Virus genome (UHGV): UHGV-0076293
From: a virus
Direction: 5' to 3' (one strand)
Length of the DNA: 64,000 nucleotides
This document shows, piece after piece, positions 1-64,000 of the stretch; within the stretch, counting starts at the first letter, position 1, and every line of letters begins with the position of its first letter. The notes under the pieces are model-generated. The model saw nothing but the letters and a program-made list of their open reading frames with translations. It was not told the origin of the DNA and did no database searches. The position numbers and the translations under genes are program-made.

Positions 1-13
1 CCTTGATAAAGAA

Positions 14-478
14 GTGTTGAAAGTCGGTCGTCGTGAATTTGTGTATAAAGCAGAAATCCAGAACCGTTTACCACAGACCTTTTTAAGCAGCTTGCTTAAA
101 GATGTCAACACCCCAGTTGTCAGCCGAACATTTGACGGGGTGAAATATTACTCTTTTGAAGATTCGCACGTTGCTATCTGTGAAGGCGAGAATAAGTTTT
201 TTACGACCGTTATCTACTTTCGTATTGTTGAACCTACGAAAGAAGAACTGGTTTGCAACACTGCGAACGATGTGGCCGGGATGCGTATGGACGATATCAC
301 CGGTTCACTATCTGGATTAAATGACATACCGCGTATTGTGGAGCGAGTCTTGGAAGGAGACGATTACTTTAAGCTGCTTCCGCTGGTAGCAAGCGAAGAA
401 ACAGAACAGGAAAGCGCTTTCATTCAGGTTAACCTTACCGCTGCGCAGGCGGTAGATCGTTTCTTCGAAGCTTTATAA
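14..478 (+). CDS. hypothetical protein (possibly 5'-truncated at window edge)
   Basis: 154-aa ORF with GTG start; frame stays open to the window edge; intrinsic terminator directly downstream. Confidence 0.55.
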   Translation: MLKVGRREFVYKAEIQNRLPQTFLSSLLKDVNTPVVSRTFDGVKYYSFEDSHVAICEGENKFFTTVIYFRIVEPTKEELVCNTANDVAGMRMDDITGSLSGLNDIPRIVERVLEGDDYFKLLPLVASEETEQESAFIQVNLTAAQAVDRFFEAL

Positions 479-530
479 TCAGAAAGCCCTCTACGGAGGG
501 CTTTATTTTTTCGACCTTTAGGAGATAGAA

Positions 531-1082
531 ATGAACAAATTTAATATCTTAGACGCTAAAGTCGTATCCGAGTCTTCTATTCAGCAAGAAATCTTTCGTG
601 TTCAGTTCGGTGAGAAAGTTCTGAATATTCCGCGCCCAGTTATGATTGGCTTAGCGATATTCGTTAACAACAGCCATTGCAATGGTTCGGCGTTGTCAGT
701 TCTTGAGTACGGTGGCTACCAGTTCTATATTCCAGAGCATCTCGAGTATAACCGTTTTATTGAACTTAAACCGTTCTATAAATTCATGCTTGATGCAGGG
801 TATTCGATTCTAACCAAAACGTATATTCGTGACTACTCGAAGTTAGAATCTTTCTATCGTGCCCGTGGTCTTCGTGTCCCGCAACCGTTTGACGGATACC
901 AGACCCGCGTTGTGTTAACTGCGCCGTTAACGAAAGAACTGGCTTCCTATAAACTGGATATCGAGCAGAAACTACTGCGTGACGACTTACTGAAAATCTA
1001 TAACCAGTTGTCCGTGGTACCTTCTTCAACTGTCTCGAACATTGAACCAGAGTACGGAATAAGACAATACAAGGAAGGTTAA
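531..1082 (+). CDS. hypothetical protein
   Basis: 183-aa ORF, AGGAG RBS 7 nt upstream of ATG. Confidence 0.7.
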   Translation: MNKFNILDAKVVSESSIQQEIFRVQFGEKVLNIPRPVMIGLAIFVNNSHCNGSALSVLEYGGYQFYIPEHLEYNRFIELKPFYKFMLDAGYSILTKTYIRDYSKLESFYRARGLRVPQPFDGYQTRVVLTAPLTKELASYKLDIEQKLLRDDLLKIYNQLSVVPSSTVSNIEPEYGIRQYKEG

Positions 1083-1083
1083 G

Positions 1084-1389
1084 ATGAAACCGAGAGCCGA
1101 CCGAGTAGACGTAATACATTTTGAAGAGTGTGAAACCGAGTATCAGGTTAAACGCACTGATTTACGTTTAGTTATTCCTAAGCTAAACGAACCTGAGTGG
1201 AACGGCGAGCTGATGGTACCGCTTGCCGAACCAATTAAAACGGGGACAGGCGAGATTAATTATCTCCATTTAGAAGCCGCCGGACGCAAAGTAACCGTTT
1301 GGCATCTTGCTGACGGTTACAAAACCAGTCAGCTTACACGTAAAGCATTTATTCGGAAATTAAGAAAGTCGATGGGAGTTGTGAAATGA
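1084..1389 (+). CDS. hypothetical protein
   Basis: 101-aa ORF, tightly coupled to flanking genes (stop/start overlap with DHFR). Confidence 0.65.
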   Translation: MKPRADRVDVIHFEECETEYQVKRTDLRLVIPKLNEPEWNGELMVPLAEPIKTGTGEINYLHLEAAGRKVTVWHLADGYKTSQLTRKAFIRKLRKSMGVVK

Positions 1390-1922
1390 CAGTTACTGTA
1401 TCTTTGATTGCAGCAGCGGGACTTAATAATGAAATAGGGAAAGACAATAAACTCCCTTGGCATATTCCCGATGACTTGAAGAACTTCAAAGCACTTACGT
1501 CAGGTAAGGTTATCGTGATGGGACGTAAGACGTGGGAGTCGTTGGGATATAAACCCTTACCGAACCGTCACCATGTTATCTTAACACGAAAACAAGGCGG
1601 TGTTCCTGACATCGACGGTGTGTTGAACCTTAAAGGTGGCATGGGGTCGGTTATCGAGTTTCTCAAGAAAGAAGTCGTGGAGAAAGATTACCCGAAAGAA
1701 ATCTTTATTATTGGCGGCGCAGAGATTTACCACCAAGCGATGCCTTATGCAGATAAGATTTACTTGTCTCGTGTTGAGGTTAAGGTAGAGGGCGCGGATG
1801 CGTTCTTCCCTGAAATCGATCGCGATGTCTTCAGACTGAATTACAACCTGACACACTATTCGAAACCAGAAAGTGGTATTCCGCGTTGGCATTATCAGAT
1901 TTGGAAAAGAGATGGGCGCTGA
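1386..1922 (+). CDS. frd: dihydrofolate reductase
   Basis: 178 aa; motifs IGKDNKLPW, VIMGRKTWESLG and IIGGAEIY align with the E. coli FolA / T4 Frd family signature (IGMENAMPW, VIMGRHTWESIG, VIGGGRVY). Confidence 0.9.
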   Translation: MTVTVSLIAAAGLNNEIGKDNKLPWHIPDDLKNFKALTSGKVIVMGRKTWESLGYKPLPNRHHVILTRKQGGVPDIDGVLNLKGGMGSVIEFLKKEVVEKDYPKEIFIIGGAEIYHQAMPYADKIYLSRVEVKVEGADAFFPEIDRDVFRLNYNLTHYSKPESGIPRWHYQIWKRDGR

Positions 1923-2208
1923 GTTTGTAACCTTAGAAAAACTCTTTTTAGGCAGCGTCGCTAAAGGGAAGATAGCCCGTTTCACCTGGAACCGTACTCC
2001 CGTAAAATACGCGTTTCTACGTCGTTTACACTACGAGAAAAGCATCAAGCTGGTCTTGGTCGTGTTGTTCGAAAACAAACGCGGATTGTTGATTAATAAT
2101 CGTCGTTTTGCGGCGGAGATCTGGGCGACCACATCTGGCGGCGAGGAAGCATCTGTTGGCTTTGCTAACGATGAGGTTATCTTTGAGGGTATACCTTATC
2201 TGTTATAG
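1912..2208 (+). CDS. hypothetical protein overlapping DHFR 3' end
   Basis: ORF in alternate frame; first ATG at 1912 overlaps DHFR stop; intrinsic terminator follows at ~2222. Confidence 0.45.
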   Translation: MGAEFVTLEKLFLGSVAKGKIARFTWNRTPVKYAFLRRLHYEKSIKLVLVVLFENKRGLLINNRRFAAEIWATTSGGEEASVGFANDEVIFEGIPYLL

Positions 2209-2297
2209 CACAGATAAACATAAAAGGGGACTTCGGTTCCCTTTTATTTTTTTTTCATTTCGCGCCTGTGATATGACTATAACGAAGGAACAAGCCA

Positions 2298-3806
2298 ATG
2301 CAACAGTATTTTGAAATTCCGTCGTTAGACGCGACCATTCGCAAACCGATAATCGATGGCGTTATACAACGTGTACTTAATGAATCAGGTATTGATAAAG
2401 CAGCGGTTGTTTTCCTTGATGAATTCAATAGCGCACATCAACCCGATTCCACGTTAGGCGACGGTACAGAAGTTGAGTACAGCTCGCCTGAAAAGGTGTA
2501 TGTTGAAGTAGAAGAAGAACGTGATGAGTGGGCCAGAATCAATCGTCAGGTTGGTCAGCAAGCCGAACCGTACTTCTTTGAAAACTCCGTCGATCAGGTA
2601 CGCGCCTGGCCCGTTAGAACGATGTATAACGTAACGGTGACGTTACGACGTACCAGTGCTTCTCGCGATGAGTTATTGCGCTGGACAAACCGTTTAGACT
2701 CGTTAGTGGACATGGGTCGGTATTCGACAATGACCGAGTCAGAAGCGTTTTATTATATTCCGAAACCGGCACTGAAGTTGCTGAATGCCTGTTATGTCGC
2801 CGCAGGGACTCGTGTACCGACGTTTGATGATTTTAAAGCCTATCTCAAAGCGTACTTTACACCCGACGTGTTTCGCGCTGCTAACGTTGCCGGTGGACAG
2901 GAATCTATTGCGGTTCGCTATGCACCTACTCGCTTAGAGACTGTATACGACGTTCAGACACCTGCCTGGGATAAAGACGAGAACCACTGGGAAGCTACAT
3001 TCGTCGTGCGTTTCTCTTATCAACGTCCTGAAGAGATTGTGGTTTCGTATCCGTATATCATCAACCAGACACCGCTTCCTGATGAATATTGGCCAGAGAT
3101 AGATCCACCGTGGGTGTCTAACGAAGAACTGGTGTATCGTCATCCGCAACAAAAGAATCTCGATTCAACGTGGTGGATTAACGAAACCCGTCAGTATATT
3201 CGTTTACCGTATCTACTGTCACCGACAGAACAGTTCCACCGTACACATTCCCCGTTAAAAGATAAACTCTTACACGTTTTCGGAACAGACGTTGTATTTG
3301 ATGAAGACAATATGAGCTCACCGAAAGTGTTATCTGTGGAGGATTTACCGTACGAGTGGAATCCAGATTTGTTGCCGTATATCGAACACTGTCGTGCAAT
3401 AGACCCTACCGGACAGACAGGTGTCTTCCGTGTGGAGCTGTTCGAAGAAGGACAAATCATCGAACCGCGTTTCTATCATTGGGAAGACAATACCTTCTTT
3501 TTGAAAGGACGTGATTTAAAAGTTAACAAGAGTTACTACCTAACCGAATCGGTGATGTTCGACTGGCGAGGGATGAACCTGTGGCCACTCCAGCTCTATC
3601 CTAAAGCTGCGAAAGTGTTGATAGAATGGTTATTTCCGAAATGGGATGTACCGGACTGGTGGTGGGATAAACCCGTATTACCGCCTAGTGTTGTCGACGA
3701 CATTAATAAACTGATTCCTAACGTAGAAGCCCGCGTCTTGCTGACGGTGCTGAACTCGACTGTGATTACCATGCGAGGGACAGAGAATGCTCAAAGCGAA
3801 GCGTGA
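2298..3806 (+). CDS. hypothetical protein (502 aa), possible virion component
   Basis: long ORF, AAGGA RBS, first gene of a five-gene translationally coupled block. Confidence 0.75.
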   Translation: MQQYFEIPSLDATIRKPIIDGVIQRVLNESGIDKAAVVFLDEFNSAHQPDSTLGDGTEVEYSSPEKVYVEVEEERDEWARINRQVGQQAEPYFFENSVDQVRAWPVRTMYNVTVTLRRTSASRDELLRWTNRLDSLVDMGRYSTMTESEAFYYIPKPALKLLNACYVAAGTRVPTFDDFKAYLKAYFTPDVFRAANVAGGQESIAVRYAPTRLETVYDVQTPAWDKDENHWEATFVVRFSYQRPEEIVVSYPYIINQTPLPDEYWPEIDPPWVSNEELVYRHPQQKNLDSTWWINETRQYIRLPYLLSPTEQFHRTHSPLKDKLLHVFGTDVVFDEDNMSSPKVLSVEDLPYEWNPDLLPYIEHCRAIDPTGQTGVFRVELFEEGQIIEPRFYHWEDNTFFLKGRDLKVNKSYYLTESVMFDWRGMNLWPLQLYPKAAKVLIEWLFPKWDVPDWWWDKPVLPPSVVDDINKLIPNVEARVLLTVLNSTVITMRGTENAQSEA

Positions 3807-5157
3807 TAAGCCGTCAACATTTGAACCCGTAGACCGGCCTATCCCCGAATTAAATAAACCACAGGACGGTGTAAAAGAAACCACCAATATCGTTACGCAA
3901 CCCACACGTACAACTGTTACTGATTTAGACCGTATTCCAAAGCAATACCTAATGAAGTATCTGGAAGGGTCAGCGTGGACGGTGGACTTCTTTAACTTCC
4001 TGAAAGGAAGAAACGACGCCAAGAAGTTTTTCGATTCGAAAGTGCTTACACCTGACCAACAGGTGGAGAAAATCATCGGGTTGGAGCTGCGTGTAACGAC
4101 ACCGCTCGACCGTAGCCAAGACACCACGAACAAAACGTTCAGCATGTCAGGCGCTGCAACAATTGCAAACTCGATTATCCCTAACGAGGGTTGCTTTTTC
4201 ATCGCCCCTATCGGTGACGGTCGTTTCGCGTTGTTTAACGTTACCAACGTTGTGCGTATGTCGAATAACAAAGTCGCGACGTACAACATTGAATACACGT
4301 TACTTTTCGAAGTTGACCCAGAAACCGCAGAAACGATTCGTCGTTGTACCGTACGTGAATACTACTACGTTGCAGAGCGTGCCTGGACAGGTGGTGATAC
4401 ACTTCTCACACCGAAAGAGTACCGTGCGTTCCTGGAAGTCGTTGACGCGATTGAAGACATTGAACAGACGTATGTAAAACGTTTCTACGACGGTGAAACG
4501 GCCACGTTGTTGTTCCCACACGATCGTCACAGCGACGGTTTGCGTAGCCGTGCTTACTACGACGTGTTCTTAGCGCTGTTTGTGCGCGCGGTGGGGTTAC
4601 GTACCGTAGGTAAGGATATTCAGATTTATCCGCACCCACCGATGAACGTGGAAGACATTGAAACGGTGTGGACAGCGCTGCTGCAACAGTCGCCAACGTT
4701 CTTAGCAGATTACAAACGTGACAGCACGGTGTGGCAAACGAAAACTTTCCGTACGATGCAACATCGTAACTCGGTAACGTGGTCGTTGATCTCTGATACC
4801 CGGTTCTTTACGGAAGAGTTAAAGCCAGGTTACGGGATGGCGCAACGTTTCCCCGGTCAGTGGCCAGAATGGAAACCGTTTGAGCCGGTTGAAGTTGAAA
4901 ACTATCGTGGGAACGAAGGGGAGTCTATTCCGGCCTTCCTACCGCTGTCCTTTAAACCGTATTTGCTGAGCGAGACGTTCTACGACGGTTCTTACAGTTC
5001 GTTGTTGGAATACGGCTTGTACTTGTACCTGCATAAACGTTCGCTACCGTCGGTAATTGCGTTAAAACTGTTTGAGGAAGTTTATAAGCTCCCGAAAGAC
5101 GCACAGTTCTATTACATTCCGATGGTGTATCTGCTTTTAAGATATTCGAGGGATTAA
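3787..5157 (+). CDS. hypothetical protein (456 aa)
   Basis: GAGGGA RBS; start overlaps upstream gene by 20 nt. Confidence 0.75.
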   Translation: MLKAKRDKPSTFEPVDRPIPELNKPQDGVKETTNIVTQPTRTTVTDLDRIPKQYLMKYLEGSAWTVDFFNFLKGRNDAKKFFDSKVLTPDQQVEKIIGLELRVTTPLDRSQDTTNKTFSMSGAATIANSIIPNEGCFFIAPIGDGRFALFNVTNVVRMSNNKVATYNIEYTLLFEVDPETAETIRRCTVREYYYVAERAWTGGDTLLTPKEYRAFLEVVDAIEDIEQTYVKRFYDGETATLLFPHDRHSDGLRSRAYYDVFLALFVRAVGLRTVGKDIQIYPHPPMNVEDIETVWTALLQQSPTFLADYKRDSTVWQTKTFRTMQHRNSVTWSLISDTRFFTEELKPGYGMAQRFPGQWPEWKPFEPVEVENYRGNEGESIPAFLPLSFKPYLLSETFYDGSYSSLLEYGLYLYLHKRSLPSVIALKLFEEVYKLPKDAQFYYIPMVYLLLRYSRD

Positions 5158-5158
5158 T

Positions 5159-5698
5159 GTGTCAGTGAAACGTAGTGCAGCATTTATGCTGTTCCATAAG
5201 TGGGTAGCATGGCGGGTTCCTGAATGGACAACCATCACCCAGTATATGTCGCAAGAACACGGATTGTTCTTGCCGGATGACGAAAAGAAAGCACGAGCGA
5301 TTTTGTTGAATAAGAAAACGGTCTATATGCGGCCATTTGAAGTGGCGGTGTATGCAGAGACCGGTGCTGCGTTAGATGTTCACGATCCGAATGACGGTAT
5401 TATCGTTTACGGATATATCATGGAACACCTAGCAGATTGGTTACATTACATGCAAGAGCCTCATCTGACGACGCGTAAAGTGCCGATAGAAGGACTCCGT
5501 CAGTTCAACGCCTTAGCATGTAAACTCTTTCCCGTTGCTAACCGATACGGTTATTTTAAGAAACCGGAAGTGACGATGGCGACGTCGGTACAAGCGTTAT
5601 TTGGAGAGGTGCGTTTAGAAACGCAGCAACACCGTTTTAACGATACGATAATGCGACGTATAGAAGCGATTTATCGTAAAAGGGGAGGTATACTGTAA
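5159..5698 (+). CDS. hypothetical protein (179 aa)
   Basis: GTG start 2 nt after upstream stop, GAGGG RBS. Confidence 0.7.
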   Translation: MSVKRSAAFMLFHKWVAWRVPEWTTITQYMSQEHGLFLPDDEKKARAILLNKKTVYMRPFEVAVYAETGAALDVHDPNDGIIVYGYIMEHLADWLHYMQEPHLTTRKVPIEGLRQFNALACKLFPVANRYGYFKKPEVTMATSVQALFGEVRLETQQHRFNDTIMRRIEAIYRKRGGIL

Positions 5699-7017
5699 TG
5701 TCGTTTGGTCGGTTACAGAACATAGCAAACGTGCACATTGCACAAGCGGCGGGATTACCGGCCATCGAATACGTACCTATCATTACGGTACGTGGCACAG
5801 TTATCAGCGTATTTAAAACGTTGTCGATAATCCATGCCAGTAACTTCGCACAGGACTTAACGACTATCACCCATCTTACCGTGATGATACCGTTAAGCCA
5901 ACAGCGTGTGTTAACGTCTTCCGCAGACGGGGATTTGTCCGTGAAAATTCTAATGCGGACAATGAACAAGAAAACCGTTGCGAAACTCGACTATCGGGGT
6001 ATCGTCGTGAACAACCACGATCCCGATATGGAATCGCCCACGATGTTCTTAGGTGAGTCTGACCAGAAAGCGTTAGCGGTCGTCACCCTGGAGTTGATGG
6101 ACGAGTCGATGTGGTTCTTACGTTGCCGTCAAGTCGGTGGGATTTATCACGAGACAGATGGTCTTAGTGTTGTTCGTGCACTGCTGGCAGATACGTTACC
6201 TACTGGTGATGCGCCAGAAGGCCAGTTGGTGGGTGTGGAGTACGAGGAAGAGGAGCAACAGCCCTATCGGGATATTTTGATTCCTGACTCGGAAAGTTTC
6301 CTGTCCGTGTTCGATTACCTTCAGAATCGTTACGGGGTTTATAGTCAAGGTCTGGGGGTGTTCCTCTACAAACACCGTTGGTATATTTTCCAACCTTGGG
6401 ATTCTAAGAAGTTTTCATCAGCGAAGAATAAGCTGGTGATTATAAACCTGCCGAAAGAGAAAGCAGCGTATCTGAATAAGACCTGCCACATTGACGGTGA
6501 CGTGATTTACCTGATATGTGGTGGCGATGTCCACACCTTCGAAGATAAAGACTCCTTAGCACTAAACCAAGGTACCGGTTATCGTGTGGGGTCTATCCGT
6601 GCGTTGGATGGCCGTGCGTCTTCTTTCTCGTCAGGCGATGTTTCTGCTACAACGTCAGATTCGTTCGTGTCAGCGGCTGATCCGACGCAATATCCAGGTG
6701 GGGTGGTTAACGCACCAATAGACCCGAACCAACACTTCTCGGACACAGATAAACCGCAACGGTCTAAGTTGGCGGCGGCGAAAGGGACGCTAACAGCAAC
6801 AACCTGGAACGCATCAACGTACGGCTTACTCCGTCCGGGGATGGCAGTAAAATATATTTATGCGAATAACTATGGTGTATACACGCGTTACGGAACATTA
6901 GTTGCAGAAGTTTTCCAAGGTGCAATTGATGGTGGTTCAGCGGCTTCACCACGGTTTAATACCATTAGCCAGTTGACGTTGTGGCTGACTAATGAAAATT
7001 TTACATCCACAACGTAA
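5698..7017 (+). CDS. hypothetical protein (439 aa)
   Basis: TAATG stop/start overlap, AGGGGAGG RBS. Confidence 0.75.
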   Translation: MSFGRLQNIANVHIAQAAGLPAIEYVPIITVRGTVISVFKTLSIIHASNFAQDLTTITHLTVMIPLSQQRVLTSSADGDLSVKILMRTMNKKTVAKLDYRGIVVNNHDPDMESPTMFLGESDQKALAVVTLELMDESMWFLRCRQVGGIYHETDGLSVVRALLADTLPTGDAPEGQLVGVEYEEEEQQPYRDILIPDSESFLSVFDYLQNRYGVYSQGLGVFLYKHRWYIFQPWDSKKFSSAKNKLVIINLPKEKAAYLNKTCHIDGDVIYLICGGDVHTFEDKDSLALNQGTGYRVGSIRALDGRASSFSSGDVSATTSDSFVSAADPTQYPGGVVNAPIDPNQHFSDTDKPQRSKLAAAKGTLTATTWNASTYGLLRPGMAVKYIYANNYGVYTRYGTLVAEVFQGAIDGGSAASPRFNTISQLTLWLTNENFTSTT

Positions 7018-7043
7018 GTTATGTCGACAGCAACCTAAAGGAT

Positions 7044-7850
7044 TTGTTAATGAGCAATTTACTTACTTTCCGCATGTCTGGTCAAACGTTAATGCAGATT
7101 GACGAGTACGAAAAAGAACATTTCGCTAAACCGTCTAAACTGTTAGAACGTTGCTTAAAGGTTATTCCAGGCGGCGAGCATTGTCAGCTAGATTTCGTCA
7201 TGGCGTCTTCTGCTGACAAAACGGTCTCTGTTATCTACACGGTTGACGGAGTACAGGGCCATCGCTTATTACCGATTGAAGAAAAAGGTTCTTTGGGTAA
7301 TTTGTTGTTCTTGCACGCAATCACGACTGCGGTAGTGACGGGAGCACTGGAAGCGCAGTACGGTTTCGCGTATTGTTATTTCTACGCACAGAAGTTGGCG
7401 AATGCGGTAGTTCCAGGAGAACCAGAAACGTATCCGAAGTATATCGAACGTTTGCTTCCGACGCATTTTGCTGAGTCTGACGACTATGAGTTCAATGCTT
7501 TCCGTTTCACGATGGTTGGCGAAGCACGCGATCCTGAAAACACCATTGCGTTACGTGCTGTTGTTCGTTACGCAGTAATTTCGTCTGACAGCGGAATGGC
7601 AAGCAACTTCAACGAAGTGTTCCCGGTTATGCAACTAGGTCCGTATATCACGTTTAATGCGTACGTACCGTTTACTTGTCAGTTAATCGGCCCGCAGGAT
7701 AACGATTCTATCCTCCCGATTACTGAAGAGAAAGGTCTGCATATTCGTGACGCTGTAGAAGTCATCAATGATAAACGTTTTACGATCTCATCAAAAAGCG
7801 GTATTGCTGATGAAGAACTTGCGGTCGTGAACAAAATGCAAGTGATGTAA
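7044..7850 (+). CDS. hypothetical protein (268 aa)
   Basis: ORF followed by a strong intrinsic terminator. Confidence 0.75.
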   Translation: MLMSNLLTFRMSGQTLMQIDEYEKEHFAKPSKLLERCLKVIPGGEHCQLDFVMASSADKTVSVIYTVDGVQGHRLLPIEEKGSLGNLLFLHAITTAVVTGALEAQYGFAYCYFYAQKLANAVVPGEPETYPKYIERLLPTHFAESDDYEFNAFRFTMVGEARDPENTIALRAVVRYAVISSDSGMASNFNEVFPVMQLGPYITFNAYVPFTCQLIGPQDNDSILPITEEKGLHIRDAVEVINDKRFTISSKSGIADEELAVVNKMQVM

Positions 7851-7856
7851 AATTAT

Positions 7857-7896
7857 CCCGTTACCTTTGTGGGTAACGGGATGTCCTTTTATTTAC
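7857..7896 (+). terminator. intrinsic terminator
   Basis: hairpin CCCGTTACC-TTTGT-GGGTAACGGG followed by a T-rich stretch. Confidence 0.7.
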
Positions 7897-8010
7897 TCGT
7901 AAATGCGTCTTAGACGCTGTTTTACACCTTAAGACGATTAATGGTGTTTAAAAAATAAAAGGTCGTCAGAATGCGATACAGCGCGTTTTAGAGGGTGTTT
8001 TAATTAAAAA

Positions 8011-8065
8011 TATTTTCAGATATATATTACTTAGGTGAGAGAATTACGTAATACTCATTTATCGA
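8011..8065 (+). promoter_or_regulatory. phage promoter-like element with downstream 5'-UTR hairpin (copy 1)
   Basis: TTTTCAGATATATATTACTTAGGTGAGAG followed by an imperfect palindrome; about 25 nt upstream of an AGGAG RBS; one of five near-identical copies. Confidence 0.6.
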
Positions 8066-8087
8066 ATACCTAATTAGGAGCTATATC

Positions 8088-8231
8088 ATGATTTCTGTAA
8101 AACACAAAAAAGCTATCTTCGCTGTTGTTATCGCTGTTGTTCTGGGTTGCCTGTACCTGGATATCGATAAAGGCTACGACACTTGCATCGACAACGGTAA
8201 TTCCGTTGCGCAGTGCACTGGTCGTGGTTAA
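8088..8231 (+). CDS. small lipoprotein (47 aa)
   Basis: not in the ORF track; N-terminal K-rich plus hydrophobic signal ending in lipobox VLGC; AGGAG RBS; optimal codons; own promoter motif and terminator. Confidence 0.6.
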   Translation: MISVKHKKAIFAVVIAVVLGCLYLDIDKGYDTCIDNGNSVAQCTGRG

Positions 8232-8236
8232 TGTAT

Positions 8237-8268
8237 AAGGCACCTTCGGGTGCCCTTAATTTTTTTAT
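8237..8268 (+). terminator. intrinsic terminator
   Basis: AAGGCACC-TTCG-GGTGCCCTT hairpin followed by a T-run. Confidence 0.75.
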
Positions 8269-8285
8269 TAATTGGAGCATAAACG

Positions 8286-9101
8286 ATGATTACTATTAAA
8301 GATTATTTTCCGCGTGGGTTGAGCAATGAAAACTTCGTTCCAACTGAAGACATTGCCATCGTTGCAGAGTCCAGCGATAAGTCTTTTAAACTCTACTTGA
8401 GTACGGCAGCAGGAAAATCCACTCTTATCCTTCGTGAACCTGAAGTGATAAGCATCTGCTCGTTTGGGGGTGGTGTAGAAGGAACGATTAACTGGTTGAA
8501 ATCCAGAATGCATCGTTTGCTTATCGTGAATACCGATCCTGTGATTCGTTTACAGCAATTGAAATCGTTGAATGAAATTATCGTCGGATTATTGGAACAT
8601 GAAACGTTTGGTAATGCTGAGATTGCGGAAGCGATTAAATCTGTAGAACTAATCGAGTGGAGCGATATCGAATACGAACGTGCTGGGTTATTCGCAATGT
8701 ACGGTGATGATAATCCCGTTGCGTTTGCACAAACGTTGGATAATGTTACCGTAACAGCGCGCGTATTGTTTGGTTTACAACGTGTTGAGTTTGAACTGAA
8801 ACACGTCTACGTGAGCAATAAACCGGAGATGGTGGAGACATTGATTCGTGCTTTCGCATACCCGTTAGACGGTGAATGGGAACAGCAGATTAATGAAGCG
8901 TTAGAAGCCATGCATTTCCTGGCTGAAACGTTAAGGAAGGATGAGAAATTGAAAGGTCGTGTTTATCCAGAACACGATTTTGTTTGTGAAGAATGTGGAG
9001 CACAGTATCAAATCCGTGTTCCTTTAACCGGCCTAACATTCCCGCAAGCCAACGTGCAATGTAAGGAATGTGGTCATGTTCAATACGTAGCGATTAAATA
9101 A
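8286..9101 (+). CDS. hypothetical protein with C-terminal zinc ribbon
   Basis: 271 aa; C-terminal CEECG...CKECG (CxxC-x-CxxC) motif. Confidence 0.75.
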   Translation: MITIKDYFPRGLSNENFVPTEDIAIVAESSDKSFKLYLSTAAGKSTLILREPEVISICSFGGGVEGTINWLKSRMHRLLIVNTDPVIRLQQLKSLNEIIVGLLEHETFGNAEIAEAIKSVELIEWSDIEYERAGLFAMYGDDNPVAFAQTLDNVTVTARVLFGLQRVEFELKHVYVSNKPEMVETLIRAFAYPLDGEWEQQINEALEAMHFLAETLRKDEKLKGRVYPEHDFVCEECGAQYQIRVPLTGLTFPQANVQCKECGHVQYVAIK

Positions 9102-9107
9102 AAGCAA

Positions 9108-9150
9108 CCCCTAATCCCGAAAAGGATTAGGGGTACACTTTATTTATTTT
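9108..9150 (+). terminator. intrinsic terminator
   Basis: CCCCTAATCC-CGAAAA-GGATTAGGGG hairpin followed by a T-rich stretch. Confidence 0.7.
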
Positions 9151-9173
9151 CGCTCTTAAAAGGAAATTGTGTC

Positions 9174-9329
9174 ATGAGAAATGTTAATGCAATGCTTAAC
9201 CAGGCATTTGTTAACCAACAGCGTTTTCAGGAACGCTTAGCACAACTTAAAACACAACACAGACCACCACAACAAAGAGTGGTTAAGAGCAAGTTCGGCG
9301 AAATGGTTTTCGAAAGAAAATCTTTCTAA
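9174..9329 (+). CDS. small basic protein (51 aa), member a of a tandem trio
   Basis: not in the ORF track; AAGGA RBS; followed by a terminator hairpin; shares FxERL and FERKS-type motifs with the next two small ORFs. Confidence 0.45.
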   Translation: MRNVNAMLNQAFVNQQRFQERLAQLKTQHRPPQQRVVKSKFGEMVFERKSF

Positions 9330-9337
9330 TAACCGTT

Positions 9338-9361
9338 AGGGGTGTGACAGCACCCCTTTTT
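9338..9361 (+). terminator. intrinsic terminator
   Basis: AGGGGTG-TGACAG-CACCCCT hairpin followed by TTTT. Confidence 0.65.
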
Positions 9362-9479
9362 ACGCTTTAACTTTTCCAAAGAGAAGTTAAAGCAGTAAGG
9401 ACTGTTGGCGCAGTCCTTACTTGTCATCGCTATTACAGAAACGTGATAGCACAATTCTAATTTTTAGAGGCGATCAGAA

Positions 9480-9647
9480 ATGTTCGACAGTATTACACAA
9501 ATTTTTAACACTACCGTAAACAATCACGCTCAGCAAGCGAAGTTTAATGAACGATTAAGGGAAGTTCAACAATTAGGATTAAATAAAAGATTAAAATCTT
9601 CCAATAATCCTCGAGTACAGATCTTCACCGAAAGGAGAAGTAACTGA
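9480..9647 (+). CDS. small basic protein (55 aa), member b of a tandem trio
   Basis: not in the ORF track; AGAGG RBS; C-terminal QLGLNKRLKSSNN...QIFTERRS closely matches member c. Confidence 0.5.
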   Translation: MFDSITQIFNTTVNNHAQQAKFNERLREVQQLGLNKRLKSSNNPRVQIFTERRSN

Positions 9648-9656
9648 TAAAAACAA

Positions 9657-9684
9657 GGTGAGCTGTTGGAGCAGCTCACCTTTT
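9657..9684 (+). terminator. intrinsic terminator
   Basis: GGTGAGCTG-TTGGAG-CAGCTCACC hairpin followed by TTTT. Confidence 0.7.
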
Positions 9685-9743
9685 ACAACGCCATTACGTT
9701 TCCGTAATGGATTTCTTTAATCACCCTACAAAGAGGGCTTACC

Positions 9744-9917
9744 ATGAACAATGGTTACTACTTTACTGACAAAATGCTTGCAGAACAATATGCAGCAAAA
9801 ACCAATTTACAGCAACGTATCTACGAGTATAGTCAACTCGGTGCGAATAAACGATTAAAACCATCAACCAACCGTTTCACACAGATAATCACTGAAAAAA
9901 GGAGTGAACGCTACTAA
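9744..9917 (+). CDS. small basic protein (57 aa), member c of a tandem trio
   Basis: not in the ORF track; AGAGGG RBS; QLGANKRLKPSTN...QIITEKRS matches member b. Confidence 0.5.
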   Translation: MNNGYYFTDKMLAEQYAAKTNLQQRIYEYSQLGANKRLKPSTNRFTQIITEKRSERY

Positions 9918-10052
9918 CTAATAAAAGGGGGTGTGCTACCACCCCCTACTTAGTTCAGCAGTTGTCTTTCGTTCATAAATATTAGATGTCTTGTTTTTTT
10001 TTGCTTTTCGGGACGCATAAGGGGTCGTAGGGGGAGCCGAAGCTCCCCAGAC

Positions 10053-11615
10053 TCAAAAGAGTTCGTCACCCATACCGCCTGTAAAGACGTTAATCGACGA
10101 TGCAGTCACTGTTTCTTCTTTATCGCAATCCCAAGGCAGAATGCCAACTTCACGGAAAGGTATTACTGTATAATGGTAAGCTTCTTTAGTATCGATAATT
10201 GTACGGTGTTTACCACGTTGTACTTCTAAGTAACTATGCCCATTGACAACACGTTTGTTAAAATACATCTCACCGTCAGCTTCGTTATCCAAGCTGGAGC
10301 AGTTATCGTAAAGACCGCGACCTGGTAAGTTCTTACAGAAACTTGCTGGGTCTAACGCTTTTAATTTTTTGCCTTCCGGTGAGATTTGGTGTGGCGCTAA
10401 CAAGAAACCACGGTTACGTACTACCTGGATGTTTCGAGCGATACGATAAATTTCTTTAATGTCGCTACCGGCAATCCCGTTACCGTGACCTGCTTTACTG
10501 ATAGTCCCGAAATAGTCTCCGCGAATCCCAGCTACATGATAACCTCGACGCTTTAAGTCCAGTATTAAGTCGTTTAAGTAATGTATTTTAAAATCTGAGT
10601 TTGTGTGTTTCTGAAAGATGTACTCCCAACCGTTAGCCCGCATTTTACTACAGAGGTAGTCCGACATTTTTGTGTTGTGTAAAGCTTTCTCTTCGTCGGT
10701 AGCGTTTTCAGAAGCAACCATAACCGGTGCTTCACCTTCAAAATGACCGTAGAGCGCTTGGTACGCATACGCCAAGTTAACGTCCAGTTCGTTCTCTAAA
10801 CTTAAATCGAGAATAACCGGCTGCAAATCACCTTTAACGTTTTCCATTACTTTTTCAGGCGTATTGAATACCGGAATACTGATAGACAACAACAGACTAA
10901 AAAGCGATTTACAGTTAAAGGGCAATGCAGGCATTAGCCAAAGTTCTTCGGTAATCCCTTTGTTACAACCCAGCATCTGGTTAATGGCTTTCCATCCGGT
11001 ACGTAAACCATTACCCGCTGCTTTCTTACTGATTGAGTCGAACACATGTACGAACGGTGCACGGTTATCCGTAATAAGCTCACCAACTAGTGAGGGAATC
11101 TTATTATGAGAGCGTTCACTGAACGTAGAGAGACTATCTCTGAGGTCGTTGAGCGCCGTTTGTAAATCAACGCGCGTTTCGGTTCCGTTCAGTGCGCCTA
11201 ACGTACGACCTAATTTTTGTTTCAGTTGTACGCCTTGAATAGCTTGACGTAATTGGAAGTAGTATTGTGCTACTTGACGGTTAAGATGCTCGATGCGTGC
11301 TTCTGGTTCTTCTGGAATATCATCTTCCAGGAATTTGGTAATCGTATCGTATAGAGGACGTATTTGCGTAGTGGCCAGTTTCAAACGTTTCATGACGTTT
11401 GTGTGGTCGTAAGGCATACCGCCGTCTATGATGGATGTGATGATATCCTTGATTTCGACGAGGGCGGCACGTTCGTCACCTTCCTCTACGTAATCAGGAA
11501 GCTTAGCCTCTAACAGCACTTTTCTTATGACCTCGTGATCCTTCTCAGGGTCGGTCAGCAGACTTTCAGTGTATAGTGTGGCTAATGCGGTTATCAACAT
11601 CATTTTGTTATTCAT
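10053..11615 (-). CDS. hypothetical protein (520 aa)
   Basis: long minus-strand ORF; AAGGA RBS on the minus strand; start codon lies 13 nt from a divergent + strand gene. Confidence 0.75.
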   Translation of the reverse strand: MNNKMMLITALATLYTESLLTDPEKDHEVIRKVLLEAKLPDYVEEGDERAALVEIKDIITSIIDGGMPYDHTNVMKRLKLATTQIRPLYDTITKFLEDDIPEEPEARIEHLNRQVAQYYFQLRQAIQGVQLKQKLGRTLGALNGTETRVDLQTALNDLRDSLSTFSERSHNKIPSLVGELITDNRAPFVHVFDSISKKAAGNGLRTGWKAINQMLGCNKGITEELWLMPALPFNCKSLFSLLLSISIPVFNTPEKVMENVKGDLQPVILDLSLENELDVNLAYAYQALYGHFEGEAPVMVASENATDEEKALHNTKMSDYLCSKMRANGWEYIFQKHTNSDFKIHYLNDLILDLKRRGYHVAGIRGDYFGTISKAGHGNGIAGSDIKEIYRIARNIQVVRNRGFLLAPHQISPEGKKLKALDPASFCKNLPGRGLYDNCSSLDNEADGEMYFNKRVVNGHSYLEVQRGKHRTIIDTKEAYHYTVIPFREVGILPWDCDKEETVTASSINVFTGGMGDELF

Positions 11616-11628
11616 GGAGCATCCTTAA

Positions 11629-12153
11629 ATGCAAATTCGTTTTAGTCCACCGTGGGAAGTTCAGCCTAACATAGATAAAGGCGCTGCCGTTAAAAGTGTA
11701 GAATTGCTCCAGGCAGGGTTCTTTAACTGGTTATATGACTGTCCGAATGGTTTCAGTTCTATCATCTTACCTGAAGTAAGTCGTTCTGCTATTTATAAAG
11801 CGTTAATGGCTCCGCCTGTACTTCCAGGTAAATATTATGATCAGGTGTTACGTCTGGTCGAATCAGGCGAAAAGGTTTCCCTTGACGATTTATATGGGGA
11901 AACAATTCCTTGTCGCTTACGCTGGGTCTTTACCCAACGTGGTGATACGATTGTGGCGTCATTTGCAGAAGCGAAGTCCGGTTCGGGTTTTTCTTCGGGT
12001 GAAGACCACGCTGCGAAAAAGATGTTCTGCGCAGAACTTTTTAAATATATGCGTACCAAGACTCGCGTCGTGGATGACTGCTTCAGTACCTCAACGCAGT
12101 TTGCCGCTAACGAAGTGCTGACGCAATTATACGCATGTCATTTATCTCATTAA
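11629..12153 (+). CDS. hypothetical protein (174 aa)
   Basis: GGAG RBS; immediately upstream of the highly expressed 761-aa gene. Confidence 0.7.
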   Translation: MQIRFSPPWEVQPNIDKGAAVKSVELLQAGFFNWLYDCPNGFSSIILPEVSRSAIYKALMAPPVLPGKYYDQVLRLVESGEKVSLDDLYGETIPCRLRWVFTQRGDTIVASFAEAKSGSGFSSGEDHAAKKMFCAELFKYMRTKTRVVDDCFSTSTQFAANEVLTQLYACHLSH

Positions 12154-12165
12154 GGTATTAAACAA

Positions 12166-14451
12166 ATGAAAGATACCCGAATCTCTAATTTAGAGAAACT
12201 CGTAGAAGCCGGTACTAGTCTGGCCCAAAACGTCATCGGCAACAACACCGCCAGCGAAATGTGGAAGACGATTGTTGCAGGCGAGTCCGTACGTAGCAAC
12301 GCAAAAGTATTTGGCGCTCTGCGTGACGAAGCATCACAGCACTATGCCAACGCTTTTGGCGGCAAGAAAATGTCTCATGCTGCGACCGTCGCTTCCGCAA
12401 TGATTCTGGGCGTAGCTAACCACGGTAAAGACCTGCAAGAACGTGTTGCCCAGGAATACGCTAAGCCGGAATTCCACACCAAGTATAACCTGGATATTGG
12501 TATCCCTGGTGCGCAAGGTGGTGATTGGGGTCGTGAGCGTATGGTTGTTGCTCAGGAATACTACAGCAACAAAGACTACGACAAAAACCTGGGCCTGACC
12601 TGGACCCTGAACGTACGTGCTCTGGAAACTCAGTCCAAGTTTGCTGAAACACTGTTCCCGACCATTACCGTTGACACCAACGATGTTGGTATTACCGTAC
12701 GTACTAAAGTGACTACCGTTTCTCGCGGTATCATGAACGCGCTGCTGAGCAAAGACGTCGTTGAAGATCATCGTCGTCCGCTGCACAACGCTCTGACTGA
12801 CCACACCGTTCTCCAGGACGAAGCGATCAACATCGTTCCTTACGTAATGGAAACCGGTGAAAACCAGGAATACTTCGTAAGCGAAGATCTGGTTCCGAAC
12901 GAAACCGTTCGCCTGGGCCGTGTACCTCCGTATCCGACTAACTACCTGAGCTTTGCAAACGACACACTGAACCTGTTCCAGCTGTCTGCGCATCCGGGTA
13001 TTGTTCAGGAAGGTTACGATGAAACTGATGAAATCGCACCGGGTTGTGCTCTGGGCAGCCTGCTGATTTCTGTACGTAAACCGGCCGAAGAAGCGAAAGC
13101 GGGTAAATTCATCAAACTGCACGTTCGTGACATGCAGTTCGCAACCTTCCAGCGTCCTGCTGAAGGTGACGGCCGTGAACTGGTTCTGCAATTCCGTCGT
13201 ACCGCGTTCTCTCTGAATGCGAAAACCACTGACTGGAAAGGCGACGCTATTCCGGCACTGCAAGCACTGGGCCAGAACTCCTACACCCTGCGCTACGTTA
13301 TCACCATCACCATGTCCCTGTTCACCAGCGGCCAGTTCGGTGGTAAAGTAGACATTTCCGGCCACAAACTGGAAATCGAAGGTCTGTACGATGCAACTGG
13401 TAACAAAGTTGATACCAAGTCTGGTACCGGTAAAGTTATCCTGGACGGCCTGAAACTCGAGCTGATGGGCTGGCGCTTCGATGGTACTCGTACCAACGAA
13501 AACCGTCGTACCCAGGGTCTGCTGCTTGACCCAATTTGGGAACAGGAAAACTACAAACTGCAATACGGTTCTCCGATTCTGACCAAGTCTCCGGTTGGTG
13601 TTGAATACGACGACACTGAACGTCTGGATGACCTGATCTCTGCGGTGAACATCCGTAACGAACAGCTGGCTATTACTCAGACGCTGTCTTACACTGAAGC
13701 AGTACGTAACGCAGCCGCTGCGATGATCACTCCGTGGGACAAACCGGCTATCCGTGGTCTGGGCCGTCACTGGGTTGCTCCGTGGTTCAAAGAGTCTGAC
13801 TACAAAGTCGATGAAGTTGTTCAGTCTCTGGATACCAAAGAAGCGCTGATCAACGCTCGTCAGGGTCTGTTGCAGCGTATCGGTAGCCAGGTAACTCAGG
13901 CTATCCAGGATTCTCGTTTCATTCCTGCACTGCGCCTGCTGACTGCTGATCCGGACATTCTGCCGAAAGTTATCATCGCAACTGACGAACCGACTGCATC
14001 CATGCTGCTGCTGGTTCAGGGCGACCAACGTCTGCTGGGCGACCGTTATGAATACGAAGTCGTTACCACCAACGATGACCGCTGGCGTATCTACAACGCA
14101 GCTGACGATTCCTGGACTCGTCGTCTGCAATGGTTCCTGAAAGTTCCGACTGCGGACGATGGTTCCTACTGCGTACTGAACTGGGGTAACCACTTCTGGT
14201 CTCCGATCATGGTTACCAACATCAACATCCAGCGTAACGGTTCTACTTCTAAAGAACTGGCTGTACAGCCGCGTAACGCGCATATCTGCCACTGCCCGAT
14301 CACTGGTCTGATTTGGGTTAAAGGCATCACCAAACTGGTTGAAGAAAAACTGGCTTACAACGTTTCTGTAGAACAGAACGGCCAGAAACAAACCGAAGGT
14401 GGTGTAGCAGGTAATGTTGCTGGCGACGGTAAAGACAAAGCTGGTAAATAA
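12166..14451 (+). CDS. abundant virion protein, probable major capsid protein (761 aa)
   Basis: extreme bias to enterobacterial optimal codons (CTG, CGT, GGT, ACC, AAA, GAA); the bias leaves a 685-aa stop-free antisense frame; size fits the ~750-aa major capsid proteins of phiKZ-like phages; no motif-level confirmation possible here. Confidence 0.5.
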   Translation: MKDTRISNLEKLVEAGTSLAQNVIGNNTASEMWKTIVAGESVRSNAKVFGALRDEASQHYANAFGGKKMSHAATVASAMILGVANHGKDLQERVAQEYAKPEFHTKYNLDIGIPGAQGGDWGRERMVVAQEYYSNKDYDKNLGLTWTLNVRALETQSKFAETLFPTITVDTNDVGITVRTKVTTVSRGIMNALLSKDVVEDHRRPLHNALTDHTVLQDEAINIVPYVMETGENQEYFVSEDLVPNETVRLGRVPPYPTNYLSFANDTLNLFQLSAHPGIVQEGYDETDEIAPGCALGSLLISVRKPAEEAKAGKFIKLHVRDMQFATFQRPAEGDGRELVLQFRRTAFSLNAKTTDWKGDAIPALQALGQNSYTLRYVITITMSLFTSGQFGGKVDISGHKLEIEGLYDATGNKVDTKSGTGKVILDGLKLELMGWRFDGTRTNENRRTQGLLLDPIWEQENYKLQYGSPILTKSPVGVEYDDTERLDDLISAVNIRNEQLAITQTLSYTEAVRNAAAAMITPWDKPAIRGLGRHWVAPWFKESDYKVDEVVQSLDTKEALINARQGLLQRIGSQVTQAIQDSRFIPALRLLTADPDILPKVIIATDEPTASMLLLVQGDQRLLGDRYEYEVVTTNDDRWRIYNAADDSWTRRLQWFLKVPTADDGSYCVLNWGNHFWSPIMVTNINIQRNGSTSKELAVQPRNAHICHCPITGLIWVKGITKLVEEKLAYNVSVEQNGQKQTEGGVAGNVAGDGKDKAGK

Positions 14452-14466
14452 TAACGAATAAAAAGT

Positions 14467-14504
14467 GTCTAAGCCCTTCGGGGCTTAGACCTTTTATTTT
14501 TTTC
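14467..14504 (+). terminator. intrinsic terminator
   Basis: GTCTAAGCCC-TTCG-GGGCTTAGAC followed by a T-run. Confidence 0.8.
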
Positions 14505-14568
14505 TTTCTATTATTTTTTGGATAGATATTATCAAAGGGAGACTGTCAGTTGGTTTAAAGGAGACTTT

Positions 14569-14619
14569 ATGGAAAAAATACAGTTAAGACTAAAGATATG
14601 TACCATTATTAAAACTTAA
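14569..14619 (+). CDS. possible 16-codon upstream ORF / leader peptide
   Basis: ATG with AGGAG RBS 7 nt upstream; encodes MEKIQLRLKICTIIKT; stop lies 12 nt before the SD-less start of the next gene, in the same frame. Confidence 0.3.
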   Translation: MEKIQLRLKICTIIKT

Positions 14620-14631
14620 TCTGGCCCTTAC

Positions 14632-15642
14632 ATGAACCGTCTTGATATTGATGTGGTACCCAGTATTACTGACCGCTCGTTGTATCAAAAGTCAGGACTA
14701 CAAAAACTCATCACTTTTGAGAATAATACTGGTGTGCCAATTTACGTCACTGAAACCAGTGGCGGTAGCTTTATTTTAACTCCGTCCAAAAGCCCGGCTG
14801 ATGAGCATGGGGTTGTTGTTTATGTAACGTATCAATCATTCGGAAATCTGGCTAACCTGAACGGGTTTGCAGAAGTCTTACCAGAAAAACAATTCACTAA
14901 ATTTTGTGCAGATTTAAAGGAGAAAGGAGAGGTCACACTCCGATACGTGGTTGACGATATCGGTGCTTTATTACGTGGGGACTTGGTTGTATTGAAGCAG
15001 CTAGGATTCGCATTTTCAATTACACCAGTTCGATTAGAAAGTACGCCACCGAGCGTAAGACCAGGAGGTGAGAGAACTGAATTTACATTAGGTGTTATTG
15101 TTGTGCAGCGTTACGACGATCCCGAACTATATCGTTGGATTAGATTCTACGGAACGCGCATGGAAGTACAACCGGTACTATCACGGTATTACGAACCGGG
15201 TGTGTACATGGTAATAGGAGGAGGAGACAAAGTAGAAGGGAGCAGGATGATTCACTTTGAGTTCGATGACTTATTGTCACCGTTCCGTGTTTTTAAAGAT
15301 AAAGAAACAGCCACTGCGTTTCGATGGCAAGAAACGTTACCGGATATTCACGAGATAAAGGAAAAGCTGGAAAGTCAATACAGAGAAAAATTAGAAAGTT
15401 TGGATTCGGCAAAAGACAAACTGGAATTAGAACACAAAAAACAACTACAGAATTTGGCTTTAGAAAAGGAGCGTTTGACTCTAGCGTATAAACAACAAGA
15501 ACTAGAAGCAAAGTCTCGGGCAGAGGCACGAAAAGAATTCTACGAGACTCGTTCTTACATTCGTAAAGATGGGTCAGACCTATTTAAATCAGTCCCTGCG
15601 TATCTGGCGGCGGGTGTCGCATTTATAGGGATGCTAAAGTAA
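14632..15642 (+). CDS. hypothetical protein with coiled-coil region and C-terminal hydrophobic segment
   Basis: 336 aa; heptad-like charged region EKLESQYREKLESLDSAKDKLELEHKKQLQNLALEKERL; C-terminal AYLAAGVAFIGML. Confidence 0.7.
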   Translation: MNRLDIDVVPSITDRSLYQKSGLQKLITFENNTGVPIYVTETSGGSFILTPSKSPADEHGVVVYVTYQSFGNLANLNGFAEVLPEKQFTKFCADLKEKGEVTLRYVVDDIGALLRGDLVVLKQLGFAFSITPVRLESTPPSVRPGGERTEFTLGVIVVQRYDDPELYRWIRFYGTRMEVQPVLSRYYEPGVYMVIGGGDKVEGSRMIHFEFDDLLSPFRVFKDKETATAFRWQETLPDIHEIKEKLESQYREKLESLDSAKDKLELEHKKQLQNLALEKERLTLAYKQQELEAKSRAEARKEFYETRSYIRKDGSDLFKSVPAYLAAGVAFIGMLK

Positions 15643-15652
15643 GGAGCGTGGC

Positions 15653-17428
15653 GTGTTTAAAGATGCAATCAGAAAGCTTAAAGAGGATGGCAAAATAGTA
15701 CCCTTTAACCGAGCGATTGCGGAAGGTGTCGGTTATACCCAGGCCAAAGATGGTATACACGAACGTGTTCAGATTATCTTGAAACGTGAGCTGGATTATC
15801 ATCCTGTTGATAATCCGCGTGTTCCTGAAGGGCTGGCTGTATTAGGTGTACGGTTAATGTCGCCGTTTGAAACGTTCATCTATAAGCTGTCTCGTTCTGA
15901 GAGCAGCAGAATGGATAGACGCCGTGGTGTGATGTCCATTGCGAACACCGATGCGTATATGGTCATGTCAACATTCCGTATTCCAGGAGATTCTCGACCG
16001 ATCTCAAGACCGATTAACTTACCCTTTATCCGTCGTGGTGGTTTAATGAACTATTACGGTACGACGTATCACGTTGCGCCGGTTATTCACCAGCCAGGTA
16101 TCTGTCGCGAACACGGTGGGGTATTTGTTAACTTTGACTTTAAACGTAAAGCCTCGTTGAAATTCTGTAAGCAACCTGTCCGTGTGTTAGTCAACGGTAA
16201 AAAAGAGGAGCTATTCTTACCAGGAACCAAAAACCTGTTCAAAGCGAAGAACGCAACACATCCCGATACTGACGAGAAACCGTTAATGTATTGGTTGTTC
16301 GGACGTTACGGATTTAAAGAAGCGATTAAACGCTATACTGGTGTTGACGTAGAAATTTATCCATCGTTTAAGATCCCAGAACTCGATCTCAACGAGAAAG
16401 TTGTAATCAGTTCCGGTGAATCGAAATATAACCGTTCGATAATGTACGCGGTTGTCGTACCCGCAGAAGCATTGCCGAACGTGGATAAAGTCGGTTGGGA
16501 TCAAAACGAGCATTTATTGCTGGCTGCAATTGCTGCGTTCTTCAAAGCTGCTCACTACTATTGCAGTAAACAATCTATTAAGAACGGTAACGTCACACCG
16601 CTGCCGCCGCTGTTTACCGCAATTAACGAGTTAGCGATGGAAGACGATATTGCTAATCTGAACTCTGCTCCGATTTGGCGTGAGATTCTGGGAAGAAGTA
16701 TCGTAGGACTGAAACCTTCCGATATTGAGTTAGCGCACAGTATGGCGAAACACTATACTGAATGTGATCGCTATGTTAACTCAACGTTCCGTGCAGAACT
16801 GAAGATGACCGATCCCGACATTCCAGACGATATGGATATGTTTGATTTCTTCTGGTATGCAACGAAACTGATGGTACGTACCCGTTTGACCAAACAGGGC
16901 GACATTCCGTCGATGTACGGAAAACGTTTAACCGTAACTGACTACTTACTGTTAGGTGACCGTGGGTTTACACCAACGGTAGCGGCTATTCGTTTCCAGC
17001 TGGGACAAACGGAGAACCGTTCGCCGGAATCCTGCGCGAATATGATTCGTAGCGCACTCAATAAAGAAATTGTCACGAGTCTGGTACTGCGTAATATCAC
17101 CGGTAATGGCGGTGTAAGTTATTTTAACGCATCAACAGAATCCATGGTGTTAGGAGTATCCACACACGCGATCAGTCAAACTGAAACGGAATCTAAACGC
17201 AACAGCAAGGGCGGTAAAACGGTTAACCTTAACGACCGTACGAAACACGCTTCTGCATCGCATCTGGAGTGCGGTAACGTTTATTATATTCCGAAATCGT
17301 CCCCGTTCAAATGGGGTGTCCTTAACCCGTATATGAAAACTAACCGTCAGTTAGTGATGGTTCGTAATCCAAAACTTGACGAGTTAATCCAAGCAACTGA
17401 AGAAGACATTGCGAAGATTGGCCGTTAA
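15653..17428 (+). CDS. hypothetical protein (591 aa)
   Basis: GTG start 6 nt after AAGGAG. Confidence 0.75.
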   Translation: MFKDAIRKLKEDGKIVPFNRAIAEGVGYTQAKDGIHERVQIILKRELDYHPVDNPRVPEGLAVLGVRLMSPFETFIYKLSRSESSRMDRRRGVMSIANTDAYMVMSTFRIPGDSRPISRPINLPFIRRGGLMNYYGTTYHVAPVIHQPGICREHGGVFVNFDFKRKASLKFCKQPVRVLVNGKKEELFLPGTKNLFKAKNATHPDTDEKPLMYWLFGRYGFKEAIKRYTGVDVEIYPSFKIPELDLNEKVVISSGESKYNRSIMYAVVVPAEALPNVDKVGWDQNEHLLLAAIAAFFKAAHYYCSKQSIKNGNVTPLPPLFTAINELAMEDDIANLNSAPIWREILGRSIVGLKPSDIELAHSMAKHYTECDRYVNSTFRAELKMTDPDIPDDMDMFDFFWYATKLMVRTRLTKQGDIPSMYGKRLTVTDYLLLGDRGFTPTVAAIRFQLGQTENRSPESCANMIRSALNKEIVTSLVLRNITGNGGVSYFNASTESMVLGVSTHAISQTETESKRNSKGGKTVNLNDRTKHASASHLECGNVYYIPKSSPFKWGVLNPYMKTNRQLVMVRNPKLDELIQATEEDIAKIGR

Positions 17429-17467
17429 CCACGAAAGACGTATTAAGACCTATTAGGAGAATTAAGA

Positions 17468-19078
17468 ATGGCAAGCTACAGCGAAACTCGTGAATTTATC
17501 TTGAAAGTTGTAATGGCTAAACAGGATCAGCTGTTGAACTATCTCGTCGATGCGATGAATGCGAAAGGGATAAAAGAAGATCCGTTTGTTAATGCAGCGT
17601 GCATTGTAGGTAACTGGTATCTGCAAAACCGTCGTCCTAACGACCAGACTAACGTTGCGGTTATCGAAACCTTTAAGGCAACGCTGTATAGCCGTCTGTT
17701 AGGTTTAGGCCTGACGCCGTTGCAGCCGGACATTCATAGCGCGTTAGAGAAAGCGTTTGTGCTGGCGAATCAACTTGCAGAAGAAGCTCGTCGTGCCGGG
17801 CAGGGTGGATTCGGTGTACGTACTGAACCAGTTAACTTCGGTATTCAGAATTCACAGAATGCGCAACCAACCGCACCGATTCAGGGTTCTTCTGTACCAA
17901 TGGCCAGCTATACTCCGGCAGGTGTAACAGTGCAACCTGTACAACCCGCTCCGGTATTCGGCGGTACTCCGCAACCTCAACCTCAGCCGCAATCGCAGCC
18001 TGCTATTATTCAGCCGGCTGTTCCGCAGGAAGTGATGAACAAAAGCAAGCCTGTGGATATGAATAAGGAAACGATGGATGATATCATTCAACGTGCTAAC
18101 CGTCCTCACCATGACATTTTGCGGGTAGAAATTGTGGAAGACTATTTAGATCACGAGCTGAAAGAAAAGATTCAGCAAAACGTTGTTTCGCCGAAAGAAG
18201 CTAACACACGCGTCAAGAATTCTGTGTATGCAGAACATCGTGACTGGGGTGATAAGGTTAGTGAACTGGTTGAAGATAACGACAAACAATATTGCTCGTA
18301 TGACGATGCGGGTATCATGGTGAAAGTCGAAAGCGAATATCGTCTGTATCCGATGGCACAGACTGAAACTTCTGCGGTGTATCTCCAGGAGTTTTATAGT
18401 TCGGTTCGCCAGATTATCGACGATCTCGATACCGTACGTGATATTGACGATATTGAAAAGCTGATGGAGCGTGTTTCTAATGACGTCTTCAGACTGCGTG
18501 ACCTTGCACAACGTTTGTTAATGTACTTCCTCACCAAATCTGATGAGAATGAAACGTATCGTAGCGAATGTTCAATGTTTACTCGTCGTTTCATTGCAAC
18601 ATTAACTGTGCTGGTTCACAACGCCATCTCCGTGGCATCTGCTTACGGTAAAGACGTTCCGGGTACGAAATTCGTACAGTTGGAATGCTGCCTGGATGAC
18701 ATGACCTACTTTAAAGAGACAGTGTATGGTCGTACCATCGGTGAAAATGGTGTGAGCAAGTCTGCGGATTATTTCCGTGAAATGTTCCTGCTGATCGCGC
18801 GTTCTCTGCGTAAGCTGCACATTCGTCTGACCTGCGATAATAAAGCCATTGAACTGTCTCAGGTAACGTACACGATTTCTCTGCAAGCAGATTATCAATC
18901 CGCTAACGATCGACATATCGTGGAAATCTCTTCGTTCGGTAACAGCTTCGAACCGATTGTTTCAATCTACGAAGTCATTAACCAGAAAGCACCAGAAGCG
19001 TTCATTAAACTTAAGACTCCGTCTCATGTTTACTCGCTGCTGAGCACAGGTGACGTTACTGCACCAGTTCGTTATTAA
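17468..19078 (+). CDS. hypothetical protein with Pro/Gln-rich linker
   Basis: 536 aa; low-complexity PQPQPQPQSQP segment between two domains. Confidence 0.75.
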   Translation: MASYSETREFILKVVMAKQDQLLNYLVDAMNAKGIKEDPFVNAACIVGNWYLQNRRPNDQTNVAVIETFKATLYSRLLGLGLTPLQPDIHSALEKAFVLANQLAEEARRAGQGGFGVRTEPVNFGIQNSQNAQPTAPIQGSSVPMASYTPAGVTVQPVQPAPVFGGTPQPQPQPQSQPAIIQPAVPQEVMNKSKPVDMNKETMDDIIQRANRPHHDILRVEIVEDYLDHELKEKIQQNVVSPKEANTRVKNSVYAEHRDWGDKVSELVEDNDKQYCSYDDAGIMVKVESEYRLYPMAQTETSAVYLQEFYSSVRQIIDDLDTVRDIDDIEKLMERVSNDVFRLRDLAQRLLMYFLTKSDENETYRSECSMFTRRFIATLTVLVHNAISVASAYGKDVPGTKFVQLECCLDDMTYFKETVYGRTIGENGVSKSADYFREMFLLIARSLRKLHIRLTCDNKAIELSQVTYTISLQADYQSANDRHIVEISSFGNSFEPIVSIYEVINQKAPEAFIKLKTPSHVYSLLSTGDVTAPVRY

Positions 19079-19115
19079 GTTTGGATTGGGGGTGGAAACA
19101 TCCCCATTTTAAGGA

Positions 19116-19370
19116 GTGCGTATGGCCGCTTATGTTGATTACAGTAAAGCCAAGATAGAGCTAAACGTAATTGATACCGTAGAGCGTTTAAAGCAACAAC
19201 TTTCTTTGGAGTTATATCAACTTCGCGTCCGTATTCACGAGCGTGAACAACTTATTGAGAAACATCCATTATTTATCGACGAGAAGCAGGTAAAACTTAT
19301 CACTGCGGAGTTAGAAGTTATGGCCGCAGAGAAACTGTTACTCGAAGAACGTATCGCTGCTATTGGTTAA
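19116..19370 (+). CDS. hypothetical small coiled-coil protein
   Basis: 84 aa, AAGGAG RBS, terminator follows. Confidence 0.65.
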   Translation: MRMAAYVDYSKAKIELNVIDTVERLKQQLSLELYQLRVRIHEREQLIEKHPLFIDEKQVKLITAELEVMAAEKLLLEERIAAIG

Positions 19371-19378
19371 TCACCACG

Positions 19379-19412
19379 CAAGGAGAGCTTCGGCTCTCCT
19401 CCTTTATTTTTA
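19379..19412 (+). terminator. intrinsic terminator
   Basis: AGGAGAGC-TTCG-GCTCTCCT followed by a T-rich stretch. Confidence 0.75.
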
Positions 19413-19458
19413 TTCCCCAATTTATTATAGCTGCCCACTATAGTGAGGGAATGAGGAA

Positions 19459-19764
19459 ATGATTAAATATGTTGTTATTAATGTAAACTACGAACGTAGT
19501 CCACGTTTTCGCTTCGAATTACCTGAAACCGAAGCAACCATGGAGTTTAATCGCTACTTTTTACAGCATTCAAACACCAAAGTCAATCGCGGTAGATACT
19601 GGCTTATCTACTATAATGCACGTAATGAGTTATTGGAAGCCGTTAAGAAATCAGGTCAGTCAGAACTGTTAGCGAAACTGATGGCGTTTGATAACGATCC
19701 TTTAGCGATAGGAATTATGTTAGACCTTGTTATTAATAAAGACCATATAGCATGGTCCGATTAA
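19459..19764 (+). CDS. hypothetical protein (101 aa)
   Basis: GAGGGAATGAGG RBS region; preceded by a degenerate copy of the promoter motif. Confidence 0.65.
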   Translation: MIKYVVINVNYERSPRFRFELPETEATMEFNRYFLQHSNTKVNRGRYWLIYYNARNELLEAVKKSGQSELLAKLMAFDNDPLAIGIMLDLVINKDHIAWSD

Positions 19765-19783
19765 AGAAAAGCTACTCCGACCC

Positions 19784-19822
19784 CAGAAGGGTCGGAGTAA
19801 GCTCGAATTAATTTTTTTTTTG
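19784..19822. terminator. bidirectional intrinsic terminator between convergent genes
   Basis: CTCCGACC-CCAGAAGG-GTCGGAG hairpin flanked by an A-rich stretch on the left and T10 on the right. Confidence 0.65.
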
Positions 19823-19826
19823 CTAT

Positions 19827-22544
19827 TTAGAGAGTTTCATCGGTGTTGTCATCTGCACCGGTATCCGTCTCGTCTGTGCCTTCAGTTGAAACGTCTTCTT
19901 CCGTTGTCGTATCGGTTTCCGTCGTTTCGTCATCAGTCATGTCCAAGTCTTCATCACCGCCCAGATCGTCACCACCTAAGTCCTCATCGCCTCCTAAGCC
20001 GCCGTCGTCTTCAGAGCCGCCACCGAAGTCGCTACCCCCGCCGAAGTTATTGGCGTCCTCAGGATTCAGATCAGCTGCTTTTGCCAATGTTTCGACTTTC
20101 CCTGTTACACGTTTTGCTAACTGAATCAATGTCTTAGACGCAGAAGCAATTTCGTCAGAGATCATCTTCACATTTTCACCGCGTTTCTCTTCATCGTAAA
20201 TCAGGTCGAACATATCGTTCTCAATGCCCTGATTACGTAGCCAGTGGCGCGCGTAGAAGGTCTTAACCATCGTCTTGAGGTCATCAGGCGACATTTCAAT
20301 ACCTTCGTTCTGAAGCATATTAGCAATGTCATCCGTGACCACCAGATCTGCAAGTTTCTCGATAAATTCATAGCGTTTATCGAAGAGATCAGCTTGAGAT
20401 GCTGTTGCAGAAGTATCAGGCGGTGGCAAGGTGACCTTCATACCGTTGATAAACTTCGCCATATACTCTGACGTTTGTTTTGTCATCTCTTCGCTAGATA
20501 CATTCGGATTCTGCTCACGGATATACTCAACGATAATACGGATGAGTTCTGCTTGCAGTTTCGGTGAAGCTTGCAGACTGTTTGTAACGTAGCGCGTAAG
20601 CGGGGTTGAGAGGATTTCCTGTTTCTTCACAATCTGTTGAGTAACCAACAGCGATTTAGAATAAATCTGAGAAGCAAACTCCAGGTTCTCCGGGGTAAGT
20701 ACAAGGTCAGGATCAACACACGCGATGTGACACGTACGGCGTAACAGGTTCTCGTCAATTTGTTGATCAGGAACTTTATACTCCGGCGTGGTATCAGACA
20801 CAGACACTTTGTGGCTGGCGTAGTAATCGTTACCCGTTACGTTAAAGGCAATCCCCGCGTTAGCTCCCATTGCCCAAGCATCGTTAATATCCCCCCACAT
20901 CGGTAAACGACGGTTGTAGGAGTTAAGGATATCCGATTTGGTTTGGTCGACAGTTTTTTGACCGTTTGCATCATCTGGTGATAGCTCAATGTCGTACTGC
21001 ATGTGACGTGCCGAGTTCAGTACAGATGAGTTCATTGTCGCAAACAACAGCGCCATCCTGACGGTGGAGATGATAAAGGAGCGTTCAGTGATAGAAACCC
21101 CGATACCGTCTTCGTTAAAATCCGTTGCAAAATAGCATAGGTTATTAACCGGAATGTAAACCACCTGAGTATGACGTTTTGCGAGATGACGCGCTAACAG
21201 AATACGACCGAATGTTTCGGTAATATTCATGCTGATTTCTGCGCCACCTAGTGCCTGACTTAATGCGCGGGCAAATTCGTTTTCAGCGATTTCACCGCAA
21301 CGTGTACTTAAACGGTTGGCGATTTCCGGGGTAATGCGAGAAGTGTTCCCTAGGCCCAGATTAGAACGGTTAATGATGCTGTCCGTCATCCCGTCGTTAT
21401 TCAGGTAGTTCATAAAGTTCGCATCGCCGTACAGCGAGGAGCGAGCATTGATGAAGTTACCCATGTCATCTACGATGGTCAGATAACCGATAGGGTTACG
21501 AACGTCATCGCCAATTACCAGTGGCAGCGTTGACTCTGCGGGCAGTAAACGTTCGATGTATTCGATTTTGTTATTCTCATCCATTGAGATAATAGGAATA
21601 TCACCGTACGTTTGTGTTTTCGGTGTTGACTTATACGCCTCGTTTAAATCACCCAAGTTAATGAACCCTTTTTCAGCGGCGTCACGCTGACGGTCATCGA
21701 AAGATTGGTTAGGGTCGAACGGACTGCCACCGTTTGGTGTAGACGGCTTTTCATATGCGGCTTGCTCTAATTGCCCGTACAATCCCGTACGTGCGTTCTC
21801 ATGCGCAATACGACGATACAAATCTGGCAGCATGGTAATGCGCGGGTTATCGGTAATCGTGATTTCCATCTGGAATTTATCCGAGAACATCGAATCGTGC
21901 TTACCGAAATCGATTTTCAACGTCTGAGGACCAGTAACGGCTCCGTGTAAACGGTTGAGAATTGATTCCACACCAACTCGCTGCCCTTCTTTCGGCGCAT
22001 TAATAGGCCCGAGAATACCAAGCTGTTGTTCGAAGAACGCCGTTTGGGAACGACGAACAGATTCAGTAGCGACCTTTGTATTCAGACCGAATAATTGGTC
22101 GAAGCCGGTATCCGAGATTATCATCACTGGACTTGCGCCTTTGGTTTTTAACGCATCGTAAATCCACTGATATAATTTCTTAGGTAGCTGACGAATGTTA
22201 TCGTGATAATCACGGGTCGGTGTCAGTAGTGCGTTACGCAGATCGATGGGGATGTCCGCGATGTTGTCGTAAATCAACGTCGTGTTGATTAAGTCTTTTG
22301 TTGATAGCAGGCTCGAAGTTGCAATAGTAACGATTGTTTCGAGTTCAGGTAACGCATCAAAGATACGTTCCGCATTTTTGATAGTACGAATACGTGAACT
22401 CGCAATTGCCGTGAGTTCTTGACGTGTTGGCGTAGAACCACCCTCGCTACGCGTACCGCGTTGTTGCTGAGGTGCTGGGCCCGTAGTTTTACGAAGAATT
22501 GCAGCTACGGCGGGGTCGCCCGTTAATTTACTAATATCGTCCAT
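19827..22544 (-). CDS. large protein (905 aa) with acidic Gly-rich C-terminal tail; possible head/portal-class protein
   Basis: long minus-strand ORF; C-terminal ~80 aa are FGGGSD/DLGGDED repeats plus a D/E/T-rich tail; functional class not verifiable from sequence. Confidence 0.7.
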   Translation of the reverse strand: MDDISKLTGDPAVAAILRKTTGPAPQQQRGTRSEGGSTPTRQELTAIASSRIRTIKNAERIFDALPELETIVTIATSSLLSTKDLINTTLIYDNIADIPIDLRNALLTPTRDYHDNIRQLPKKLYQWIYDALKTKGASPVMIISDTGFDQLFGLNTKVATESVRRSQTAFFEQQLGILGPINAPKEGQRVGVESILNRLHGAVTGPQTLKIDFGKHDSMFSDKFQMEITITDNPRITMLPDLYRRIAHENARTGLYGQLEQAAYEKPSTPNGGSPFDPNQSFDDRQRDAAEKGFINLGDLNEAYKSTPKTQTYGDIPIISMDENNKIEYIERLLPAESTLPLVIGDDVRNPIGYLTIVDDMGNFINARSSLYGDANFMNYLNNDGMTDSIINRSNLGLGNTSRITPEIANRLSTRCGEIAENEFARALSQALGGAEISMNITETFGRILLARHLAKRHTQVVYIPVNNLCYFATDFNEDGIGVSITERSFIISTVRMALLFATMNSSVLNSARHMQYDIELSPDDANGQKTVDQTKSDILNSYNRRLPMWGDINDAWAMGANAGIAFNVTGNDYYASHKVSVSDTTPEYKVPDQQIDENLLRRTCHIACVDPDLVLTPENLEFASQIYSKSLLVTQQIVKKQEILSTPLTRYVTNSLQASPKLQAELIRIIVEYIREQNPNVSSEEMTKQTSEYMAKFINGMKVTLPPPDTSATASQADLFDKRYEFIEKLADLVVTDDIANMLQNEGIEMSPDDLKTMVKTFYARHWLRNQGIENDMFDLIYDEEKRGENVKMISDEIASASKTLIQLAKRVTGKVETLAKAADLNPEDANNFGGGSDFGGGSEDDGGLGGDEDLGGDDLGGDEDLDMTDDETTETDTTTEEDVSTEGTDETDTGADDNTDETL

Positions 22545-22555
22545 TGGGGTCTCCG

Positions 22556-24739
22556 ATGCAGAGATTTAACATATTTCGTGAACAGAACATCGCGTTGGCG
22601 AAATCACTGATTATTAAATCAGAATCAATCGCACAACAGATGAATCTGGCAATAACCGAGAACGGCGGTTTCGTTTCCGATAACCGAAGTACGTGGCGAT
22701 ACTACCTGCATTTAGCAGGACAACGTCACGAATGGGATAAGCCCATTTACATAACGTCGCTCGACACGCAAGAGCAGATAGAATTAACGACAGCCAACCT
22801 GTCCCGTCATAAAAAGACCTCAAACGTATTTCGTTCGAACGGCGAGTACATTGAGGAGCTGATCAGAACGTATCCTGACTACGCGATTTATATCCGAGGT
22901 GTGTTTAATCCGGTGGATATAAACTACGCCATCCGTGTGGCTGATTGTTCTATTCTCTATTACGACAGTTCATTAGTGGAGTCGCAAGAGACGTCACTGA
23001 TGTCGAGATTGGAAGACAGAATAAGGGCAGCTCACGTTCGCTATATGTCAGAAGGGTGGAAAGTTCACAACGATGCGTTCGTGTTAGCATTCTACTGTAT
23101 TCTGTATCCGCAGCTACCCGGCATTATCGGCTATATCCGTTCTTCTTTACAGCATACCACGGAAACACACTCGTTTTACGTGACAGAGTTCTTAGCATCG
23201 CACCAAGAACTTCACGAGTTTATGCCGTATCTGACCCAGAAACAGAAATTCATTCTTTATCGGAACATTCGTTACTGGGAACGTAACTCAGGGAAAGAGG
23301 AGATTTTCGACTGGCAGATTGATGCTTTGCTGACAGGTTGGGGGATGCCTGCGGTTGGGTATAATGTTGCACAACAGATACACGAACCGAAGGATGATGA
23401 CGACTCCACGTTAACACCGTTACCGATTGGTTATCAGCAATCGCTTAACTATACGGAAAAGGATTCTGGTCGAGACCTTGACATTGTAACGACGACGGAC
23501 ATTATCCAGAAGGAAGTCGCGTTAGCGTACAATAACCCGGCGTACGAACCGGAGTATCAGGAAGACTTAGATACCCGTTTAAGTTTAACGCAATACCCTA
23601 ACCTGAAAACCAAACTCATTGAAGTTACAGCAGTCGACCCAGAAGCGATTGAGCGCTTCGAGTATCTGCATAACCTCTTTAACGAATGGGTACATCTCGT
23701 CGCGAAAGGGAAATACAACATTTACCACGAGATTCTTAACCCAACAAACGGGGATACCCTAAAGCTTAGCTCAAAAGAGTTACTGGCGCTGTTCTTGTAC
23801 GCGGCGTATAAAGGGTATTCTGACGTTGCGTTAGAAGAGATTCCTGTGTTCAACGTGTTCGGGGTGTTAATCAAACGCTGGGTTTCGTTCGATGAAATGG
23901 AACAACATTTAATTCCGAGTTGGGAAAACCGTTTCGATGCGTTGATTAACTATTATACCGATACACACACAGAAGTCGTCGGAACGATTCTTAGTGCTGA
24001 TGAACTTTACGACACGGTTAATGAAATCATTACCCAGAAACGTCGTCGTTGGCGTTATAGTCAAAACCGACGTAAGATTCCTGACCGTGCAGCGGGCTTG
24101 ATGCTGTTTAACTACCATTACCGTGATTATCGTTGCGATTTAAAACTGAACTATCGTAATTACGATGAGTTCTTTAAAACGTTTGGGTTAGATTATACGT
24201 TGGTTTCGGCGGAGACGTGGCAAGATATTGCTATTGACGCATTTAACACCGCAACTAACCTGGAAACCCGCGCAACGATTTCACAGTCTGAGATTCAGCG
24301 TGCGATGGTACGTCTGATGACGAAGTTGTCATCCTACACCGTACATTTTGCTGCACGAATGGGGTCAGATTCTTACGACGTTATGGACCCGCTCTGTCCT
24401 ATCTTAGGGGATATCCCTATGAGTGGGGAGGGGTCGGTTACCATTATTGAACCCCTCTTAGGCGTACAGCAAGTTACGCGTCACCAGTATATATCCACCG
24501 ACACTGTGTTACCGGCAGCGCCTGTTATTAAAGAACTGTCGATGCCGCAGCACATCAAACTCAGGATGAACATTTACATGGGCATCCGAGTGAAAGTAAC
24601 ACAGCAGGTTGTGGTGGATATTAACGAGCCGACTACCGGGGTTGTTAAAGTGAAATCTTCGCTTGACGATTGGACGTTAAACGAACAGGTGAAAATTAAC
24701 GATCTTGACGGCTTCACGCTTGACCAGCTACCTAAGTGA
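22556..24739 (+). CDS. hypothetical protein (about 727 aa)
   Basis: ORF track starts at a TTG at 22544; the first ATG is at 22556; start lies 12 nt from the divergent minus-strand gene start. Confidence 0.7.
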   Translation: MQRFNIFREQNIALAKSLIIKSESIAQQMNLAITENGGFVSDNRSTWRYYLHLAGQRHEWDKPIYITSLDTQEQIELTTANLSRHKKTSNVFRSNGEYIEELIRTYPDYAIYIRGVFNPVDINYAIRVADCSILYYDSSLVESQETSLMSRLEDRIRAAHVRYMSEGWKVHNDAFVLAFYCILYPQLPGIIGYIRSSLQHTTETHSFYVTEFLASHQELHEFMPYLTQKQKFILYRNIRYWERNSGKEEIFDWQIDALLTGWGMPAVGYNVAQQIHEPKDDDDSTLTPLPIGYQQSLNYTEKDSGRDLDIVTTTDIIQKEVALAYNNPAYEPEYQEDLDTRLSLTQYPNLKTKLIEVTAVDPEAIERFEYLHNLFNEWVHLVAKGKYNIYHEILNPTNGDTLKLSSKELLALFLYAAYKGYSDVALEEIPVFNVFGVLIKRWVSFDEMEQHLIPSWENRFDALINYYTDTHTEVVGTILSADELYDTVNEIITQKRRRWRYSQNRRKIPDRAAGLMLFNYHYRDYRCDLKLNYRNYDEFFKTFGLDYTLVSAETWQDIAIDAFNTATNLETRATISQSEIQRAMVRLMTKLSSYTVHFAARMGSDSYDVMDPLCPILGDIPMSGEGSVTIIEPLLGVQQVTRHQYISTDTVLPAAPVIKELSMPQHIKLRMNIYMGIRVKVTQQVVVDINEPTTGVVKVKSSLDDWTLNEQVKINDLDGFTLDQLPK

Positions 24740-24746
24740 GAAAACC

Positions 24747-25274
24747 ATGGCATATCGCGTCGACTTAACGAAAACTCCGAAACAAATTCTGGTAGATCGT
24801 ATTAACTACGTTTTCGGGGTATCCTATACCACTGACAACATCGATTTTAACGATAAAGGTGTGCAACCACTGACAAAAGATGAAGCCCGTCGTTACGGAC
24901 TGGAATCGAAAGTGGCTGCTGACTTTAAAAACGGTGTTGCAGGGAACCAGGAATTTATCTTAACCCGTGTTGACCTGGCAACGTTCTTAGCTGACGAACC
25001 GGTTACGGTACCGAAAGGCGAAGTAACCAGCAGCCAAGAACTGGCAGACTATATCGTTGCTCAGACCGGTATTGATTTGACTGAAGACGACATTATGATC
25101 GAGCCTATCAGTGAGGAACTCGATTCTTATGATGTTCGCTTAGTCCCGAATCACTTATCTTTTAAAGGAACGATTCCGGTCGTATTTACTGACCCCACAC
25201 CACGTACGTTGGCGTCTCTCGTGACGAAACTTGCGCTGGACGGGTTCCGCCCTGGAGAATTAATCAATGTCTAA
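24747..25274 (+). CDS. hypothetical protein (175 aa)
   Basis: first ATG of the ORF, 8 nt after the upstream stop. Confidence 0.65.
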   Translation: MAYRVDLTKTPKQILVDRINYVFGVSYTTDNIDFNDKGVQPLTKDEARRYGLESKVAADFKNGVAGNQEFILTRVDLATFLADEPVTVPKGEVTSSQELADYIVAQTGIDLTEDDIMIEPISEELDSYDVRLVPNHLSFKGTIPVVFTDPTPRTLASLVTKLALDGFRPGELINV

Positions 25275-26154
25275 TGTCAAAGTTTACGACGGTAAACTCT
25301 CGACGGTAACACTTAATGCGATGCGTCTGGCTACCGCATTAATTACCGGTGCCGATGTGCAATACCCACAGAAGTCCACACTGAATGAGTTTTATAAGCT
25401 CATGCAAACTCCAGTGCCGGACGGTAAAGCACGTCCCCATTTGCAGTACATGGCGATTGGTAACCGTGGCCACATGGTCGACACATCAGATGTTGTTGCT
25501 GATGTTGTTCCTGTAGCTAAAGAACCTATCGCGTCCGGGATGTTTTCACGCGTTCCGTTTGTCCTGCGTACTAAAGACAACGATTTGTCTGATGAACAGC
25601 GTAAGAACTACGCTTTCCGTACTCTGGAAACCATCAACAAACGTGAGTATTGGGCGTACTATTTAAAACGCATTGACATGCGTGCAGTAAAAACTACCGA
25701 CTACGACATTAAGCGTGAGAACGGTGTTGAAACTGTAGAAGACTTTGTTTATACGGATACTGAACTGAACCCGGTACCGAAAGTGTTGCCGGACTACGAT
25801 TACGACGATGACGGTACCGTTGCAATTCCTGATGGCCGTTATGTGGAATCAGGCGCAGACCTGGTTATTCCGTGGACGGACTTTGACGTTCAGGAGTACA
25901 TGAACGTGACCAGCATTATGCGCGGTAGCCCTCGTAGTTCGATTATCTCTGAACTGGCACTGTGCTCTGGTTTAGACCAGGTAACGTCCGGTGACTCTGC
26001 CACAGGTTCGAAGTTCAGCTACACTGAAGCTATCGGTGTACAAGCCCTGTATTACATTTCGATGTTTACTAACCTGGCGCAGACGAACGATAAGCTGTCA
26101 CTGACAATCCGTATCGGTCAACCTGCACCGTTCTTCTTAGGGACAGCGAATTAA
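25267..26154 (+). CDS. hypothetical protein (295 aa)
   Basis: overlaps upstream stop; TAATG overlap with the downstream gene. Confidence 0.7.
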   Translation: MSNVKVYDGKLSTVTLNAMRLATALITGADVQYPQKSTLNEFYKLMQTPVPDGKARPHLQYMAIGNRGHMVDTSDVVADVVPVAKEPIASGMFSRVPFVLRTKDNDLSDEQRKNYAFRTLETINKREYWAYYLKRIDMRAVKTTDYDIKRENGVETVEDFVYTDTELNPVPKVLPDYDYDDDGTVAIPDGRYVESGADLVIPWTDFDVQEYMNVTSIMRGSPRSSIISELALCSGLDQVTSGDSATGSKFSYTEAIGVQALYYISMFTNLAQTNDKLSLTIRIGQPAPFFLGTAN

Positions 26155-26798
26155 TGTTGATTCCTGAGCCGAGACTTCCCGATAAGATGGTCAGGATCGC
26201 GGCGATAGACCCCGGTACGAGCCATCTCGGGATGGCGGTGCTGGATTGGGAATATGGCAGCGACCAAGCCGAAGTGGTGTGGGCTGATACCATGCACGTA
26301 TTAGACCCAACACATCCAAGTGCGTTTGCAGAGTGTGTCGGTAAACGCGACGATCGCTTAGTAAAACTCGAAGCGTGCTACCGTGAGTTTCTTCGGATTG
26401 CGCGTCCGACGTTTGTTGCAACAGAAACGCCGTTTATGCGGCGGGCAAAACTCTCCGCGTACGAATCTGGCGTAGAGTTACAGCTGATGTTAAGACGAGC
26501 GTTATGGGACGTGTTTCCAGAGAAGGTGCTACACGGGTTCAATCCGATTATTGTAAAATCATTCGTTGGTGTGGAAGCGAAAGGAACGGACAAAACAGAT
26601 ATGTTTCGTGCCGTAACGAAGTTGTATCGCGACCACGCGTTGTTTGACATTACAACGTTGGATGAGCACAGTATCGATGCCGTGGCGGTGGGGAATATCT
26701 TTGTCAGGGTAAACCTGTTAAACTTGAATAGTCTCCTACCGCCAAAACAAAAGTCTGCTAAGACAGCAAAACGGCGGAGAAGACGTCGGAGGAAATAG
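26154..26798 (+). CDS. RuvC-like Holliday junction resolvase with poly-Arg tail
   Basis: motifs IAAIDPGTSHLG, ATETPFM and DEHSIDAVAVG align with the RuvC catalytic motifs (GIDPG, AIEQVFM, DAADALAIA); C-terminal KRRRRRRRK. Confidence 0.7.
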   Translation: MLIPEPRLPDKMVRIAAIDPGTSHLGMAVLDWEYGSDQAEVVWADTMHVLDPTHPSAFAECVGKRDDRLVKLEACYREFLRIARPTFVATETPFMRRAKLSAYESGVELQLMLRRALWDVFPEKVLHGFNPIIVKSFVGVEAKGTDKTDMFRAVTKLYRDHALFDITTLDEHSIDAVAVGNIFVRVNLLNLNSLLPPKQKSAKTAKRRRRRRRK

Positions 26799-26800
26799 CG

Positions 26801-27379
26801 ATGTCGCAACCAACACAAGACGTGTCAGCAGCAATTCTTGACATTCTTATCCAAGCAGGGAACAGAAAGTTAAGTAAAGAGCAGTCCGAAGAACTGTCTA
26901 AGATTCTCAAAGACAACTTCGGTGACGAAGTCTCTGTAGACGTAACACGGTCGGGTACAAAGATTCTGTCGGAGTTACGTCCAACGCTTCTTGAGAACCT
27001 TGGAAAGATGGCGGAAAACTTTCAGCAGCAAGCCACAAATGCTGTAGAGAGTTTAGGTGACGAAGTAAGCAAAGAAACGATGTTGACACTGTGGCCGAAA
27101 CTTGCTGGCGCACAGAAGTTCATTATTGTTCTGCTTGCATTCGCCACTGTTGTCGTGACAGGCTTCTTAGCGTACGACACTCATCAGAACTTTCCAAAAG
27201 ACAGCATGGAAGTGTTGTTTGTATCCTTACTTCCGCTGTTCGGATTGGTAGTGTTCGCAACGTGGCCAATTAAAACATTGGCTTACAAGTCGTTGGAGAT
27301 TGCTACCAAAGTTGTCGAGAAGAAACTTGAGAAATCAGGTCAGGTCATCGCGAAGACAGAAACAAAGACAACGAAATAA
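26801..27379 (+). CDS. membrane protein, two predicted TM helices
   Basis: hydrophobic segments FIIVLLAFATVVVTGFLAY and VLFVSLLPLFGLVVFATWPI. Confidence 0.7.
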   Translation: MSQPTQDVSAAILDILIQAGNRKLSKEQSEELSKILKDNFGDEVSVDVTRSGTKILSELRPTLLENLGKMAENFQQQATNAVESLGDEVSKETMLTLWPKLAGAQKFIIVLLAFATVVVTGFLAYDTHQNFPKDSMEVLFVSLLPLFGLVVFATWPIKTLAYKSLEIATKVVEKKLEKSGQVIAKTETKTTK

Positions 27380-27383
27380 AACC

Positions 27384-27420
27384 AACCTCTACCTTCGGGT
27401 AGAGGTTTTCTTCTTTTTAT
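27384..27420 (+). terminator. intrinsic terminator
   Basis: ACCTCTACC-TTCG-GGTAGAGGT followed by a T-rich stretch. Confidence 0.75.
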
Positions 27421-27467
27421 TTTACAATTTTTGATCATACTGTGAGACTTCTAGCGAGGAGATTTAG

Positions 27468-28154
27468 ATGAAGGAATTGCAATTAAGAAAGCGTACTACT
27501 CTTATCCCCCTTAAGGAACTAAAACAGTGTCCCGTTTTCTACTCACCGAAAGATCACCTAGATTTATCTAAAGAGAAAAAGATTATTATTTCTGCCTTCC
27601 GAGAAGTAATCAATCTTCGTTATTTCGCGGCACCAATGGATTGTGCTATCGAACATGCTATGTTGGATGGAAGAACGTCGCTTACAGTTTACGATTTGTT
27701 AGAAGAAAAGAATATCGGTATTGAAACTGGTATACTGAGAGTAAACAAAAATGAGTTATTAGAAAGTCAAAAACAACTAATGACAGGTGTTCAATTACTC
27801 TTAGAGCAATATGGCTTCTATTCGGAAAAACCAACTTCTGCGGTATCTACGCAACCCATCATCTGTGACCATGGGTTTGAGGTAGAATGGAAAACAATTC
27901 GAGGGCAAGATTTTATTTTAATACATTGGTTCGTTCCCTATCTTTGGAAAGAGCGTACCACAGTTTATGCTTTACTTGAATTCGCTGTCTACTGGAGCAT
28001 TTATAAAAAAGAACGTGCTACTGCAATGAAAACGGTAATGACCACGCCGTTAAATCAACTTTTTACCTCTGGGTTAGAAACAGATTTTAACGAACTATGT
28101 ACAACTATTTTCAAGATGGAGTATGGCTATGCACCAGTTGGATATAACCGCTGA
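27468..28154 (+). CDS. hypothetical protein (228 aa)
   Basis: GAGGAG RBS. Confidence 0.7.
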   Translation: MKELQLRKRTTLIPLKELKQCPVFYSPKDHLDLSKEKKIIISAFREVINLRYFAAPMDCAIEHAMLDGRTSLTVYDLLEEKNIGIETGILRVNKNELLESQKQLMTGVQLLLEQYGFYSEKPTSAVSTQPIICDHGFEVEWKTIRGQDFILIHWFVPYLWKERTTVYALLEFAVYWSIYKKERATAMKTVMTTPLNQLFTSGLETDFNELCTTIFKMEYGYAPVGYNR

Positions 28155-28605
28155 TAAAATCTCCGCTAAATTTCCACAATTACGTGAATACATCAACGAC
28201 TTAAATTCAATTCGGGAAACACCGGTTAGAATTACGTTAGCAGTTGAAGATGATATTACTCACGGTATTGCGATCTGGGAGCCGGGTAATCTTATTTATC
28301 TGGTGGTGGCGGAAGGTTCTCGACGTTTCGGTGTTGGTTCGTTTTTATTGCAATACGTTCAATTGAATTCCGATCGTCAAATGGTGACGTGCCGTGTCCA
28401 CCCTTCGAACATTGACGGCCTGTGTTTCTTTTCGAAAAAGGGCTACCAGATTGACCGTTGGTATATCGCCAGCGACTCTCGTCGGTATTTTCGTATGACG
28501 AACGGTAACGTTGTTTCGTCATACGCCCCGCCGGAAGAAGGATATTTGGTGGATTTTATCGAAAACACGCCCATCTTTCTCTCTGTTGCGGATAAAATTT
28601 ATTAA
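28123..28605 (+). CDS. GNAT-fold acetyltransferase-like protein
   Basis: acetyl-CoA binding motif-like RRFGVGSFLL; start may be the in-frame ATG at 28129. Confidence 0.5.
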   Translation: MAMHQLDITADKISAKFPQLREYINDLNSIRETPVRITLAVEDDITHGIAIWEPGNLIYLVVAEGSRRFGVGSFLLQYVQLNSDRQMVTCRVHPSNIDGLCFFSKKGYQIDRWYIASDSRRYFRMTNGNVVSSYAPPEEGYLVDFIENTPIFLSVADKIY

Positions 28606-28621
28606 CCGTTGAGAGTCTAAA

Positions 28622-29098
28622 ATGATACGTGTCGAATATGAGACGCGGTGCTTAGAAGACAATCGAGCAAAAGCATTACGTTGTGTTGAAATCGTCCCCG
28701 CACACGAACTGGATATTCAAGCTGGTAAGGTTCGGGGCGTTCCGGTTAAGATCGTACAACACAGCCATTGTTCGCAATATAAAGAGAAAGCTGTCCCAGT
28801 AGTACGTTCCAGTAAACGAGAAGACTTTTCAGAACTCCGTAAGTGTTTTCAACGACACTACCGCCGGAGTAAATGGAAGGTGTTGGTATTAATGTTAGTC
28901 GACGATTTCATTAAAGACCTGGTTTGGGAAGAAGTGCTTAAAGAGCGTGGTTTTCAACCCAAACCGTTCTCGTATCACTGGGAACGTTTCAAAAAGAAAT
29001 ACCACGAGTCATTGCGTTGGTCTCCGAACACACGGAATATGATGCCACGTTTGGAATCAATGCCTTGGCTTCGTGTTTATCTCGATGAGGTAAACTGA
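28622..29098 (+). CDS. hypothetical protein (158 aa)
   Basis: ORF with ATGA-type coupling to the downstream gene. Confidence 0.65.
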   Translation: MIRVEYETRCLEDNRAKALRCVEIVPAHELDIQAGKVRGVPVKIVQHSHCSQYKEKAVPVVRSSKREDFSELRKCFQRHYRRSKWKVLVLMLVDDFIKDLVWEEVLKERGFQPKPFSYHWERFKKKYHESLRWSPNTRNMMPRLESMPWLRVYLDEVN

Positions 29099-29487
29099 TG
29101 AAACGTTTTATTACTCCCTTTCTAATGTTACTTTCGTTTTCCGTATTAGCGGATTTTAAACCTTACGATATCAGTCGTTACGAACCCGCTGTTCCTGGCG
29201 ATAAACCGGTTGTGTTTAAAGCAGGTGACCAACCCGTCACTGTGGTTCAAAACGATGAGTTTGCAGTGGTGAACTACGGCAAAACGGAGTTATGCCCTGC
29301 GGGTGGATTTTATCTGGTGAACATCAAACGTCGGACTTACCAGTTTGTTGATCCGGGTAGCTGCTCTGCAACGGTTAAGGTAACGTTAGAAACCGTACCT
29401 TACACGAATAAAAACATTAATATACAACGTTTAACCTTTTATGCGGGTGATGAAATCACAGCACGTTATCCGTTATACGGGTATTAG
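29098..29487 (+). CDS. secreted/periplasmic protein with signal peptide
   Basis: N-terminal MKRFITPFLMLLSFSVLA signal-peptide-like segment. Confidence 0.65.
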   Translation: MKRFITPFLMLLSFSVLADFKPYDISRYEPAVPGDKPVVFKAGDQPVTVVQNDEFAVVNYGKTELCPAGGFYLVNIKRRTYQFVDPGSCSATVKVTLETVPYTNKNINIQRLTFYAGDEITARYPLYGY

Positions 29488-29510
29488 TGATTAGCCCCCA
29501 CGGAGTTCGT

Positions 29511-30149
29511 ATGTCTTTTGTAATTGATTTCGACGTTGGCCACAGACAGAACTTACTTAATCTCGTTAGTTATTGTAACAGCGACAGTGTACGGAAAAAG
29601 CTTTCGGCTGAAAAGGTAGACGTTACGCTCGTCGGTGCCCCAACACCTGAAGGGCGCTATAAGGTAAAGTTAACGAACCGTAACGACATAAACGATGCGG
29701 TACTGATTACCTACACAAAGCTTCAACTGAACGACTTCCTTGAGATTCCCGCCAAGTATCTGGATTGGTTTGATTTCGAAAACGGTCAACCTAAGAACTA
29801 CGATACGTGGGCAGCTTCCGCTAAAGTCGCTGTAGAGAAAATGTGCCAAGACCGAGGTATGGTGTTATCGCGCGCTTGGGACACCGGTTCACAGTGTCAT
29901 GTTGAGTTTGACGAGTCTATCGAACGGTATGTGGTTGTTTACGAGTGCGACTCTTTTATTTATAGTGCGAGAAACCGATTCATCTTACCTCTACACTTAG
30001 GGCAGGTGATTAACGACACGACATTAGACGGTCTTAATTACAATAACGAACTGAACAAGAAACCATTGGCGGATTTGGACGGTGAGTTAGAAGTGTGGAT
30101 GGGTCAGGCGTTGGCTGAGACAGTAGTCTTAAGCGGCCTGGAAGTGTAA
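29511..30149 (+). CDS. hypothetical protein
   Basis: ATG with GGAG RBS; ORF track extends to a GTG at 29487. Confidence 0.65.
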   Translation: MSFVIDFDVGHRQNLLNLVSYCNSDSVRKKLSAEKVDVTLVGAPTPEGRYKVKLTNRNDINDAVLITYTKLQLNDFLEIPAKYLDWFDFENGQPKNYDTWAASAKVAVEKMCQDRGMVLSRAWDTGSQCHVEFDESIERYVVVYECDSFIYSARNRFILPLHLGQVINDTTLDGLNYNNELNKKPLADLDGELEVWMGQALAETVVLSGLEV

Positions 30150-30161
30150 TAGTAACGGTGT

Positions 30162-30205
30162 GTAGAGAGAGCTTTCGGGCTCTCTCTACTTTTCTTTTTT
30201 TTTTC
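30162..30205 (+). terminator. intrinsic terminator
   Basis: GTAGAGAGAGC-TTTCG-GGCTCTCTCTAC followed by T10. Confidence 0.85.
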
Positions 30206-30233
30206 ATTATCGACGGTCTTTATGGAGGTGACT

Positions 30234-30788
30234 ATGAAAGAATATAGAATTGCGATCATCGGGTCTCGAGAAACACCGGAAGACGTTATGCAGGAAATGT
30301 TAGAAACGTTACGGGAAGGGTTTCGAATCTTACGAAAGAAAGGCTACACGATTACCACCCGTTCTGGAGGGTGTTATAAAGGCCCAGACCAACTTCAGTT
30401 TATGATAGCACGTACCGAGGACGTTAAGAGCGTTTGTTATCTGCCGGATGAAAAGAAAATGTGGTTAGGGAAAATACACCCTAAGGTAGAGTTTCGTTAT
30501 ATCCCACAAGACGTTCAGTATCGTGCAGTTGTTGCTTCACTCCACCCAAACCCAGATAAGCTCTCACCGATTGCCTGGGCGTTACACGGTCGTAATCTGA
30601 ACATCATCGCAGGTGACCGCTTAGACGAACCGGTAGACGCAGTATATTACTTTAGCGACCACGACAAACACGGAAACGCAAAGGGTGGTACTGCGATGGG
30701 TGTAAAATACGCGAAGTCAATCGACGTTCCTTGTTACTATCATACCGCCGATCGAGATAAGTGGTTGGAAAGTCTTCGTTTATTATGA
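30234..30788 (+). CDS. Rossmann-fold SLOG-like (DprA/LOG-like) protein
   Basis: N-terminal YRIAIIGSRE followed by a Gly-rich segment resembles DprA/Smf and LOG-family nucleotide-binding folds; GGAGGT RBS. Confidence 0.4.
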   Translation: MKEYRIAIIGSRETPEDVMQEMLETLREGFRILRKKGYTITTRSGGCYKGPDQLQFMIARTEDVKSVCYLPDEKKMWLGKIHPKVEFRYIPQDVQYRAVVASLHPNPDKLSPIAWALHGRNLNIIAGDRLDEPVDAVYYFSDHDKHGNAKGGTAMGVKYAKSIDVPCYYHTADRDKWLESLRLL

Positions 30789-30911
30789 ACTTGACTTTAA
30801 CCGCGTAGTTGAGTTCAGCGATTCACCGTGTGATGGGAACAGAAGTTACTGCGTATCCGTTAGCAGGGTGAACTGGGTAAAAGTAAGATCAAAGCAAACG
30901 AGTAAATTATC

Positions 30912-32045
30912 ATGTCAACGTTAGATAGCGACTTAGAAGTGCTTTGTGACGATTACGACCGACTCGTAGCGTTAGAATCCATTGGAGTAAAAGACAATTA
31001 TCCGGCTATCGTTGCTATCCGTAAACGTTGGCTTTTGGATGATGTGGTTGTTGCGTCAGAGTCTGCGGCCATGATGCATCGTGCGCAGTTTTTGTCAGAC
31101 ACGGAACCTGATAAAGGGATTGGCAAAGCGGCGGCGCGACTCACCGGTCGTGCGGTTCGTGGCGTAAGTCGGGTAGCAGGACGTGCTGCCAGTGCAGGTG
31201 CAAAAGCATCAGCGAACTTTGCAGGTAAACATTCCAAACAACTTGCTTTACGTTTTGTGGATTTTGCTGAGGCTGCCGGTAAAGAAGTCATTAAGGAATT
31301 AAAAGAAGCGACGTCTAAAACGACGACCTTAGAACGCAAACTGCAAAAGTTAACCGCACGTCTAAGTTTAATCGGTGACAAAGACACTTTAAAACCGGTT
31401 GACTGCGACACGGGAAGTTGGACGACCAAAGTCTGTTTAGAAGACAAACCTAACGTAAAAGCATGTATTGAGTTCAGTAAGAACCTGAACGCAATGGATG
31501 CGATGGTCAACGAGTATACCGTTAAAACACGCACCATTATCGGTAAGAGCAAGAAAGTTACCGAGAGTGGTTTGGAGAAAGTAGGCCGGTCAACGAACTG
31601 GGCGATTAAACGTAGCGCAGGATTGTTCGGTATTATTGATCCGTTTAAAACGGTGAAAGCATATCCGTGGCCAGGTAACGTGGTGGTCGTTGAACACGAC
31701 AGCGGTAAGATTGAGTGGGCGATTGCCCGTGATGGTGATTTTGGCCACACAATCAAATCGCTGAACTTACACGAAATCGGTTCAGCACTCGATGCCGTTA
31801 GAAACATTATCCGTGCTTTACGTCAGCGTGGTACGAAACGACGTAGCGTTGGTTATACCGGTATTTACGATGAAATTCAGCGAATGAAAAAAGAACTGAA
31901 ATCGTTAGACGGTCGTGAGTTACGTGACGCTACCGTTCGGTATAAGAACGCACTGCGTTTAGAAGATGCGTTTACTACCTCGTTAGTGCGTGTTGCGGAA
32001 GGCTTACTGGAATGGTGCAGGTTGTCGCTGATTGAGGTTAAATAA
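30912..32045 (+). CDS. hypothetical protein (377 aa)
   Basis: long ORF with Ala/Arg-rich N-terminal region; the antisense 269-aa ORF inside it is rejected. Confidence 0.7.
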   Translation: MSTLDSDLEVLCDDYDRLVALESIGVKDNYPAIVAIRKRWLLDDVVVASESAAMMHRAQFLSDTEPDKGIGKAAARLTGRAVRGVSRVAGRAASAGAKASANFAGKHSKQLALRFVDFAEAAGKEVIKELKEATSKTTTLERKLQKLTARLSLIGDKDTLKPVDCDTGSWTTKVCLEDKPNVKACIEFSKNLNAMDAMVNEYTVKTRTIIGKSKKVTESGLEKVGRSTNWAIKRSAGLFGIIDPFKTVKAYPWPGNVVVVEHDSGKIEWAIARDGDFGHTIKSLNLHEIGSALDAVRNIIRALRQRGTKRRSVGYTGIYDEIQRMKKELKSLDGRELRDATVRYKNALRLEDAFTTSLVRVAEGLLEWCRLSLIEVK

Positions 32046-32512
32046 TGCGTATCACTATTATTCTCAAACCCGACAGTAAATACGGAAAGTTATACGGCGA
32101 CCAGGTACTCAAACTGCACAACATGCTGTTCGCAGAAGAGAAAGTGCGTATTAGTCAGTTAACCGGCCGTGACACGTTCAACCCCATCGAACGTTTAGAA
32201 GAGATTTGGCCTCAAGATTATCTCTGTGCGTGTGCGGTAGGTGACAACGAACAGCTTCTGGGATTTATGACGTTCTCATTGGGTTCTTGCTCAAAAGACA
32301 CGTTTGTTTACATCGGGAATTACTATGTGATTCCTGAAGCACGTTCTCAAGGGGTAGGGCGTGCGCTTATGGACAAAGTCCGTGAATACGGAAAGTCCAA
32401 AGGTTGTGGTTGGATGAGTCTGGATGTGTTAGACAACAACGTTAAAGCTATCTCCTTGTATGAGAAAATGGGATTCCGTACCGAATGCAGGGAAATGATA
32501 AAGGAAATCTAA
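32045..32512 (+). CDS. GNAT family N-acetyltransferase
   Basis: motif A-like RSQGVGRALMDKV and C-terminal LYEKMGF. Confidence 0.7.
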   Translation: MRITIILKPDSKYGKLYGDQVLKLHNMLFAEEKVRISQLTGRDTFNPIERLEEIWPQDYLCACAVGDNEQLLGFMTFSLGSCSKDTFVYIGNYYVIPEARSQGVGRALMDKVREYGKSKGCGWMSLDVLDNNVKAISLYEKMGFRTECREMIKEI

Positions 32513-32513
32513 A

Positions 32514-33146
32514 ATGGCTGCAAGATTCGTACCGTTTCACGACGGGTCTAGATATACTTTTGGTGTAGAGCGTTACGCTGTGGGTTTTCGTCCTGGTTGG
32601 AGAGTGGTACGAATCGATAAAACGTGTTGGTGTTTACCGACCAGCATTTTTGATTACTTTACACCTGAAGCTTTAACGCGGTTTGTTTCTCTGGGTTCAC
32701 CCACGCAACGTGCTGCGTGGGAAAAGAATATTCGTTGCCGTTATTTGGGTAAAACACGAAACGCGACGGTACGTGGTGTTTATCATGTAGGGAGTCGTTG
32801 GTTACACGTTGAGCCAACACATCCCCGTTGTGCCGTCACGCCCTTTAACGGTGAATATCATGGTCAGGTGTATACGGGGTTACATTTTGCGTTCCCGGAT
32901 AACCCTGACCTTAATTATTTTCTGGCTACCCCGAAAGACGTTACATTAGCCACGTTCTATAAATACCTTTTGTTCTATCCTGCCTACGTCGTTGCAGAAT
33001 ACGAACACAAAGCATTTCCTCTGCCTTACGGTAGAGACAGGAGATTAGCAGGATGTTCTATCGAGAACTTCAGCAATACACCGACGCTCTCCGAAAAGCG
33101 ACCATTGATGCTCACAACAACCTCAGAGATGTCGTTAGCGTTATAG
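32514..33146 (+). CDS. hypothetical protein (210 aa)
   Basis: ORF directly after the GNAT gene. Confidence 0.65.
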   Translation: MAARFVPFHDGSRYTFGVERYAVGFRPGWRVVRIDKTCWCLPTSIFDYFTPEALTRFVSLGSPTQRAAWEKNIRCRYLGKTRNATVRGVYHVGSRWLHVEPTHPRCAVTPFNGEYHGQVYTGLHFAFPDNPDLNYFLATPKDVTLATFYKYLLFYPAYVVAEYEHKAFPLPYGRDRRLAGCSIENFSNTPTLSEKRPLMLTTTSEMSLAL

Positions 33147-33424
33147 AACAGTGTTCGGATGTATTGTATGCGGAAACGATTGAAACGCCAACCCACGACG
33201 GTGTGAAATCGCTCCAGCTACACGTTTGTAGTAAACACGGCAGTCTGTCGTTAAACTTCCGTGTAGGTTTAGATTATTACATGGTTCGTAAGAGCTATTT
33301 AAGTTGTGACGGTGACCTCTATCCGGTTGTCTGGAACAACGATTATTCTAAGTTTGTTTATCCACTTGAAGAACACCGACGCACGGTTTATGAATTTGTG
33401 AAAGCTGTTCTCGAGGGGTTCTAA
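33053..33424 (+). CDS. hypothetical protein (123 aa), overlaps upstream gene by 94 nt
   Basis: alternate-frame ORF; unusually long overlap, so one of the two boundaries may be wrong. Confidence 0.4.
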   Translation: MFYRELQQYTDALRKATIDAHNNLRDVVSVIEQCSDVLYAETIETPTHDGVKSLQLHVCSKHGSLSLNFRVGLDYYMVRKSYLSCDGDLYPVVWNNDYSKFVYPLEEHRRTVYEFVKAVLEGF

Positions 33425-33434
33425 AGAGGGTATT

Positions 33435-34043
33435 GTGATGTCAGAGATGATTCTCGACTCATTACTGCTGATTACGGTGGCGTATATCAACAAAACCGGT
33501 AAGCTACCAAAGCGTGGGGTGACGATTGAACGGGAGGGGTTTAAGCACCGCTACCCGTTAACGAAAGTTCTCGATTTGGCAGCGCGGTTAGCGAAGATGC
33601 GTAGACCGACGTCAGACGCAGCACCGAAGTACGTATTAGTGGTACTTCAACGTGCGATTTCTGAAGTTCGTCGTGCGCGTCGTCGTGCCTCGTTTCGCTT
33701 TTATCCAAACTCTACGCAACAGGTTGTGGGGGTCTATAACGAAATGGTTGTTGATTTACGTACCGAACACTGTAACGTTACGGGACTTGCGTATAACCGC
33801 CTCAAACGCATTCTGGACAACTCAGACGCGTTTACCACACCGCAAGAAGGCCAAGCGGCTTTAGCGCTTCTACGTGGCGCTGAGCTCGTTATTGTGGACA
33901 CCGCAGTACAGGCCGCAAGAATGCAGCACTATCTTGCTAAGCAAGGGTTAGTTATACTGTGTGTACCGTCTGCACAGGCTGCTAATCTTACCGCACCGGA
34001 AACGTCAGAAGTGTGGAGTGGTCCGATTGTTGACCATCAATAA
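33435..34043 (+). CDS. hypothetical protein (202 aa)
   Basis: ORF followed by a terminator. Confidence 0.65.
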   Translation: MMSEMILDSLLLITVAYINKTGKLPKRGVTIEREGFKHRYPLTKVLDLAARLAKMRRPTSDAAPKYVLVVLQRAISEVRRARRRASFRFYPNSTQQVVGVYNEMVVDLRTEHCNVTGLAYNRLKRILDNSDAFTTPQEGQAALALLRGAELVIVDTAVQAARMQHYLAKQGLVILCVPSAQAANLTAPETSEVWSGPIVDHQ

Positions 34044-34050
34044 AACCTTA

Positions 34051-34088
34051 CCCCTACCGTTAGGTAGGGGCGGGTTTCTTTTTTATCC
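34051..34088 (+). terminator. intrinsic terminator (repeat-family hairpin)
   Basis: CCTTACCCCTACC-GTTA-GGTAGGGG followed by a T-rich stretch; near-identical hairpin recurs at 34813. Confidence 0.75.
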
Positions 34089-34181
34089 TAAAATTTATTA
34101 CAACCAATAGCTATTATGTGAACGCCGGTATGGAATAAAGAAGTATCGGTTTAAATTTTTGTGCGTAAAGGTAAAACAATA

Positions 34182-34805
34182 ATGCTTAAGACAGTGTCTA
34201 TTGATGGCCCTGACTTTTCTGGGAAATCGACGTTGTGCAAAATAGTAAAAGGTATGCTGGAATCTGCGGGGTTAAAGGTCTGCATCCGTAATCACCCTAC
34301 GACGGAGACCGAAGCGGGTATCCGCGCACGCAGTTTAGTCGTTCAGTCCGCAGCAAAAGCAAAAATTGCTGAAGCGATGTGCGACGATTTCCTCCACACG
34401 CTAGACCATGTTGTTGACGATTACGATGTTGTTATTTTCGACAGGTTCTGTCCCTCTACAATCGTTTACCAGGGCGTCGACGGTAAAGACGAAGTTTTCC
34501 GACGCAAGCTAACGCGTCATTTCCACGCGCCAGATTTATACGTTTGGACAGATGTGGATTACGACGGCGCAGTAGCACGCTTTAAGAAACGAGTAGAAGA
34601 ACAAGGTAAGAATTGGGACGATGAAGTTCTTACCGTTAAGTATTTAAAAGACAACCAAAGCTGGGAAGCGTTACGTGACCACTACCGTTTCGCCCACCAC
34701 ATTCTCACTGAAGGCGGTTGTCTACATCGTTTATTGCCTGTGAAACAAGACGACGACTACCGTTTAAAAGCGGCGGAAATCGTTGCTTGTATTTTAGAGA
34801 ATTAA
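34182..34805 (+). CDS. tmk: thymidylate kinase-like nucleoside monophosphate kinase
   Basis: P-loop IDGPDFSGKST and DRF...STIVYQG align with the E. coli Tmk motifs (IEGLEGAGKTT, DRH...STQAYQG); ATG at 34182 with AAAGG RBS (track starts at a GTG at 34161). Confidence 0.65.
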   Translation: MLKTVSIDGPDFSGKSTLCKIVKGMLESAGLKVCIRNHPTTETEAGIRARSLVVQSAAKAKIAEAMCDDFLHTLDHVVDDYDVVIFDRFCPSTIVYQGVDGKDEVFRRKLTRHFHAPDLYVWTDVDYDGAVARFKKRVEEQGKNWDDEVLTVKYLKDNQSWEALRDHYRFAHHILTEGGCLHRLLPVKQDDDYRLKAAEIVACILEN

Positions 34806-34812
34806 TCCCTTA

Positions 34813-34848
34813 CCCCCTACCTTCGGGTAGGGGTTATTTAATTTTTTC
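34813..34848 (+). terminator. intrinsic terminator (repeat-family hairpin)
   Basis: CCCTTACCCCCTACC-TTCG-GGTAGGGG followed by a T-rich stretch. Confidence 0.75.
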
Positions 34849-34890
34849 TCAGATATATATTACCTTAGTGAGATTACACAGTAATCACTT
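34843..34890 (+). promoter_or_regulatory. phage promoter-like element with downstream 5'-UTR hairpin (copy 2)
   Basis: TTTTTTCTCAGATATATATTACCTTAGTGAGA followed by an inverted repeat (TTAC...GTAATCAC). Confidence 0.6.
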
Positions 34891-34923
34891 TACGACTTGT
34901 TCTACAGATTAGGATTAATTATC

Positions 34924-35283
34924 ATGGCTTACAATCACAACTCTATTGTTTTAGCAAAACGTAAATTCGGTCTTCATCTTTCTTACGTGATTCGTCATTT
35001 GACAGCGAAAGACATTACGCAGCGTGAACTTGCCCAGCTTGCGAAAGTTTCACAACCGGTTATCTCATCTATTAAGAACGATCGCAGCGAACGCCTGAGT
35101 CTCCCAATAATGATGAAGGTTGCTGATGCGATTCGTCTGAAATATCAGATTACGTTTAATTCTGTTAAAGGGCGTTGCTCAGTAACGGTTCACGTAGAGT
35201 CTGCGTTGGACTACGTTGCAAATACGTCCCTTAAACGTACAGCGAAGAATATTCGTTTTGTTACTAACAGCGCAACACACTAA
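34924..35283 (+). CDS. XRE-family helix-turn-helix DNA-binding protein
   Basis: ITQRELAQLAKVSQPVISSIKN is a canonical HTH; first ATG (track starts at a TTG at 34897); directly downstream of promoter motif copy 2. Confidence 0.65.
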   Translation: MAYNHNSIVLAKRKFGLHLSYVIRHLTAKDITQRELAQLAKVSQPVISSIKNDRSERLSLPIMMKVADAIRLKYQITFNSVKGRCSVTVHVESALDYVANTSLKRTAKNIRFVTNSATH

Positions 35284-35304
35284 TCAACCTAAAGGAGTAT
35301 TATC

Positions 35305-35988
35305 ATGGCACCGAAAACTAAGAAAACTGAAGTTAAAGAAACTGTAGAAAAACCGGTTGATGCTAAGGAAGCAGAAGTTAAGCAGACTGAGCCTAGCAAG
35401 AAGCTTGCGCTTATGCCGCCTGCCACAGAAATACACGGGGATAAAATCTTAAGTTACACTCCGCGTGCGAGTTTAACGATCGATATTTACCATTACCCGG
35501 TATTCGACTTGTACACGCTTGTCTGTCGACTCGACGATGAGGTACTGGCAGTCGTTCCTGGTATCCACAAAGAAAAACTGCTTACGGGTTCAGTCATTAG
35601 CGAGATTTTCCTGCGCTTGATGTTTAAATCAGACGATAAGAGGATCAGCCAGATTGCTAGTAAATTGGCTGACTTCTTTGTTGAGGCTTCAACGTGGTTA
35701 GGCTTTCACCCAACGGCTTATTTCATTTTCGACACCAAAATGTTGTATGCTGAAATGGGCGATAGTGTTAAGTATCCTATCTTACTTAATGAAGAAGTCG
35801 TTCCGTTTTCCCTTTCCAGTCCTAACAAACATCTTCGCTTTCATCCGGCGTTAGAAAGCCTGATCGAATACCAACGGTTGGAAAAATATTACGCTTATCA
35901 TCGCATGTTCTTTGAGCTTCTGCGTGATAAATTAAGAGGCAAAGTTCCAGATTCTAGTGTATCGTTCACTAGTTCTAAGCTTTGGTAG
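35305..35988 (+). CDS. hypothetical protein (227 aa)
   Basis: AAGGAG RBS; Lys/Glu-rich N-terminus. Confidence 0.7.
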   Translation: MAPKTKKTEVKETVEKPVDAKEAEVKQTEPSKKLALMPPATEIHGDKILSYTPRASLTIDIYHYPVFDLYTLVCRLDDEVLAVVPGIHKEKLLTGSVISEIFLRLMFKSDDKRISQIASKLADFFVEASTWLGFHPTAYFIFDTKMLYAEMGDSVKYPILLNEEVVPFSLSSPNKHLRFHPALESLIEYQRLEKYYAYHRMFFELLRDKLRGKVPDSSVSFTSSKLW

Positions 35989-35997
35989 TTTGTAACA

Positions 35998-36028
35998 AAC
36001 AGGGAGCTTCGGCTCCCTTTTTCTTTTT
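35998..36028 (+). terminator. intrinsic terminator
   Basis: AGGGAGC-TTCG-GCTCCCT followed by a T-rich stretch. Confidence 0.8.
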
Positions 36029-36074
36029 ACAACTTTTTCTTTTGTTGTGAGGAAAGCCGATAAGGAGTATTAAA

Positions 36075-37061
36075 ATGGTATATCGTAAAACGATAGAAAG
36101 AACCTCTTCTGATTTAACAGTAGGACGCTTAGCCCGTAGAGATATTCGCAATCCTCAACTTCAGGCATGTTTAATGGGTCCTAACGGTGCGGTGATTCGT
36201 GAAGCACTGTGTAATACCGAGCTGAATACGTTCTCTTTACAAAAAGGAAAAACAATCCAAGGGTTTATCATCACAAAACACATTTACGGTGATCCAACGT
36301 TACACTGCTTGTATATGCACGAAATTGTACCAGGCTGTTTGAACAAACTGAGTCTTCTATTGGTACTTGACTATACGGGTTTTACGTACCTTAACCGAAT
36401 TGCCAGAGGCGTGGAAGAAATTGCTGAGCTTAACGATTTAGGGTTTAGACATACCCACACAGCATATCGTTTAGGTACACGTACGCTATCGGATGTCACT
36501 TTACCGACGAACGTGAAGAACGTCTCCGGCGACTTCTATAAAGACTTAACCGGAGCACAACGTGAGCAGCTCATGACATTGTTTGGCACTAGTGTCGTTG
36601 AAAATATCAATGCTGACCCTGTAACGCGTTCTCGACAAATAATGCCGCAAGTTGAAACATTGGTGGAGTTAGTGCGGCACGTCAATCACTACACTTACGT
36701 TTGGATGGGCGGTAATGACGTTGTGGGTGTGGTGCAAGTTAAATCACGTAATCTTAGTGAGTGCGAACTAAAAGCCATTGCGGTAAGTGAATCACACCGG
36801 GGCCGTGGGATTGGGCGTGCGTTGCTGTATCGTGCTTTACAGATTGCATCGACAACAGCGGCACCATTAGAAATAGGGTGTTACAATAACAATTCAGCAT
36901 TTAGACACCTGGCTGTAGATTTGTTTAAATTCCGTCCCTACGAGTACGAATTTGTTTTAGTGCGCGACGACGATGTCGTCAGTTGGGAGCGTCGGAAAAA
37001 CCGCGTCGCGTTAGTGTTAGGCGACGAAATGTCAACGTTACAAGGCGGAATTAATGCATAA
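36075..37061 (+). CDS. two-domain protein with C-terminal GNAT acetyltransferase fold
   Basis: C-terminal AVSESHRGRGIGRALLYRAL (GNAT motif A); about 200-aa N-terminal domain of unknown function; overlaps the Dam start. Confidence 0.6.
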   Translation: MVYRKTIERTSSDLTVGRLARRDIRNPQLQACLMGPNGAVIREALCNTELNTFSLQKGKTIQGFIITKHIYGDPTLHCLYMHEIVPGCLNKLSLLLVLDYTGFTYLNRIARGVEEIAELNDLGFRHTHTAYRLGTRTLSDVTLPTNVKNVSGDFYKDLTGAQREQLMTLFGTSVVENINADPVTRSRQIMPQVETLVELVRHVNHYTYVWMGGNDVVGVVQVKSRNLSECELKAIAVSESHRGRGIGRALLYRALQIASTTAAPLEIGCYNNNSAFRHLAVDLFKFRPYEYEFVLVRDDDVVSWERRKNRVALVLGDEMSTLQGGINA

Positions 37062-37869
37062 ACCAATTATAAAGTGGATGGGTGGCAAATCGCGGATCAT
37101 CGACACCTTACTACAAGTCTTACCTGAACGTACAACATTCGTTGAACCGTTTGTTGGTGCAGGGTCGGTGTTTTTGAACACACGTTATAAACGTTACATT
37201 CTTGCTGACTCTAACCCTGACTTAATACAGTTGCTGAACGTGGCGAAAGACCAACCTGAAGAACTTATCTTAAAGTCGAAACCGCTATTCGAAGACGGTA
37301 ACGATTGTATTAAGTATATGGAGAGACGAGAACTGTTTAATCGCGAAACGGATATGGCTCCGTTAGACCGTGCTGCAATGTTTCTGTACTTAATGCGTCA
37401 CGGTTTTAACGGGATGTGTCGTTACAACGGCAGCGGGGGGTTTAACGTTCCGTTTGGTCGCTATCCTAACGGTGTGTATTACCCGTTAGAAGAGATTCGT
37501 GGTTGGGCTAAACGTTGTCAAGAACCGGAATACTTAGAAATTGTTTGTGAAGATTTCCGAACAGTTTTAGAGCGTACACCGGAAGACAGCGTGATTTACG
37601 CAGACCCACCTTATATACCGCTCTCAGAGACCGCTAAACACGCCCAATACCATCGGAAGGAGTTTTCCCAGGCTGACCATCGGGAACTCGCCAGAGCGCT
37701 GTTTAAGCAGGTTGAGAAGGGGAATAGCGTTGTGTTGTCCAATGCAGATACGTTACTAACGCGTGAGATTTATTACGGGTTCGAATGGCGTTCTGTGGAA
37801 GTAGGGCGGTATATGGGTGCATCGGGCGCTGCTCGTAAAACGGTAACGGAATTGTTAGGAGTGCTCTAA
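37054..37869 (+). CDS. dam: Dam-type DNA N6-adenine methyltransferase
   Basis: KWMGGK, VEPFVGAGSVFLNT, YILADSN and catalytic DPPY motifs match E. coli/T4 Dam almost residue for residue. Confidence 0.9.
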   Translation: MHKPIIKWMGGKSRIIDTLLQVLPERTTFVEPFVGAGSVFLNTRYKRYILADSNPDLIQLLNVAKDQPEELILKSKPLFEDGNDCIKYMERRELFNRETDMAPLDRAAMFLYLMRHGFNGMCRYNGSGGFNVPFGRYPNGVYYPLEEIRGWAKRCQEPEYLEIVCEDFRTVLERTPEDSVIYADPPYIPLSETAKHAQYHRKEFSQADHRELARALFKQVEKGNSVVLSNADTLLTREIYYGFEWRSVEVGRYMGASGAARKTVTELLGVL

Positions 37870-38642
37870 TGCGTATAGTGGATATCCACGATTATCGTAA
37901 TGACCATTTAGCGATTGGTGTAGAAGGTAAAATGGTTTCGTTAACCCGTGTACGTAAAGGGTTAATGGAAAAGGAAATCATTCGGGAATCTGAAGACCCT
38001 ACCTTTATCATCCTTTCGAATACTAACCAGTTACAGGGCATCTTTTCAGGGCGTGCAGACGGTAAGATTTTCTATATGTCCGCGATCGTTGTGTTTGCGA
38101 AGAAGAACATCAACTTCGCCCAACTCAAACGTTTGTTAAACGTGAAGATGTTCGATGTCACGTACCCTGCTAACGACCTAAAACGTCGTAATCAATTAAT
38201 GACGTTTTTAGGTATGCAACCAACGTCTATCGATTATGACCTTACGATTACTGAAAAGCCGGAAGTGCGCACTGACTTACCTGACGTAGACGATGTTGAA
38301 TCCTTAACGTTAGAAGAGACGTTTACGATTCCTAAGGTTGTTAATGTCAACCTGGACACGCACTGTTTAGGGTTGTTAGCCGTAGGTGCAGCAGAAGGGT
38401 TGTGTTGTCGTAAAGACGGTAAGGTTGAAGGTATCTTAGTCTATTCGAAAATCAACGAAAAGACATTTGCCACCGAAGGCTTTTTCTATAACGATTGCAC
38501 TTACGGAAACGCTCTACTAACCACGTATTTCCGTATTGCTTATCTGAAAGGCGCAACTGTACGCCTCACGTTTCCATACACAGCTCCACCGTCTATGGGT
38601 GGAGTTGAGGTAGAAGCATTAACCGGTCACTTTATCTTTTAA
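37869..38642 (+). CDS. hypothetical protein (257 aa), third gene of the GNAT-Dam operon
   Basis: TAATG overlap with dam. Confidence 0.65.
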   Translation: MRIVDIHDYRNDHLAIGVEGKMVSLTRVRKGLMEKEIIRESEDPTFIILSNTNQLQGIFSGRADGKIFYMSAIVVFAKKNINFAQLKRLLNVKMFDVTYPANDLKRRNQLMTFLGMQPTSIDYDLTITEKPEVRTDLPDVDDVESLTLEETFTIPKVVNVNLDTHCLGLLAVGAAEGLCCRKDGKVEGILVYSKINEKTFATEGFFYNDCTYGNALLTTYFRIAYLKGATVRLTFPYTAPPSMGGVEVEALTGHFIF

Positions 38643-38651
38643 GGATGATGA

Positions 38652-38879
38652 ATGGAAATCAAACGTATTGTAACCAAAAACAAACAGATTGTTTACGTCG
38701 CAGGTGATAACGAATTCTCGGCGGTAATTAACAGCGAAAATGCGCTCATTATCGGTTATCCGGGTAAAGTTATTACGCGCAGTCACCAACGTGCGATTGA
38801 CAAACTTATCGCGAAAGCGAAAGCGCGCGACGGTGTTGGTTCAGTACAAACCCACACAGGGTTAACGCTGACCCTCTAG
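38652..38879 (+). CDS. hypothetical small protein (75 aa)
   Basis: AGGATGATGAATGG RBS region. Confidence 0.6.
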   Translation: MEIKRIVTKNKQIVYVAGDNEFSAVINSENALIIGYPGKVITRSHQRAIDKLIAKAKARDGVGSVQTHTGLTLTL

Positions 38880-38918
38880 TCAGCAGGTAATATGACCTCT
38901 TAACTGGAGACTTTAATA

Positions 38919-39425
38919 ATGAGTGAGACTCTGGATTTTAATCAGCTCGAACAACACGATTTCGATCTCGGTGTTCGTGATATCGATGCTGATCATGAAA
39001 CACGTTGTAAAGAGCTGTTTAACCGTTACGGTCAGCTCATCACCGGTGCCTCTGATGACACCGAATTCAGTTTAGATGAGTTTGAAAAAGTTTTGTCGTG
39101 TTTTATCACCGATTGCCTGGCGAAGAAAGCGTTACTGGTAGAACTGAACTTAGACTCCGTCGAACCTACCGATGCCCACGCGGTGTTGAAAGAATCCATT
39201 ATCCCAACTGATGAGATTATGGACACGGTAGCAGGTATTCGTGGTACGTTTGAAACCGCTGTAGATGAATACACGGAACAGCTTCGTGAGTCAGGACTGA
39301 CGTTGTGTGCGCCAGCAGGCGAGCAATTACCGTCCGACGCAGAAACTGAAGAAGCGCGTAGCCGCTTAGCACGTTATGTTATCACGTCTATCTTGGTAGA
39401 TGATCGCGAAGAGAATCTGCTGTAA
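38919..39425 (+). CDS. strongly acidic small protein
   Basis: 168 aa with very high Asp/Glu content and few basic residues. Confidence 0.65.
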   Translation: MSETLDFNQLEQHDFDLGVRDIDADHETRCKELFNRYGQLITGASDDTEFSLDEFEKVLSCFITDCLAKKALLVELNLDSVEPTDAHAVLKESIIPTDEIMDTVAGIRGTFETAVDEYTEQLRESGLTLCAPAGEQLPSDAETEEARSRLARYVITSILVDDREENLL

Positions 39426-39428
39426 GCT

Positions 39429-39466
39429 GCCCCCTCTCTCCAGACGGAGAGAGGGTGTATTTTTTA
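39429..39466 (+). terminator. intrinsic terminator (repeat-family hairpin)
   Basis: CCCCCTCTCTCC-AGAC-GGAGAGAGGG followed by a T-rich stretch; near-identical hairpin at 40214. Confidence 0.8.
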
Positions 39467-39520
39467 CGCGTATAGCCGTAGTTATGCACAAGTAAACAAA
39501 ATTAATTGAGGAACAATCTG

Positions 39521-39838
39521 ATGTGGTTAAGTGCTATTCATCGCGATTTACCGAAAACGGCAGTGAGTTTTGCTAAGAAAACTCCTGTTCCTAACGTTGG
39601 TGTTGCTAAATTTGAACGAGTGGAAGAGGGGCAATTCGTTGTAACGGATCATAAAGAAAACGAATTTATGTTGTATCATCCAGAAGTGGATACCTCTGAA
39701 ATTTGTGAGGGTGTTTTTTTATTGTCCTGGCAAGACCCTGAAACTAAAGAGTGGAAGTGGTGCACCGCTAAACCATTAAAAGAAATCGAAAACGGTTATG
39801 GGATTGGAGAGATTTATGTCGAACCAGAACCACACTAA
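39521..39838 (+). CDS. hypothetical protein (105 aa)
   Basis: first ATG with GAGGA RBS (track starts at a TTG at 39506). Confidence 0.6.
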   Translation: MWLSAIHRDLPKTAVSFAKKTPVPNVGVAKFERVEEGQFVVTDHKENEFMLYHPEVDTSEICEGVFLLSWQDPETKEWKWCTAKPLKEIENGYGIGEIYVEPEPH

Positions 39839-39879
39839 TTTCGATATAACTTCAGCATTGTGTTGTTAACGGTCTAAAA

Positions 39880-39920
39880 AATTTAAGATATATTTCATCT
39901 ATGTGAGAATTCTCACTTAA
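39880..39920 (+). promoter_or_regulatory. phage promoter-like element with downstream 5'-UTR hairpin (copy 3, variant)
   Basis: AAGATATATTTCATCTATGTGAGAATTCTCAC; perfect GTGAGAA/TTCTCAC palindrome. Confidence 0.5.
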
Positions 39921-39939
39921 CTAAATGGAGTAATCTAAA

Positions 39940-40209
39940 ATGGCTAAGATTTACATTGTTGAAAAACGTTCAGGTAATGTTCTTTCTTATCACGAAGAAG
40001 GCAAACCCGAAAGAGTTAAAACGCTCAAGCTTGAAGGTTTTGATGTGAAAAGCCTGCGTAAAGGCGTGAAGATTACTTTCAAAGGTTTGATTCGTGCAAG
40101 TAACTTACACATCATTAAAACGGACGGAACGATGGTTGCATTAGCACCGGCTACCGCTGCGAAAACGACAGCCGGTCGGGGTTGCTACGGCAGCAGTCGT
40201 AAGATTTAA
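39940..40209 (+). CDS. hypothetical small protein (89 aa)
   Basis: GGAG RBS, downstream of promoter motif copy 3. Confidence 0.6.
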   Translation: MAKIYIVEKRSGNVLSYHEEGKPERVKTLKLEGFDVKSLRKGVKITFKGLIRASNLHIIKTDGTMVALAPATAAKTTAGRGCYGSSRKI

Positions 40210-40213
40210 GCAG

Positions 40214-40254
40214 TGCCCCTCTCTCCTAGCGGAGAGAGGGTACTTTTATTTTTC
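40214..40254 (+). terminator. intrinsic terminator (repeat-family hairpin)
   Basis: CCCCTCTCTCC-TAGC-GGAGAGAGGG followed by a T-rich stretch. Confidence 0.8.
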
Positions 40255-40264
40255 TTCGAGGTGT

Positions 40265-40756
40265 GTGATGACAACGGTATTAGTAACAAAGGATTACATT
40301 TTAGCTGATCGTTTAGTGGAATATAGTGGAACAGTTAAAGAATTGCCCAAACTACACAAACACAAAAACAAGTTTGTTTTCTACACGGGGGAACGTGTAC
40401 TGGACACCGAGTTTTGGAAAATGTCGATGACCGTTACTATAGAAAAATATTTAGACGAGGATAAACGCAAGAAAGTTGAGCCGTTGCTTGTGGAACTTTT
40501 CGAAAAAGAGCAATTGTTTGATCAAATCGTCATTTTTACGGTCAGAGAAACCTATTGGCTAGGATTAGTATCAGATAAGTTTAAAACGTTTGTAATAAAT
40601 AAAAATGCGGTCTGGACGACGGGATCTGGTGGCGGCTTTGCGCGGGCAGCTTGGGCAACAGGAATATCAGAAAAGAAAATTATGCCATTGGTAGGATCAA
40701 TTGATACAGCATCATCACAAACGTACGACTTGTTTTACAGGAAGCATTTACGATGA
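40265..40756 (+). CDS. hypothetical protein (163 aa)
   Basis: GAGGTG RBS. Confidence 0.65.
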   Translation: MMTTVLVTKDYILADRLVEYSGTVKELPKLHKHKNKFVFYTGERVLDTEFWKMSMTVTIEKYLDEDKRKKVEPLLVELFEKEQLFDQIVIFTVRETYWLGLVSDKFKTFVINKNAVWTTGSGGGFARAAWATGISEKKIMPLVGSIDTASSQTYDLFYRKHLR

Positions 40757-41274
40757 AAATAAATGCGGTTTTAATTGGCGATGAAATATTCGTTAATACA
40801 AAAACACAATATATGTGTTACGAAGGTATTACTGTAATAGACGATTATTACGGTAAATACGGTTGGTGGGTTCCGTCTCCTAATTCTTTACGATTAGAAG
40901 AGGCATTAACTGCCGAAGAGAACAAACTGGATGACGAATGGACTTATATCAGCTCCGTAATTGACGTCAGTGGACGAATTAAAGACGTCTTCTGGGCTAA
41001 AGATATAGGGTGGCGTGTTACACTACACCAACCAACCCCGGTAAGATTGCTCTACGACCACGCCGATACTTCAGAGTTAGCGTTTACCATTGAGACGCTC
41101 TCGGTACGTAAAGATTTAGATAACGTAGGTAAAGGGAAGTGGTCTATTGAACGCGTAGAGGAAATTCTTAGTCACTTTAAAGCCAACAACAAATTTAAAC
41201 GTTGGTGCACGTTACCTGAATTAGTAGAGGAGTTGAAAAAGCGGGATTGCAAGCCGCTACCTTTTAATCCGTAA
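40753..41274 (+). CDS. hypothetical protein (173 aa)
   Basis: ATGA overlap with upstream gene. Confidence 0.65.
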   Translation: MKINAVLIGDEIFVNTKTQYMCYEGITVIDDYYGKYGWWVPSPNSLRLEEALTAEENKLDDEWTYISSVIDVSGRIKDVFWAKDIGWRVTLHQPTPVRLLYDHADTSELAFTIETLSVRKDLDNVGKGKWSIERVEEILSHFKANNKFKRWCTLPELVEELKKRDCKPLPFNP

Positions 41275-41318
41275 CTTTTTACGAATGTAGCTATTTTAAT
41301 GATTAGGAGAATATAGAG

Positions 41319-41714
41319 ATGACAGCAATACTAGGTGTAATGACAAGAAAAGCCGATGCCATTGAAACGTTTATTGAACAATACAACAACTCACCGTATA
41401 CGCGTTTTAGATTGCATAAACCGAAGAATAGTACAGAATGGGTTCGTTGGTTTAGGATTTGGGATAAAACAATAAGTAAAATTGATCCGTTATTTAGAAT
41501 AACGGTTGAACCTGCTTATTGGATAGTAATGGAAATTTCGCTATTGCGTATTATCGAAAAACGTCCTATTGACACAAAGACGATGTTTGGGAATGATACG
41601 TATAAAATGTTGACTAACGGTTTTGTAGGTAATGGAGAACACACTTTGTATCAGGCGATGCTGGAAATGTGTTTGTTCGATTTAGTTACATACGAATTGG
41701 AGATTTCAAAATGA
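41319..41714 (+). CDS. hypothetical protein (131 aa)
   Basis: AGGAGA RBS. Confidence 0.65.
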   Translation: MTAILGVMTRKADAIETFIEQYNNSPYTRFRLHKPKNSTEWVRWFRIWDKTISKIDPLFRITVEPAYWIVMEISLLRIIEKRPIDTKTMFGNDTYKMLTNGFVGNGEHTLYQAMLEMCLFDLVTYELEISK

Positions 41715-42175
41715 ATTGCTTCGAATCTAAAGAAATTGTTGAGTTGTTTAAACAGCGTGAGAAAACCTCTTTCCGTGACTTGTACGATTCTGATTATCGT
41801 CCACTATTTGCGGTATTGTTGAAACTGGATAAAGAACCCGAAATCGCGTTAGCAGAAGTCCAGCATCATCACGTGAGTTTCGTGTTAACTGAAAACAAGG
41901 AACGTTGGGTAGATGACATACTGAACCGTATCGCGCTTTTGGAAACGCCGCATCGCTGGGAAGTGGTTATTCAGAAATCGTTGTTCCCGCGTGAAGACAT
42001 TTTCAACAACTATCGTCCGAAACAGTATTACAACCACGACGGGTCGCCAAAACGTGCTTTCCTGGCACCCCAGCATTTCGTAACCTACGTAACGTTGCGT
42101 TACAAAGACACCGTGGTGCCGTTTGACACCTACCTGGAAATGCGCGAGATAATTTTAGGGAAGAATCCGTCATGA
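41711..42175 (+). CDS. hypothetical protein (154 aa)
   Basis: ATGA overlap with upstream stop; track lists a longer ORF from 41669. Confidence 0.6.
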   Translation: MNCFESKEIVELFKQREKTSFRDLYDSDYRPLFAVLLKLDKEPEIALAEVQHHHVSFVLTENKERWVDDILNRIALLETPHRWEVVIQKSLFPREDIFNNYRPKQYYNHDGSPKRAFLAPQHFVTYVTLRYKDTVVPFDTYLEMREIILGKNPS

Positions 42176-42654
42176 TTCAATTTTCTGTTGACGCAGAAAG
42201 ACTGGCGTCATTTAAAGAGCGTGCTCAGTCTGCAATCAAAAACGGTTACATTGAGAAAGGTGTTCGTGATACTTGTAAACTAATCAACGACCATCCGCAT
42301 GTTGTTTCGATCTGGTCTTGTGAAGGACATGGTACTTATTCAAAGTCTCCAGGGCATCTCCGTATTATCTTTGCAACGCACGCTGTTGGAAACCAGATAC
42401 CGATGCGGCTAATGAACGAACTTGCAAAAAGCGACTTAGCCAACTTTTGGAATCTTAGTTTGTGTCGTCTTCATTTACCAGAAGTGGATTCAGAATTATT
42501 ATATCCTGAACCTGACTACGGGTTGAACACAGACGACACGTCTTACTGGGCATGGCAAATCGGGTACATGTGCTTGATTAATCGCCCTGCGTTAATTGAG
42601 ACACGTCAAGCTCTTTATAAAGCATTTCACACAGTATTAGTTGAGAATAAATAA
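42172..42654 (+). CDS. hypothetical protein (160 aa)
   Basis: ATGA overlap. Confidence 0.65.
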   Translation: MIQFSVDAERLASFKERAQSAIKNGYIEKGVRDTCKLINDHPHVVSIWSCEGHGTYSKSPGHLRIIFATHAVGNQIPMRLMNELAKSDLANFWNLSLCRLHLPEVDSELLYPEPDYGLNTDDTSYWAWQIGYMCLINRPALIETRQALYKAFHTVLVENK

Positions 42655-43346
42655 TGGCTACCAAACAAAAGAAACCTCGTAACAAAAAGTATAACCCGAA
42701 AGCGGCTGCTAACCGTACTGCACACACCATTGCTGAAAATGCGCTAAACCGCATTACTTTCGTCGGTAGCTCTATTCGTCCCATCGGTCCGTACGCGGGC
42801 CGTGGTTTCCAGTTTACAACGTCGCCGCGTATGCGCATGGCAGCCACCGACATGTTAATCGGTGGTTTGTTTGACGAACCGCGTAACTGGAAACTTTGGG
42901 TTGCGCATCTGTACGAAACAGATGACGGTGTACAAGCAGAAACCATCGTTGCAACGCTTGACGACTACACGTTAAGTGACTTCTGTCAGCATGGTGATAA
43001 AATCATCAAGTCGCTACGTGAGACGGAAGAAAACTATTTCGGTTACGCTTTCGTTGCTGCACCTAACGAACGTTATGATTTCGACCAGGGAGAAGAACGC
43101 TTACTGGAAAACTTCATGCATTCGGGTCTGTTAGACAAATCCTTACACTTACCTGAAGAAGAACTGATGGTTACGCGTAAGGATATGGTAACGTTGCTAC
43201 TAGCCGATCGTGGTCGTTTTGATATTACTGAACCCCATGTACGTAAAGTACAGAAACTCGTGGATAAAGTAGACGAAACTGACCTGGACACTAACGAAGT
43301 CGCAACACGACTTCAGTCTGTGGTAAACCAGATTGAGGATTACTAA
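42654..43346 (+). CDS. hypothetical protein (230 aa)
   Basis: TAATG overlap; basic N-terminus. Confidence 0.65.
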   Translation: MATKQKKPRNKKYNPKAAANRTAHTIAENALNRITFVGSSIRPIGPYAGRGFQFTTSPRMRMAATDMLIGGLFDEPRNWKLWVAHLYETDDGVQAETIVATLDDYTLSDFCQHGDKIIKSLRETEENYFGYAFVAAPNERYDFDQGEERLLENFMHSGLLDKSLHLPEEELMVTRKDMVTLLLADRGRFDITEPHVRKVQKLVDKVDETDLDTNEVATRLQSVVNQIEDY

Positions 43347-43348
43347 AC

Positions 43349-43879
43349 GTGATAGCGAGACTTATGAGTTGGTTTAAGCAATGTCGGGCAAAGGCGGTCG
43401 AATGGCCGCCTATTACGCACGATGAAAAGGTGGTTGCTTTTCTGAATTATAACAAAGACTTGAAGAGATTAGGCGAGTTAATGCGCTTAACGGAATGTCA
43501 GGTTTTTGCTAAGATTTCAAGTAGTGCTTTACGTAAACAGGTAATTCCCTACCTATCCTTTTCAGGGCAGGTTTATGCAATAACAGCAGAAGAATTTTTA
43601 TCGATGGTGGGCAATGAAACCCCACGTATACGGTACTCGGTTGCGGGTTCATCTGATGCGGTCGGTACAGTTGATTTCGGACGGTTGTATCAGAGCATTA
43701 AAAGTGTGGGGCATATACATGTTAAGCGATTATCAGAAACTTCTGTAGTGATTTATCATCGCACTGAGCACGATTTGTTAGGGTGTGTTATAAGGCTAAC
43801 AAATTTACATAGTTTTTACGTTGATTTACTTACAGAGTTTTATCCAGAATCATGGTGCTATATAGATGAAAATAAATGA
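43349..43879 (+). CDS. hypothetical protein (176 aa)
   Basis: GTG start after GAGGA. Confidence 0.6.
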   Translation: MIARLMSWFKQCRAKAVEWPPITHDEKVVAFLNYNKDLKRLGELMRLTECQVFAKISSSALRKQVIPYLSFSGQVYAITAEEFLSMVGNETPRIRYSVAGSSDAVGTVDFGRLYQSIKSVGHIHVKRLSETSVVIYHRTEHDLLGCVIRLTNLHSFYVDLLTEFYPESWCYIDENK

Positions 43880-44078
43880 CGGATATATCATCTCAGCAAT
43901 TGTTTCAACTGCGTTGATTGTAGCGATGTTGATGTTCTACGTTAAGACGTCCGACGAATCACGTAGAGAGTCCCTTTATCGTGAATGTATGTCAGGTACT
44001 ACTGTAGATAACCCACGTTACGCTGAATTAGTAATGGCGTGTACGGAATACGCTAAACGAATGGGAGGCGGACGATGA
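43866..44078 (+). CDS. small single-pass membrane protein (70 aa)
   Basis: N-terminal TM helix YIISAIVSTALIVAMLMFYV, two Cys in the soluble part; architecture matches the next gene. Confidence 0.55.
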   Translation: MKINDGYIISAIVSTALIVAMLMFYVKTSDESRRESLYRECMSGTTVDNPRYAELVMACTEYAKRMGGGR

Positions 44079-44272
44079 AAATTTGGTTGCCGATTGTAGT
44101 TTTTATCCTTATCGCAGGGGCACTAGCGAACGCCGAGTACGAGAGTCGTGTTTTAGAAACGAAACGCATGTTGTATCTGAATTGTATAAAGGATTATACA
44201 CCAGGCACAGAGCTTCATGCACAGGCTGTAAAAAGCTGTGCATTGATGGCTGAATCACAGACTCGCTCCTAA
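44075..44272 (+). CDS. small single-pass membrane protein (65 aa)
   Basis: N-terminal TM helix IWLPIVVFILIAGALA, ESR motif and two Cys; ATGA overlap. Confidence 0.55.
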   Translation: MKIWLPIVVFILIAGALANAEYESRVLETKRMLYLNCIKDYTPGTELHAQAVKSCALMAESQTRS

Positions 44273-44646
44273 TGCGTATCTGGACGCTACAACTTGCTAA
44301 GTGGCGGTTAGCTAAGCAGAAAGGATTTCACGCAGTGGATATTACTGTGAAGTCAGGGCGAAAGGAACTCGCCCCCGACTGGGATTTCCTAATGGCGTAT
44401 AAAGTTTCTGCCCAGGACGCTACCGCTGAACGTGAGTACACGATAAAGTATTTGTACAAACTCGAACAACTGTTAGATACTGATGCCGAAGTTTTAGTGT
44501 CGTTACTCAGGCACGATGACTTGGTTTTGATGTGTTATTGTCCCGCAGGTAAGTTTTGTCATCGTTACTTACTGGCGAACAAACTTCAAGAAGTAGGAAT
44601 GATATTCGGTATCGACGTTGAGTTATGTGGAGAATTAACCGAATGA
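44272..44646 (+). CDS. hypothetical protein with Cys-x-Cys...CHR motif (DUF488-like)
   Basis: C-terminal LMCYCPAGKFCHRYLLA resembles the conserved CHR signature of the DUF488 family; assignment from memory of the family signature. Confidence 0.35.
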   Translation: MRIWTLQLAKWRLAKQKGFHAVDITVKSGRKELAPDWDFLMAYKVSAQDATAEREYTIKYLYKLEQLLDTDAEVLVSLLRHDDLVLMCYCPAGKFCHRYLLANKLQEVGMIFGIDVELCGELTE

Positions 44647-45080
44647 AAGTAAAAGCAGCAGTAGAAGTTATTCCCAAAAAAGAAATCGTAGTGTGTTCCG
44701 GTTTAGTATTCGAGCTGCCGCGCACTGAATGTTATAATAGCACCAATCCTGAAACGATAATTAGACGCCTTTCAAGACATTGCCTAAACTACTGTCAAGT
44801 TGTTACACCGACAAAGGATGGCGATATAGTCCAAGAACATTTGATTATTAATGAACTCGTGGGCGGTGTCCTTAACGGAATGGAGCTTGAAGAAGTGAAT
44901 GGTTCGTTAAAGCTTTATGCCAACTTTCGTCCATGTGGACCACTGGGCAATAAAGTAAATGAATTTATTCAGTCACACGGGTATGTAAAGCTTAAACCAC
45001 GTTTACACTATATCGATTCTAAAGTAGCTATGATTTCAGCTATCGATATTGACCTATCAAAACCTTCTGAAAATCACTAA
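44643..45080 (+). CDS. hypothetical protein (145 aa)
   Basis: ATGA overlap with upstream stop. Confidence 0.6.
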   Translation: MKVKAAVEVIPKKEIVVCSGLVFELPRTECYNSTNPETIIRRLSRHCLNYCQVVTPTKDGDIVQEHLIINELVGGVLNGMELEEVNGSLKLYANFRPCGPLGNKVNEFIQSHGYVKLKPRLHYIDSKVAMISAIDIDLSKPSENH

Positions 45081-45111
45081 CCGTCCTTGATTTTCAGCTA
45101 CAGATTAGTTT

Positions 45112-45156
45112 CCTACCGCCCGATTCTATGGGCGGTAGGTGTTTTATTTTTTTTTG
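45112..45156 (+). terminator. intrinsic terminator
   Basis: CCTACCGCCC-GATTCTAT-GGGCGGTAGG followed by T9. Confidence 0.8.
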
Positions 45157-45171
45157 ATCTTGGAGGGTTAA

Positions 45172-45735
45172 GTGGCCACATCTTACGTACCTGATTTGAG
45201 TCTGACCTCAGCAGAGCTAGTGGTCGCTTTAATCAATCATGATAACGGGTTACAGCTTACGCTAAACGAAATCCGTATTAGCGGAACCGTAACAAACCCA
45301 TCACCAACAACTTCGCGTCGTAACACCATCACCGAAATCAGTAAAATCAGAAAACCGGATGGTGCGTCTGTTGTGGTCTACTACGACAGACTTGACGCCG
45401 ATGAGGTATTAACGTCTGAACCTATTTTGATTTCGTTAGACGGTACCGAAGCGATTATCCGTGACGTTCTGAGTGTTGTAAATGAACACTGCGGTACGAA
45501 CTTACAGCCTGAAGACTTACGCGTTTCTGATATTACTTCAGGTAACGATCCTATTGCCGTTAACGTTGCCGACGATTCACCTGCGTGGATGAATGCGTTT
45601 ATGGTGACGTTATTTGATAAAACTGAGCGTGCGTTAGCGAACGAAGAAGATGAAATCTTCTGCATCGGTGACGATAGCGTTCTTACCTTTGAGGTTCCAG
45701 ATGACGACTCAGCTGAAGAAAACCCGACTACATGA
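45172..45735 (+). CDS. fibre-associated protein, paralog A1 of a four-member family
   Basis: GTG start after GGAGGG; shares PDLSLTS...NHD...YYDRLDA...CGTNLQ...CIGDDSVLTF with the gene at 51471; sits directly upstream of a tail fibre gene. Confidence 0.6.
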   Translation: MATSYVPDLSLTSAELVVALINHDNGLQLTLNEIRISGTVTNPSPTTSRRNTITEISKIRKPDGASVVVYYDRLDADEVLTSEPILISLDGTEAIIRDVLSVVNEHCGTNLQPEDLRVSDITSGNDPIAVNVADDSPAWMNAFMVTLFDKTERALANEEDEIFCIGDDSVLTFEVPDDDSAEENPTT

Positions 45736-45940
45736 ACTTGATGATTTTTACCGGTAATGGAGGACAAAGCAAACTTTTATCAAGACTTAGCAAACCAAAA
45801 TCATGAAAACGCGAAATTGAACATCGCTTTCACGTTAGAAGATGATGTATTAAAACCAGGGCAATAGTAACCCGCTTATAAAAAATTGGGGGGTAAACTA
45901 CTCTCCTGATCTTTTAGCTCCCGATAGAGAATTAAATATC

Positions 45941-48900
45941 ATGGCTAAAGCGGTAAAGAAAATTCGTTTACACGATTTACGTCCATACACCGGTGATATC
46001 GGTGAAGGCGTTTTACTTTTCTCCAAGGATGAGAAAGATTATAAGTTACCAGTCCGTGAGGTTATTGCAGATATTGACACCGTACGTAATGCGGTGGCTG
46101 ATGCACAAACAGCAGCAGCACAATCACAAGAAGCTGCAACTCAGGCTACGCAAGCAAAAGTTTTAGCAGAAGCAGCAAAACAACAAACTGACACAGTTGC
46201 GGCAACGGTTGCACAACAAGCGCAAACCGTAACCGAAAAAGCAACAGAAGTCAGTACAAAACACACCGAAGTGTTAGCCGCGAAAACGGCGGTAGACGCT
46301 CAGGCTGTGTCCATTAATGAGAAAGCACAAGCGGTAGCGACAAGTGAGGCAAACGTCACACAAGCAGAAACTACCGTTACGAAGAAAGCAGAAACTGTTG
46401 CCACACAAGCCGGGCGGGTCGAACAGTCACTTACGGCAGTTAACGAAGCTGTTGCGTCGGTAGAGTCGTCGAAAGCTGCCGTAGAAGCTAAAGCAACACA
46501 AGTTACTTCAGACAAAGAAACCGCAGAGAATGCGGCAACTCGTTCTGAGGCAGCCGCTAAGCGTGCGGAAGAAATCGTTGCTCAAGGTACTGTTGATGCA
46601 ACAACGACCAGTAAAGGTGTCGTTAAACTTAATAATACCTTAACCAGTGACTCTGTTACTGAAGCGGCTACACCGTCAACGGTTAAGCAGTTAAATGATG
46701 AATTGCAGTTAAAAGCAAACCGTCACAACCCAACTTTTACCGGTGTGGTAAAAGCACCGACTCCTGCTTCGGATTCTAACGACACGAGCGTCTCAACGAC
46801 TGCATGGGTACGGCAAGCGATTGCTGAATTAGTGGACTCTTCACCCGAGACGTTAGATACGTTATCAGAAATTGCAGCCGCGTTAGGAAACGATCCTAAC
46901 TTTGCGACAACGATAACGAACCAACTAGCGGGTAAACAGCCGTTAAGTCCGTTACTGACAGCGATTGCCGCAGTCACCACCGCTGCAAACAAACTCCCTT
47001 ACTTTACCGGTAGTAATCAGGTAGGGTTAGCGGATTTCACCTCGACTGCTCGCGAATTATTAGCGAAAGGGTCGACGGCCGATATCATCAGCTTCCTGGG
47101 GTTGAAAACCACCGTTGATAAAGCTGCGGGCGCTATGCAACGTAGTTCTAACGGTGCCGATATTCCCGATAAAGCCACCTTCGCGAAGAACATCGGGTTG
47201 TCAGCAGAGACGTACCTGAAGTTTAATGGGGAGATGCCAGTAGATGCAGACATCAACACCTTCGGCCCGGTTGAAGCGTTTATGGGCGTTTGGTCTAAAG
47301 CCACGTCTACGAACGCAACAGTTGCAAAGAATTTTCCAGAAGAAAACGCAGTTGGTTGTTTAGAAGTTTTCAAAGCGGGTAACTACAGCGGAAGTCAACG
47401 TTTTACTGTACGTAACGGTAACATCTATACACGTCATCTTACTGCTGCATGGAATGGGACAAACGGTCCTTGGTCAGAATGGCGTAATGTTGCTGGTTCC
47501 GCCAGAACGTTGAACGAACAAAATAATCTGAATGACTTGGGTGGTGAGGCCGCACTAGGTGTTTGGAGAAACAGTTCGAGTACATTAGCAACAACCGCGC
47601 TGAATTATCCTGAAGAAGGCTCTTTTGCCCAGGGCGTATTAGAAGTTCTCAAAGGTGGCAACTATAGTTACACACAACGCTACACTACCCGCAGAGGCAA
47701 TGTATACGTTCGTTGTCTACAAGCCACGTGGGACGCTTCAAACCCGCAATGGGAAGAATGGCGCTGTGTTGGTCATCAATCTGTCAGCACATATTTCGAA
47801 GGCGATCTCGACACGTTAACTTCGCCTAACCGTTATAGCATTACTGATAAAGCGACAAACGTTCCTTTAATCGACGGTACTAAAATTATCGGTATCTTGG
47901 ACGTCAGTCGTCGTTTTGATAACATTAGTGTCGAACAAAAATTCACCTCGTTTGGTTCTGGGAGCAAAACTACAGGGCGTATTTTCACACGTGTATTCTC
48001 CGGTCAATCAAACGGTAAATGGAGTGAGTGGCGAGAGGTTTTCACCTCGTATTCACTTCCGTTAGTTTTAGGTATCGGTGGGGTTGCAGCTAAGGTTGAC
48101 CCGTTAGACTGGCAAACCTACGACTTCGTTCCTGGACAGATGTTAACGACGCCGTTGAACACCATGAAAAACATTCCTGCAGGAATGGATTGGGGTACTA
48201 TTGACGGTAACTTAGTTAACATCCTTGTAGGGCCGTCTGACGACACCGGTACTGGTCGGAGTATGCTGGTTTGGCGTAGCACAGTGTCTGTTGCTAACTA
48301 TCGCTTCTTTGCGGTACGTATCGCTGGTGAGAAGGGTAGTCGTACGATTACGCCGCGTCAGATGCCTGTGTTGAACGCAGCGCACACCTGGGCAGAGAAA
48401 CAAACGTTCTCTAAAGGTTTAGCGGGTGAATTAACCGGTAATGCTTCTTCAGCAACGAAACTTCAAACAGCCCGTTTAATCGGCGGCGTAAGTTTCGACG
48501 GCACCAAGGACATTGCACTCCCTGGCGTTAACGCACAAGGTACGCAGAACACCACTGGGAATGCGGCTACCGCAACCAAATTACAAACGGCTAGAAATAT
48601 CAACGGTGTGAAATTCGATGGCTCTGGAGACATCAATATCAACACCTTAGTAGGTCGTGGACGTGTCACTGCTCTGGCTGGATCAAACAAAGGTACACCT
48701 GGTATCCAGATGTACGAGGTTTACAATAACGGTTATCCGACCGCGTATGGTAATTTACTGCATTTAGGTGGTGCTACTGCCGTAGGTGAAGGTGAACTAC
48801 TGATCGGTTGGTCTGGTACCAGTGGCGCACACGCACCTGTTTATATCCGTAGTCGTCGAGACACTACAGATGCGCCGTGGTCAGAATGGGCGCAAGTTTA

Positions 48901-50257
48901 TACTGCACGAGACAGCATTCCGGGTGTCAACACCACAGGTAATCAGGATACGACCGGAAACGCAGCTACCGCTACAAAACTTAAAACCACACGTAAAATA
49001 GGCGGGGTTAATTTTGACGGAACGGGTGATATTAACCTACCAGGTGTAAACCAGCAGGGCAACCAGAACACAACAGGTAACGCTGCGACAGCGACTAAAC
49101 TCCAGACTGCCCGAAATATTGGTGGTGTGGCTTTCGATGGTACTAAAGACATCAGTTTACCTGGGGTAAACCAAACAGGGAATCAGTCAACTACGGGGAA
49201 CGCTGCTACTGCAACGAAGTTGCAGACAGCAAGAAGTATCAACAACGTACCATTCGATGGTTCGAAAGATATTACTCTAACGCCAAGTAATATCGGTGCG
49301 GCTGCCTCCTCAATGACTTGGTTAAATACCGGGGATAATGGTGCAGCGCTTAGTACAGATTCTTTTATTACTTTGTTGCAAAATAACGGGGCTTTTAATT
49401 CCAGAACTTGGATAGCCCGATGCTCTTGGGCGTATGCTCAAAATGGCGTGATTCCAGATAGTGAAACAAAGTGCGGTACTATTCCACTTGCAGGCTCAGT
49501 TATTGAAGTTGTAAGTTTTGGGATGACCAACTACACCATTCGTATCACAACCCCTACGACGACATCGGTTAGCGGAGCAAAAACCAACTCTGAGTTTATT
49601 TATTGCTATAATGGTAAAGATTATTCTCCAGGTTGGCGACGGCAGTATAACACTGTTAATAAACCGTCTGCTAGTGACGTTGGCGCTCTACCAACTGGTG
49701 GCGGTACTGTCAGTGGCGATTTGACGGTTAATGGTAAACTGGTTACGAAAAATGCCGATTTTCGAATTGCTTACGGTAGTTACGGTTTCATTTTACGTAA
49801 CGATGGCAATAGCACCTATTTCTTAGTAACAGCATCTGGTCAAGCTGCAACGGGTTCCTGGAACAACTTACGACCGATGTACTTTAGCAATTCTACCGGT
49901 CAAGTAACCTTCGGACACAACATTACCGGTAACGGCAACGGTTCGTTTAACGACGTACAGATTCGTTCTGACCGTCGTAACAAACGTAATCTGGTGAAAC
50001 TGGATAATGCATTAGACCGTTTAGAACTCCTTACCGGGTATCTGTACGAAGTTCAACATCCTGACGATGGATGGAATACTTCGGTAGGCTTAATTGCCCA
50101 GGATGCATTAGTTGCGTTACCTGAATTGGTTACTGAAGACGATGACGCTATTTCTGGTGAAAAACGTTTACGTTTGAACTATAATGGTGTTATTGCGTTG
50201 TTGGTAGAGGGTATTAAAGACCTTCGTCGTGAGCTTAAGGAACTCAAGGGGAAATAA
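45941..50257 (+). CDS. long tail fibre, T5 pb1-like (1438 aa)
   Basis: Ala/Gln/Thr-rich coiled-coil N-terminal region; five tandem GNAATATKLQTARNIGGVxFDGTKDI repeats (phage tail-fibre repeat class); C-terminal peptidase S74-type intramolecular chaperone with SDRRNK Ser-Lys motif. Confidence 0.85.
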   Translation: MAKAVKKIRLHDLRPYTGDIGEGVLLFSKDEKDYKLPVREVIADIDTVRNAVADAQTAAAQSQEAATQATQAKVLAEAAKQQTDTVAATVAQQAQTVTEKATEVSTKHTEVLAAKTAVDAQAVSINEKAQAVATSEANVTQAETTVTKKAETVATQAGRVEQSLTAVNEAVASVESSKAAVEAKATQVTSDKETAENAATRSEAAAKRAEEIVAQGTVDATTTSKGVVKLNNTLTSDSVTEAATPSTVKQLNDELQLKANRHNPTFTGVVKAPTPASDSNDTSVSTTAWVRQAIAELVDSSPETLDTLSEIAAALGNDPNFATTITNQLAGKQPLSPLLTAIAAVTTAANKLPYFTGSNQVGLADFTSTARELLAKGSTADIISFLGLKTTVDKAAGAMQRSSNGADIPDKATFAKNIGLSAETYLKFNGEMPVDADINTFGPVEAFMGVWSKATSTNATVAKNFPEENAVGCLEVFKAGNYSGSQRFTVRNGNIYTRHLTAAWNGTNGPWSEWRNVAGSARTLNEQNNLNDLGGEAALGVWRNSSSTLATTALNYPEEGSFAQGVLEVLKGGNYSYTQRYTTRRGNVYVRCLQATWDASNPQWEEWRCVGHQSVSTYFEGDLDTLTSPNRYSITDKATNVPLIDGTKIIGILDVSRRFDNISVEQKFTSFGSGSKTTGRIFTRVFSGQSNGKWSEWREVFTSYSLPLVLGIGGVAAKVDPLDWQTYDFVPGQMLTTPLNTMKNIPAGMDWGTIDGNLVNILVGPSDDTGTGRSMLVWRSTVSVANYRFFAVRIAGEKGSRTITPRQMPVLNAAHTWAEKQTFSKGLAGELTGNASSATKLQTARLIGGVSFDGTKDIALPGVNAQGTQNTTGNAATATKLQTARNINGVKFDGSGDININTLVGRGRVTALAGSNKGTPGIQMYEVYNNGYPTAYGNLLHLGGATAVGEGELLIGWSGTSGAHAPVYIRSRRDTTDAPWSEWAQVYTARDSIPGVNTTGNQDTTGNAATATKLKTTRKIGGVNFDGTGDINLPGVNQQGNQNTTGNAATATKLQTARNIGGVAFDGTKDISLPGVNQTGNQSTTGNAATATKLQTARSINNVPFDGSKDITLTPSNIGAAASSMTWLNTGDNGAALSTDSFITLLQNNGAFNSRTWIARCSWAYAQNGVIPDSETKCGTIPLAGSVIEVVSFGMTNYTIRITTPTTTSVSGAKTNSEFIYCYNGKDYSPGWRRQYNTVNKPSASDVGALPTGGGTVSGDLTVNGKLVTKNADFRIAYGSYGFILRNDGNSTYFLVTASGQAATGSWNNLRPMYFSNSTGQVTFGHNITGNGNGSFNDVQIRSDRRNKRNLVKLDNALDRLELLTGYLYEVQHPDDGWNTSVGLIAQDALVALPELVTEDDDAISGEKRLRLNYNGVIALLVEGIKDLRRELKELKGK
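48425..49295 (+). repeat. five tandem ~37-aa tail-fibre repeats inside the fibre gene
   Basis: repeated TGNAATATKLQTAR-x-IGGV-x-FDG-x-DI-x-LPGVNQ-x-GNQ units, recoded with synonymous codons between copies. Confidence 0.8.
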
Positions 50258-50260
50258 AGG

Positions 50261-50803
50261 ATGGCAGTTGTTGAAGTTCCAGGTTATATCGGTTCTTCTG
50301 CAAAGGAAGTTACTGGCGAAGAGATGATGTCTGAAGCGATGACCGAACTCGGCGTTGTCGTACCAGGGATGATGTCTGAAATGGCAGGTCTGTCAATGGG
50401 TTGCTATGTAACGTTTGAGGAGTGGACTACCGTTGAAGATGGCCTTGATGTTCGATGGATCGGTGCGTCTACTTCCGAGTGGACAGACGGCTACGGCAAA
50501 CCGGTCGTTAAAGGAAAAATATCCGGGGCGAAGATGTTTGGTTTGAATGTCGAAGCGGAGCTGATCGGAATGCACTATAAAAAGCATCCGCGATTCCCTT
50601 GGTCAGTCGAACTAAAATGTCGCTGCGAAAAAGGTAGCAATTTCAGTTATACGTTAGACGGTGTAAGCGGTTCTGTATCGAGTGATGGTACCGGTACAAC
50701 CGGAATGCAAATTCGTACATTCAAATTTAACAATTTCAGTGCAGCATTTAAGGAAAAGATAGAGCAAGTTGGTGTCAAGATGCCAACATCACGTAAATAT
50801 TAA
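50261..50803 (+). CDS. hypothetical protein, paralog X1
   Basis: N-terminal GSSAKEVTGEEMMSEA...MMSEMAGLSMGC motif shared with the gene at 50865. Confidence 0.65.
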   Translation: MAVVEVPGYIGSSAKEVTGEEMMSEAMTELGVVVPGMMSEMAGLSMGCYVTFEEWTTVEDGLDVRWIGASTSEWTDGYGKPVVKGKISGAKMFGLNVEAELIGMHYKKHPRFPWSVELKCRCEKGSNFSYTLDGVSGSVSSDGTGTTGMQIRTFKFNNFSAAFKEKIEQVGVKMPTSRKY

Positions 50804-50815
50804 AAGAGTAGCGTA

Positions 50816-50825
50816 GGGGGGGGGG
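50816..50825. repeat. poly-G tract (G10) inside a GC hairpin
   Basis: homopolymer GGGGGGGGGG pairing with a downstream C6 run. Confidence 0.9.
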
Positions 50826-50853
50826 AGGTCACCCCCCTACGCGAATCTTAACA

Positions 50854-50862
50854 GGGGGGGGG
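50854..50862. repeat. poly-G tract (G9) forming the ribosome-binding region of the gene at 50865
   Basis: GGGGGGGGG ends 2 nt before the ATG. Confidence 0.9.
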
Positions 50863-50864
50863 TA

Positions 50865-51368
50865 ATGGCGGTTAACTCGGGTTGGGTCGGTTCTTCGGCT
50901 AAGAGCGAAACGGGCGAACAGTGGATGAGCGCTGCGGGTGCCAAATTGGGATTGGGTAAACCTTTTATGATGAGTCAAATGGTGGGACGATCTATGGGCT
51001 GTAAAATTTCAACTGCTGCATATAGTGATTCTTTAGGTAAGAAATGGGGTGCTGTGGGATCAAGTTGGCCATTAACTCAGAAAAATCAGGGAACCATTCA
51101 AAACGCGGGTAACTGCGGGGTGGGAACTTTAGTAGGTATAGAGTTACAATTAACGACGGTAGTTGCCAACGCAACGCCTACTCTAGCGGTCTATTTACAA
51201 GGCGGCAGGGCCTCTAACATCACTGCAAATCTAGGCGGTAACACTTGTGCGCTGACCTATCAGCAGGTTATTAATGGCCAACATTATTACTGGACCAATA
51301 ACATTAGTGCCGCGTTCCAAAACGTGATGAAATCGACCGGTACACTAAGAGATTTCAAAATTAGTTAA
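50865..51368 (+). CDS. hypothetical protein, paralog X2
   Basis: GSSAKSETGEQWMSAA...MMSQMVGRSMGC; flanked by poly-G tracts. Confidence 0.65.
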   Translation: MAVNSGWVGSSAKSETGEQWMSAAGAKLGLGKPFMMSQMVGRSMGCKISTAAYSDSLGKKWGAVGSSWPLTQKNQGTIQNAGNCGVGTLVGIELQLTTVVANATPTLAVYLQGGRASNITANLGGNTCALTYQQVINGQHYYWTNNISAAFQNVMKSTGTLRDFKIS

Positions 51369-51405
51369 TTATTTTTCAAACGAATGTGTTTGAAAACGTA
51401 ATCGA

Positions 51406-51415
51406 GGGGGGGGGG
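51406..51415. repeat. poly-G tract (G10)
   Basis: homopolymer about 55 nt upstream of the gene at 51471. Confidence 0.9.
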
Positions 51416-51470
51416 TGAAGTGTTTTTAGCCAACATTTTATGTCTCCCCAACCGTAGGAGGTAAATATAC

Positions 51471-51983
51471 GTGGAACAATTCACGCCAGATTTGTCGTTA
51501 ACTTCACTTAACATGGTTATTTCACTGGTTAACCATGACCTCCAACTTGACTTGCAAGAGAATGAGGTCGAAGTCAGTGACGTAAAGACCAGTGACGAAA
51601 TGGAACGTGACACCACTGCTGTTGTAAAGATAAAACGTTCTGGTAACAGAACGTTACAAATCTACTACAACCGTTTAACTGCAGAGCGGTGGTTAAACCG
51701 ACAACCTGTACTTGTAAAAGTAACAGGCGAAGGGTTTAATGCGCACGATCTAATCGAATCCATCAACACCGTTTGTGGTGCTAACTTACAAACCGACGAT
51801 TTAACCGACCAGTCGTTCACGGTGGGTAAAGACGCGGTAATATTTAGCATCGCTCCGAGTTCCCTCGGCTACAAAGGTCAGTTCTCCGTGGTGGTTTTCG
51901 GTCCAGATGAAACACCGTGTGGTATCGGTGACGATTCTGTCGTGCTAACGTTTGACAATAAAATCTTAACCTTTGGAGAGTAA
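51471..51983 (+). CDS. fibre-associated protein, paralog A2
   Basis: GTG start after AGGAGG; paralog of the gene at 45172; directly upstream of the second fibre gene. Confidence 0.6.
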   Translation: MEQFTPDLSLTSLNMVISLVNHDLQLDLQENEVEVSDVKTSDEMERDTTAVVKIKRSGNRTLQIYYNRLTAERWLNRQPVLVKVTGEGFNAHDLIESINTVCGANLQTDDLTDQSFTVGKDAVIFSIAPSSLGYKGQFSVVVFGPDETPCGIGDDSVVLTFDNKILTFGE

Positions 51984-51986
51984 TAG

Positions 51987-54119
51987 ATGAGTCAGCCAAT
52001 TGGAAAGAAGCGTATTCATGAGCTGGAAACATTTGAAGGTGAATTAGCAGGAGTCGTTCTGCTGATGTCCAAAGACGACAAAGAATATAAACTTGACGCA
52101 TCTCGTTTACAAAACGATAAGCTGTATCTAGCTTGCGGTACACCTTTTCCTAAACTAGTATTCCAAAACGATAAAACACATTACAATATTAATCCGTACA
52201 GTGACTACGACACTTATGAAGTTTCTGCAAATAAAGGTCGGGTATCTAAAGTTACTCGTGCCACATTTAGCGTGATGGCTGGGTCTTTATCGGTTGGCGA
52301 GAAAATACAACTTACAGTTACGCGCAATGGCGTACCATTTCAATTTGAAGTTACCGTATCGGGACCGCGTATCACTACTCCCACTTGGACACTTCCAGTT
52401 AATGGCGGTAAATTGAGCGTAACGCCAACCTTTGAAGTAACTGACTATCAAGCCTATCCATATACCAACACCGGTAATCAACAGACCGCTGCCAGTTGGG
52501 AAATTTCCACTAGTGAAGATTTCTCAACTACAGTTTTCCAATCACTGAACGACACCGTCAACAAAACAACCATCAGTATCCCAGAAGGTAAGTTAGAACC
52601 AGGTCAAACTTACTACGCACGTGTTCGCTTCCATAACGCAGTAACCGAAAGTGATTGGTCCGTTGTTCAATTCTCAGTCGGCGAAGCATTTATTCAGCGT
52701 CCTGCACTGATCGAACCCACCGTAGACATGGTGTTAAGCGCATCGAATATTACACTTAAAACTGATGTTTTTAAATGGGTCGGTGACGAACCTGCGGAGA
52801 CCCACGTATCGACTGACTGGCAGGTTACTTACGGTAGCAACGATTTTGACGAAATGAATAATCTCGTTAACCAATTAGAAGATGCGATTAACCTGACGTC
52901 GCTTAAATTACCGTCTGATCGGGTTTACGTTAATAACAGTTATCGTGCACGCGTGCGTTTTCGTGGTGAGAGAAGCGTCAGTGATTGGTCTGAACCTTTA
53001 ACGTTCCGTGTAAGTCGCGGGAACGTACCAACAAGTGAATTCCAGTCAATTTCTGCTTCTGGATTTACAGGTAATTCAATCGGTGCTGAGTTGGCATGTA
53101 CTGACGACGGTTTGCTGTTTGCTGCTACTGGCGTTGCACAGAAAGCGAAATTCTTACATATCTTTAAGAAAGACTTCCCGTCTTACAACAAAGTTGCCTC
53201 TTTAACAGCTGCTACTGAGGTTGACGCAGACAGAGATGGTCGCTGTCCGGTCAGTATGTCAGCCGACGGTAAGATTATTGTTGTCGGTGTTAGCGCATCT
53301 AAAGCTAACGAAGACCACGGCGAAGTTATCGTTTACCGTAACCCAGATAACGCTGAGTGGAGTACAATCAACGGAATAACTTTAGCGGGATTACCCACAG
53401 AAGGGTTCCATGGCCTTGCAGTAAAACTGTCAAAAGACGGCAATCGTTTGATTGTGGGTAACGGTACGAAAGTGCTGTCTATGTATTCCAATACCGATCA
53501 ATTTGCTACACGTACGGCTGTGTCGCCGACACTAAGTGCCGAAGACGCCACTTGTGGTGGTATTGGTAGCATTGCAATGTCTGAAGACGGTAACGGTTTA
53601 GTGCTTGGCGAAACTAACGGAACGAAATTCCACGTACTGGCTTGGGAATCGGATAGTTGGGTGTCTAAGGCATCTATTACACCAAAAGACTTGACTGAGA
53701 AAGCAACGATTAAAGTCGCTGCTTCTTCTGACTTGTCTACGATTCTTGTTTCTGTAGTTGAGACACACAAATACTACGTTTACAAGAAAACCGGTGATAG
53801 TTGGTCTCTGTTCCAAACCTTGGATTATACCGAACTGGATTACTCCATTACTTCTACCCGTTACCCGACGGGAGACATTAATGTTGCGCCTTCCGGAAGC
53901 TGGTTAATTTTCGGTATGGTGGGTTCGTTGGGTTCTATTTTCGAATTTCGTAATAGTACCTACCAACGACAAAATAGCATTTACGGCAGTAGTCTTAGCG
54001 ATCCTGAGAATTACCACTTCTATACGTCACAAGCCATCAGTGCACAAAACGATTTGTTCGTCGGTGCTGATGTTAAAGAAAGTGCTTCGTACTTCCCACA
54101 AATCAAAGTTTACATGTAA
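51987..54119 (+). CDS. second tail fibre / receptor-binding protein (710 aa)
   Basis: N-terminus KKRIHELETFEGELAGVVLLMSKDDKEYKL is homologous to the N-terminus of the 1438-aa fibre; two FN3-like units (YYARVRF...SDWS, YRARVRF...SDWS); C-terminal repeated S-x-DG-x-x-(I/L)-(V/I)-x-G beta-propeller-like blades. Confidence 0.7.
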   Translation: MSQPIGKKRIHELETFEGELAGVVLLMSKDDKEYKLDASRLQNDKLYLACGTPFPKLVFQNDKTHYNINPYSDYDTYEVSANKGRVSKVTRATFSVMAGSLSVGEKIQLTVTRNGVPFQFEVTVSGPRITTPTWTLPVNGGKLSVTPTFEVTDYQAYPYTNTGNQQTAASWEISTSEDFSTTVFQSLNDTVNKTTISIPEGKLEPGQTYYARVRFHNAVTESDWSVVQFSVGEAFIQRPALIEPTVDMVLSASNITLKTDVFKWVGDEPAETHVSTDWQVTYGSNDFDEMNNLVNQLEDAINLTSLKLPSDRVYVNNSYRARVRFRGERSVSDWSEPLTFRVSRGNVPTSEFQSISASGFTGNSIGAELACTDDGLLFAATGVAQKAKFLHIFKKDFPSYNKVASLTAATEVDADRDGRCPVSMSADGKIIVVGVSASKANEDHGEVIVYRNPDNAEWSTINGITLAGLPTEGFHGLAVKLSKDGNRLIVGNGTKVLSMYSNTDQFATRTAVSPTLSAEDATCGGIGSIAMSEDGNGLVLGETNGTKFHVLAWESDSWVSKASITPKDLTEKATIKVAASSDLSTILVSVVETHKYYVYKKTGDSWSLFQTLDYTELDYSITSTRYPTGDINVAPSGSWLIFGMVGSLGSIFEFRNSTYQRQNSIYGSSLSDPENYHFYTSQAISAQNDLFVGADVKESASYFPQIKVYM

Positions 54120-54128
54120 GGAAACGCG

Positions 54129-54689
54129 ATGAAATATGCTTATTTAAAAGACGGTAATGTGATCGACTGGAATGTTACCGAAGACATGATTGCTTTGCGT
54201 GGCCACACTGTAGATATTTATACGCCTGTAGTAGAATCTGCTAAACCGGTTGTTAACCCTGATTGTTATATCGTGTTCGAAACAACACCAAAACTGGTAA
54301 AAGGCAAGCTGGTTCAACAGTGGGTGACTGAAGCGCTGCCTAAAGAAACGGTAGTACGTAACCAGAAGGCACGTTTAGCGGAAATTCGTTATGCGAAAGA
54401 AACTGCCGGGATTACGTTTAAAGACCAAACTATTCCTACGACACGTGATGTACGTTATCAGTTAATTCAGTCTAAACACGTTGATTCTACGCAACCTATT
54501 AACTGGAAGCTAGGCGATACGTGGCTAAGTCTTACTCAGGAAGACATTGATGCGCTGCTGGTTGCAATCGCAACTTATGTTGAGAAATGCTACGCGGCAG
54601 AACGCACAGTCTCCGAGAAAATCACTAAGGTGAAAGCACCTGAAAAACTGGATGTAGAAACCTTATTTAACGACGCTTTCGCAGCGTAA
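54129..54689 (+). CDS. possible tail-fibre assembly/chaperone-like protein
   Basis: position immediately after a fibre gene; ARLAEIRYAKETAGITFKD...WKLGDTWLSLTQEDIDALL resembles tail-fibre assembly proteins; weak. Confidence 0.4.
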   Translation: MKYAYLKDGNVIDWNVTEDMIALRGHTVDIYTPVVESAKPVVNPDCYIVFETTPKLVKGKLVQQWVTEALPKETVVRNQKARLAEIRYAKETAGITFKDQTIPTTRDVRYQLIQSKHVDSTQPINWKLGDTWLSLTQEDIDALLVAIATYVEKCYAAERTVSEKITKVKAPEKLDVETLFNDAFAA

Positions 54690-54692
54690 CAC

Positions 54693-54736
54693 GGTAGCAG
54701 GGGCTTAGCCCCTGCTACCTTTTTCTTTATTTTTTC
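54693..54736 (+). terminator. intrinsic terminator
   Basis: GGTAGCAGGGGC-TTA-GCCCCTGCTACC followed by a T-rich stretch. Confidence 0.85.
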
Positions 54737-54782
54737 TCAGATATATATTACCTAGAGGAGAGTGAAATTTACATTCACTCCA
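54731..54782 (+). promoter_or_regulatory. phage promoter-like element with downstream 5'-UTR hairpin (copy 4)
   Basis: TTTTTTCTCAGATATATATTACCTAGAGGAGAGTGAA followed by an inverted repeat ending TTCACTCC. Confidence 0.6.
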
Positions 54783-54809
54783 TTAGTTATAGCCGAAAAG
54801 GAGGATTAG

Positions 54810-55661
54810 ATGTATCACCCGTATTATCTCCCGCACATTCTAGCAAATAGAGACCCTGGTTATTACTACGAACAAACAAAAGGATCTTTTAATCGGCTCT
54901 ACATTCGCGAATTTAATACTGATGAAATGACCGATGACCAGTATCTGGAGTATCTAAAAGACCTCTACGGTTTTTCAAAATCGAATAAAGGTGGCTTTGG
55001 ACGTTCCGCAGTTATTAGAGTTGGTGAATATCGTCATTTGGCTAAGCCCGTTACGTATCCTATTGTTACACGCGCTTATACATCGGATAGGCAATATATT
55101 GCTGAACTAAAATTTCCTTTACGGATAGACGGGCCACAAATTAGCGCTATAGAAGTAGAAATTCAACCAATTGCTGAAGACTATATTGAAGTCTACTTCA
55201 AGAAAGCTAAAGAGGTACTCGAGGAGGGTTTAAGCTACTATGAAGAAGGAACGATTTGTCTTCTTTCGTTACTCACGAAGGCTTATGTCACAGCAAATTT
55301 CCGTATCTCCGACTCCAGTGACTATAACACATTTACCCCCTCTAAGGCAAAACCTGTTTATTGGGACGATCAGTTAGTCGACAGACAACGCTGGCTTACT
55401 ATCTTAGATAAAGTAAAATTCGAACCCCCTAAACACACTGAAGACAACTTTATTCTATTCCACAACTTCGAACCGATCTATATTCCGACGCATTTTGAGC
55501 AAGCCTTACGTCATCGATTGAAGTATGTGTTGGAATTACGGTACGGGAAGATAAATGGGCTAACTTGTTCTGGTGAATTGAGTGAAGAAGAACGCGAGAA
55601 GATAAAAATCGTGTTTGATAAGTTGGTTGAAGATTACATTAAGAAGGAAGGACAGTTATGA
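54810..55661 (+). CDS. hypothetical protein (283 aa)
   Basis: AAGGAGGA RBS; first gene after the promoter motif. Confidence 0.7.
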   Translation: MYHPYYLPHILANRDPGYYYEQTKGSFNRLYIREFNTDEMTDDQYLEYLKDLYGFSKSNKGGFGRSAVIRVGEYRHLAKPVTYPIVTRAYTSDRQYIAELKFPLRIDGPQISAIEVEIQPIAEDYIEVYFKKAKEVLEEGLSYYEEGTICLLSLLTKAYVTANFRISDSSDYNTFTPSKAKPVYWDDQLVDRQRWLTILDKVKFEPPKHTEDNFILFHNFEPIYIPTHFEQALRHRLKYVLELRYGKINGLTCSGELSEEEREKIKIVFDKLVEDYIKKEGQL

Positions 55662-56101
55662 AACCAAATACTACTAACGGCATTATGTTACTTTGTGATT
55701 CTGAAACGTTAGCAAACCGTATTCGTGGTTTGATGCAAGTACGTTGGCAGCAAAAGGTTCGCGTGGATTATGCTGCTCCGTTTGTTCACGTTAGTTGGTT
55801 GCCAGAAGCTAACGATTTCAAAGAAAATATCACCACGAAAAGAATTAAAAATTGGTTAATGGCAATCATTAACAAACAGATTACCGTTATCAATTTCCAG
55901 TTGTTCGGTAGTAAAGAGGAACATGATACCTTAAAACGCTGTTTAAGGGGATTGGATCTTGCCTTTTCTGTTCGTGGAAATTGTTACACAGCGTTCTTCA
56001 TCGGTTCTCTCGAGTTATTTCAGGGAACATTAAACATTCAACTAAAAGAAGATTACGGGATTGTAAATAAGATTGATTTCGAATTCCCAGCAATGATTTA
56101 A
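55658..56101 (+). CDS. hypothetical protein (147 aa)
   Basis: ATGA overlap. Confidence 0.65.
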   Translation: MKPNTTNGIMLLCDSETLANRIRGLMQVRWQQKVRVDYAAPFVHVSWLPEANDFKENITTKRIKNWLMAIINKQITVINFQLFGSKEEHDTLKRCLRGLDLAFSVRGNCYTAFFIGSLELFQGTLNIQLKEDYGIVNKIDFEFPAMI

Positions 56102-56112
56102 GGAGTAGTAGC

Positions 56113-56940
56113 ATGTTACAGTTCGAACTCACCGAAGAAAGAAAAGTCGTTAACGAGTTTAAAATTTCCCCTATCCCTACCGAAAAACAAATTAAAGAAA
56201 TCGCTGAGTTACAAAATAAGTACAGCTTTTACTATAAAGTTAAATCGGAAACATTTAATATTTTCTGGACCGAAGACGAGGTCAATTTCCCTAACAAACT
56301 CATTAATGCGGCTCTAGATATTTTAGTACGGCCTGTTGAGACGTCTAAAGATCCAGAACAAACCACTTGTAGGTTGAAAGTCGAGCGCCCAGCGAAGGAT
56401 GTTGCTTACTTCACAGACGAGATTCTACTTACCTCCAAACAGGCAGGTAAAATTGGATCAATATTATACCTTTTTTACAGCGACAAATTCACTTATCTGG
56501 TTGAAAACAGCGTACTTAAAGTGAACTATGAATATGCTAGTTATCGTGTTCTTTTAAATCAACTATTGGAAGACATAGAGGGAGAAAATGTTCTGGTATT
56601 TACAGTTGAATATATTAGCAAAGCCGATGCTGTCGAGTTTATCCGCCGCGTGAAAGATGAACTCGAAGACCGTGAATTTATGATTTATCAAAGCAAATAT
56701 CTTGAAGGTAACTTGAATCTCTTGATCAGAAACGAATCATGGATTCTTAAAGTTTTGGAATCCCATGCGCAGAAAATTAAGAGAGGCAGTGATTGTTTTA
56801 AACAAATTTTCGAGAAATACGAAACGGAAATTAGACAACGGCTTGCATCCCACTGGGCCGTAGATCAGGATGTGGAATACGCCCAGCTATTTGATAAGTT
56901 TTATAACGAGATGAGGAGGGTTTGGGATCTTAAACAATAG
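56113..56940 (+). CDS. hypothetical protein (275 aa)
   Basis: AGGAG RBS. Confidence 0.7.
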   Translation: MLQFELTEERKVVNEFKISPIPTEKQIKEIAELQNKYSFYYKVKSETFNIFWTEDEVNFPNKLINAALDILVRPVETSKDPEQTTCRLKVERPAKDVAYFTDEILLTSKQAGKIGSILYLFYSDKFTYLVENSVLKVNYEYASYRVLLNQLLEDIEGENVLVFTVEYISKADAVEFIRRVKDELEDREFMIYQSKYLEGNLNLLIRNESWILKVLESHAQKIKRGSDCFKQIFEKYETEIRQRLASHWAVDQDVEYAQLFDKFYNEMRRVWDLKQ

Positions 56941-57020
56941 GCCGAAGATCATTTCCGTAAGTATTAAACAGGGGGATTTACGTCCCCTCAACACAGAGCA
57001 AACCCCTAAAGGAGCATTAA

Positions 57021-57536
57021 ATGTCAGTAAATATTAACATGAATCTTTATACTAAACGTGAACGTCAGATTCTGGCGAATCAACCCGGTGTTACGACTAT
57101 TGACGGTAAACCCATTGACCGTTTAAAAGTTATCGTTGCGCGAAATTGCCATGAACGCGATTGGGACATTACCTACTTCCGTTGTTGTTCGGTCGCAAAC
57201 GCGCTTACCCAACTCTCCAACTACCACCCAGGGCCGTTATTAAAAGACTGGGTTTGGTTAGTACCCAAAACACCTTCGGCGATTGAATACCCCTCAGGGT
57301 TAGTCTATATTCGCCCTGTTGCTTATCCAGAGCGTCTGAAAGAGTATCTTGAAGTTATCTGGAACCGTCCTCGTAAAGAGCTGCTGACGATTATTAATTT
57401 ACTGCAACAGATCGATATCCCCGGTGTTTCGAATTTGAAACTCACGTCTCGCGATATTAACCAGGCTTACTGGGAACTAGAGTGGACAGAACCGAAATTC
57501 GAAAACACTAACCGTATTTTCTTGCACCGGGGGTAA
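57021..57536 (+). CDS. hypothetical protein (171 aa)
   Basis: AAGGAG RBS. Confidence 0.65.
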   Translation: MSVNINMNLYTKRERQILANQPGVTTIDGKPIDRLKVIVARNCHERDWDITYFRCCSVANALTQLSNYHPGPLLKDWVWLVPKTPSAIEYPSGLVYIRPVAYPERLKEYLEVIWNRPRKELLTIINLLQQIDIPGVSNLKLTSRDINQAYWELEWTEPKFENTNRIFLHRG

Positions 57537-57538
57537 AA

Positions 57539-57820
57539 ATGTTAAATTGGTTGTTGGGTTTAATTAACTCACGTCAACAGGAGCTTTATAAAGAAAACAC
57601 ACGATTACGGCAGGAACTTAATAACAATCGTCAGACCAAACGACAATTAATTCGGATGGTAAAACAACAGGCGCGTTGTATACGGGATATCGATTATCAG
57701 TATCACCGTCTGAATACCTTAGACCCAACAACAAAAGCTTTAGGTAGTACGATTGGACACGCACGTAAAGTCAGTCACGATGCGTTAGTTCGAATCGATA
57801 CAATAGAAGAGAAACTGTGA
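57539..57820 (+). CDS. hypothetical coiled-coil protein (93 aa)
   Basis: start 2 nt after upstream stop. Confidence 0.6.
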   Translation: MLNWLLGLINSRQQELYKENTRLRQELNNNRQTKRQLIRMVKQQARCIRDIDYQYHRLNTLDPTTKALGSTIGHARKVSHDALVRIDTIEEKL

Positions 57821-57863
57821 TTAGCACTCCCTCGGTTTTCCCGAGGGAGATAAGGTGTTTTGC

Positions 57864-58253
57864 ATGAAGCGTTTATCTTACTTAAAAAGACGTTTGTTAC
57901 TAAAGGTCCAATTATTCATCAATGGGAAAGTTAAAAACTGGCTATGTGGTGAAAGGGTACAACGTATCGTCAGTGAGGGCGACTGGTATACGGAAATCGT
58001 GGTTTCCCCAAATGGCGAGCTTATAAACGTTACCATTCGTGACGTTTTGGTTAAGATTGGCAGGGAAGGTGGTTTGCTGTTTGAATCGGAAACTACAAAA
58101 GTCGTTGCTAAACAATTGAAAGAAGGTCGGATTATATTCAACGTTGCTGCCCAAAAATACTACGACAATTTATTCGAATGTCAACGAGCAATAGGCAGAA
58201 TGACTCGTGAGATGCGAAGAATGCACATCACGGAGATCACTATAGGAGTTTAA
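57864..58253 (+). CDS. hypothetical protein
   Basis: first ATG (track begins at a GTG at 57855); preceded by a GAGGGAG-containing hairpin. Confidence 0.6.
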   Translation: MKRLSYLKRRLLLKVQLFINGKVKNWLCGERVQRIVSEGDWYTEIVVSPNGELINVTIRDVLVKIGREGGLLFESETTKVVAKQLKEGRIIFNVAAQKYYDNLFECQRAIGRMTREMRRMHITEITIGV

Positions 58254-58255
58254 CG

Positions 58256-58564
58256 ATGGAAAATAAAATCGCAAACACAACGGCACCTGAGAACATCGTC
58301 AACTATATTCTCAGTGGCGGGTTATTAGAAGACAACAAAGAAACGTGCGATAAACTCGTTTCACAACTACTGCCTATTCGTTCAGAATACTGCGAAATCG
58401 TTATCTTAGGTTCTGAGTATTGCGTACGTTCTTACTGTCGTCGTTTCGAAGCCTTACGCGTTCCACGTACGTTAGGTGGCGTGATACTCTTAGTCTCTAA
58501 CTTTCACAGTGCACACGTTCGTGTTGCAACCTGGATTGCAAACGGTGGCGATAATGGTTTTTAA
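58256..58564 (+). CDS. hypothetical protein (102 aa)
   Basis: tight coupling to neighbours. Confidence 0.6.
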   Translation: MENKIANTTAPENIVNYILSGGLLEDNKETCDKLVSQLLPIRSEYCEIVILGSEYCVRSYCRRFEALRVPRTLGGVILLVSNFHSAHVRVATWIANGGDNGF

Positions 58565-58841
58565 TTTATTTAAACGTAAGGAATGTCTTGTCTGCGAAAC
58601 CTGCGAAAAAATTATCTCTACGCAAGATGAGCTAATCAAACAGCAAGATAAGTTGCTCACTGAAATGGGCGAACTCTATTTTAAACTTTGTGCTATTACC
58701 GAACTGGTTAGTGAAGGTGTGTTAACGAAAGACGGTGGATTAGAGTTGGTCAAGAAGGCAACGATTCACTGTCGTCCTGAAGTAGAAAAATATAAACTTG
58801 AAGTGAAACGTGAAATGTGGGAGATTATTAATGAAGCGTGA
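58554..58841 (+). CDS. hypothetical protein (about 95 aa) with CxxC motif
   Basis: internal ATG of the track ORF 58509-58841; 11-nt overlap with upstream gene; CLVCETC motif. Confidence 0.5.
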   Translation: MVFNLFKRKECLVCETCEKIISTQDELIKQQDKLLTEMGELYFKLCAITELVSEGVLTKDGGLELVKKATIHCRPEVEKYKLEVKREMWEIINEA

Positions 58842-59112
58842 AACAGTTGTATTTCGTAGTAATGGTGATGTGGTTTTGTATCGTGGTAAGAAACGTATTC
58901 GTACGTTAGAATACCGTGAAGCAAAACGTTTTGTTGAAGAGTGTGCATGGTTAATGCATTACGAAGGGAACTATCGTGCTATCTTAGAAGCTCCGCGTTT
59001 AGAACGTGCGGTTGCACAGATGGCAATAGGTAATCCTAAGAACTGTTACCTGGCCCGTAAGCCAAAATACTTACAGCGTCTTTCGTTAGGCAGCTTTATT
59101 GCTGGATTTTAA
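58831..59112 (+). CDS. hypothetical protein (about 93 aa)
   Basis: internal ATG of the track ORF 58810-59112 with GGAG RBS. Confidence 0.5.
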   Translation: MKRETVVFRSNGDVVLYRGKKRIRTLEYREAKRFVEECAWLMHYEGNYRAILEAPRLERAVAQMAIGNPKNCYLARKPKYLQRLSLGSFIAGF

Positions 59113-59118
59113 TAAAAA

Positions 59119-59170
59119 TAATTTCAGATATATATTACCTAGGTGAGAGTTCAGTTACTCTCACTTAACC
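59119..59170 (+). promoter_or_regulatory. phage promoter-like element with downstream 5'-UTR hairpin (copy 5)
   Basis: ATTTCAGATATATATTACCTAGGTGAGAGT-TCAGT-TACTCTCAC; clean 8-bp stem. Confidence 0.65.
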
Positions 59171-59194
59171 AAAACCATTTTAGGAGCATATACC

Positions 59195-59689
59195 ATGAAC
59201 TTCACTAGACTTGACTACACTAACGAATTAGTCGACAAAGAAAAATACAAATTCACCGTTGACTTGGGTTACGGATTACTGGACGTAGAAAAAGACGTCC
59301 TGCACAAAGAATTCCGTGAACAGTTCGGTGCTCTGTTCTGCGCAGGTTTCCGCAGAAACACTATCGATATCGGTTATAGCGCAACAGCGTATACCGACGA
59401 AGAAATGTTTAAGCTGGTAACACAGATTATCGGTACGCGTGGAGCCAAACGACTCAACTATTCCAACGAACTTGTTTCGAAAGAACATTACAAGTTCACC
59501 GTTAGACTACCTGTTCCCCTCACAGAAGAGGATAAGAACATCCTCTATAAAGCCCTTCAAACCGAATTCGGTAAAACGCTCAAAGTAGGGTTCCGTAATC
59601 GTAGTATCGATATCGGAATTAGTGTGGACGTGTGTAGTGACGACGACCTTTACGAATTAGTTTCGGAAGTTATCGAAAAACATCTCTAA
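59195..59689 (+). CDS. hypothetical protein with internal tandem duplication
   Basis: two ~80-aa halves: RLDYTNELVDKEKYKFTVDL...GFRRNTIDIGYS versus RLNYSNELVSKEHYKFTVRL...GFRNRSIDIGIS. Confidence 0.7.
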   Translation: MNFTRLDYTNELVDKEKYKFTVDLGYGLLDVEKDVLHKEFREQFGALFCAGFRRNTIDIGYSATAYTDEEMFKLVTQIIGTRGAKRLNYSNELVSKEHYKFTVRLPVPLTEEDKNILYKALQTEFGKTLKVGFRNRSIDIGISVDVCSDDDLYELVSEVIEKHL

Positions 59690-59735
59690 ACCTAAATTAA
59701 CACTTCGACTTGTAAATCTAAAAGGAAAAATAAAA

Positions 59736-60500
59736 ATGAAAACTATCGAATTCAAAAACAGCAACGTACGCGAGCAAGGACACATTATCACGAGCTTCCT
59801 GAAAAATTCTACACCGCATTTAGCTTATCAATTCTACGGGAACGAACTTAAGATTGCCGGTTTTGATGAAGTTGAATTAAATAAGGCAAACGAATTCATT
59901 ACCGACGTTATTGCCGACGAAGCTACCTGTTTAGTTCTGAACTTCGTTAAACCTGGAGAAGACATAAAGTCTGCCGAGAAGTTATTTATGGCAGTTTCTG
60001 AGAAACTATACGGTATCGTTGAGGTTGATAGCAATAACTATATTGTTTATTTTAAGCATTCTCCAAAGAAAAACCTCGCTAAAATCAGAGAGTTTTTTGA
60101 ACACAACCCTTCATACTGCGTAGATCTTTACACCCTCGCCTACGACGGAAAAGCACATCCTAACAACCTTATTCGTTATGACCATATTCCGCATGTACCG
60201 GGAAGATTCGAGGCTACGGAATGGTTCTTATTACACAAAGATCGGATTGCTTATTACAATTACGAAGAGATCAAAGGGATTGTAGACAAAATCAATGATG
60301 ACTACTTACAAACTCGTGAAATGTTTTGCGTGACTGTAAGAGCTAATGGTTTAACTTCATTCACTTGTGACAACCGCGTCGGTCGTCGGGTCTACGATCT
60401 GTTAATAAAGGAACTTGACAAACTTACTCCGGTAAAAGTTGGTGTTAACTATTTAAATTGGATAAAGGCGGGTTTAATTGATGAAAACTCTAAATTCTGA
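59736..60500 (+). CDS. hypothetical protein (254 aa)
   Basis: AAGGAAAA RBS. Confidence 0.7.
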   Translation: MKTIEFKNSNVREQGHIITSFLKNSTPHLAYQFYGNELKIAGFDEVELNKANEFITDVIADEATCLVLNFVKPGEDIKSAEKLFMAVSEKLYGIVEVDSNNYIVYFKHSPKKNLAKIREFFEHNPSYCVDLYTLAYDGKAHPNNLIRYDHIPHVPGRFEATEWFLLHKDRIAYYNYEEIKGIVDKINDDYLQTREMFCVTVRANGLTSFTCDNRVGRRVYDLLIKELDKLTPVKVGVNYLNWIKAGLIDENSKF

Positions 60501-60909
60501 TTTGCGTGATTACATTCGTAAATACCCAGCCAGTATTCCGGTACTGGCTTCACTCTCTTTATCGGGTATGGACCTTAATACCTTAACGGTAGAAAAATTC
60601 CACGAAGTAGTAAAATCGTCGTATCAAATTGTTACCGATATGTCAGTGCGGAAACGTGCTGACTACCCAGACGGTGATTTCGGTACAGAGATGTTCACAG
60701 ACTACGCAGTTGCGTATCTGATGGGACGTCACTTTATCGATAAACTCAATACGGCTGTAGAAGGAGAAACAGTCACGGAAATTGTCAATGCTTGGCAGCA
60801 ACGTATTGTGAGTGACGCTTACTGTCGTCAAGCCTTAAAGAAAATGTCGGCGGTAGCATTAACCAATGACCAACGTGCTTTAGAGTTCCTTAAGCACAAT
60901 TACGAATAA
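60481..60909 (+). CDS. hypothetical protein, paralog of the gene at 62097
   Basis: ATG 3 nt after a TTG used by the track; shares DLRDYIRKYP...EYPxGDFG...VxEWxxRIxSD with the gene at 62097. Confidence 0.65.
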   Translation: MKTLNSDLRDYIRKYPASIPVLASLSLSGMDLNTLTVEKFHEVVKSSYQIVTDMSVRKRADYPDGDFGTEMFTDYAVAYLMGRHFIDKLNTAVEGETVTEIVNAWQQRIVSDAYCRQALKKMSAVALTNDQRALEFLKHNYE

Positions 60910-60930
60910 TTTACCAAAAGGAAAAGTACC

Positions 60931-62034
60931 ATGTTTAATATCGAGATTACACCGCTCGTTAAAACTGAAATCCGTCCGGTTCCTGAAGCACAGTTACTCG
61001 ATCAACTTTATCGTATATTCCTGGATAAAGGTGTACATTTCCGTGCAGAACAGGTCAACGATGAAAGCATCGTGTTCTACTGGACTCACTGCAACGATTA
61101 TCTTTGCGACACTATTGCGGTGGAAATCGGTGAGTTACTCAACCCGGTAGAAACGGCCGAGACTGAACAACCGAAAGTCGATGAACAGCAGAAAGACGAA
61201 CCGCTCGTCCTCTGGTACGAAGGCGAAAAGATTAAGGATATTAAAGAGGCGTTAGAGACCTTCTATCCCGGTGATTTAGGCATTTACTGGGATAACAGCA
61301 AGCTCGTCGTTCGATTGAAGAAAGACGATCGTAACCTCATGGAAGAAGTACGTTCTATCGCCGAACTGTTCGATAACGACGCAGTTCGTCTTATTTCGTT
61401 TCATGATATCGGAAAAGAAGACGCAGATGATATCATGCGTGGTGCTGTACACGAACACAAGGGGAAAATTCGCCAGTCTAATTATGTTGACAGCACTCTA
61501 ACTGTGCTTGTTGATAATGATCCTGACGTTATTAAATGGTTCGAAGAACCGTATTCCTTTACTTACACTGGCCCAGAGGCCGAAGCGATTAATGATACCT
61601 TGACAGCTTTCTATCCTACCAAAGTAGAGACTAAACTCGAAGGTGAAAAACTCACCATTAAATGGAAATGGTGGGACGCTGCTCTCGACGAAGAAATTCA
61701 TAGTCTCATTAAAGAGATTGTTGGCAATCGTCTACGTCTTCTAACAATCACTACTATTGGGAAAGAAGATGCCGACACGCTTATGCGTGGTATCACTCGT
61801 TGGTTTCCTGAGAAAGTCCGTCAGTGGACTTACACAAACGATACACTTACCATTCTACTCAACTATGAACCCGGTATTATTGGAAAGTTAAAAACTCATC
61901 TGCGTGACTTGTGGTCAGTTCGTTTTCTTAATAATAACGAGCACTTACTCGACACGTACTTTAGAGAAATATCTTCTGGCGTAGGTTGCAACTGCCCTAA
62001 CTGTCAAAAACGTCGTCAATTAACGACTTTCTAA
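60931..62034 (+). CDS. hypothetical protein with internal tandem duplication (367 aa)
   Basis: two ~115-aa repeats, each containing IGKEDAD(D/T)(I/L)MRG. Confidence 0.7.
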   Translation: MFNIEITPLVKTEIRPVPEAQLLDQLYRIFLDKGVHFRAEQVNDESIVFYWTHCNDYLCDTIAVEIGELLNPVETAETEQPKVDEQQKDEPLVLWYEGEKIKDIKEALETFYPGDLGIYWDNSKLVVRLKKDDRNLMEEVRSIAELFDNDAVRLISFHDIGKEDADDIMRGAVHEHKGKIRQSNYVDSTLTVLVDNDPDVIKWFEEPYSFTYTGPEAEAINDTLTAFYPTKVETKLEGEKLTIKWKWWDAALDEEIHSLIKEIVGNRLRLLTITTIGKEDADTLMRGITRWFPEKVRQWTYTNDTLTILLNYEPGIIGKLKTHLRDLWSVRFLNNNEHLLDTYFREISSGVGCNCPNCQKRRQLTTF

Positions 62035-62042
62035 ATTCATCT

Positions 62043-62078
62043 AGAGGGGTGGTAAACCACCCCTCTATTATTGTATTT
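62043..62078 (+). terminator. intrinsic terminator
   Basis: AGAGGGGTGG-TAAA-CCACCCCTCT followed by a T-rich stretch. Confidence 0.75.
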
Positions 62079-62096
62079 ACCTAAAGGAGTATTAAA

Positions 62097-62528
62097 ATGT
62101 TTTTCGTATTAAAAGATGATATCCGTAACTACATTCGTAACAACCCGATTGCTCTGACTGTTTTAATAGGTTTCTGCCGCCCGAATACTGGCTTCGATTT
62201 ACTTAAGTTAGAGGAATACCAAGAGATTGTAAACACTGCCTATATGGAGATTTGCAGCTGCGGTAAACGTCCTCGTGAAGAGTATCCCGCAGGTGAATTA
62301 GGCGACTCTATGCATCGTGACCAGAATCTGATGCAGGAATTCGTTGAATACACACTGGAAAATCTTAACTATCCACTCCTGGTCGACACTGTACCAGAAA
62401 TGGTTGACGAATGGTTAAAACGTATTTATAGCGATCCTACTGCCAACAAGTTACTGAGCCAGATGTCGCAAACTTCTCGTGACATCGACACTCGTAGCCT
62501 GATGTACTTAGCACACAACGTTCGCTAA
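62097..62528 (+). CDS. hypothetical protein, paralog of the gene at 60481
   Basis: AAGGAG RBS; DIRNYIRNNP...EYPAGELG...VDEWLKRIYSD. Confidence 0.65.
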   Translation: MFFVLKDDIRNYIRNNPIALTVLIGFCRPNTGFDLLKLEEYQEIVNTAYMEICSCGKRPREEYPAGELGDSMHRDQNLMQEFVEYTLENLNYPLLVDTVPEMVDEWLKRIYSDPTANKLLSQMSQTSRDIDTRSLMYLAHNVR

Positions 62529-62535
62529 CCACTCT

Positions 62536-62580
62536 CCGCTATAGGCTTCGGTCTATAGCGGAATTAATTTTCTTTCCCTT
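62536..62580 (+). terminator. intrinsic terminator
   Basis: CCGCTATAGGC-TTCG-GTCTATAGCGG followed by a long T-rich stretch. Confidence 0.8.
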
Positions 62581-62694
62581 TTCTTTTTTGTTATTTTGAC
62601 ACCACCTTACTTACACCCTACCCGACTATTCCTATGCTGGCTGAGGGATGTAAAACGACCTCTTAAACCTTTTTACTTACTGTGAGTTAACGCG

Positions 62695-63543
62695 ATGTCT
62701 CTTACGTCAAAACAGAAACTGCTAAAACTCATCAACACTGAAAACAATATTAGTCCGCCGTTGACCTTCAGTGATGTTGATATCGGAGAGCCTACTGGTA
62801 CTGGGGTTGATACCCAGGTGGTTCTGACCTCTAAACTCAAAGGCGATGAGTCTACTACTTTAACAGTGACTTACCACCGTCGTAACTTACCTGACTACCT
62901 AACCGGTGAGTTGGTATTCGGTAACGACAGTGTGGTAACCGCATCAGATTTGCTTAATGCGATTAACGCAAAATACAACCTAAATATTTTACCCTCGGAT
63001 ATCGTTGACGCAAAAGTTGAAGGCGAAACCCATCAGCTTACCGCTAACGAGAAATCTTACGAGTGGTGCGGTGTAGTAACACTTACGCTGCGTGATCCTA
63101 TTGACCTGACTGAACTGTTACCAGTTACTCAATTAGAGAATCTGGTAGAGTATCCGTCCACTAAGAAAGGTAACGCTGCGGTTTATTCTCACCCGATCGA
63201 TTTCACCGCAGAAAAAGATTACCTTGACCCGATTACTATCAACGACACCGTAGACTTGGTCGAGTTAGCCGCTAAACTGGATGGCGTCGTTGACGAGAAA
63301 TGGGTAAGTGTGCCTAAGAACGCGACTAACAACCTGTACGGTGCGAAGGTTATTTACGATGGCCCAACCGCAGGTTACGAAGGCGCAAATACGAAGTTCA
63401 CTCGTGTGTTGGTGCTGACGCTCAGCCCGCTGTGTTCTAACCTGACAGGTAATCTGTTAATCCACTTTAACGGTACCGATCGTCCGAAGTCGAAGATTGA
63501 ATTAGCACAGACTAATCCGGTCTTACCGGGATTCTTAGATTAA
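62695..63543 (+). CDS. hypothetical protein, paralog B1 of the fibre-associated family
   Basis: N-terminal MSLTSKQKLLKLIN...TVTYHRRNL...SDLLNAINAKYNLNI aligns with the genes at 45172 and 51471. Confidence 0.65.
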   Translation: MSLTSKQKLLKLINTENNISPPLTFSDVDIGEPTGTGVDTQVVLTSKLKGDESTTLTVTYHRRNLPDYLTGELVFGNDSVVTASDLLNAINAKYNLNILPSDIVDAKVEGETHQLTANEKSYEWCGVVTLTLRDPIDLTELLPVTQLENLVEYPSTKKGNAAVYSHPIDFTAEKDYLDPITINDTVDLVELAAKLDGVVDEKWVSVPKNATNNLYGAKVIYDGPTAGYEGANTKFTRVLVLTLSPLCSNLTGNLLIHFNGTDRPKSKIELAQTNPVLPGFLD

Positions 63544-63556
63544 GAGGATTACAGTA

Positions 63557-63997
63557 ATGACCAATCAAGAAACTATCTTCGACCTTATTAAAAAGGCTAA
63601 CCCAGACGCTGAGTTCGACACCACCAAAGTCACACTGGGTGACCCGGTCGTAACCACCGGTACGTACAATACCGAAATCACAGTTGCGTCAATTAAGAAT
63701 CTCGGTTATACTAACGAACAAACGTTCCAGTATAACCGGATCGACGCAGGTTTGTATTTCCTGAACGTATTACCGAAACTGTTGGTGGAATCGGCAACAA
63801 CGACCGCTGACTTACTGCCTGTCATTAACGAGCAGTACAGCCTAACCCTTACAGAAGACGATGTATGGGTAGAGCAGGTTGGTGAGTTACCGTTAGACGG
63901 AAGCGCAATCGAACACGGTATTTTCTTCCGTCCTGAGTGTCTGACCTGGGTTGGCGGTTTTACAGTGCGAGTTGCGCGTAAACCGGCTGGGCAGTAG
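63557..63997 (+). CDS. hypothetical protein, paralog B2 of the fibre-associated family
   Basis: TFQYNRIDA...ADLLPVINEQYSLTL matches the same conserved core. Confidence 0.65.
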   Translation: MTNQETIFDLIKKANPDAEFDTTKVTLGDPVVTTGTYNTEITVASIKNLGYTNEQTFQYNRIDAGLYFLNVLPKLLVESATTTADLLPVINEQYSLTLTEDDVWVEQVGELPLDGSAIEHGIFFRPECLTWVGGFTVRVARKPAGQ

Positions 63998-64000
63998 CTA

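What the first reader, a model, noticed from the sequence alone, without database searches (positions are those of the whole stretch)
52300..54119. Fibre 2 combines FN3-like domains with a beta-propeller-like distal domain
Two units with the pattern YYARVRF...SDWS and YRARVRF...SDWS resemble fibronectin type III domains. The C-terminal 350 aa contain repeated S-x-DG-x-x-(I/L)-(V/I)-x-G blades (SADGKIIVVGV, SKDGNRLIVGN, SEDGNGLVLGE), typical of beta-propeller carbohydrate- or protein-binding domains. This is a different receptor-binding solution from fibre 1.
Basis: partly seen in the sequence, partly recalled or inferred. Interest (0 to 1): 0.35.

Follow-up and report, generated by a model that had tools for sequence, protein, structure and literature searches.

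The report
Jumbo-phage tail fibre with propeller tip
This gene encodes a second tail fibre of an uncultured phiKZ-like jumbo phage, with a shared docking peptide, two fibronectin-III-like domains and a seven-bladed integrin-type (FG-GAP-like) beta-propeller at its tip; the fold calls are sound, but receptor binding is only inferred.

Summary

**Domain order:**
- N-terminal anchor, residues 1-45, shared with fibre 1 and with a small tail-fibre protein of Erwinia and Salmonella jumbo phages.
- Small beta domain, residues 63-126.
- Two homologous ~100-aa FN3-like modules.
- A 366-aa C-terminal domain.

**The C-terminal domain is a propeller.** AlphaFold2 models it confidently (pLDDT 83, pTM 0.87) as a closed seven-bladed beta-propeller. 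Its sequence relatives are bacterial and viral FG-GAP_2 repeat proteins, the integrin-alpha type. It does not reach the Pfam FG-GAP_2 model itself.

**Context supports a tail fibre.** The gene sits in a repeated cassette of DUF7941 protein, fibre and DUF4376 protein. DUF4376 is the Tfa-type tail-fibre chaperone domain.

**Distribution.** The propeller has no match in 50,697 GenBank phage records or in PHROGs. Eighteen full-length orthologues (68-100% identity) exist in metagenomes.

**Closest analogue.** phiKZ gp131 also carries a seven-bladed propeller at a fibre tip, but is not detectably homologous.

**Caveat.** The propeller is the most conserved part of the protein (dN/dS 0.09-0.19), which is unusual for a receptor-binding tip.

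**Verdict:** a new variant of a known kind, of moderate interest. Binding function is inferred only.

The parts
51987..54119 (+). Fibre 2 gene, 710 aa plus stop codon
   Evidence: ORF list. SD GGAGAG lies 8 nt upstream of the ATG, and the ATG is 4 nt after the stop of the upstream ORF. There are 18 full-length orthologues at 68-100% identity. Whole-gene dN/dS is 0.10-0.16.
51987..52121 (+). N-terminal anchor, residues 1-45 (MxxxxKKxR[LIV]H[ED]L...GVLLxSKDxKEYKL)
   Evidence: 44% identical to the fibre 1 N-terminus, E=3e-7. Also present in Asesino gp140, Salmonella SPFM4_00110 and a 273-aa ORF of L003. An HMM scan of the six-frame window finds it only in fibres 1 and 2.
52173..52364 (+). Small all-beta domain, residues 63-126
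   Evidence: Five beta strands in the full-length model, pLDDT 56-74. The same domain precedes the FN3-like modules in distant homologues P0019-P0023. No Pfam match.
52365..52688 (+). FN3-like module 1, residues 127-234 (...SWEISTSEDFS...YYARVRF...SDWS)
   Evidence: PF25788 Ig_Rha78A_N scores 27.9 bits (cut-off 27.4). fn3, PhoD_N and Ig_J_second are sub-threshold. Seven strands in the model. Module HMM E=1e-37.
52689..53018 (+). FN3-like module 2, residues 235-344 (...THVSTDWQV...YRARVRF...SDWS)
   Evidence: Homologous to module 1, E=1.3e-9. Seven strands in the model. A profile of 19 module copies hits only FN3 domains in the PDB, E=0.003-0.1.
53019..54116 (+). Seven-bladed FG-GAP_2-like beta-propeller, residues 345-710
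   Evidence: AF2 pLDDT 83, pTM 0.87. There are 7 blades of 4 strands, and strand 351-356 closes blade 7. Foldseek against the PDB finds 7-bladed propellers at TMq 0.58-0.67, and BFVD reaches 0.79. phmmer finds 919 relatives, and all 10 of those sampled carry PF14312.
51471..51983 (+). DUF7941 virion-structural-protein gene immediately upstream (170 aa, GTG start)
   Evidence: PF25613 E=1.4e-13, and phrog_2935 'virion structural protein'. A paralogue at 45172-45735 precedes fibre 1, and a third lies at 62695-63543. The order is conserved in L003, L004 and L007.
54129..54689 (+). DUF4376 (Tfa-type) putative fibre-2 chaperone, 186 aa
   Evidence: PF14301 E=2.4e-12, and phrog_10508. It starts 9 nt after the fibre 2 stop. 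It is always adjacent in relatives. DUF4376 proteins encoded downstream of fibre genes are tail-fibre chaperones (PMC7882524, PMC7289586, PMC10579305).
54693..54729 (+). Terminator-like hairpin with T-run that closes the fibre operon
   Evidence: 12-bp stem with 9 GC pairs, followed by TTTTTCTTT.
45941..50257 (+). Fibre 1 (context): 1438 aa, same N-terminal anchor, different distal part
   Evidence: Gp34_trimer, Phage_fiber_2 and Peptidase_S74 domains. Followed by two gp38-N adhesin-like ORFs at 50261-50803 and 50865-51368.

Best explanation
Window 51987-54119 encodes a second tail fibre (receptor-binding-type protein) of an uncultured phiKZ-like (SPN3US/Asesino-related) jumbo phage.

**Proposed mechanism.**
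- Residues 1-45 are a docking peptide. It plugs the protein into the same kind of baseplate site that fibre 1 uses, and that the small 'tail fiber protein' of Asesino and SPN3US-type phages uses.
- A small beta domain and two FN3-like beta-sandwiches form a short beads-on-a-string stalk.
- The distal 366 aa fold into a closed seven-bladed, FG-GAP_2 (integrin-alpha-like) beta-propeller that contacts a host surface ligand.
- The DUF4376 protein encoded 9 nt downstream is the cognate Tfa-type chaperone or cap for the distal domain.
- The DUF7941 protein encoded just upstream is a virion partner.

**Shown:** gene, domain boundaries, folds, homologies, synteny, purifying selection.

**Inferred:** virion location, oligomeric state, ligand binding, chaperone dependence.
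For: **Phage identity.** The window is a chimallivirus: a 761-aa major capsid protein about 80% identical to Erwinia phiEaH2/Asesino and Salmonella SPFM phages.

**Anchor.** It is shared with fibre 1 (E=3e-7), with Asesino gp140 (annotated 'tail fiber protein') and with Salmonella SPFM4_00110.

**Propeller.**
- AF2 pLDDT 83, pTM 0.87, seven four-stranded blades with velcro closure.
- 1,493 PDB Foldseek hits at E<=1e-3, topped by seven-bladed propellers.
- BFVD hits at TMq up to 0.79, including 'FG-GAP repeat [uncultured Caudovirales phage]'.
- 919 phmmer relatives. All 10 sampled carry PF14312 FG-GAP_2.
- The joint profile hits integrin alpha propellers at 1e-13.

**FN3-like modules:**

**Same architecture elsewhere.** The small beta domain, FN3-like module and FG-GAP_2 propeller occur together in P0023, next to tail-protein genes of an unrelated phage contig.

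**Gene neighbourhood.** The DUF7941-fibre-DUF4376 cassette is conserved, tightly spaced and closed by a terminator. DUF4376 proteins are experimentally required fibre chaperones (PMC7289586, PMC7882524).

**Evolution.** Fibre 2 is 69% identical between phages whose flanking genes are 92-96% identical, as expected of a host-range cassette. dN/dS is 0.09-0.19.

**Precedent.** phiKZ gp131 carries a seven-bladed propeller at the distal end of its fibres (PMC13250141).
Against: - No experiment or proteome places this protein in a virion.
- The propeller is the most conserved domain: 77% identity between clades against 59-63% for the proximal domains. Variation is no higher in any loop class, and there is no hypervariable face. 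Receptor-binding tips are usually the most variable part.
- The Pfam FG-GAP_2 model itself does not match the protein at E<=1.
- FN3 membership is sub-threshold (14.9 bits against a cut-off of 25), and hhalign against one tenascin FN3 gave probability 1.6%.
- The full-length model is poor: pLDDT 58.6, with the N-terminal 62 residues below 40.
- Trimerisation, which Tfa-type chaperones normally assist, is not evident for a stalk built of Ig-like beads.
Confidence: 0.62

Rival explanations
1. The propeller is an enzyme rather than a passive binder. It would be a surface-polysaccharide depolymerase, esterase or lactonase-type hydrolase, making the protein a tailspike-like processing device.
For: - Many beta-propellers are enzymes, and the phiKZ literature notes this for gp131 (PMC13250141, PMC4901313).
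- BFVD hits include 'Lactonase, 7-bladed beta propeller'.
- High conservation with low dN/dS fits a catalytic domain.
- The syntenic position in Asesino and SPFM4 holds a 1000-aa 'tail protein' after the anchor protein.
Against: - All sequence relatives are FG-GAP_2 repeat proteins. To my knowledge no catalytic activity is known for that family, which consists of adhesion and scaffold proteins.
- The best structural matches are non-enzymatic WD40 and integrin-type propellers.
- No enzyme family was found in Pfam or PHROGs.
Confidence: 0.12
2. It is a virion or baseplate accessory or decoration protein, not the host-receptor binder. Its Ig/FN3-like domains and propeller would give weak, generic adhesion (for example to mucus or environmental glycans) or act as a structural brace.
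For: - Ig/FN3-like domains on phage surfaces often mediate non-specific adherence (general knowledge).
- The propeller is conserved rather than hypervariable.
- Fibre 1 with its gp38-like adhesins already supplies a classical specificity device.
Against: - The protein carries the same docking peptide as fibre 1.
- It has a dedicated Tfa-type chaperone gene.
- As a whole gene it diverges far more than its neighbours, 69% against 92-96%. That is typical of host-range genes and not of structural braces.
Confidence: 0.16
3. It is not a virion component. It would be a secreted or cell-surface protein made during infection, for example for superinfection exclusion or host-envelope modification, that merely sits among tail genes.
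For: There is no direct virion evidence. FG-GAP_2 relatives in bacteria are often secreted surface proteins, for example with Por_Secre_tail domains.
Against: - There is no signal peptide-like N-terminus. Instead the N-terminus is the conserved fibre anchor.
- The gene is embedded between a virion-structural-protein gene and a fibre-chaperone gene, in a single unit bounded by terminators.
Confidence: 0.04

Closest known systems
phiKZ gp131 (C-terminal domain, PDB 4GBF) and its paralogues gp133-135
   Same: It is a fibre protein of a phiKZ-like jumbo phage with a seven-bladed beta-propeller at the distal end, proposed but not proven to mediate host binding. It belongs to a cluster of paralogous fibre genes (PMC13250141, PMC4901313).
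   Different: - There is no detectable sequence similarity.
- gp131 shows only a weak RCC1-like signal, not FG-GAP_2.
- gp131 has its own large N-terminal domain that forms a hetero-hexameric base. Fibre 2 instead uses a 45-aa anchor plus FN3-like modules.
- phiKZ gp131-135 do not match DUF7941.
FG-GAP_2 (PF14312) / integrin alpha-type seven-bladed propellers, including bacterial surface proteins and giant-virus FG-GAP proteins
   Same: - The blade motif is the same: G-x-S-V-x-L-S-x-DG-x-x-L-x-VG ... W.
- Direct phmmer matches reach 1e-27, and all 10 sampled hits carry PF14312.
- The joint profile hits integrin alpha-4, alpha-M and alpha-6 propellers.
- A conserved D-A-[DEN]-R-D-G loop resembles the integrin Ca2+ loop.
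   Different: - The Pfam model does not reach the protein.
- Identity to any relative outside its own orthologue cluster is about 30% or less.
- The context is a phage tail fibre rather than a cell-surface adhesin.
- Ca2+ or ligand binding is untested.
Staphylococcus phage phi11 RBP Gp45 and PRD1 P2 (propeller-containing receptor-binding proteins)
   Same: These are phage receptor-binding proteins that present a beta-propeller to the host surface. In phi11 a cavity in the propeller is modelled to bind GlcNAc of wall teichoic acid (PMC4901313).
   Different: They have five-bladed propellers of unrelated sequence. phi11 Gp45 has a coiled-coil stem and a C-terminal tower. The host and virion type also differ.
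Asesino gp140 / SPFM4_00110 (Phi92_gp140-like small 'tail fiber protein') plus the downstream 1000-aa tail protein
   Same: The N-terminal 45-aa anchor is the same, and so is the position directly after a DUF7941 gene.
   Different: In those phages the anchor protein is only about 155 aa and is followed by a separate 1000-aa protein. Here the anchor is fused to FN3-like modules and a propeller, and the 1000-aa gene is absent.
Tfa-type fibre/chaperone pairs (Mu S/U, Alteromonas V22 gp26/gp27, Campylobacter CJIE1 H-fibre)
   Same: The fibre gene is followed at once by a DUF4376 gene. In that gene the N-terminal half is more variable (74-77% identity) than the DUF4376 half (86-87%) (PMC7882524, PMC7289586, PMC10579305).
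   Different: Those fibres end in trimeric knob or beta-helix tips, not in a propeller. Chaperone dependence is untested here.

Membership tests
Seven-bladed beta-propeller fold | Seven four-stranded antiparallel sheets arranged radially in one closed domain | tested here: met
   AF2 model of residues 345-710 has pLDDT 83 and pTM 0.87, with 27 strands grouping into 7 blades. Foldseek top hits are WDR5, G-beta, RACK1 and ATG16L1 WD40 domains (TMq 0.58-0.67, TMt up to 0.79). This is a prediction, not a solved structure.
Seven-bladed beta-propeller fold | Ring closure ('velcro') by an N-terminal strand joining the last blade | tested here: met
   In the model, strand 351-356 pairs with the three C-terminal strands 676-709.
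Seven-bladed beta-propeller fold | Sequence repeat with blade-length periodicity | tested here: met
   Seven motif copies spaced 45-57 aa apart align in register. None of 20,000 shuffles reached 3 copies of the strict motif.
Pfam FG-GAP_2 (PF14312) | Match to the Pfam model at or above its gathering score | tested here: not met
   There is no PF14312 hit at E<=1. Only Beta-prop_EML_2 (E=1.9e-4, 21 bits against a cut-off of 90) and Vps41 propeller matched, both sub-threshold.
Pfam FG-GAP_2 (PF14312) | Significant direct sequence similarity to bona fide family members | tested here: met
   phmmer of residues 345-710 gave 58 hits at E<=1e-10, the best non-orthologue at 1.5e-27. All 10 sampled hits match PF14312 above its cut-off, with E from 1e-137 to 1e-4. 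P0023, which has the same overall architecture, matches PF14312 at 3.7e-32.
Pfam FG-GAP_2 (PF14312) | Relationship to integrin alpha propellers | tested here: inconclusive
   The A2 profile hits integrin alpha-4, alpha-M and alpha-6 at 1e-13 to 1e-12. However, 44 of the 59 rows are the FG-GAP_2 relatives, so the signal may come from them.
Fibronectin type III (PF00041) / FN3-like beta-sandwich | Match to the fn3 model at its gathering score | tested here: not met
   fn3 scores E=0.031, 14.9 bits against a cut-off of 25.
Fibronectin type III (PF00041) / FN3-like beta-sandwich | Match to a related Ig/FN3-like family | tested here: met
   PF25788 Ig_Rha78A_N scores E=3e-6, 27.9 bits against a cut-off of 27.4, which is marginal. 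Homologues carry precomputed PF16655, PF16656 and PF00041 hits.
Fibronectin type III (PF00041) / FN3-like beta-sandwich | A domain of about 100 aa forming a seven-stranded beta-sandwich | tested here: inconclusive
   Each module has seven strands in the full-length model, but pLDDT is only 50-86. The module profile hits only FN3 domains in the PDB (cytokine receptor beta-c, IFNAR1, Tie2, titin) at E=0.003-0.1.
Phage tail fibre / receptor-binding protein | Encoded within the tail-fibre gene cluster and shares an attachment module with another fibre | tested here: met
   It lies 1.7 kb downstream of fibre 1, within a stretch bounded by two terminator-like hairpins. The N-terminal 36 aa are 44% identical to fibre 1, and the anchor HMM scores E of about 1e-24 to 1e-27.
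Phage tail fibre / receptor-binding protein | Cognate assembly chaperone encoded directly downstream | tested here: met
   A DUF4376 ORF lies 9 nt downstream and is conserved in L003, L004 and L007. Its function is inferred from PMC7882524 and PMC7289586.
Phage tail fibre / receptor-binding protein | Present in virions and binds a host receptor | not testable with these tools
   This needs virion proteomics, cryo-EM and binding or adsorption assays.
phiKZ gp131 family | Sequence homology to gp131 (N-terminal domain or C-terminal propeller) | tested here: not met
   BLASTP of residues 345-710 against phiKZ gp131 gives a best E of 2.3. 4GBF is absent from the sequence-profile PDB hits and from the top 50 Foldseek hits.

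The most novel reading that the evidence does not exclude
An integrin-type (FG-GAP_2) seven-bladed propeller serves as the receptor-binding tip of a dedicated second tail fibre in a lineage of nucleus-forming jumbo phages, and a Tfa-type DUF4376 chaperone folds or caps it. This would be the first FG-GAP propeller receptor-binding protein described in a bacteriophage. It would also be an independent, convergent counterpart of the phiKZ gp131 propeller. Its unusually conserved tip would point to a conserved host ligand, such as LPS core or a conserved outer-membrane protein.
Probability: 0.45. Interest if true: 0.5.

Novelty: new variant of a known kind. Interest (0 to 1): 0.38.

Why it matters
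Host recognition by phiKZ-like jumbo phages is poorly understood. Even for phiKZ the role of the gp131 propeller is inferred only from low-resolution density.

This locus shows a modular system. A 45-aa docking peptide is reused on different distal devices:
- a T4-like long fibre with gp38-type adhesins;
- an FN3 plus FG-GAP propeller fibre;
- in relatives, a 155-aa or 273-aa protein.

Each device sits in a DUF7941-fibre-(DUF4376) cassette.

If the propeller is the binder, three things follow. It would add a new domain family to the phage receptor-binding repertoire. It would give a second, independent example of propeller-tipped fibres in chimalliviruses. It would also offer a compact, probably soluble domain for host-range engineering or diagnostics. 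The anchor peptide could likewise be used to graft new receptor-binding modules onto SPN3US-type phages.

Tried and rejected
- **GenBank phages.** megablast and tblastn of the whole protein against 50,697 phage records gave no match. The propeller alone at E<=0.1 also gave no match. The FN3 region gave only marginal cyanophage hits, E>=3e-3.
- **IMG/VR.** A scan with the orthologue alignment found no relative.
- **PDB by sequence.** phmmer of the whole protein gave nothing meaningful.
- **PHROGs.** The propeller alone matched 0 families.
- **phiKZ gp131 homology.** Tested and rejected: BLASTP best E was 2.3, and gp131-135 have no DUF7941 match.
- **DUF7941 against the PDB.** This was a search for the phiKZ atlas chains, and there was no significant hit.
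- **FN3 by hhalign.** The FN3-like profile against a single tenascin FN3 sequence was uninformative, probability 1.6%.
- **Full-length AF2 model.** Too weak to use for fold search (pLDDT 58.6). I therefore re-modelled the C-terminal domain with a deeper alignment.
- **Hypervariable face on the propeller.** I looked by loop class and found none.
- **Literature.** A search for FG-GAP propellers in phage tail fibres found none in the held library. It returned only giant-virus reports.
Full report
**1. What is at the coordinates**

The finding (52300-54119) lies inside a single ORF, window 51987-54119 on the + strand, 710 aa.
- The ATG is preceded by GGAGAG and comes 4 nt after the stop of the upstream ORF. 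The next ORF starts 9 nt after its stop.
YYARVRF is at 209-215 and YRARVRF at 319-325, each followed by SDWS. The three S-x-DG-x-x-(I/L)-(V/I)-x-G blades are at 425, 482 and 532.
- The strict blade pattern occurs three times. None of 20,000 shuffles of the protein reached three copies.
- Four degenerate copies complete a series of seven, spaced 45-57 aa apart, which align in register.
The gene starts 313 nt upstream of the reported start.

**2. The genome around it**

- The window belongs to a phiKZ-like (chimallivirus) jumbo phage. It has a 761-aa major capsid protein about 80% identical to those of Erwinia phages phiEaH2 and Asesino and Salmonella SPFM/Seoulvirus phages.
- At the DNA level it is new. 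20 kb of the window gave only a 66-nt megablast hit.
- Eighteen full-length orthologues of the protein (68-100% identity) exist in metagenome assemblies, some on contigs of about 226 kb.
- There is no match in 50,697 GenBank phage records by megablast or tblastn. The propeller alone has none even at E<=0.1. None was found in IMG/VR, and the propeller has no PHROG family.

**3. Domain anatomy**

*(a) Anchor, residues 1-45.*
- They are 44% identical to the N-terminus of fibre 1 (E=3e-7).
- They match the N-termini of Asesino gp140 (a 154-aa 'tail fiber protein'), of Salmonella SPFM4_00110, and of a 273-aa ORF in the related contig L003.
- An HMM of this peptide finds only fibres 1 and 2 in the six-frame window.
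- I read it as a reusable docking module. That reading is an inference.

*(b) Small all-beta domain, residues 63-126.* The same domain precedes the next module in the distant homologues P0019-P0023.

*(c) Two FN3-like modules, residues 127-234 and 235-344.*
- They are homologous to each other (E=1.3e-9). They belong to a ~100-aa module that is tandemly repeated up to seven times in distant metagenomic proteins.
- Pfam gives PF25788 Ig_Rha78A_N just above its cut-off (27.9 against 27.4 bits). It gives sub-threshold fn3, PhoD_N and Ig_J_second.
- A profile of 19 module copies hits only FN3 domains in the PDB, weakly (E=0.003-0.1). The Y-x-x-R-V-R...S-x-W-S segment aligns to the F-G strands and WSxWS region of cytokine-receptor FN3 domains.
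- The full-length AF2 model shows seven strands per module at pLDDT 50-86.
- So 'FN3-like beta-sandwich' is reasonable. Formal membership of Pfam fn3 is not met.

*(d) Propeller, residues 345-710.*
- I modelled the domain with a 59-sequence alignment. It gives pLDDT 83 and pTM 0.87. There are seven four-stranded blades, and strand 351-356 closes the seventh.
- Foldseek against the PDB returns 1,493 hits at E<=1e-3, led by seven-bladed WD40-type propellers.
- Foldseek against BFVD gives better matches (TMq up to 0.79). These are to giant-virus proteins and to 'FG-GAP repeat [uncultured Caudovirales phage]'.

**4. Which propeller family**

- An exhaustive phmmer search of 1.84 billion cluster representatives found 919 relatives at E<=1e-3. 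Only one, its own orthologue cluster, scored below 1e-30. The rest are about 30% identical multi-repeat proteins.
- All ten that I sampled carry Pfam FG-GAP_2.
- The joint profile hits integrin alpha propellers at 1e-13. That profile is dominated by the FG-GAP_2 relatives, so this is weaker evidence.
- Blade 4 (GGIGSIAMSEDGNGLVLGETNGTKFHVLAWESDSW) fits the repeat consensus of the A2 alignment of FG-GAP_2 relatives (GxSVxLSxDGxxxxVG...W).
- The Pfam model itself does not reach the protein. It is therefore a divergent relative of the family, not a model-defined member.
- An invariant loop, D-A-[D/E/N]-R-D-G-R-C-P (413-421), recalls the integrin DxDxDG calcium loop. I did not test this.

**5. Evidence that it is a fibre**

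- The gene sits in a repeated cassette.
  - DUF7941 genes ('virion structural protein' PHROGs) lie immediately upstream of fibre 1 (45172-45735) and of fibre 2 (51471-51983). A third is at 62695-63543.
  - A DUF4376 gene follows fibre 2.
  - A strong terminator-like hairpin at 54693-54719 follows the DUF4376 gene. Another lies upstream at 45112-45139.
- The order is conserved in three related contigs.
- DUF4376 is the conserved C-terminal domain of Tfa-type tail-fibre chaperones (Mu U, Alteromonas V22 gp27, Campylobacter CJIE1). These are encoded directly after the fibre gene and are needed for functional receptor-binding proteins (PMC7882524, PMC7289586, PMC10579305).
- Here the chaperone's N-terminal half is more variable (74-77% identity) than the DUF4376 half (86-87%). 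That fits the published Tfa architecture.
- The distant homologue P0023 has the same small-beta, FN3-like and FG-GAP_2 architecture. It lies next to tail-protein genes on an unrelated phage-like contig. Two others, P0020 and P0021, keep the stalk but replace the tip with DUF1566. This shows modular tip exchange.

**6. Evolution**

- Between this window and contig L003 the flanking genes are 92-96% identical at the protein level. Fibre 2 is only 69%, fibre 1 is 83% and DUF4376 is 82%.
- Synonymous sites are saturated between the two allele clades. The cassette has therefore been exchanged or has diverged for a long time, as host-range genes do.
- Within the protein the gradient is unusual. The propeller is the most conserved domain, at 77% between clades against 59-63% for the anchor, small domain and FN3-1.
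- Propeller dN/dS is 0.09-0.19, and no loop class or face is enriched in variable sites.
- This argues for a conserved ligand, or for a non-specificity role. It is the main reason my confidence in 'receptor-binding tip' is moderate.

**7. Comparison with known systems**

- The nearest functional analogue is phiKZ gp131. Its C-terminal domain is a seven-bladed propeller (PDB 4GBF). [quoted passage not shown]
- Fibre 2 is not homologous to it. BLASTP gives a best E of 2.3. gp131 shows a weak RCC1-like signal rather than FG-GAP_2. gp131-135 do not match DUF7941.
- Two chimallivirus lineages thus appear to have put different propeller families at fibre tips.
- Other propeller receptor-binding proteins, phi11 Gp45 and PRD1 P2, are five-bladed and unrelated (PMC4901313).
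- In the held literature I found no FG-GAP propeller described in a phage tail fibre. FG-GAP proteins are discussed only for giant viruses.

**8. Verdict**

- The functional reading, a carbohydrate- or protein-binding receptor domain, remains an inference. Context supports it; the conservation pattern tempers it.
- The rivals are an enzymatic propeller (0.12), an accessory or decoration role (0.16) and a non-virion protein (0.04).
- I rate it a new variant of a known kind, a propeller-tipped phage fibre, with moderate interest (0.38).

Noticed in passing
window 45172-54729: The whole fibre region looks like one unit bracketed by two strong terminator-like hairpins (45112-45139 and 54693-54719). 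It is built from a repeated cassette of a DUF7941 gene followed by a fibre gene that carries the same 45-aa N-terminal anchor. A third, full-length DUF7941 gene (282 aa) lies at 62695-63543.
   Followed up: partly
window 50261-50803 and 50865-51368: Two tandem gp38-N-type adhesin-like ORFs follow fibre 1. Related contigs carry only one (L007), or one plus a 273-aa anchor-bearing ORF and an extra DUF4376 gene (L003). The adhesin set is therefore variable between close relatives. The second ORF is 61-63% identical to the tail-fibre adhesins of E. coli and Shigella Stx phages, which suggests an Escherichia-like host.
   Followed up: partly
window 51406-51415 (and 45888-45893): A run of ten G lies in the 102-nt gap between the second adhesin ORF and the DUF7941 gene upstream of fibre 2. 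A shorter G6 run lies upstream of fibre 1. These could be slippage-prone tracts or promoter-region elements. I did not investigate them.
   Followed up: no
L001 9527-12995 (Erwinia phage Asesino gp140-gp141); L002 9528-13022 (Salmonella SPFM4): In cultured relatives the position of fibre 2 is taken by a ~155-aa protein with the same N-terminal anchor, followed by a 1000-aa 'tail protein' with no Pfam match. The anchor thus seems to be a general adaptor, used either fused or as a separate small protein.
   Followed up: partly
window 53223-53249 (residues 413-421 of fibre 2): A nearly invariant loop, D-A-[D/E/N]-R-D-G-R-C-P, sits between blades 1 and 2 and resembles the integrin DxDxDG calcium-binding loop. 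Three invariant cysteines (C371, C420, C523) are also present in the propeller.
   Followed up: no
window 12334-14391 (-): A 685-aa ORF with a TTG start runs antisense through the major capsid protein gene (12166-14451). It is most likely a chance open frame and not a gene.
   Followed up: no
window 44272-44646: A 124-aa ORF matches DUF488-N3a (E=1.2e-11) just upstream of the fibre cluster. It is conserved in the related contig L007.
   Followed up: no
P0020, P0021 (metagenomic homologues): Distant homologues keep the small beta domain and two FN3-like modules but end in a DUF1566 (PF07603) domain instead of the propeller. This shows that the distal tip of this stalk type is exchangeable.
   Followed up: partly

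Follow-up and report, generated by a model that had tools for sequence, protein, structure and literature searches.

A repeated element with the features of virion-RNA-polymerase early promoters and a covarying hairpin in an uncultured gut jumbo phage of the SPN3US/phiEaH2 group

The DNA analysed here, a stretch of 64,000 nucleotides from a viral genome (hereafter the window), carries five copies of an intergenic element that very probably are early promoters of the kind read by the virion RNA polymerase in phiKZ-related jumbo phages. This promoter class is already well known, and our assignment is based on comparison with published motifs. What is added here is a hairpin at many predicted starts of early transcripts, found in the enterobacterial branch only and missing from the Pseudomonas branch; within its clade it shows conservation, with covariation between the two arms. 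We found no mention of a hairpin on jumbo-phage early transcripts in the literature searched, and could not find a covarying, promoter-linked 5' stem-loop restricted to the SPN3US/phiEaH2 branch described, so that it would be an apparently undescribed variant.

The repeated element, its phage and its relatives

By PHROG matches, the window encodes a major head protein of the phiKZ type as well as virion structural proteins, a large tail fibre protein and a DnaB-like helicase; a phiKZ_IP internal head protein domain was found with Pfam. This head protein shares 79.6% identity with its phiEaH2 (Erwinia) counterpart, about 78% with those of SPN3US-like Salmonella phages and about 24% with those of phiKZ/201phi2-1, and the gene order matches that of the Seoulvirus SPLA1a, a Salmonella phage. 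The window showed 94-98% nucleotide identity to uncultured contigs of about 151-225 kb in IMG/VR, and one of its proteins has an identical counterpart in human-gut metagenomes and on an NCBI assembly contig of 219,558 bp. Because of the head protein identity, the phiKZ_IP domain, the SPLA1a gene order and the IMG/VR and gut-metagenome matches, we assign the window by sequence to an uncultured enterobacterial-type human-gut jumbo phage, phiKZ-related and of the SPN3US/phiEaH2 group. Pfam and PHROG scans of about 20 large ORFs in the 64-kb window recognised no RNA polymerase subunit gene. SPN3US is documented to carry RNAP subunits in its virion, and from the relatedness to it (78-80% capsid identity, shared gene order) we infer that the window phage packages a multisubunit RNA polymerase in its virion. 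Rough gene calling placed 78 of 81 genes on the plus strand and left about 6.6% of the window as intergenic DNA.

Five near-identical intergenic copies just 5' of ribosome-binding sites had been claimed in the original prediction, and all five stand, as four exact copies and one conserved variant. The core AGATATATATTAC has exactly four exact matches in the window, at 8018, 34851, 54739 and 59126, all on the plus strand; a fifth, at 39886, can be aligned to these four without a gap and departs from them at 4 core positions (AGATATATTTCATCTATGTGAGA). The copies are intergenic, co-oriented with the genes and located 35-54 nt 5' of a start codon (RBS and ATG). Each has a T-rich run whose last bases are T(T/C)TC; the core, the four semi-conserved bases YTAG, GTGAGA and an inverted repeat follow, and about 25-35 more bases then lead to the RBS and the start codon. 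A T-rich run, the core and GTGAGA had been predicted for every copy; copy 4 has AGGAGA at 54756 in place of GTGAGA, and the core at 39886 is the variant one. The copies and neighbouring features are as follows, with start sites predicted from the published spacing rule discussed below.

8011..8030, plus strand: copy 1, T-rich run and core AGATATATATTAC (core 8018-8030); exact match, matrix score 50.7, covariance E = 3.4e-7
8035..8058, plus strand: copy 1 hairpin, imperfect, GTGAG...CTCAT; -1.8 kcal/mol, z +0.4, marginal alone
8037, plus strand: copy 1, predicted start G by the core-(6N)-G+1 rule; ATG of a 47-aa ORF at 8088
34814..34848, plus strand: terminator-like GC hairpin CCCCTACC TTCG GGTAGGGG with T-run, read from the sequence, directly 5' of copy 2
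34843..34863, plus strand: copy 2, T-rich run and core (core 34851-34863); exact match, matrix score 46.5, covariance E = 3.3e-8
34868..34888, plus strand: copy 2 hairpin, GTGAGATTAC-ACA-GTAATCAC; -5.0 to -6.1 kcal/mol, z -1.6 at -5.0
34870, plus strand: copy 2, predicted start; the ATG at 34924 opens the gene of an HTH DNA-binding protein (PHROG 7126, E = 1.4e-32)
39878..39898, plus strand: copy 3, variant core AGATATATTTCAT (core 39886-39898); matrix score 38.9, covariance E 1.5
39903..39916, plus strand: copy 3 hairpin, palindromic GTGAGAATTCTCAC; -5.9 kcal/mol, z -1.6
39905, plus strand: copy 3, predicted start; ATG at 39940
54693..54728, plus strand: intrinsic-terminator-like hairpin of 12 pairs (9 GC) with T-run, from the terminator scan, directly 5' of copy 4
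54731..54751, plus strand: copy 4, T-rich run and core (core 54739-54751); exact match, matrix score 47.3, covariance E = 1.7e-4
54760..54780, plus strand: copy 4 hairpin, GAGTGAA-ATTTACA-TTCACTC, 3' of AGGAGA; -7.4 kcal/mol, z -2.5
54758, plus strand: copy 4, predicted start; ATG at 54810
59119..59138, plus strand: copy 5, T-rich run and core (core 59126-59138); exact match, matrix score 52.2, covariance E = 3.6e-9
59143..59164, plus strand: copy 5 hairpin, GTGAGAGT-TCAGTT-ACTCTCAC; -12.2 kcal/mol, z -3.8
59145, plus strand: copy 5, predicted start; ATG at 59195

A weight matrix derived from all five copies gave them scores of 38.9-52.2, compared with a best score of 13.3 over 50 shuffled windows. 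We also trained a covariance model solely on 14 copies from other phages and ran it on both strands of the window. It found four of the copies with E = 3.6e-9 to 1.7e-4, gave the variant at 39885/39886 E = 1.5, and returned no other convincing match on either strand. Because of the matrix and covariance scores, and because all copies lie co-oriented inside the intergenic 6.6%, the repeated element is real and far beyond chance. Weaker copies that had been suspected near 19415, 27425 and 62665 did not survive these searches: their matrix scores were below the null, and they have neither the core nor a covariance-model match. These three sites share a different element, TGTGAG/GTGAGG, just 5' of the RBS. 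A further related site was found at 14521 (GATAGATATTATC, matrix score 22.5), and sites of this class are without the hairpin.

Megablast of window positions 54000-62000 against 50,697 phage records gave as sole matches 40-62 nt at the copy 5 motif (59119), in 44 records of Salmonella, Erwinia, Escherichia and Proteus jumbo phages, and a more sensitive search found 274 places in 76 records. IMG/VR was scanned with the 17-mer T(C/T)TCAGATATATATTAC, leaving the downstream sequence free; this 17-mer was used instead of a 14-mer, whose scan of viral contigs was dominated by chance AT-rich matches. The scan returned 94 distinct instances, in most cases with several on the same contig (205-246 kb), and in 74 of them [GA][TG]GA follows exactly four bases 3' of the core. 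SPLA1a has a canonical copy (L451 15310) syntenic with window copy 1, 5' of the small-gene block preceding the helicase. Around copy 3, five relatives share about 70 nt without change, and since this stretch has stayed the same while the upstream DNA has diverged and the downstream protein differs (85-97% identical), the sequence comparison identifies copy 3 as a conserved functional variant rather than a decayed copy. A replaced segment (51911-54693) interrupts the homology to the relatives L148, L177 and L209, and this homology returns exactly at the terminator-promoter of copy 4 (54693).

Across 76 copies, the first downstream genes belong to 40 unrelated families, with a median 5' UTR of 51 nt. 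Except for the HTH protein after copy 2, the downstream genes are of unknown function, and none of the five copies directly heads a major head, tail fibre or virion structural gene. The early promoters of 201phi2-1 all precede hypothetical genes, and the diverse uncharacterised genes here fit that pattern. Terminator-like hairpins close the gene blocks, and such terminators directly precede copies 2 and 4.

Match to published early promoters and the predicted start site

The core had been proposed to match the early-promoter consensus of phiKZ-like phages, and this proved correct: TATATTAC is the predicted early promoter of phiKZ (PMC7058600, Table 2), and the core also matches that of AR9 (PMC5312081). 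The window core contains the phiKZ 8-mer exactly and is identical to AR9 AAATATATATTAT at 11 of 13 positions. The same table gives TTTRARR_BTATATTACDWHDGTG, downstream GTG included, for 201phi2-1, with the core TATATTACDWHDGTG, and the predicted early promoters of OBP and N1M2 read ...RRYAKATATTATYW(W)A(D/A)GTG (PMC7058600). In the first 50 kb of phiKZ, we found TTTAA(A/G)NNNTATATTAC-NNNN-(G/T/A)TG 5' of genes including the nuclear shell gene. The phiKZ early motif is an extended -10 box together with a T-rich motif upstream of -19 (PMC8244752), and a motif centred near -10 is bioinformatically detectable in every RNAP-encoding jumbo phage (PMC7598289). The AT-rich element of about 10-13 nt that characterises virion-RNAP early promoters near -10 (TATATTAC / ATATATATTAT) is present in the window.

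The AR9 early consensus, AAATATATATTAT-(6N)-G+1, comes from 41 start sites mapped by dRNA-seq, and AR9 early transcription is independent of chloramphenicol and thus requires no new protein synthesis, indicating the virion polymerase (PMC5312081). The starts of phiKZ and phiR1-37 likewise lie 6 nt 3' of the element (PMC5312081). At this offset, all five window copies have a G, a match at the level of sequence; so do 74 of the 94 instances from relatives, and phiKZ early promoters have NTG. Taking the offset from the statement in the AR9 paper (PMC5312081) and extrapolating from AR9, phiKZ and phiR1-37, the (6N) rule would place +1 at 8037, 34870, 39905, 54758 and 59145, with 5' UTRs of 51, 54, 35, 52 and 50 nt. 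Numbered from these predicted starts, TATATTAC occupies -14 to -7; the T-rich run, which reads TTT(T)C or TTCTC in all window copies, falls at about -24 to -21.

With +1 on the second G of GTGAGA, as the spacing rule has it, the hairpin would be 5'-terminal in the RNA, which supports the 5'-terminal stem-loop originally proposed, with the start site itself predicted. A start on the second G leaves only 3-bp terminal stems in copies 1 and 3. In the window lineage, the 3' arm often runs on as ...CAC; because it then also pairs with the GT of GTG, transcription may start 2 nt further upstream.

Folding, covariation and distribution of the hairpin

The original prediction that GTGAGA always forms the 5' arm of a hairpin is right as to complementarity and too strong as to stability, as the single window hairpins range from strong (59143, -12.2 kcal/mol) to marginal (8035, -1.8 kcal/mol, z +0.4). 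For folding across the clade, 36 nt from GTGAGA were taken from 74 non-identical related copies (from the 94 unique 17-mer matches). The mean fold energy was -6.6 kcal/mol; shuffled sequences averaged -2.9 kcal/mol, and stretches flanking the copies at these loci about -2. Of the copies, 81% reached -4 kcal/mol or lower, compared with 26% of shuffles. In 59 of 73 folded copies the first paired base lies 0-2 from the G of GTGAGA (the 5' end being itself predicted), and the 3' end of the hairpin is mostly at offset 20-24. The stem starts 4-6 nt into the predicted RNA in a subset of copies (e.g. L178, L201 and L158), and therefore end protection would be weaker there.

The hairpin always lies equally far from the core, and its total span varies little (18-21 nt). 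In the 5' arm, positions 1-4 (GAGA) are kept in sequence as well as in pairing, and so is TCT of the 3' arm; the loops (about 3-11 nt) and the distal stem are free in sequence, and nothing is conserved 3' of the hairpin.

The related copies contain 37 distinct 8-nt 5' arms. When 3' halves were swapped between copies, the chimeras lost the fold (-5.60 kcal/mol native, -2.77 kcal/mol chimeric, z = -15.7). An earlier arm-swap test scored by the longest ungapped stem discriminated poorly (6.81 and 5.73 bp), as promiscuous pairing arises from the conserved GAGA/TCTC and from AT-richness. We then aligned 83 covariance-model matches, representing 77 distinct sequences. In the distinct sequences, 93.9% of stem cells were paired, compared with 76.4% after column shuffling; this percentage is inflated because the alignment was fitted to the structure, whereas the energy-based chimera test is independent of the alignment. 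Two-sided changes occupied 67 cells, compared with 18.9 in shuffles. The covariation score was 0.248, compared with 0.099 for shuffles, none of 500 shuffles scored higher, and slid registers gave at most 0.04. A compensatory change at an orthologous site is seen between copy 4 (GAGTGAA...TTCACTC) and L173 (GAGCGAA...TTCGCTC).

Covariation alone is compatible with an RNA hairpin or a single-stranded DNA hairpin. G.U pairs outnumber A.C mismatches, 9 to 4 when the closing pair is excluded, and the closing pair is G.U in 53 of 75 sequences; this excess mildly favours a sense-strand RNA structure over a double-stranded DNA cruciform.

No excess folding was detected in 22 phiKZ/201phi2-1-type early promoters, some in the first 50 kb of phiKZ and the others on IMG/VR contigs above 200 kb (-2.31 kcal/mol, compared with -2.46 kcal/mol for shuffles). 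No curated Rfam covariance model matched anywhere in the whole window at the gathering score. Two candidate identities for the hairpin were rejected: an intrinsic terminator, since the stems are not GC-rich and copy 4 alone passed a lenient scan, and an RNase III site, for which the stems of 6-9 bp are too short.

Possible roles of the hairpin and comparison with known systems

Our overall reading, held with moderate confidence, is that the element joins a virion-polymerase early promoter to a 5'-terminal stem-loop that stabilises early mRNAs. That the hairpin acts as a 5' element at the RNA level seems reasonably likely from the sequence comparisons; that it is an mRNA stabiliser is a tentative suggestion drawn from analogy. 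5'-terminal stem-loops, for example that of ompA mRNA, protect the 5' end from RppH / RNase E sensing. In the window phage, the first approximately 20 nt of each early transcript would fold into a short AU-rich stem-loop at or near the 5' end, hiding the 5' triphosphate end from RppH and from RNase E 5'-end sensing, and early mRNAs for small, mostly uncharacterised takeover proteins would thereby last longer. These transcripts would be made right after infection by the injected multisubunit virion RNA polymerase, presumably reading the five copies (cf. PMC13282480) and starting at the conserved G's of GTGAGA, 6 nt (+/- about 2) 3' of the core, downstream of each CAGATATATATTAC. End protection would be the simplest function because the stem begins at or within about 2 nt of the predicted 5' end.

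The phages of the phiKZ type manage without the hairpin. A tblastn search with phiKZ gp37, which we take to be the degradosome inhibitor Dip, found homologues in 45 Pseudomonas phages only. The idea that a degradosome inhibitor substitutes for the hairpin in phiKZ would have weak support at best, and 201phi2-1-type phages appear to be without both.

The fixed distance from the core and the near-constant length of 18-21 nt would also suit a hairpin that acts in transcription, either as nascent RNA helping the sigma-less virion polymerase to let go of the 5' end and clear the promoter, or by pausing or attenuating transcription close to the promoter and so tuning early gene dosage. Many terminators in phiKZ 5' UTRs give rise to abundant short RNAs with a shared 5' end (PMC10914365), and the copy 4 hairpin is terminator-like, being the one flagged in the lenient terminator scan. 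However, the stems are short and AU-rich, and a U-tract after the stem is absent in four of the five window copies, where 2-3 T's stand, largely within the 3' arm. Separate canonical GC-rich terminators are present 5' of copies 2 and 4, and phiKZ-type promoters, read by a homologous enzyme, do without the hairpin, so that we regard a role in transcription as unlikely. The sequence conservation of GAGA and TCT could instead point to a recognition tag bound by a phage or host protein for selective translation, release from the early-infection vesicle or protection from RNA-targeting defences. The hairpin is indeed tied to one promoter class, the GATAGATATTATC class being without it, and the exit of mRNA from the vesicle is listed as an open question (PMC13282480). 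A tag is rather unlikely, since the freedom of loop sequence, loop length and distal stem is typical of a purely structural element, phiKZ/201phi2-1-type phages also use vesicles yet are without the hairpin, and no candidate binding protein was identified. A more specific form, in which the hairpin would be a clade-specific mark of virion-polymerase mRNAs, read by a phage or host factor for vesicle release, preferential translation or immune shielding, is quite doubtful; if it held, the link to one of two promoter classes would mean a distinct post-transcriptional route for the earliest messages.

Two further explanations concern the whole element. The promoter-hairpin cassettes of about 60 bp might also serve as portable homology patches that shuffle early modules between jumbo phages, as with PeSL (PMC2839356, PMC4122927). 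The cassettes are the sole nucleotide similarity with distant relatives, 40 unrelated gene families lie downstream of the 76 copies, and a mosaic boundary with L148, L177 and L209 falls at 54693. Promoter conservation alone accounts for the similarity, however, and shuffling leaves the covariation of the arms unexplained; a single mosaic boundary was examined, and we consider this role very unlikely. Still further down, and extremely improbable, is a host sigma70 promoter with TATATT as its -10 box, or a DNA-hairpin promoter of the N4 type that starts 3' of the hairpin. TATATT agrees with TATAAT at 5 of 6 positions and copy 5 has a 9/12 match, and the N4 virion polymerase does use hairpin promoters (PMC4496689). 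But the region with copies 4 and 5, which was scanned for sigma70 promoters, contains 18 matches, no clear excess over the 10.7 +/- 3.8 expected from shuffles; the match at copy 5 is at chance level and copy 4 has none, in agreement with the original statement that no -35/-10 pair is resembled. Conservation also reaches well past the -10 box and matches motifs mapped to host-independent early transcription. N4 hairpins are GC-rich, centred at -11 and have a conserved 3-nt loop (PMC4496689), whereas the loops here vary and nothing 3' of the hairpin is conserved.

If the promoter assignment is right, early transcription units of this uncultured gut jumbo phage and of the whole SPN3US/phiEaH2 group could be annotated from sequence alone, and the element would offer a compact host-independent promoter for engineering phages of this group. 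The hairpin could be a simple, mutable handle on how early mRNAs survive and are handled in nucleus-forming phages before the phage nucleus exists. SPN3US, which is culturable and genetically tractable, carries the same promoter-hairpin element.

Compared with the early promoters of phiKZ, 201phi2-1, AR9, OBP and N1M2, the window element has the same AT-rich core, with TATATTAC identical to that of phiKZ/201phi2-1. It also shares with phiKZ-related early promoters the G 6 nt 3', the upstream T-rich element, the intergenic location and the position at the head of operons of small hypothetical genes. It differs in the core, which is extended to (T/C)TCAGATATATATTAC(C/T), in the covarying stem-loop at or near the predicted +1, and in the 5' UTRs, which would be about 50 nt in the window clade and are 31-40 nt in phiKZ.

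The PeSL cassettes of T4-like phages are likewise small repeated early promoters with a stem-loop, scattered 5' of orphan genes and conserved where the flanking genes are not. PeSL promoters are of the sigma70 type, and their GC-rich stem-loops are terminators for upstream transcription, variable in position relative to -35/-10; in the window, by contrast, the promoter is unlike those of sigma70, an AU-rich stem-loop stands at a fixed place at the predicted transcript start, and separate terminators lie upstream.

Stabiliser stem-loops at the 5' termini of E. coli mRNAs, of the ompA type, were reportedly described by Emory, Bouvet and Belasco in 1992. The hairpin here resembles them as a short stem-loop within a few nt of the (here predicted) 5' end, in an enterobacterial host and with an unstructured spacer between stem-loop and RBS. 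It differs from them as a repeated, promoter-linked viral module on what would be many transcripts, recognised from sequence data.

The hairpin promoters of N4 also combine an inverted repeat with an early promoter for a virion-delivered polymerase. There, a single-subunit polymerase reads a GC-rich DNA hairpin whose centre is at -11 and whose 3-nt loop contains conserved bases (PMC4496689), whereas in the window phage the polymerase would be multisubunit, and the hairpin is AU-rich, lies 3' of the -10-like core and has free loops.

Sequence surroundings of the early-promoter-like copies

Copy 3, at window 39840-39945, is a variant of the early-promoter-like core with its GTGAGA hairpin. Comparison with loci L452-L455 showed that approximately 70 nt, running from an A-run through the variant promoter and its hairpin to the RBS, were 100% identical across five phages, and that both the upstream flank and the downstream coding sequence had diverged. 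Before copy 4, window 51911-54693 is a mosaic replacement compared with relatives L177, L148, and L209, occupying about 2.8 kb in the window versus about 0.7 kb in the relatives, and homology to them restarts exactly where copy 4 begins with its terminator and promoter. The replaced segment contains two ORFs:

51987-54119, 710-aa ORF with a weak Ig_Rha78A_N match
54129-54689, second ORF

Within the imperfect hairpin of copy 1, we also found a perfect 10-nt palindrome, ATTACGTAAT (8044-8053). It was ruled out as an RNA hairpin because no loop would remain; it may serve as a binding site for a dimeric protein, or be no more than a decayed stem.

Other features of the window and occurrence of the phage

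The intergenic DNA between the small genes that directly follow the gene for the 1438-aa tail fibre (45941-50257) contains long G homopolymers (G8-G11) and a G/C-run hairpin. They could represent a host-range region with tracts prone to slippage. The major head gene also has a long ORF running antisense to it, almost certainly just a spurious shadow ORF. The positions are as follows:

50815-50862 and 51410-51422, G-tract region
12166-14451, + strand, major head gene
12334-14391, - strand, 685-aa antisense ORF

Human-gut metagenome assemblies such as ERZ918790 encode proteins identical to those of the window (loci L456-L459), as does a contig of 219,558 bp in NCBI assembly GCA_039953535.2. The phage therefore seems to be in circulation in the human gut, and seems to have been assembled together with a bacterial isolate.

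Promoter-like sites lacking the hairpin

The original prediction included possible weaker copies of the element, which we found to form a separate group, having neither the AT-rich core nor the hairpin and carrying (AC)TGTGAG or GTGAGG instead:

19441-19447, TGTGAG/GTGAGG-group site
27439-27446, TGTGAG/GTGAGG-group site
36046-36052, TGTGAG/GTGAGG-group site
62679-62686, TGTGAG/GTGAGG-group site

Their order is terminator, T-run, short spacer, (AC)TGTGAG or GTGAGG, and, just after it, the RBS. ACTGTGAG occurs no more than twice on the + strand of the window, both times in intergenic DNA. These sites may be middle or late promoters with a common GTGAG initiator-like element.

A second class of promoter-like sites, GATAGATATTATC-(3N)-(G/A/T)TG or GGG, also lacks the hairpin. 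The loci examined contain 16 distinct copies, and within about 20-70 nt after each comes what looks like an RBS with a start codon. Copies include:

window 14521-14533, + strand, hairpin-less element
L451 (Salmonella phage SPLA1a) 22381 and 23186, hairpin-less elements
locus L060 12630 and 13582, hairpin-less elements
locus L140 12820 and 13623, hairpin-less elements

In the window the element lies after the major head gene's terminator, and SPLA1a and phiEaH2 carry the element at the syntenic place after this gene. The hairpin-less GATAGATATTATC class matches the predicted early-promoter consensus of the OBP/N1M2 type, RRYAKATATTATY..GTG.

Follow-up and report, generated by a model that had tools for sequence, protein, structure and literature searches.

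Ancient gene and module duplications in a putative early unit of an SPN3US-like jumbo phage

Five adjacent phage genes (gA to gE) contain internal repeats and a paralogous gene pair that, on sequence comparison, are real but ancient duplications. They lie in the window, i.e. the 64,000-nucleotide stretch of the virus genome UHGV-0076293 analysed here, and would constitute an early unit of a Chimalliviridae-type jumbo phage that grew by duplication and encodes host-directed products. We put the chances that this explanation is right at about even.

The phage and the genomic setting of the block

The source is a ~225-kb SPN3US-like jumbo phage (scaffold 225,279 bp), whose relatives, found in assemblies of Salmonella, E. 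coli, Shigella and Enterobacter, measure 222-226 kb. The window carries genes for the major head protein, the split polymerase and SPN3US-type families, and is syntenic with SPN3US and phiEaH2 at 46-57% amino acid identity. DNA matches to deposited phages were absent, the promoter region described below being the only DNA-level match within 59000-63000. The proposed genus 'Bapsvirus' comprises jumbo phages with genomes of ~220-226 kb, known from assemblies of Salmonella, E. coli and Shigella, that share synteny with Seoulvirus but are only distantly similar to it (PMC12768965). Set against this published genus description, the lineage fits as 'Bapsvirus'-like, in Chimalliviridae, and is related to SPN3US and Erskinevirus. 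The genus was described only in late 2025 and is common in clinical Salmonella and E. coli assemblies; the phage group persists in Salmonella and E. coli cultures, where carrier-like persistence has been reported.

A sequence-only reading had flagged the block as an accessory module of duplicated genes starting at a promoter motif. Its coordinates and calls were correct for all five genes, and so was the promoter motif copy (59122-59149) at which it had the block begin. The features are:

59122-59164, + strand: early promoter motif TTTCAGATATATATTACCTAGGTGAGAG of the phiKZ-group type (virion RNA polymerase), from the sequence and the published consensus
59131-59138, + strand: promoter core TATATTAC, within the motif at 59122-59149
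59143-59149 and 59158-59164, + strand: perfect 7-bp hairpin (GTGAGAG / CTCTCAC), 3' of the promoter core
59195-59689, + strand: gA, 164 aa, two tandem ~81-aa halves (59195-59440 and 59441-59686)
59736-60500, + strand: gB, 254 aa, 3' end overlapping the gC start by 20 nt
60481-60909, + strand: gC, 142 aa (143 aa from the TTG at 60478), all-alpha, first copy of its family (phrog_8484, E 1.5e-16)
60931-62034, + strand: gD, 367 aa, acidic (pI 4.8, net charge -22)
62042-62067, + strand: strong 11-bp hairpin between gD and gE, inside the unit (terminator-like scan)
62097-62528, + strand: gE, 143 aa, all-alpha with seven helices, second copy of the gC family (phrog_8484, E 7.4e-19)
62535-62562, + strand: terminator-like hairpin, 12-bp stem with UUCG loop, followed by a T-rich stretch
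62695-63543: DUF7941 head-paralog gene (PF25613, E 1.4e-51; phrog_1037, E 1.2e-62)

Upstream of gA-gE lie tail-fibre, Gp38-type adhesin and DUF4376 genes, and downstream a virion paralog array. Because the gene at 62695-63543 matches DUF7941, it marks the 3' boundary of the block; the SPN3US head paralog family B genes (DUF7941) at 62695 and 63557 directly adjoin it, and none of the five proteins matches that family (PF25613 / phrog_1037). The SPN3US virion paralog families A, B and C (PMC5694885) are likewise a product of extensive old gene duplication in a jumbo genome. Unlike them, gA-gE belong to none of these families, were duplicated partly within genes and probably encode non-virion proteins.

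A putative early transcription unit

As in phiKZ-group early promoters, an AT-rich TATATTAC motif recurs in the window upstream of same-strand operons. There are four strong and two weaker intergenic copies, all on the + strand and ahead of gene clusters; besides the copy at gA, the strong ones lie at 8014, 34847 and 54735 and the weaker ones at 14516 and 39882. The early promoter consensus of phiKZ, 201phi2-1 and OBP has the same order of AT-rich block, TTTCAGATA, TATATTAC and CTAGGTG (PMC7058600, Table 2). In the phiKZ group, such motifs mark the early operons of the virion RNA polymerase and head, as here, same-strand clusters of small uncharacterised proteins (PMC7598289); in related phages, early-type motifs precede some structural genes too (PMC7058600). 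Each copy in the window immediately precedes a stem-loop, whereas the consensus descriptions (PMC7058600, PMC7598289) do not mention one.

The promoter of the block is identical in the relatives L006, L008, L009, L011 and L014 and occurs at the orthologous site in phiEaH2, SPN3US, Asesino and SPAsTU, lying in the last three directly 5' of a single gene of the gC/gE family. Literature searches for an SPN3US transcript map returned nothing relevant. The hairpin at 62535-62562, separated from the DUF7941 gene at 62695 by a 130-nt gap, is the probable 3' end of the unit. gA-gE would form one five-gene operon between the promoter at 59131 and this hairpin, and the homology of the promoter suggests that it is expressed early.

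The preceding unit (g54810 to g58810), itself preceded by a terminator-like hairpin at 54693-54719, includes the following features:

54735-54780, + strand: second early promoter (same motif) with its own 5' hairpin, which starts the unit
56113-56940, + strand: g56113, 275 aa, a paralog of gD

Repeats in gA and gD

gA had been described as two ~80-aa repeats, and the comparison of its halves bears this out. Residues 1-82 and 83-164 gave a Smith-Waterman score of 176 against 25+/-4.8 for shuffled sequences (z=31) and matched in hhalign at 99.2% (E 9e-20), with 41% amino acid identity; at the DNA level, a 53-nt island of 74% identity recurs at 243-nt spacing. The protein is mildly acidic (pI 5.3). 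Its orthologs are 93-99% identical, with a dN/dS of 0.10, and its 23 clusters all come from this clade; no match was found in Pfam, PHROG, NCBIfam or the deposited phages.

gD is divided as follows:

60931-61146, + strand: module M1 (N-domain), aa 1-72
aa 73-88, + strand: disordered linker
61195-61539, + strand: repeat unit R1 (M2+M3), aa 89-203
61540-61890, + strand: repeat unit R2 (M4+M5), aa 204-320
61987-62004, + strand: invariant CxCPxC motif (aa 353-358) of the helical tail

The two ~115-aa repeats previously seen in gD, each with IGKEDAD (aa 160-166 and 276-282), were recovered as R1 and R2, with 35% amino acid identity and z=31-34. In the AlphaFold model, each repeat is predicted to be a pair of smaller modules and gD to comprise five beta-alpha-beta-beta-alpha (ACT/ferredoxin-like) modules; the AF2 models of gD and gE are confident. 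The sub-modules matched in profile comparison at 97.4% (E 1e-11) and 98.8% (E 5e-17). gA and gB appear, from their sequence pattern, to share this module architecture. When the gA halves and M1-M5 were compared by hhalign, only M2 with M4, M3 with M5 and the two gA halves matched, all other pairs staying below 3%, and a single origin of all modules therefore found no sequence-level support.

Structural matches to the gD modules were ACT/ferredoxin-like only. Since designed proteins, S6 and Pcc1 matched equally well, the resemblance to ACT is at the superfold level only. Searches of gD, gA, gB and g56113 for ACT-type Pfam families gave none at E<=1, and the gD family profile matched no PDB sequence at E<=10. 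Weak matches of gD to HHH_5 (E 0.013), vATP-synt_E and REase_III (E 0.021) fell below the cut-offs and were disregarded; the DUF4376 matches fall in neighbouring genes, outside gA-gE.

The sequence-only reading missed both the pairing of sub-modules and a member of the gD repeat family outside the flagged region (56113-56940). This paralog, g56113, consists of an N-domain, a linker, one repeat unit (aa 103-215) and a helical tail; it has ISKADA in place of IGKEDAD and lacks the Cys motif. Its Smith-Waterman z was 12.8 against R2 and 6.8 against R1, a profile made from the two gD units alone scored it at E 3.2e-7, and its orthologs in L008 and L011 also match the gD unit profile. Among 1.84 billion representative proteins, the gD family was represented by only six clusters, all of them gD/g56113 variants from relatives of the phage; the exhaustive search returned g56113 as cluster P0158. 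gD numbers 252 clusters as against 23 for gA. Its alleles are mosaic, with a dN ~7-fold that of the neighbours and a dN/dS of 0.38-0.55, and variants with one unit and with two units occur.

The gC/gE family and gB

The small genes gC and gE had been called paralogs, rightly so: they share 30% identity over 141 aa (blastp E 1.5e-24, z=39). Both belong to PHROG 8484, with gC covering profile positions 3-126 of 140. Orthologs of gC are 96-100% identical, with a dN/dS of 0.16. gE is separated from gD by 62 nt, the hairpin included. The family profile matches members in phiEaH2, SPAsTU, SPN3US and Asesino (E 4e-24 to 3e-15). SPN3US_0135 (RefSeq ACQ60_gp131) and Asesino gp152 align with gC/gE over the full length (hhalign 98.7% and 97.7%, respectively), the Stratton homolog has a predicted fold in common with them (TM 0.84), and phiEaH2 gp056 is a PHROG 8484 member that is uncharacterised, like SPN3US_0135 and Asesino gp152.

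In the SPN3US-like sister phages, the family gene occupies the same genomic slot behind the same upstream early promoter, so that the family has been kept across three genera behind a conserved promoter. Seoulvirus and Erskinevirus carry one such gene and this lineage two; here, gA, gB and gD part the family members from the promoter. Since the sister genera have a single family gene behind the same promoter, this lineage has itself added gA, gB, gD and its second small gene.

In SPN3US, the homolog bears the annotation 'hypothetical', whereas the neighbours detected by mass spectrometry are labelled 'virion structural protein'; SPN3US head paralog family B begins at gp138. Literature searches on SPN3US gp135 gave nothing relevant, the predicted fold of gE matched no solved structure, and PDB sequence searches with the family profiles gave no match. 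Two genes in the vicinity, phiEaH2 gp055 and SPN3US_0137 (143 aa), are not family members, and gp053 and gp054, two large genes that precede the homolog in phiEaH2, were rejected as diverged versions of gD or gB (hhalign 0.1-0.2%). In an alignment of the family (A3), the last helix carries an invariant R133 and an invariant H140 with six intervening residues; the motif is short and could be due to chance. Because of the conserved C-terminal D-x-R-x6-H-N, a HEPN domain was considered for gC/gE, and was rejected when fold and profile searches gave no support.

gB can be replaced by other alleles. L006, L011 and L014 have it at 99% identity; its slot is occupied in L009 by a 263-aa allele with 24% identity, and in L008 by a 157-aa gene of undetectable similarity. 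gB matched no family in Pfam, PHROG or NCBIfam, and no similarity between gB and gD was detected.

Age and conservation of the duplications

Profile comparison had been set beforehand as the test that could overturn the repeats, and in it their similarity was significant. It is also true, as claimed, that gC and gE each follow a larger gene (gB and gD), and no homolog gave gA-gE a functional assignment, in keeping with that reading. The duplication of a large and small gene together, as the sequence-only reading had suggested, finds no support, because gB and gD show no detectable similarity and only the small gene was therefore duplicated. Nor can the duplications be called recent: the copies retain only 30-41% amino acid identity and 30-40% identity at third codon positions (near saturation), the DNA remnants are islands of 37-53 nt with 73-76% identity, and the copies are kept in diverged relatives.

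All five genes were found in the same order in the six diverged genomes sampled, with gB present as unrelated alleles. The gA halves and both small genes occur in every one of them, and both gD units in five, the sixth, E. coli 98232, having a one-unit gD. gA, gB, gC and gE are under strong purifying selection (dN/dS ~0.1; range 0.09-0.16, as against 0.05-0.06 for neighbouring conserved genes). The term 'accessory' thus has to be qualified: the block is specific to the lineage when set against the sister genera, with their one gC/gE-type gene behind the same promoter, but in the genomes sampled all five genes are kept and four are under purifying selection. Turnover continues, as seen in the one-unit gD variants and the replacement of gB by unrelated alleles.

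A tblastn search of gA, gB and gD against 50,697 phage records gave no match; Pfam, NCBIfam and PADLOC scans of the five proteins and their neighbours revealed nothing significant, and the family scans gave no enzymatic or defence family for gA-gE.

Proposed origin and function

The ancestral unit may have consisted of the promoter and one small all-alpha gene of the SPN3US_0135 / PHROG 8484 family, a state that would persist in the sister genera. In old growth steps, the small gene would have been duplicated to give gC and gE, while gA, gB and gD, for which no relatives were detected beyond the lineage, would have been added. gA, with its two halves, and gD probably arose by tandem duplication of small alpha/beta modules, gD as an N-module plus two copies of a module pair; its paralog with a single unit, g56113, belongs to the early unit upstream. 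Transcription of gA-gE by the injected virion RNA polymerase would run from the phiKZ-type early promoter to the hairpin past gE.

The products are soluble, mostly acidic and devoid of a recognisable catalytic domain, and we infer that they are non-virion proteins. They may bind host factors in the first minutes of infection, for takeover or counter-defence, in which case contact with the targets would fall to g56113, to the exchangeable gB and to gD, which evolves fast and varies in unit number, while the conserved gA, gC and gE would be invariant partners. Timing, composition and evolutionary pattern are the whole basis of this early host-interaction or counter-defence role, which is our best guess. 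Some observations run contrary to it: dN/dS never exceeds 1, the diversity of gD resembles allele shuffling and could reflect relaxed constraint, and the block sits in a neighbourhood of tail-fibre and head-protein genes.

This neighbourhood suggests that gA-gE could instead be accessories of tail-fibre or virion assembly (adaptors or chaperones), with gB, gD and g56113 tracking host range and the small helical proteins acting as chaperones. The block lies between the tail-fibre, Gp38-type adhesin and DUF4376 genes and the virion paralog array, an EPS depolymerase comes after the same slot in Erskinevirus, a variable large gene is followed by a conserved small one in both gB-gC and gD-gE, and gD has a very weak match to phrog_136 (tail-fibre assembly; E 0.075). 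However, this match is not significant, no stretch of it passing alone; the unit is set apart from its neighbours by its own early-type promoter and terminator-like hairpins; and the modules resemble ACT/ferredoxin domains and show nothing fibre-like, no beta-helix and no trimeric coiled coil. Moreover, no virion annotation is attached to the SPN3US homolog, although the virion proteome of that phage is well mapped, and gB and gD are unrelated, so that there is no duplicated fibre-chaperone pair. We therefore consider a role in assembly unlikely. A similarly low probability is given to the idea that gD, g56113 and possibly gA are small-molecule-sensing regulators. A metabolite or nucleotide signal would then be sensed where the modules of the tandem ACT-like pairs meet, and early infection or persistence would be adjusted by it. 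An ACT-like fold would suit such sensing equally well. Among ACT/ferredoxin-like (split beta-alpha-beta) regulatory domains, the tandem ACT domains of SerB (3p96) and the ACT domains of SpoT (7qpr) and aspartokinase (3tvi) are the comparison: the gD modules are predicted to have three strands and not four, sequence similarity is absent, and gD has no enzymatic or DNA-binding partner domain.

It appears very improbable that the duplicated genes are dispensable filler, i.e. neutral paralog drift in a large genome, or that the ORFs are not real genes. Functional annotation is indeed absent throughout, gD has almost no relatives beyond the lineage, its unit number and the gB allele vary, and jumbo phages are known for paralog families (PMC5694885). 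Nevertheless, gA, gB, gC and gE are constrained by purifying selection to the same degree as conserved genes nearby, the gene order is constant in the genomes sampled, the AF2 models are confident, and the gC/gE family is found in three genera behind its promoter; dN/dS and cross-genus conservation have already largely refuted this view.

The host-directed early unit would in itself be a fairly ordinary case of phage accessory genes enlarged by duplication, and the result is descriptive; paralogs and internal repeats among orphan early genes are a common kind of finding in large phages. Still, the block illustrates how a jumbo-phage early operon may grow round one conserved gene, through old duplications of genes and of modules within genes and through the swapping of alleles. 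Five hypothetical proteins of 'Bapsvirus' are here given a first description of their structure and evolution, and gC/gE are linked to gp135 of SPN3US, a model phage with a genetic system, in which this early gene is uncharacterised. If gD and gB are host-interaction factors, they are candidates to explain host specificity or persistence.

A bolder version, which we hold to be improbable though slightly less so than assembly or sensing roles, is that gD, g56113 and the swappable gB represent a novel class of modular proteins that act early in counter-defence or host takeover. Copy-number-variable ACT-like module pairs would serve in them as exchangeable target-binding cassettes, deployed before the phage nucleus forms, and the SPN3US_0135 family would be the ancestral effector or partner common to Seoulvirus, Erskinevirus and 'Bapsvirus'. 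Such proteins might also be connected with the carrier-like way in which the phage group persists in isolates of Salmonella and E. coli.

Organization of the gA-gE unit

Five consecutive genes, here called gA to gE, occupy positions 59195-62528 according to the ORF listing:

59195-59689, + strand, gA, 164 aa
59736-60500, + strand, gB, 254 aa
60481-60909, + strand, gC, 142 aa
60931-62034, + strand, gD, 367 aa
62097-62528, + strand, gE, 143 aa

A sequence-only reading had described repeats within gA and gD and a paralogy of gC and gE, and all three are borne out. In Smith-Waterman alignments, the halves of gA scored 176 against each other (shuffled sequence, 25 ± 4.8; z = 31), R1 and R2, the ~115-aa repeats of gD, gave z = 31-34, and gC against gE gave z = 39 (blastp E 1.5e-24). 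The motif IGKEDAD occurs at aa 160-166 and aa 276-282 of gD. Profile-profile comparison on family alignments, named in that reading as the decisive test, also showed significant similarity: the gA halves reached 99.2% (E 9e-20), and the gD repeat, compared as two sub-modules, 97.4% and 98.8%.

The block had been said to start at a promoter motif copy, and the motif AAAAATAATTTCAGATATATATTACCTAGGTGAGAG, followed by a perfect hairpin, is indeed present in the intergenic region directly ahead of gA. It agrees with the early-promoter consensus published for the phiKZ group, i.e. TATATTAC for phiKZ and TTTRARR_BTATATTACDWHDGTG for 201phi2-1, and also with that of OBP (PMC7058600, Table 2). Such motifs mark the operons transcribed by the virion RNA polymerase (PMC7598289). 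The relevant elements in the window are as follows:

8014-8060, strong early promoter motif, then stem-loop
34847-34890, strong early promoter motif, then stem-loop
54735-54780, strong early promoter motif, then stem-loop
59122-59164, strong early promoter motif ahead of gA, then stem-loop
14516, weaker early promoter motif
39882, weaker early promoter motif
54693-54719, terminator-like hairpin preceding the previous promoter copy
62042-62067, terminator-like hairpin inside the unit, in the gD/gE gap (strong, 11 bp, 7 GC pairs)
62535-62562, terminator-like hairpin directly 3' of gE (12-bp stem, UUCG loop, T-rich tail)

Because of the motif upstream of gA and the hairpin after gE, gA-gE is a bounded unit; the gene that follows (62695) belongs to DUF7941, the head paralog family B of SPN3US. 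The hairpin in the gD/gE gap might attenuate read-through into gE, or might stabilize the upstream mRNA.

A stem-loop directly follows every strong promoter copy, including those of relatives (L006 4872, L008 4883, L011 2502, L014 2554). The stems vary in sequence among copies and relatives while their pairing is kept; at the 54744 copy, for instance, relatives have GAGAGCGAA..TTCGCTC where the window has GAGAGTGAA..TTCACTC, a compensatory change. The stem-loop could represent a structure conserved at the 5' ends of early transcripts.

Architecture of gD and its family

The AlphaFold model of gD, built on a 30-sequence alignment, has a mean pLDDT of 76 (80-90 within domains) and a pTM of 0.45, so that the relative placement of its modules is uncertain. 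It predicts five successive beta-alpha-beta-beta-alpha modules (M1, aa 9-70; M2, aa 93-148; M3, aa 152-205; M4, aa 209-264; M5, aa 268-331), a common alpha/beta superfold, with a disordered acidic linker (aa 74-90) and a helical, low-confidence C-terminal tail. In the model the ~115-aa repeat is a pair of modules, M2M3 being equivalent to M4M5. The pattern of their sequences suggests that gA and gB, too, may be built from modules of the gD type. With a pI of 4.8 and a net charge of -22, the gD protein is strongly acidic.

In the gD tail (nt 61987-62004, aa 353-358) the motif C-x-C-P-x-C-(Q/R)-K is invariant in all family members, while the rest of the tail is variable; the one-unit variants have it as well, with a proline that may be replaced (CDCSNC in E. 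coli 98232). With only three cysteines, the motif may form a metal site on oligomerization.

The preceding early unit contains a gene (56113-56940, + strand, 275 aa) with the architecture of gD and a single repeat unit, consisting of an N-domain, the unit and a helical tail without the Cys motif. It gave z = 12.8 against R2 and 6.8 against R1, and matched a profile made from the two gD units only (E 3e-7). Since R1 and R2 resemble one another more than they do the unit of this gene, the gene duplication preceded the internal duplication. A ~30-aa helix (INQLNIRMRKLTKKIFL) comes after R1 in most relatives and is the counterpart of the helix that follows R2 (IGKLKTHLRDLWSVRFL); the original duplicated unit was thus probably longer, this segment having been lost from the allele in the window.

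The number of units is polymorphic, as in the E. coli 98232 element, whose gD has 253 aa and one R1-type unit. When 1.84 billion representative proteins were searched exhaustively with HMMER, using a profile that combined the gD family and the 56113-56940 gene, six clusters were retrieved in all. Two of them are two-unit forms (393 and 382 aa), P0155 (247 aa) is a clean deletion of R1, P0157 (253 aa) has R1 only, one (280 aa) is of the 56113-56940 type, and one is a fragment. As all are recognizable variants of these two genes, the family looks like an orphan of this phage lineage.

Age and origin of the duplications

The duplications had been considered recent. They are old: at the amino-acid level the gA halves are 41% identical, the gD units 35% and gC/gE 30%, third codon positions are near saturation (40%, 39% and 30% identity, respectively), and DNA-level similarity survives only as islands of 37-53 nt with 73-76% identity. 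Moreover, every relative examined has the two gA halves and the two small genes, and five of six have both gD units.

Four sister phages, phiEaH2, SPN3US, Asesino and SPAsTU, carry the early promoter motif and its downstream hairpin at the orthologous position. In SPN3US, Asesino and SPAsTU the first gene behind the motif is a gC/gE-family member, and a profile search found exactly one member per sister locus, whereas the window has two. The family corresponds to PHROG 8484 by profile match, and aligned over its full length with SPN3US_0135 (gp135; hhalign 98.7%, E 1.7e-16) and with Asesino gp152 (97.7%). The ancestral unit was thus a promoter with one small all-alpha gene, to which this lineage has added gA, gB, gD and a second small gene. 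The helical fold of gC/gE had no match; lineage restriction holds for the unit except for this family, which spans three genera.

The large neighbours of the phiEaH2 homolog, considered as candidate gD relatives, proved unrelated to gD. Likewise, gB and gD have no detectable similarity to each other, so that no large gene was duplicated together with its small neighbour. What stands of the sequence-only reading, which was partly right, is a set of duplications without assigned function behind a promoter, in a block present in all six genomes sampled.

Selection and variability

Pairwise Nei-Gojobori dN/dS over six genomes was 0.10 for gA, 0.09 for gB (within its allele class), 0.16 for gC and 0.10 for gE, compared with 0.05-0.06 for flanking conserved genes. 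For gD it was 0.38 overall (M1 0.13, M2 0.55, M3 0.36, M4 0.33, M5 0.34, tail 0.38), and its dN was roughly sevenfold that of the neighbouring genes. At 90% identity, gD formed 252 clusters and gA 23. In the gD family alignment, M2 occurs as three or four widely divergent alleles, an insert is present or absent, and the tail has two alleles; their various combinations amount to mosaicism by recombination. Some genomes have a 99% conserved gB, and others a 24%-identical or unrelated gene in its place; the 56113-56940 gene is 99% or 65% conserved in relatives, or gives no hit. Four genes are strongly constrained, gD is diversified, and gB is allelically replaced.

Possible role

By promoter homology, gA-gE would be expressed early by the virion RNA polymerase. 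The SPN3US homolog is annotated as 'hypothetical' among the MS-defined virion proteins, for which reason we presume a non-virion location. The timing, the acidity, the absence of catalytic signatures and the way in which variable components contrast with conserved ones suggest that the unit may act at the phage-host interface, in takeover or counter-defence prior to assembly of the phage nucleus. Accessories of fibre or virion assembly and ACT-like small-molecule sensors are less likely alternatives, and neutral filler is the least likely. We regard the structural part of this interpretation as nearly certain and the functional part as tentative; for structure and early host-interface role together, the chances appear even.

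Paralogs and internal repeats are usual among early orphan genes of jumbo phages (PMC5694885). The most useful outcomes here are the division of gD into five modules together with its polymorphism in unit number, the pattern of hypervariable and conserved genes, from which candidates for host-interaction studies emerge, and the link to the genetically tractable SPN3US gp135.

Phage lineage and neighbouring genes

The window is an identical part of a 225,279-bp metagenome scaffold. At the DNA level it matched deposited phages only in the ~40-nt promoter motif and a 150-nt adhesin segment (Stx phages). By protein-level synteny its nearest neighbours are Erskinevirus (phiEaH2, Stratton, Asesino) and Seoulvirus (SPN3US), with aa identities of 55-57% and 46%, respectively, on one conserved gene nearby, and major head protein, polymerase and helicase families of the SPN3US type are present. 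Relatives of 222-226 kb are frequent in isolate assemblies of Salmonella, E. coli and Shigella, and two are circular 'plasmid' records (~222 kb) in complete assemblies, from E. coli 98232 (L011, NZ_CP173450.1) and Enterobacter ludwigii (L014, NZ_CP134650.1, classified in PLSDB as a non-mobilizable plasmid).

These phages fit, by description, the proposed genus 'Bapsvirus' (Chimalliviridae; 247 genomes, ~220-226 kb), to which Seoulvirus is syntenic and only distantly similar, reported among 'bacterial assembly-associated phage sequences' (PMC12768965; see also bioRxiv 10.1101/2024.12.31.630880). The plasmid records and the frequency in Salmonella and Shigella fit the reports of persistent jumbo phages in the same two sources. 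The lineage was described in December 2025; one protein family of the two already exists as a PHROG without assigned function, and the others are orphans with a common fold.

Within the Gp38-type adhesin gene at 50865-51368, ~150 nt (50864-51017) are 85-89% identical to tail-fibre adhesin genes of E. coli/Shigella Stx phages, which suggests exchange of a receptor-binding segment with unrelated phages. Further paralog pairs lie in the tail-fibre/adhesin and head-paralog regions (45172-45735/51471-51983, 50261-50803/50865-51368 and 62695-63543/63557-63997; phmmer E 2e-28, 5e-12 and 4e-4), and ORF 24705-25274 weakly matched two DUF7941-type genes. In the interval from the adhesin genes to the early units, 51987-54119 (+ strand) encodes a 710-aa protein with no PHROG match at E <= 1e-5 and a sole faint match to Ig_Rha78A_N; other genes replace it in L006 and L008, and it is probably another variable, host-range-related gene. 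Downstream of the window, the source scaffold (L003, 18144-20373) carries, on the opposite strand, a pair of adjacent radical-SAM genes of 440 and 307 aa, which are conserved in all relatives sampled.
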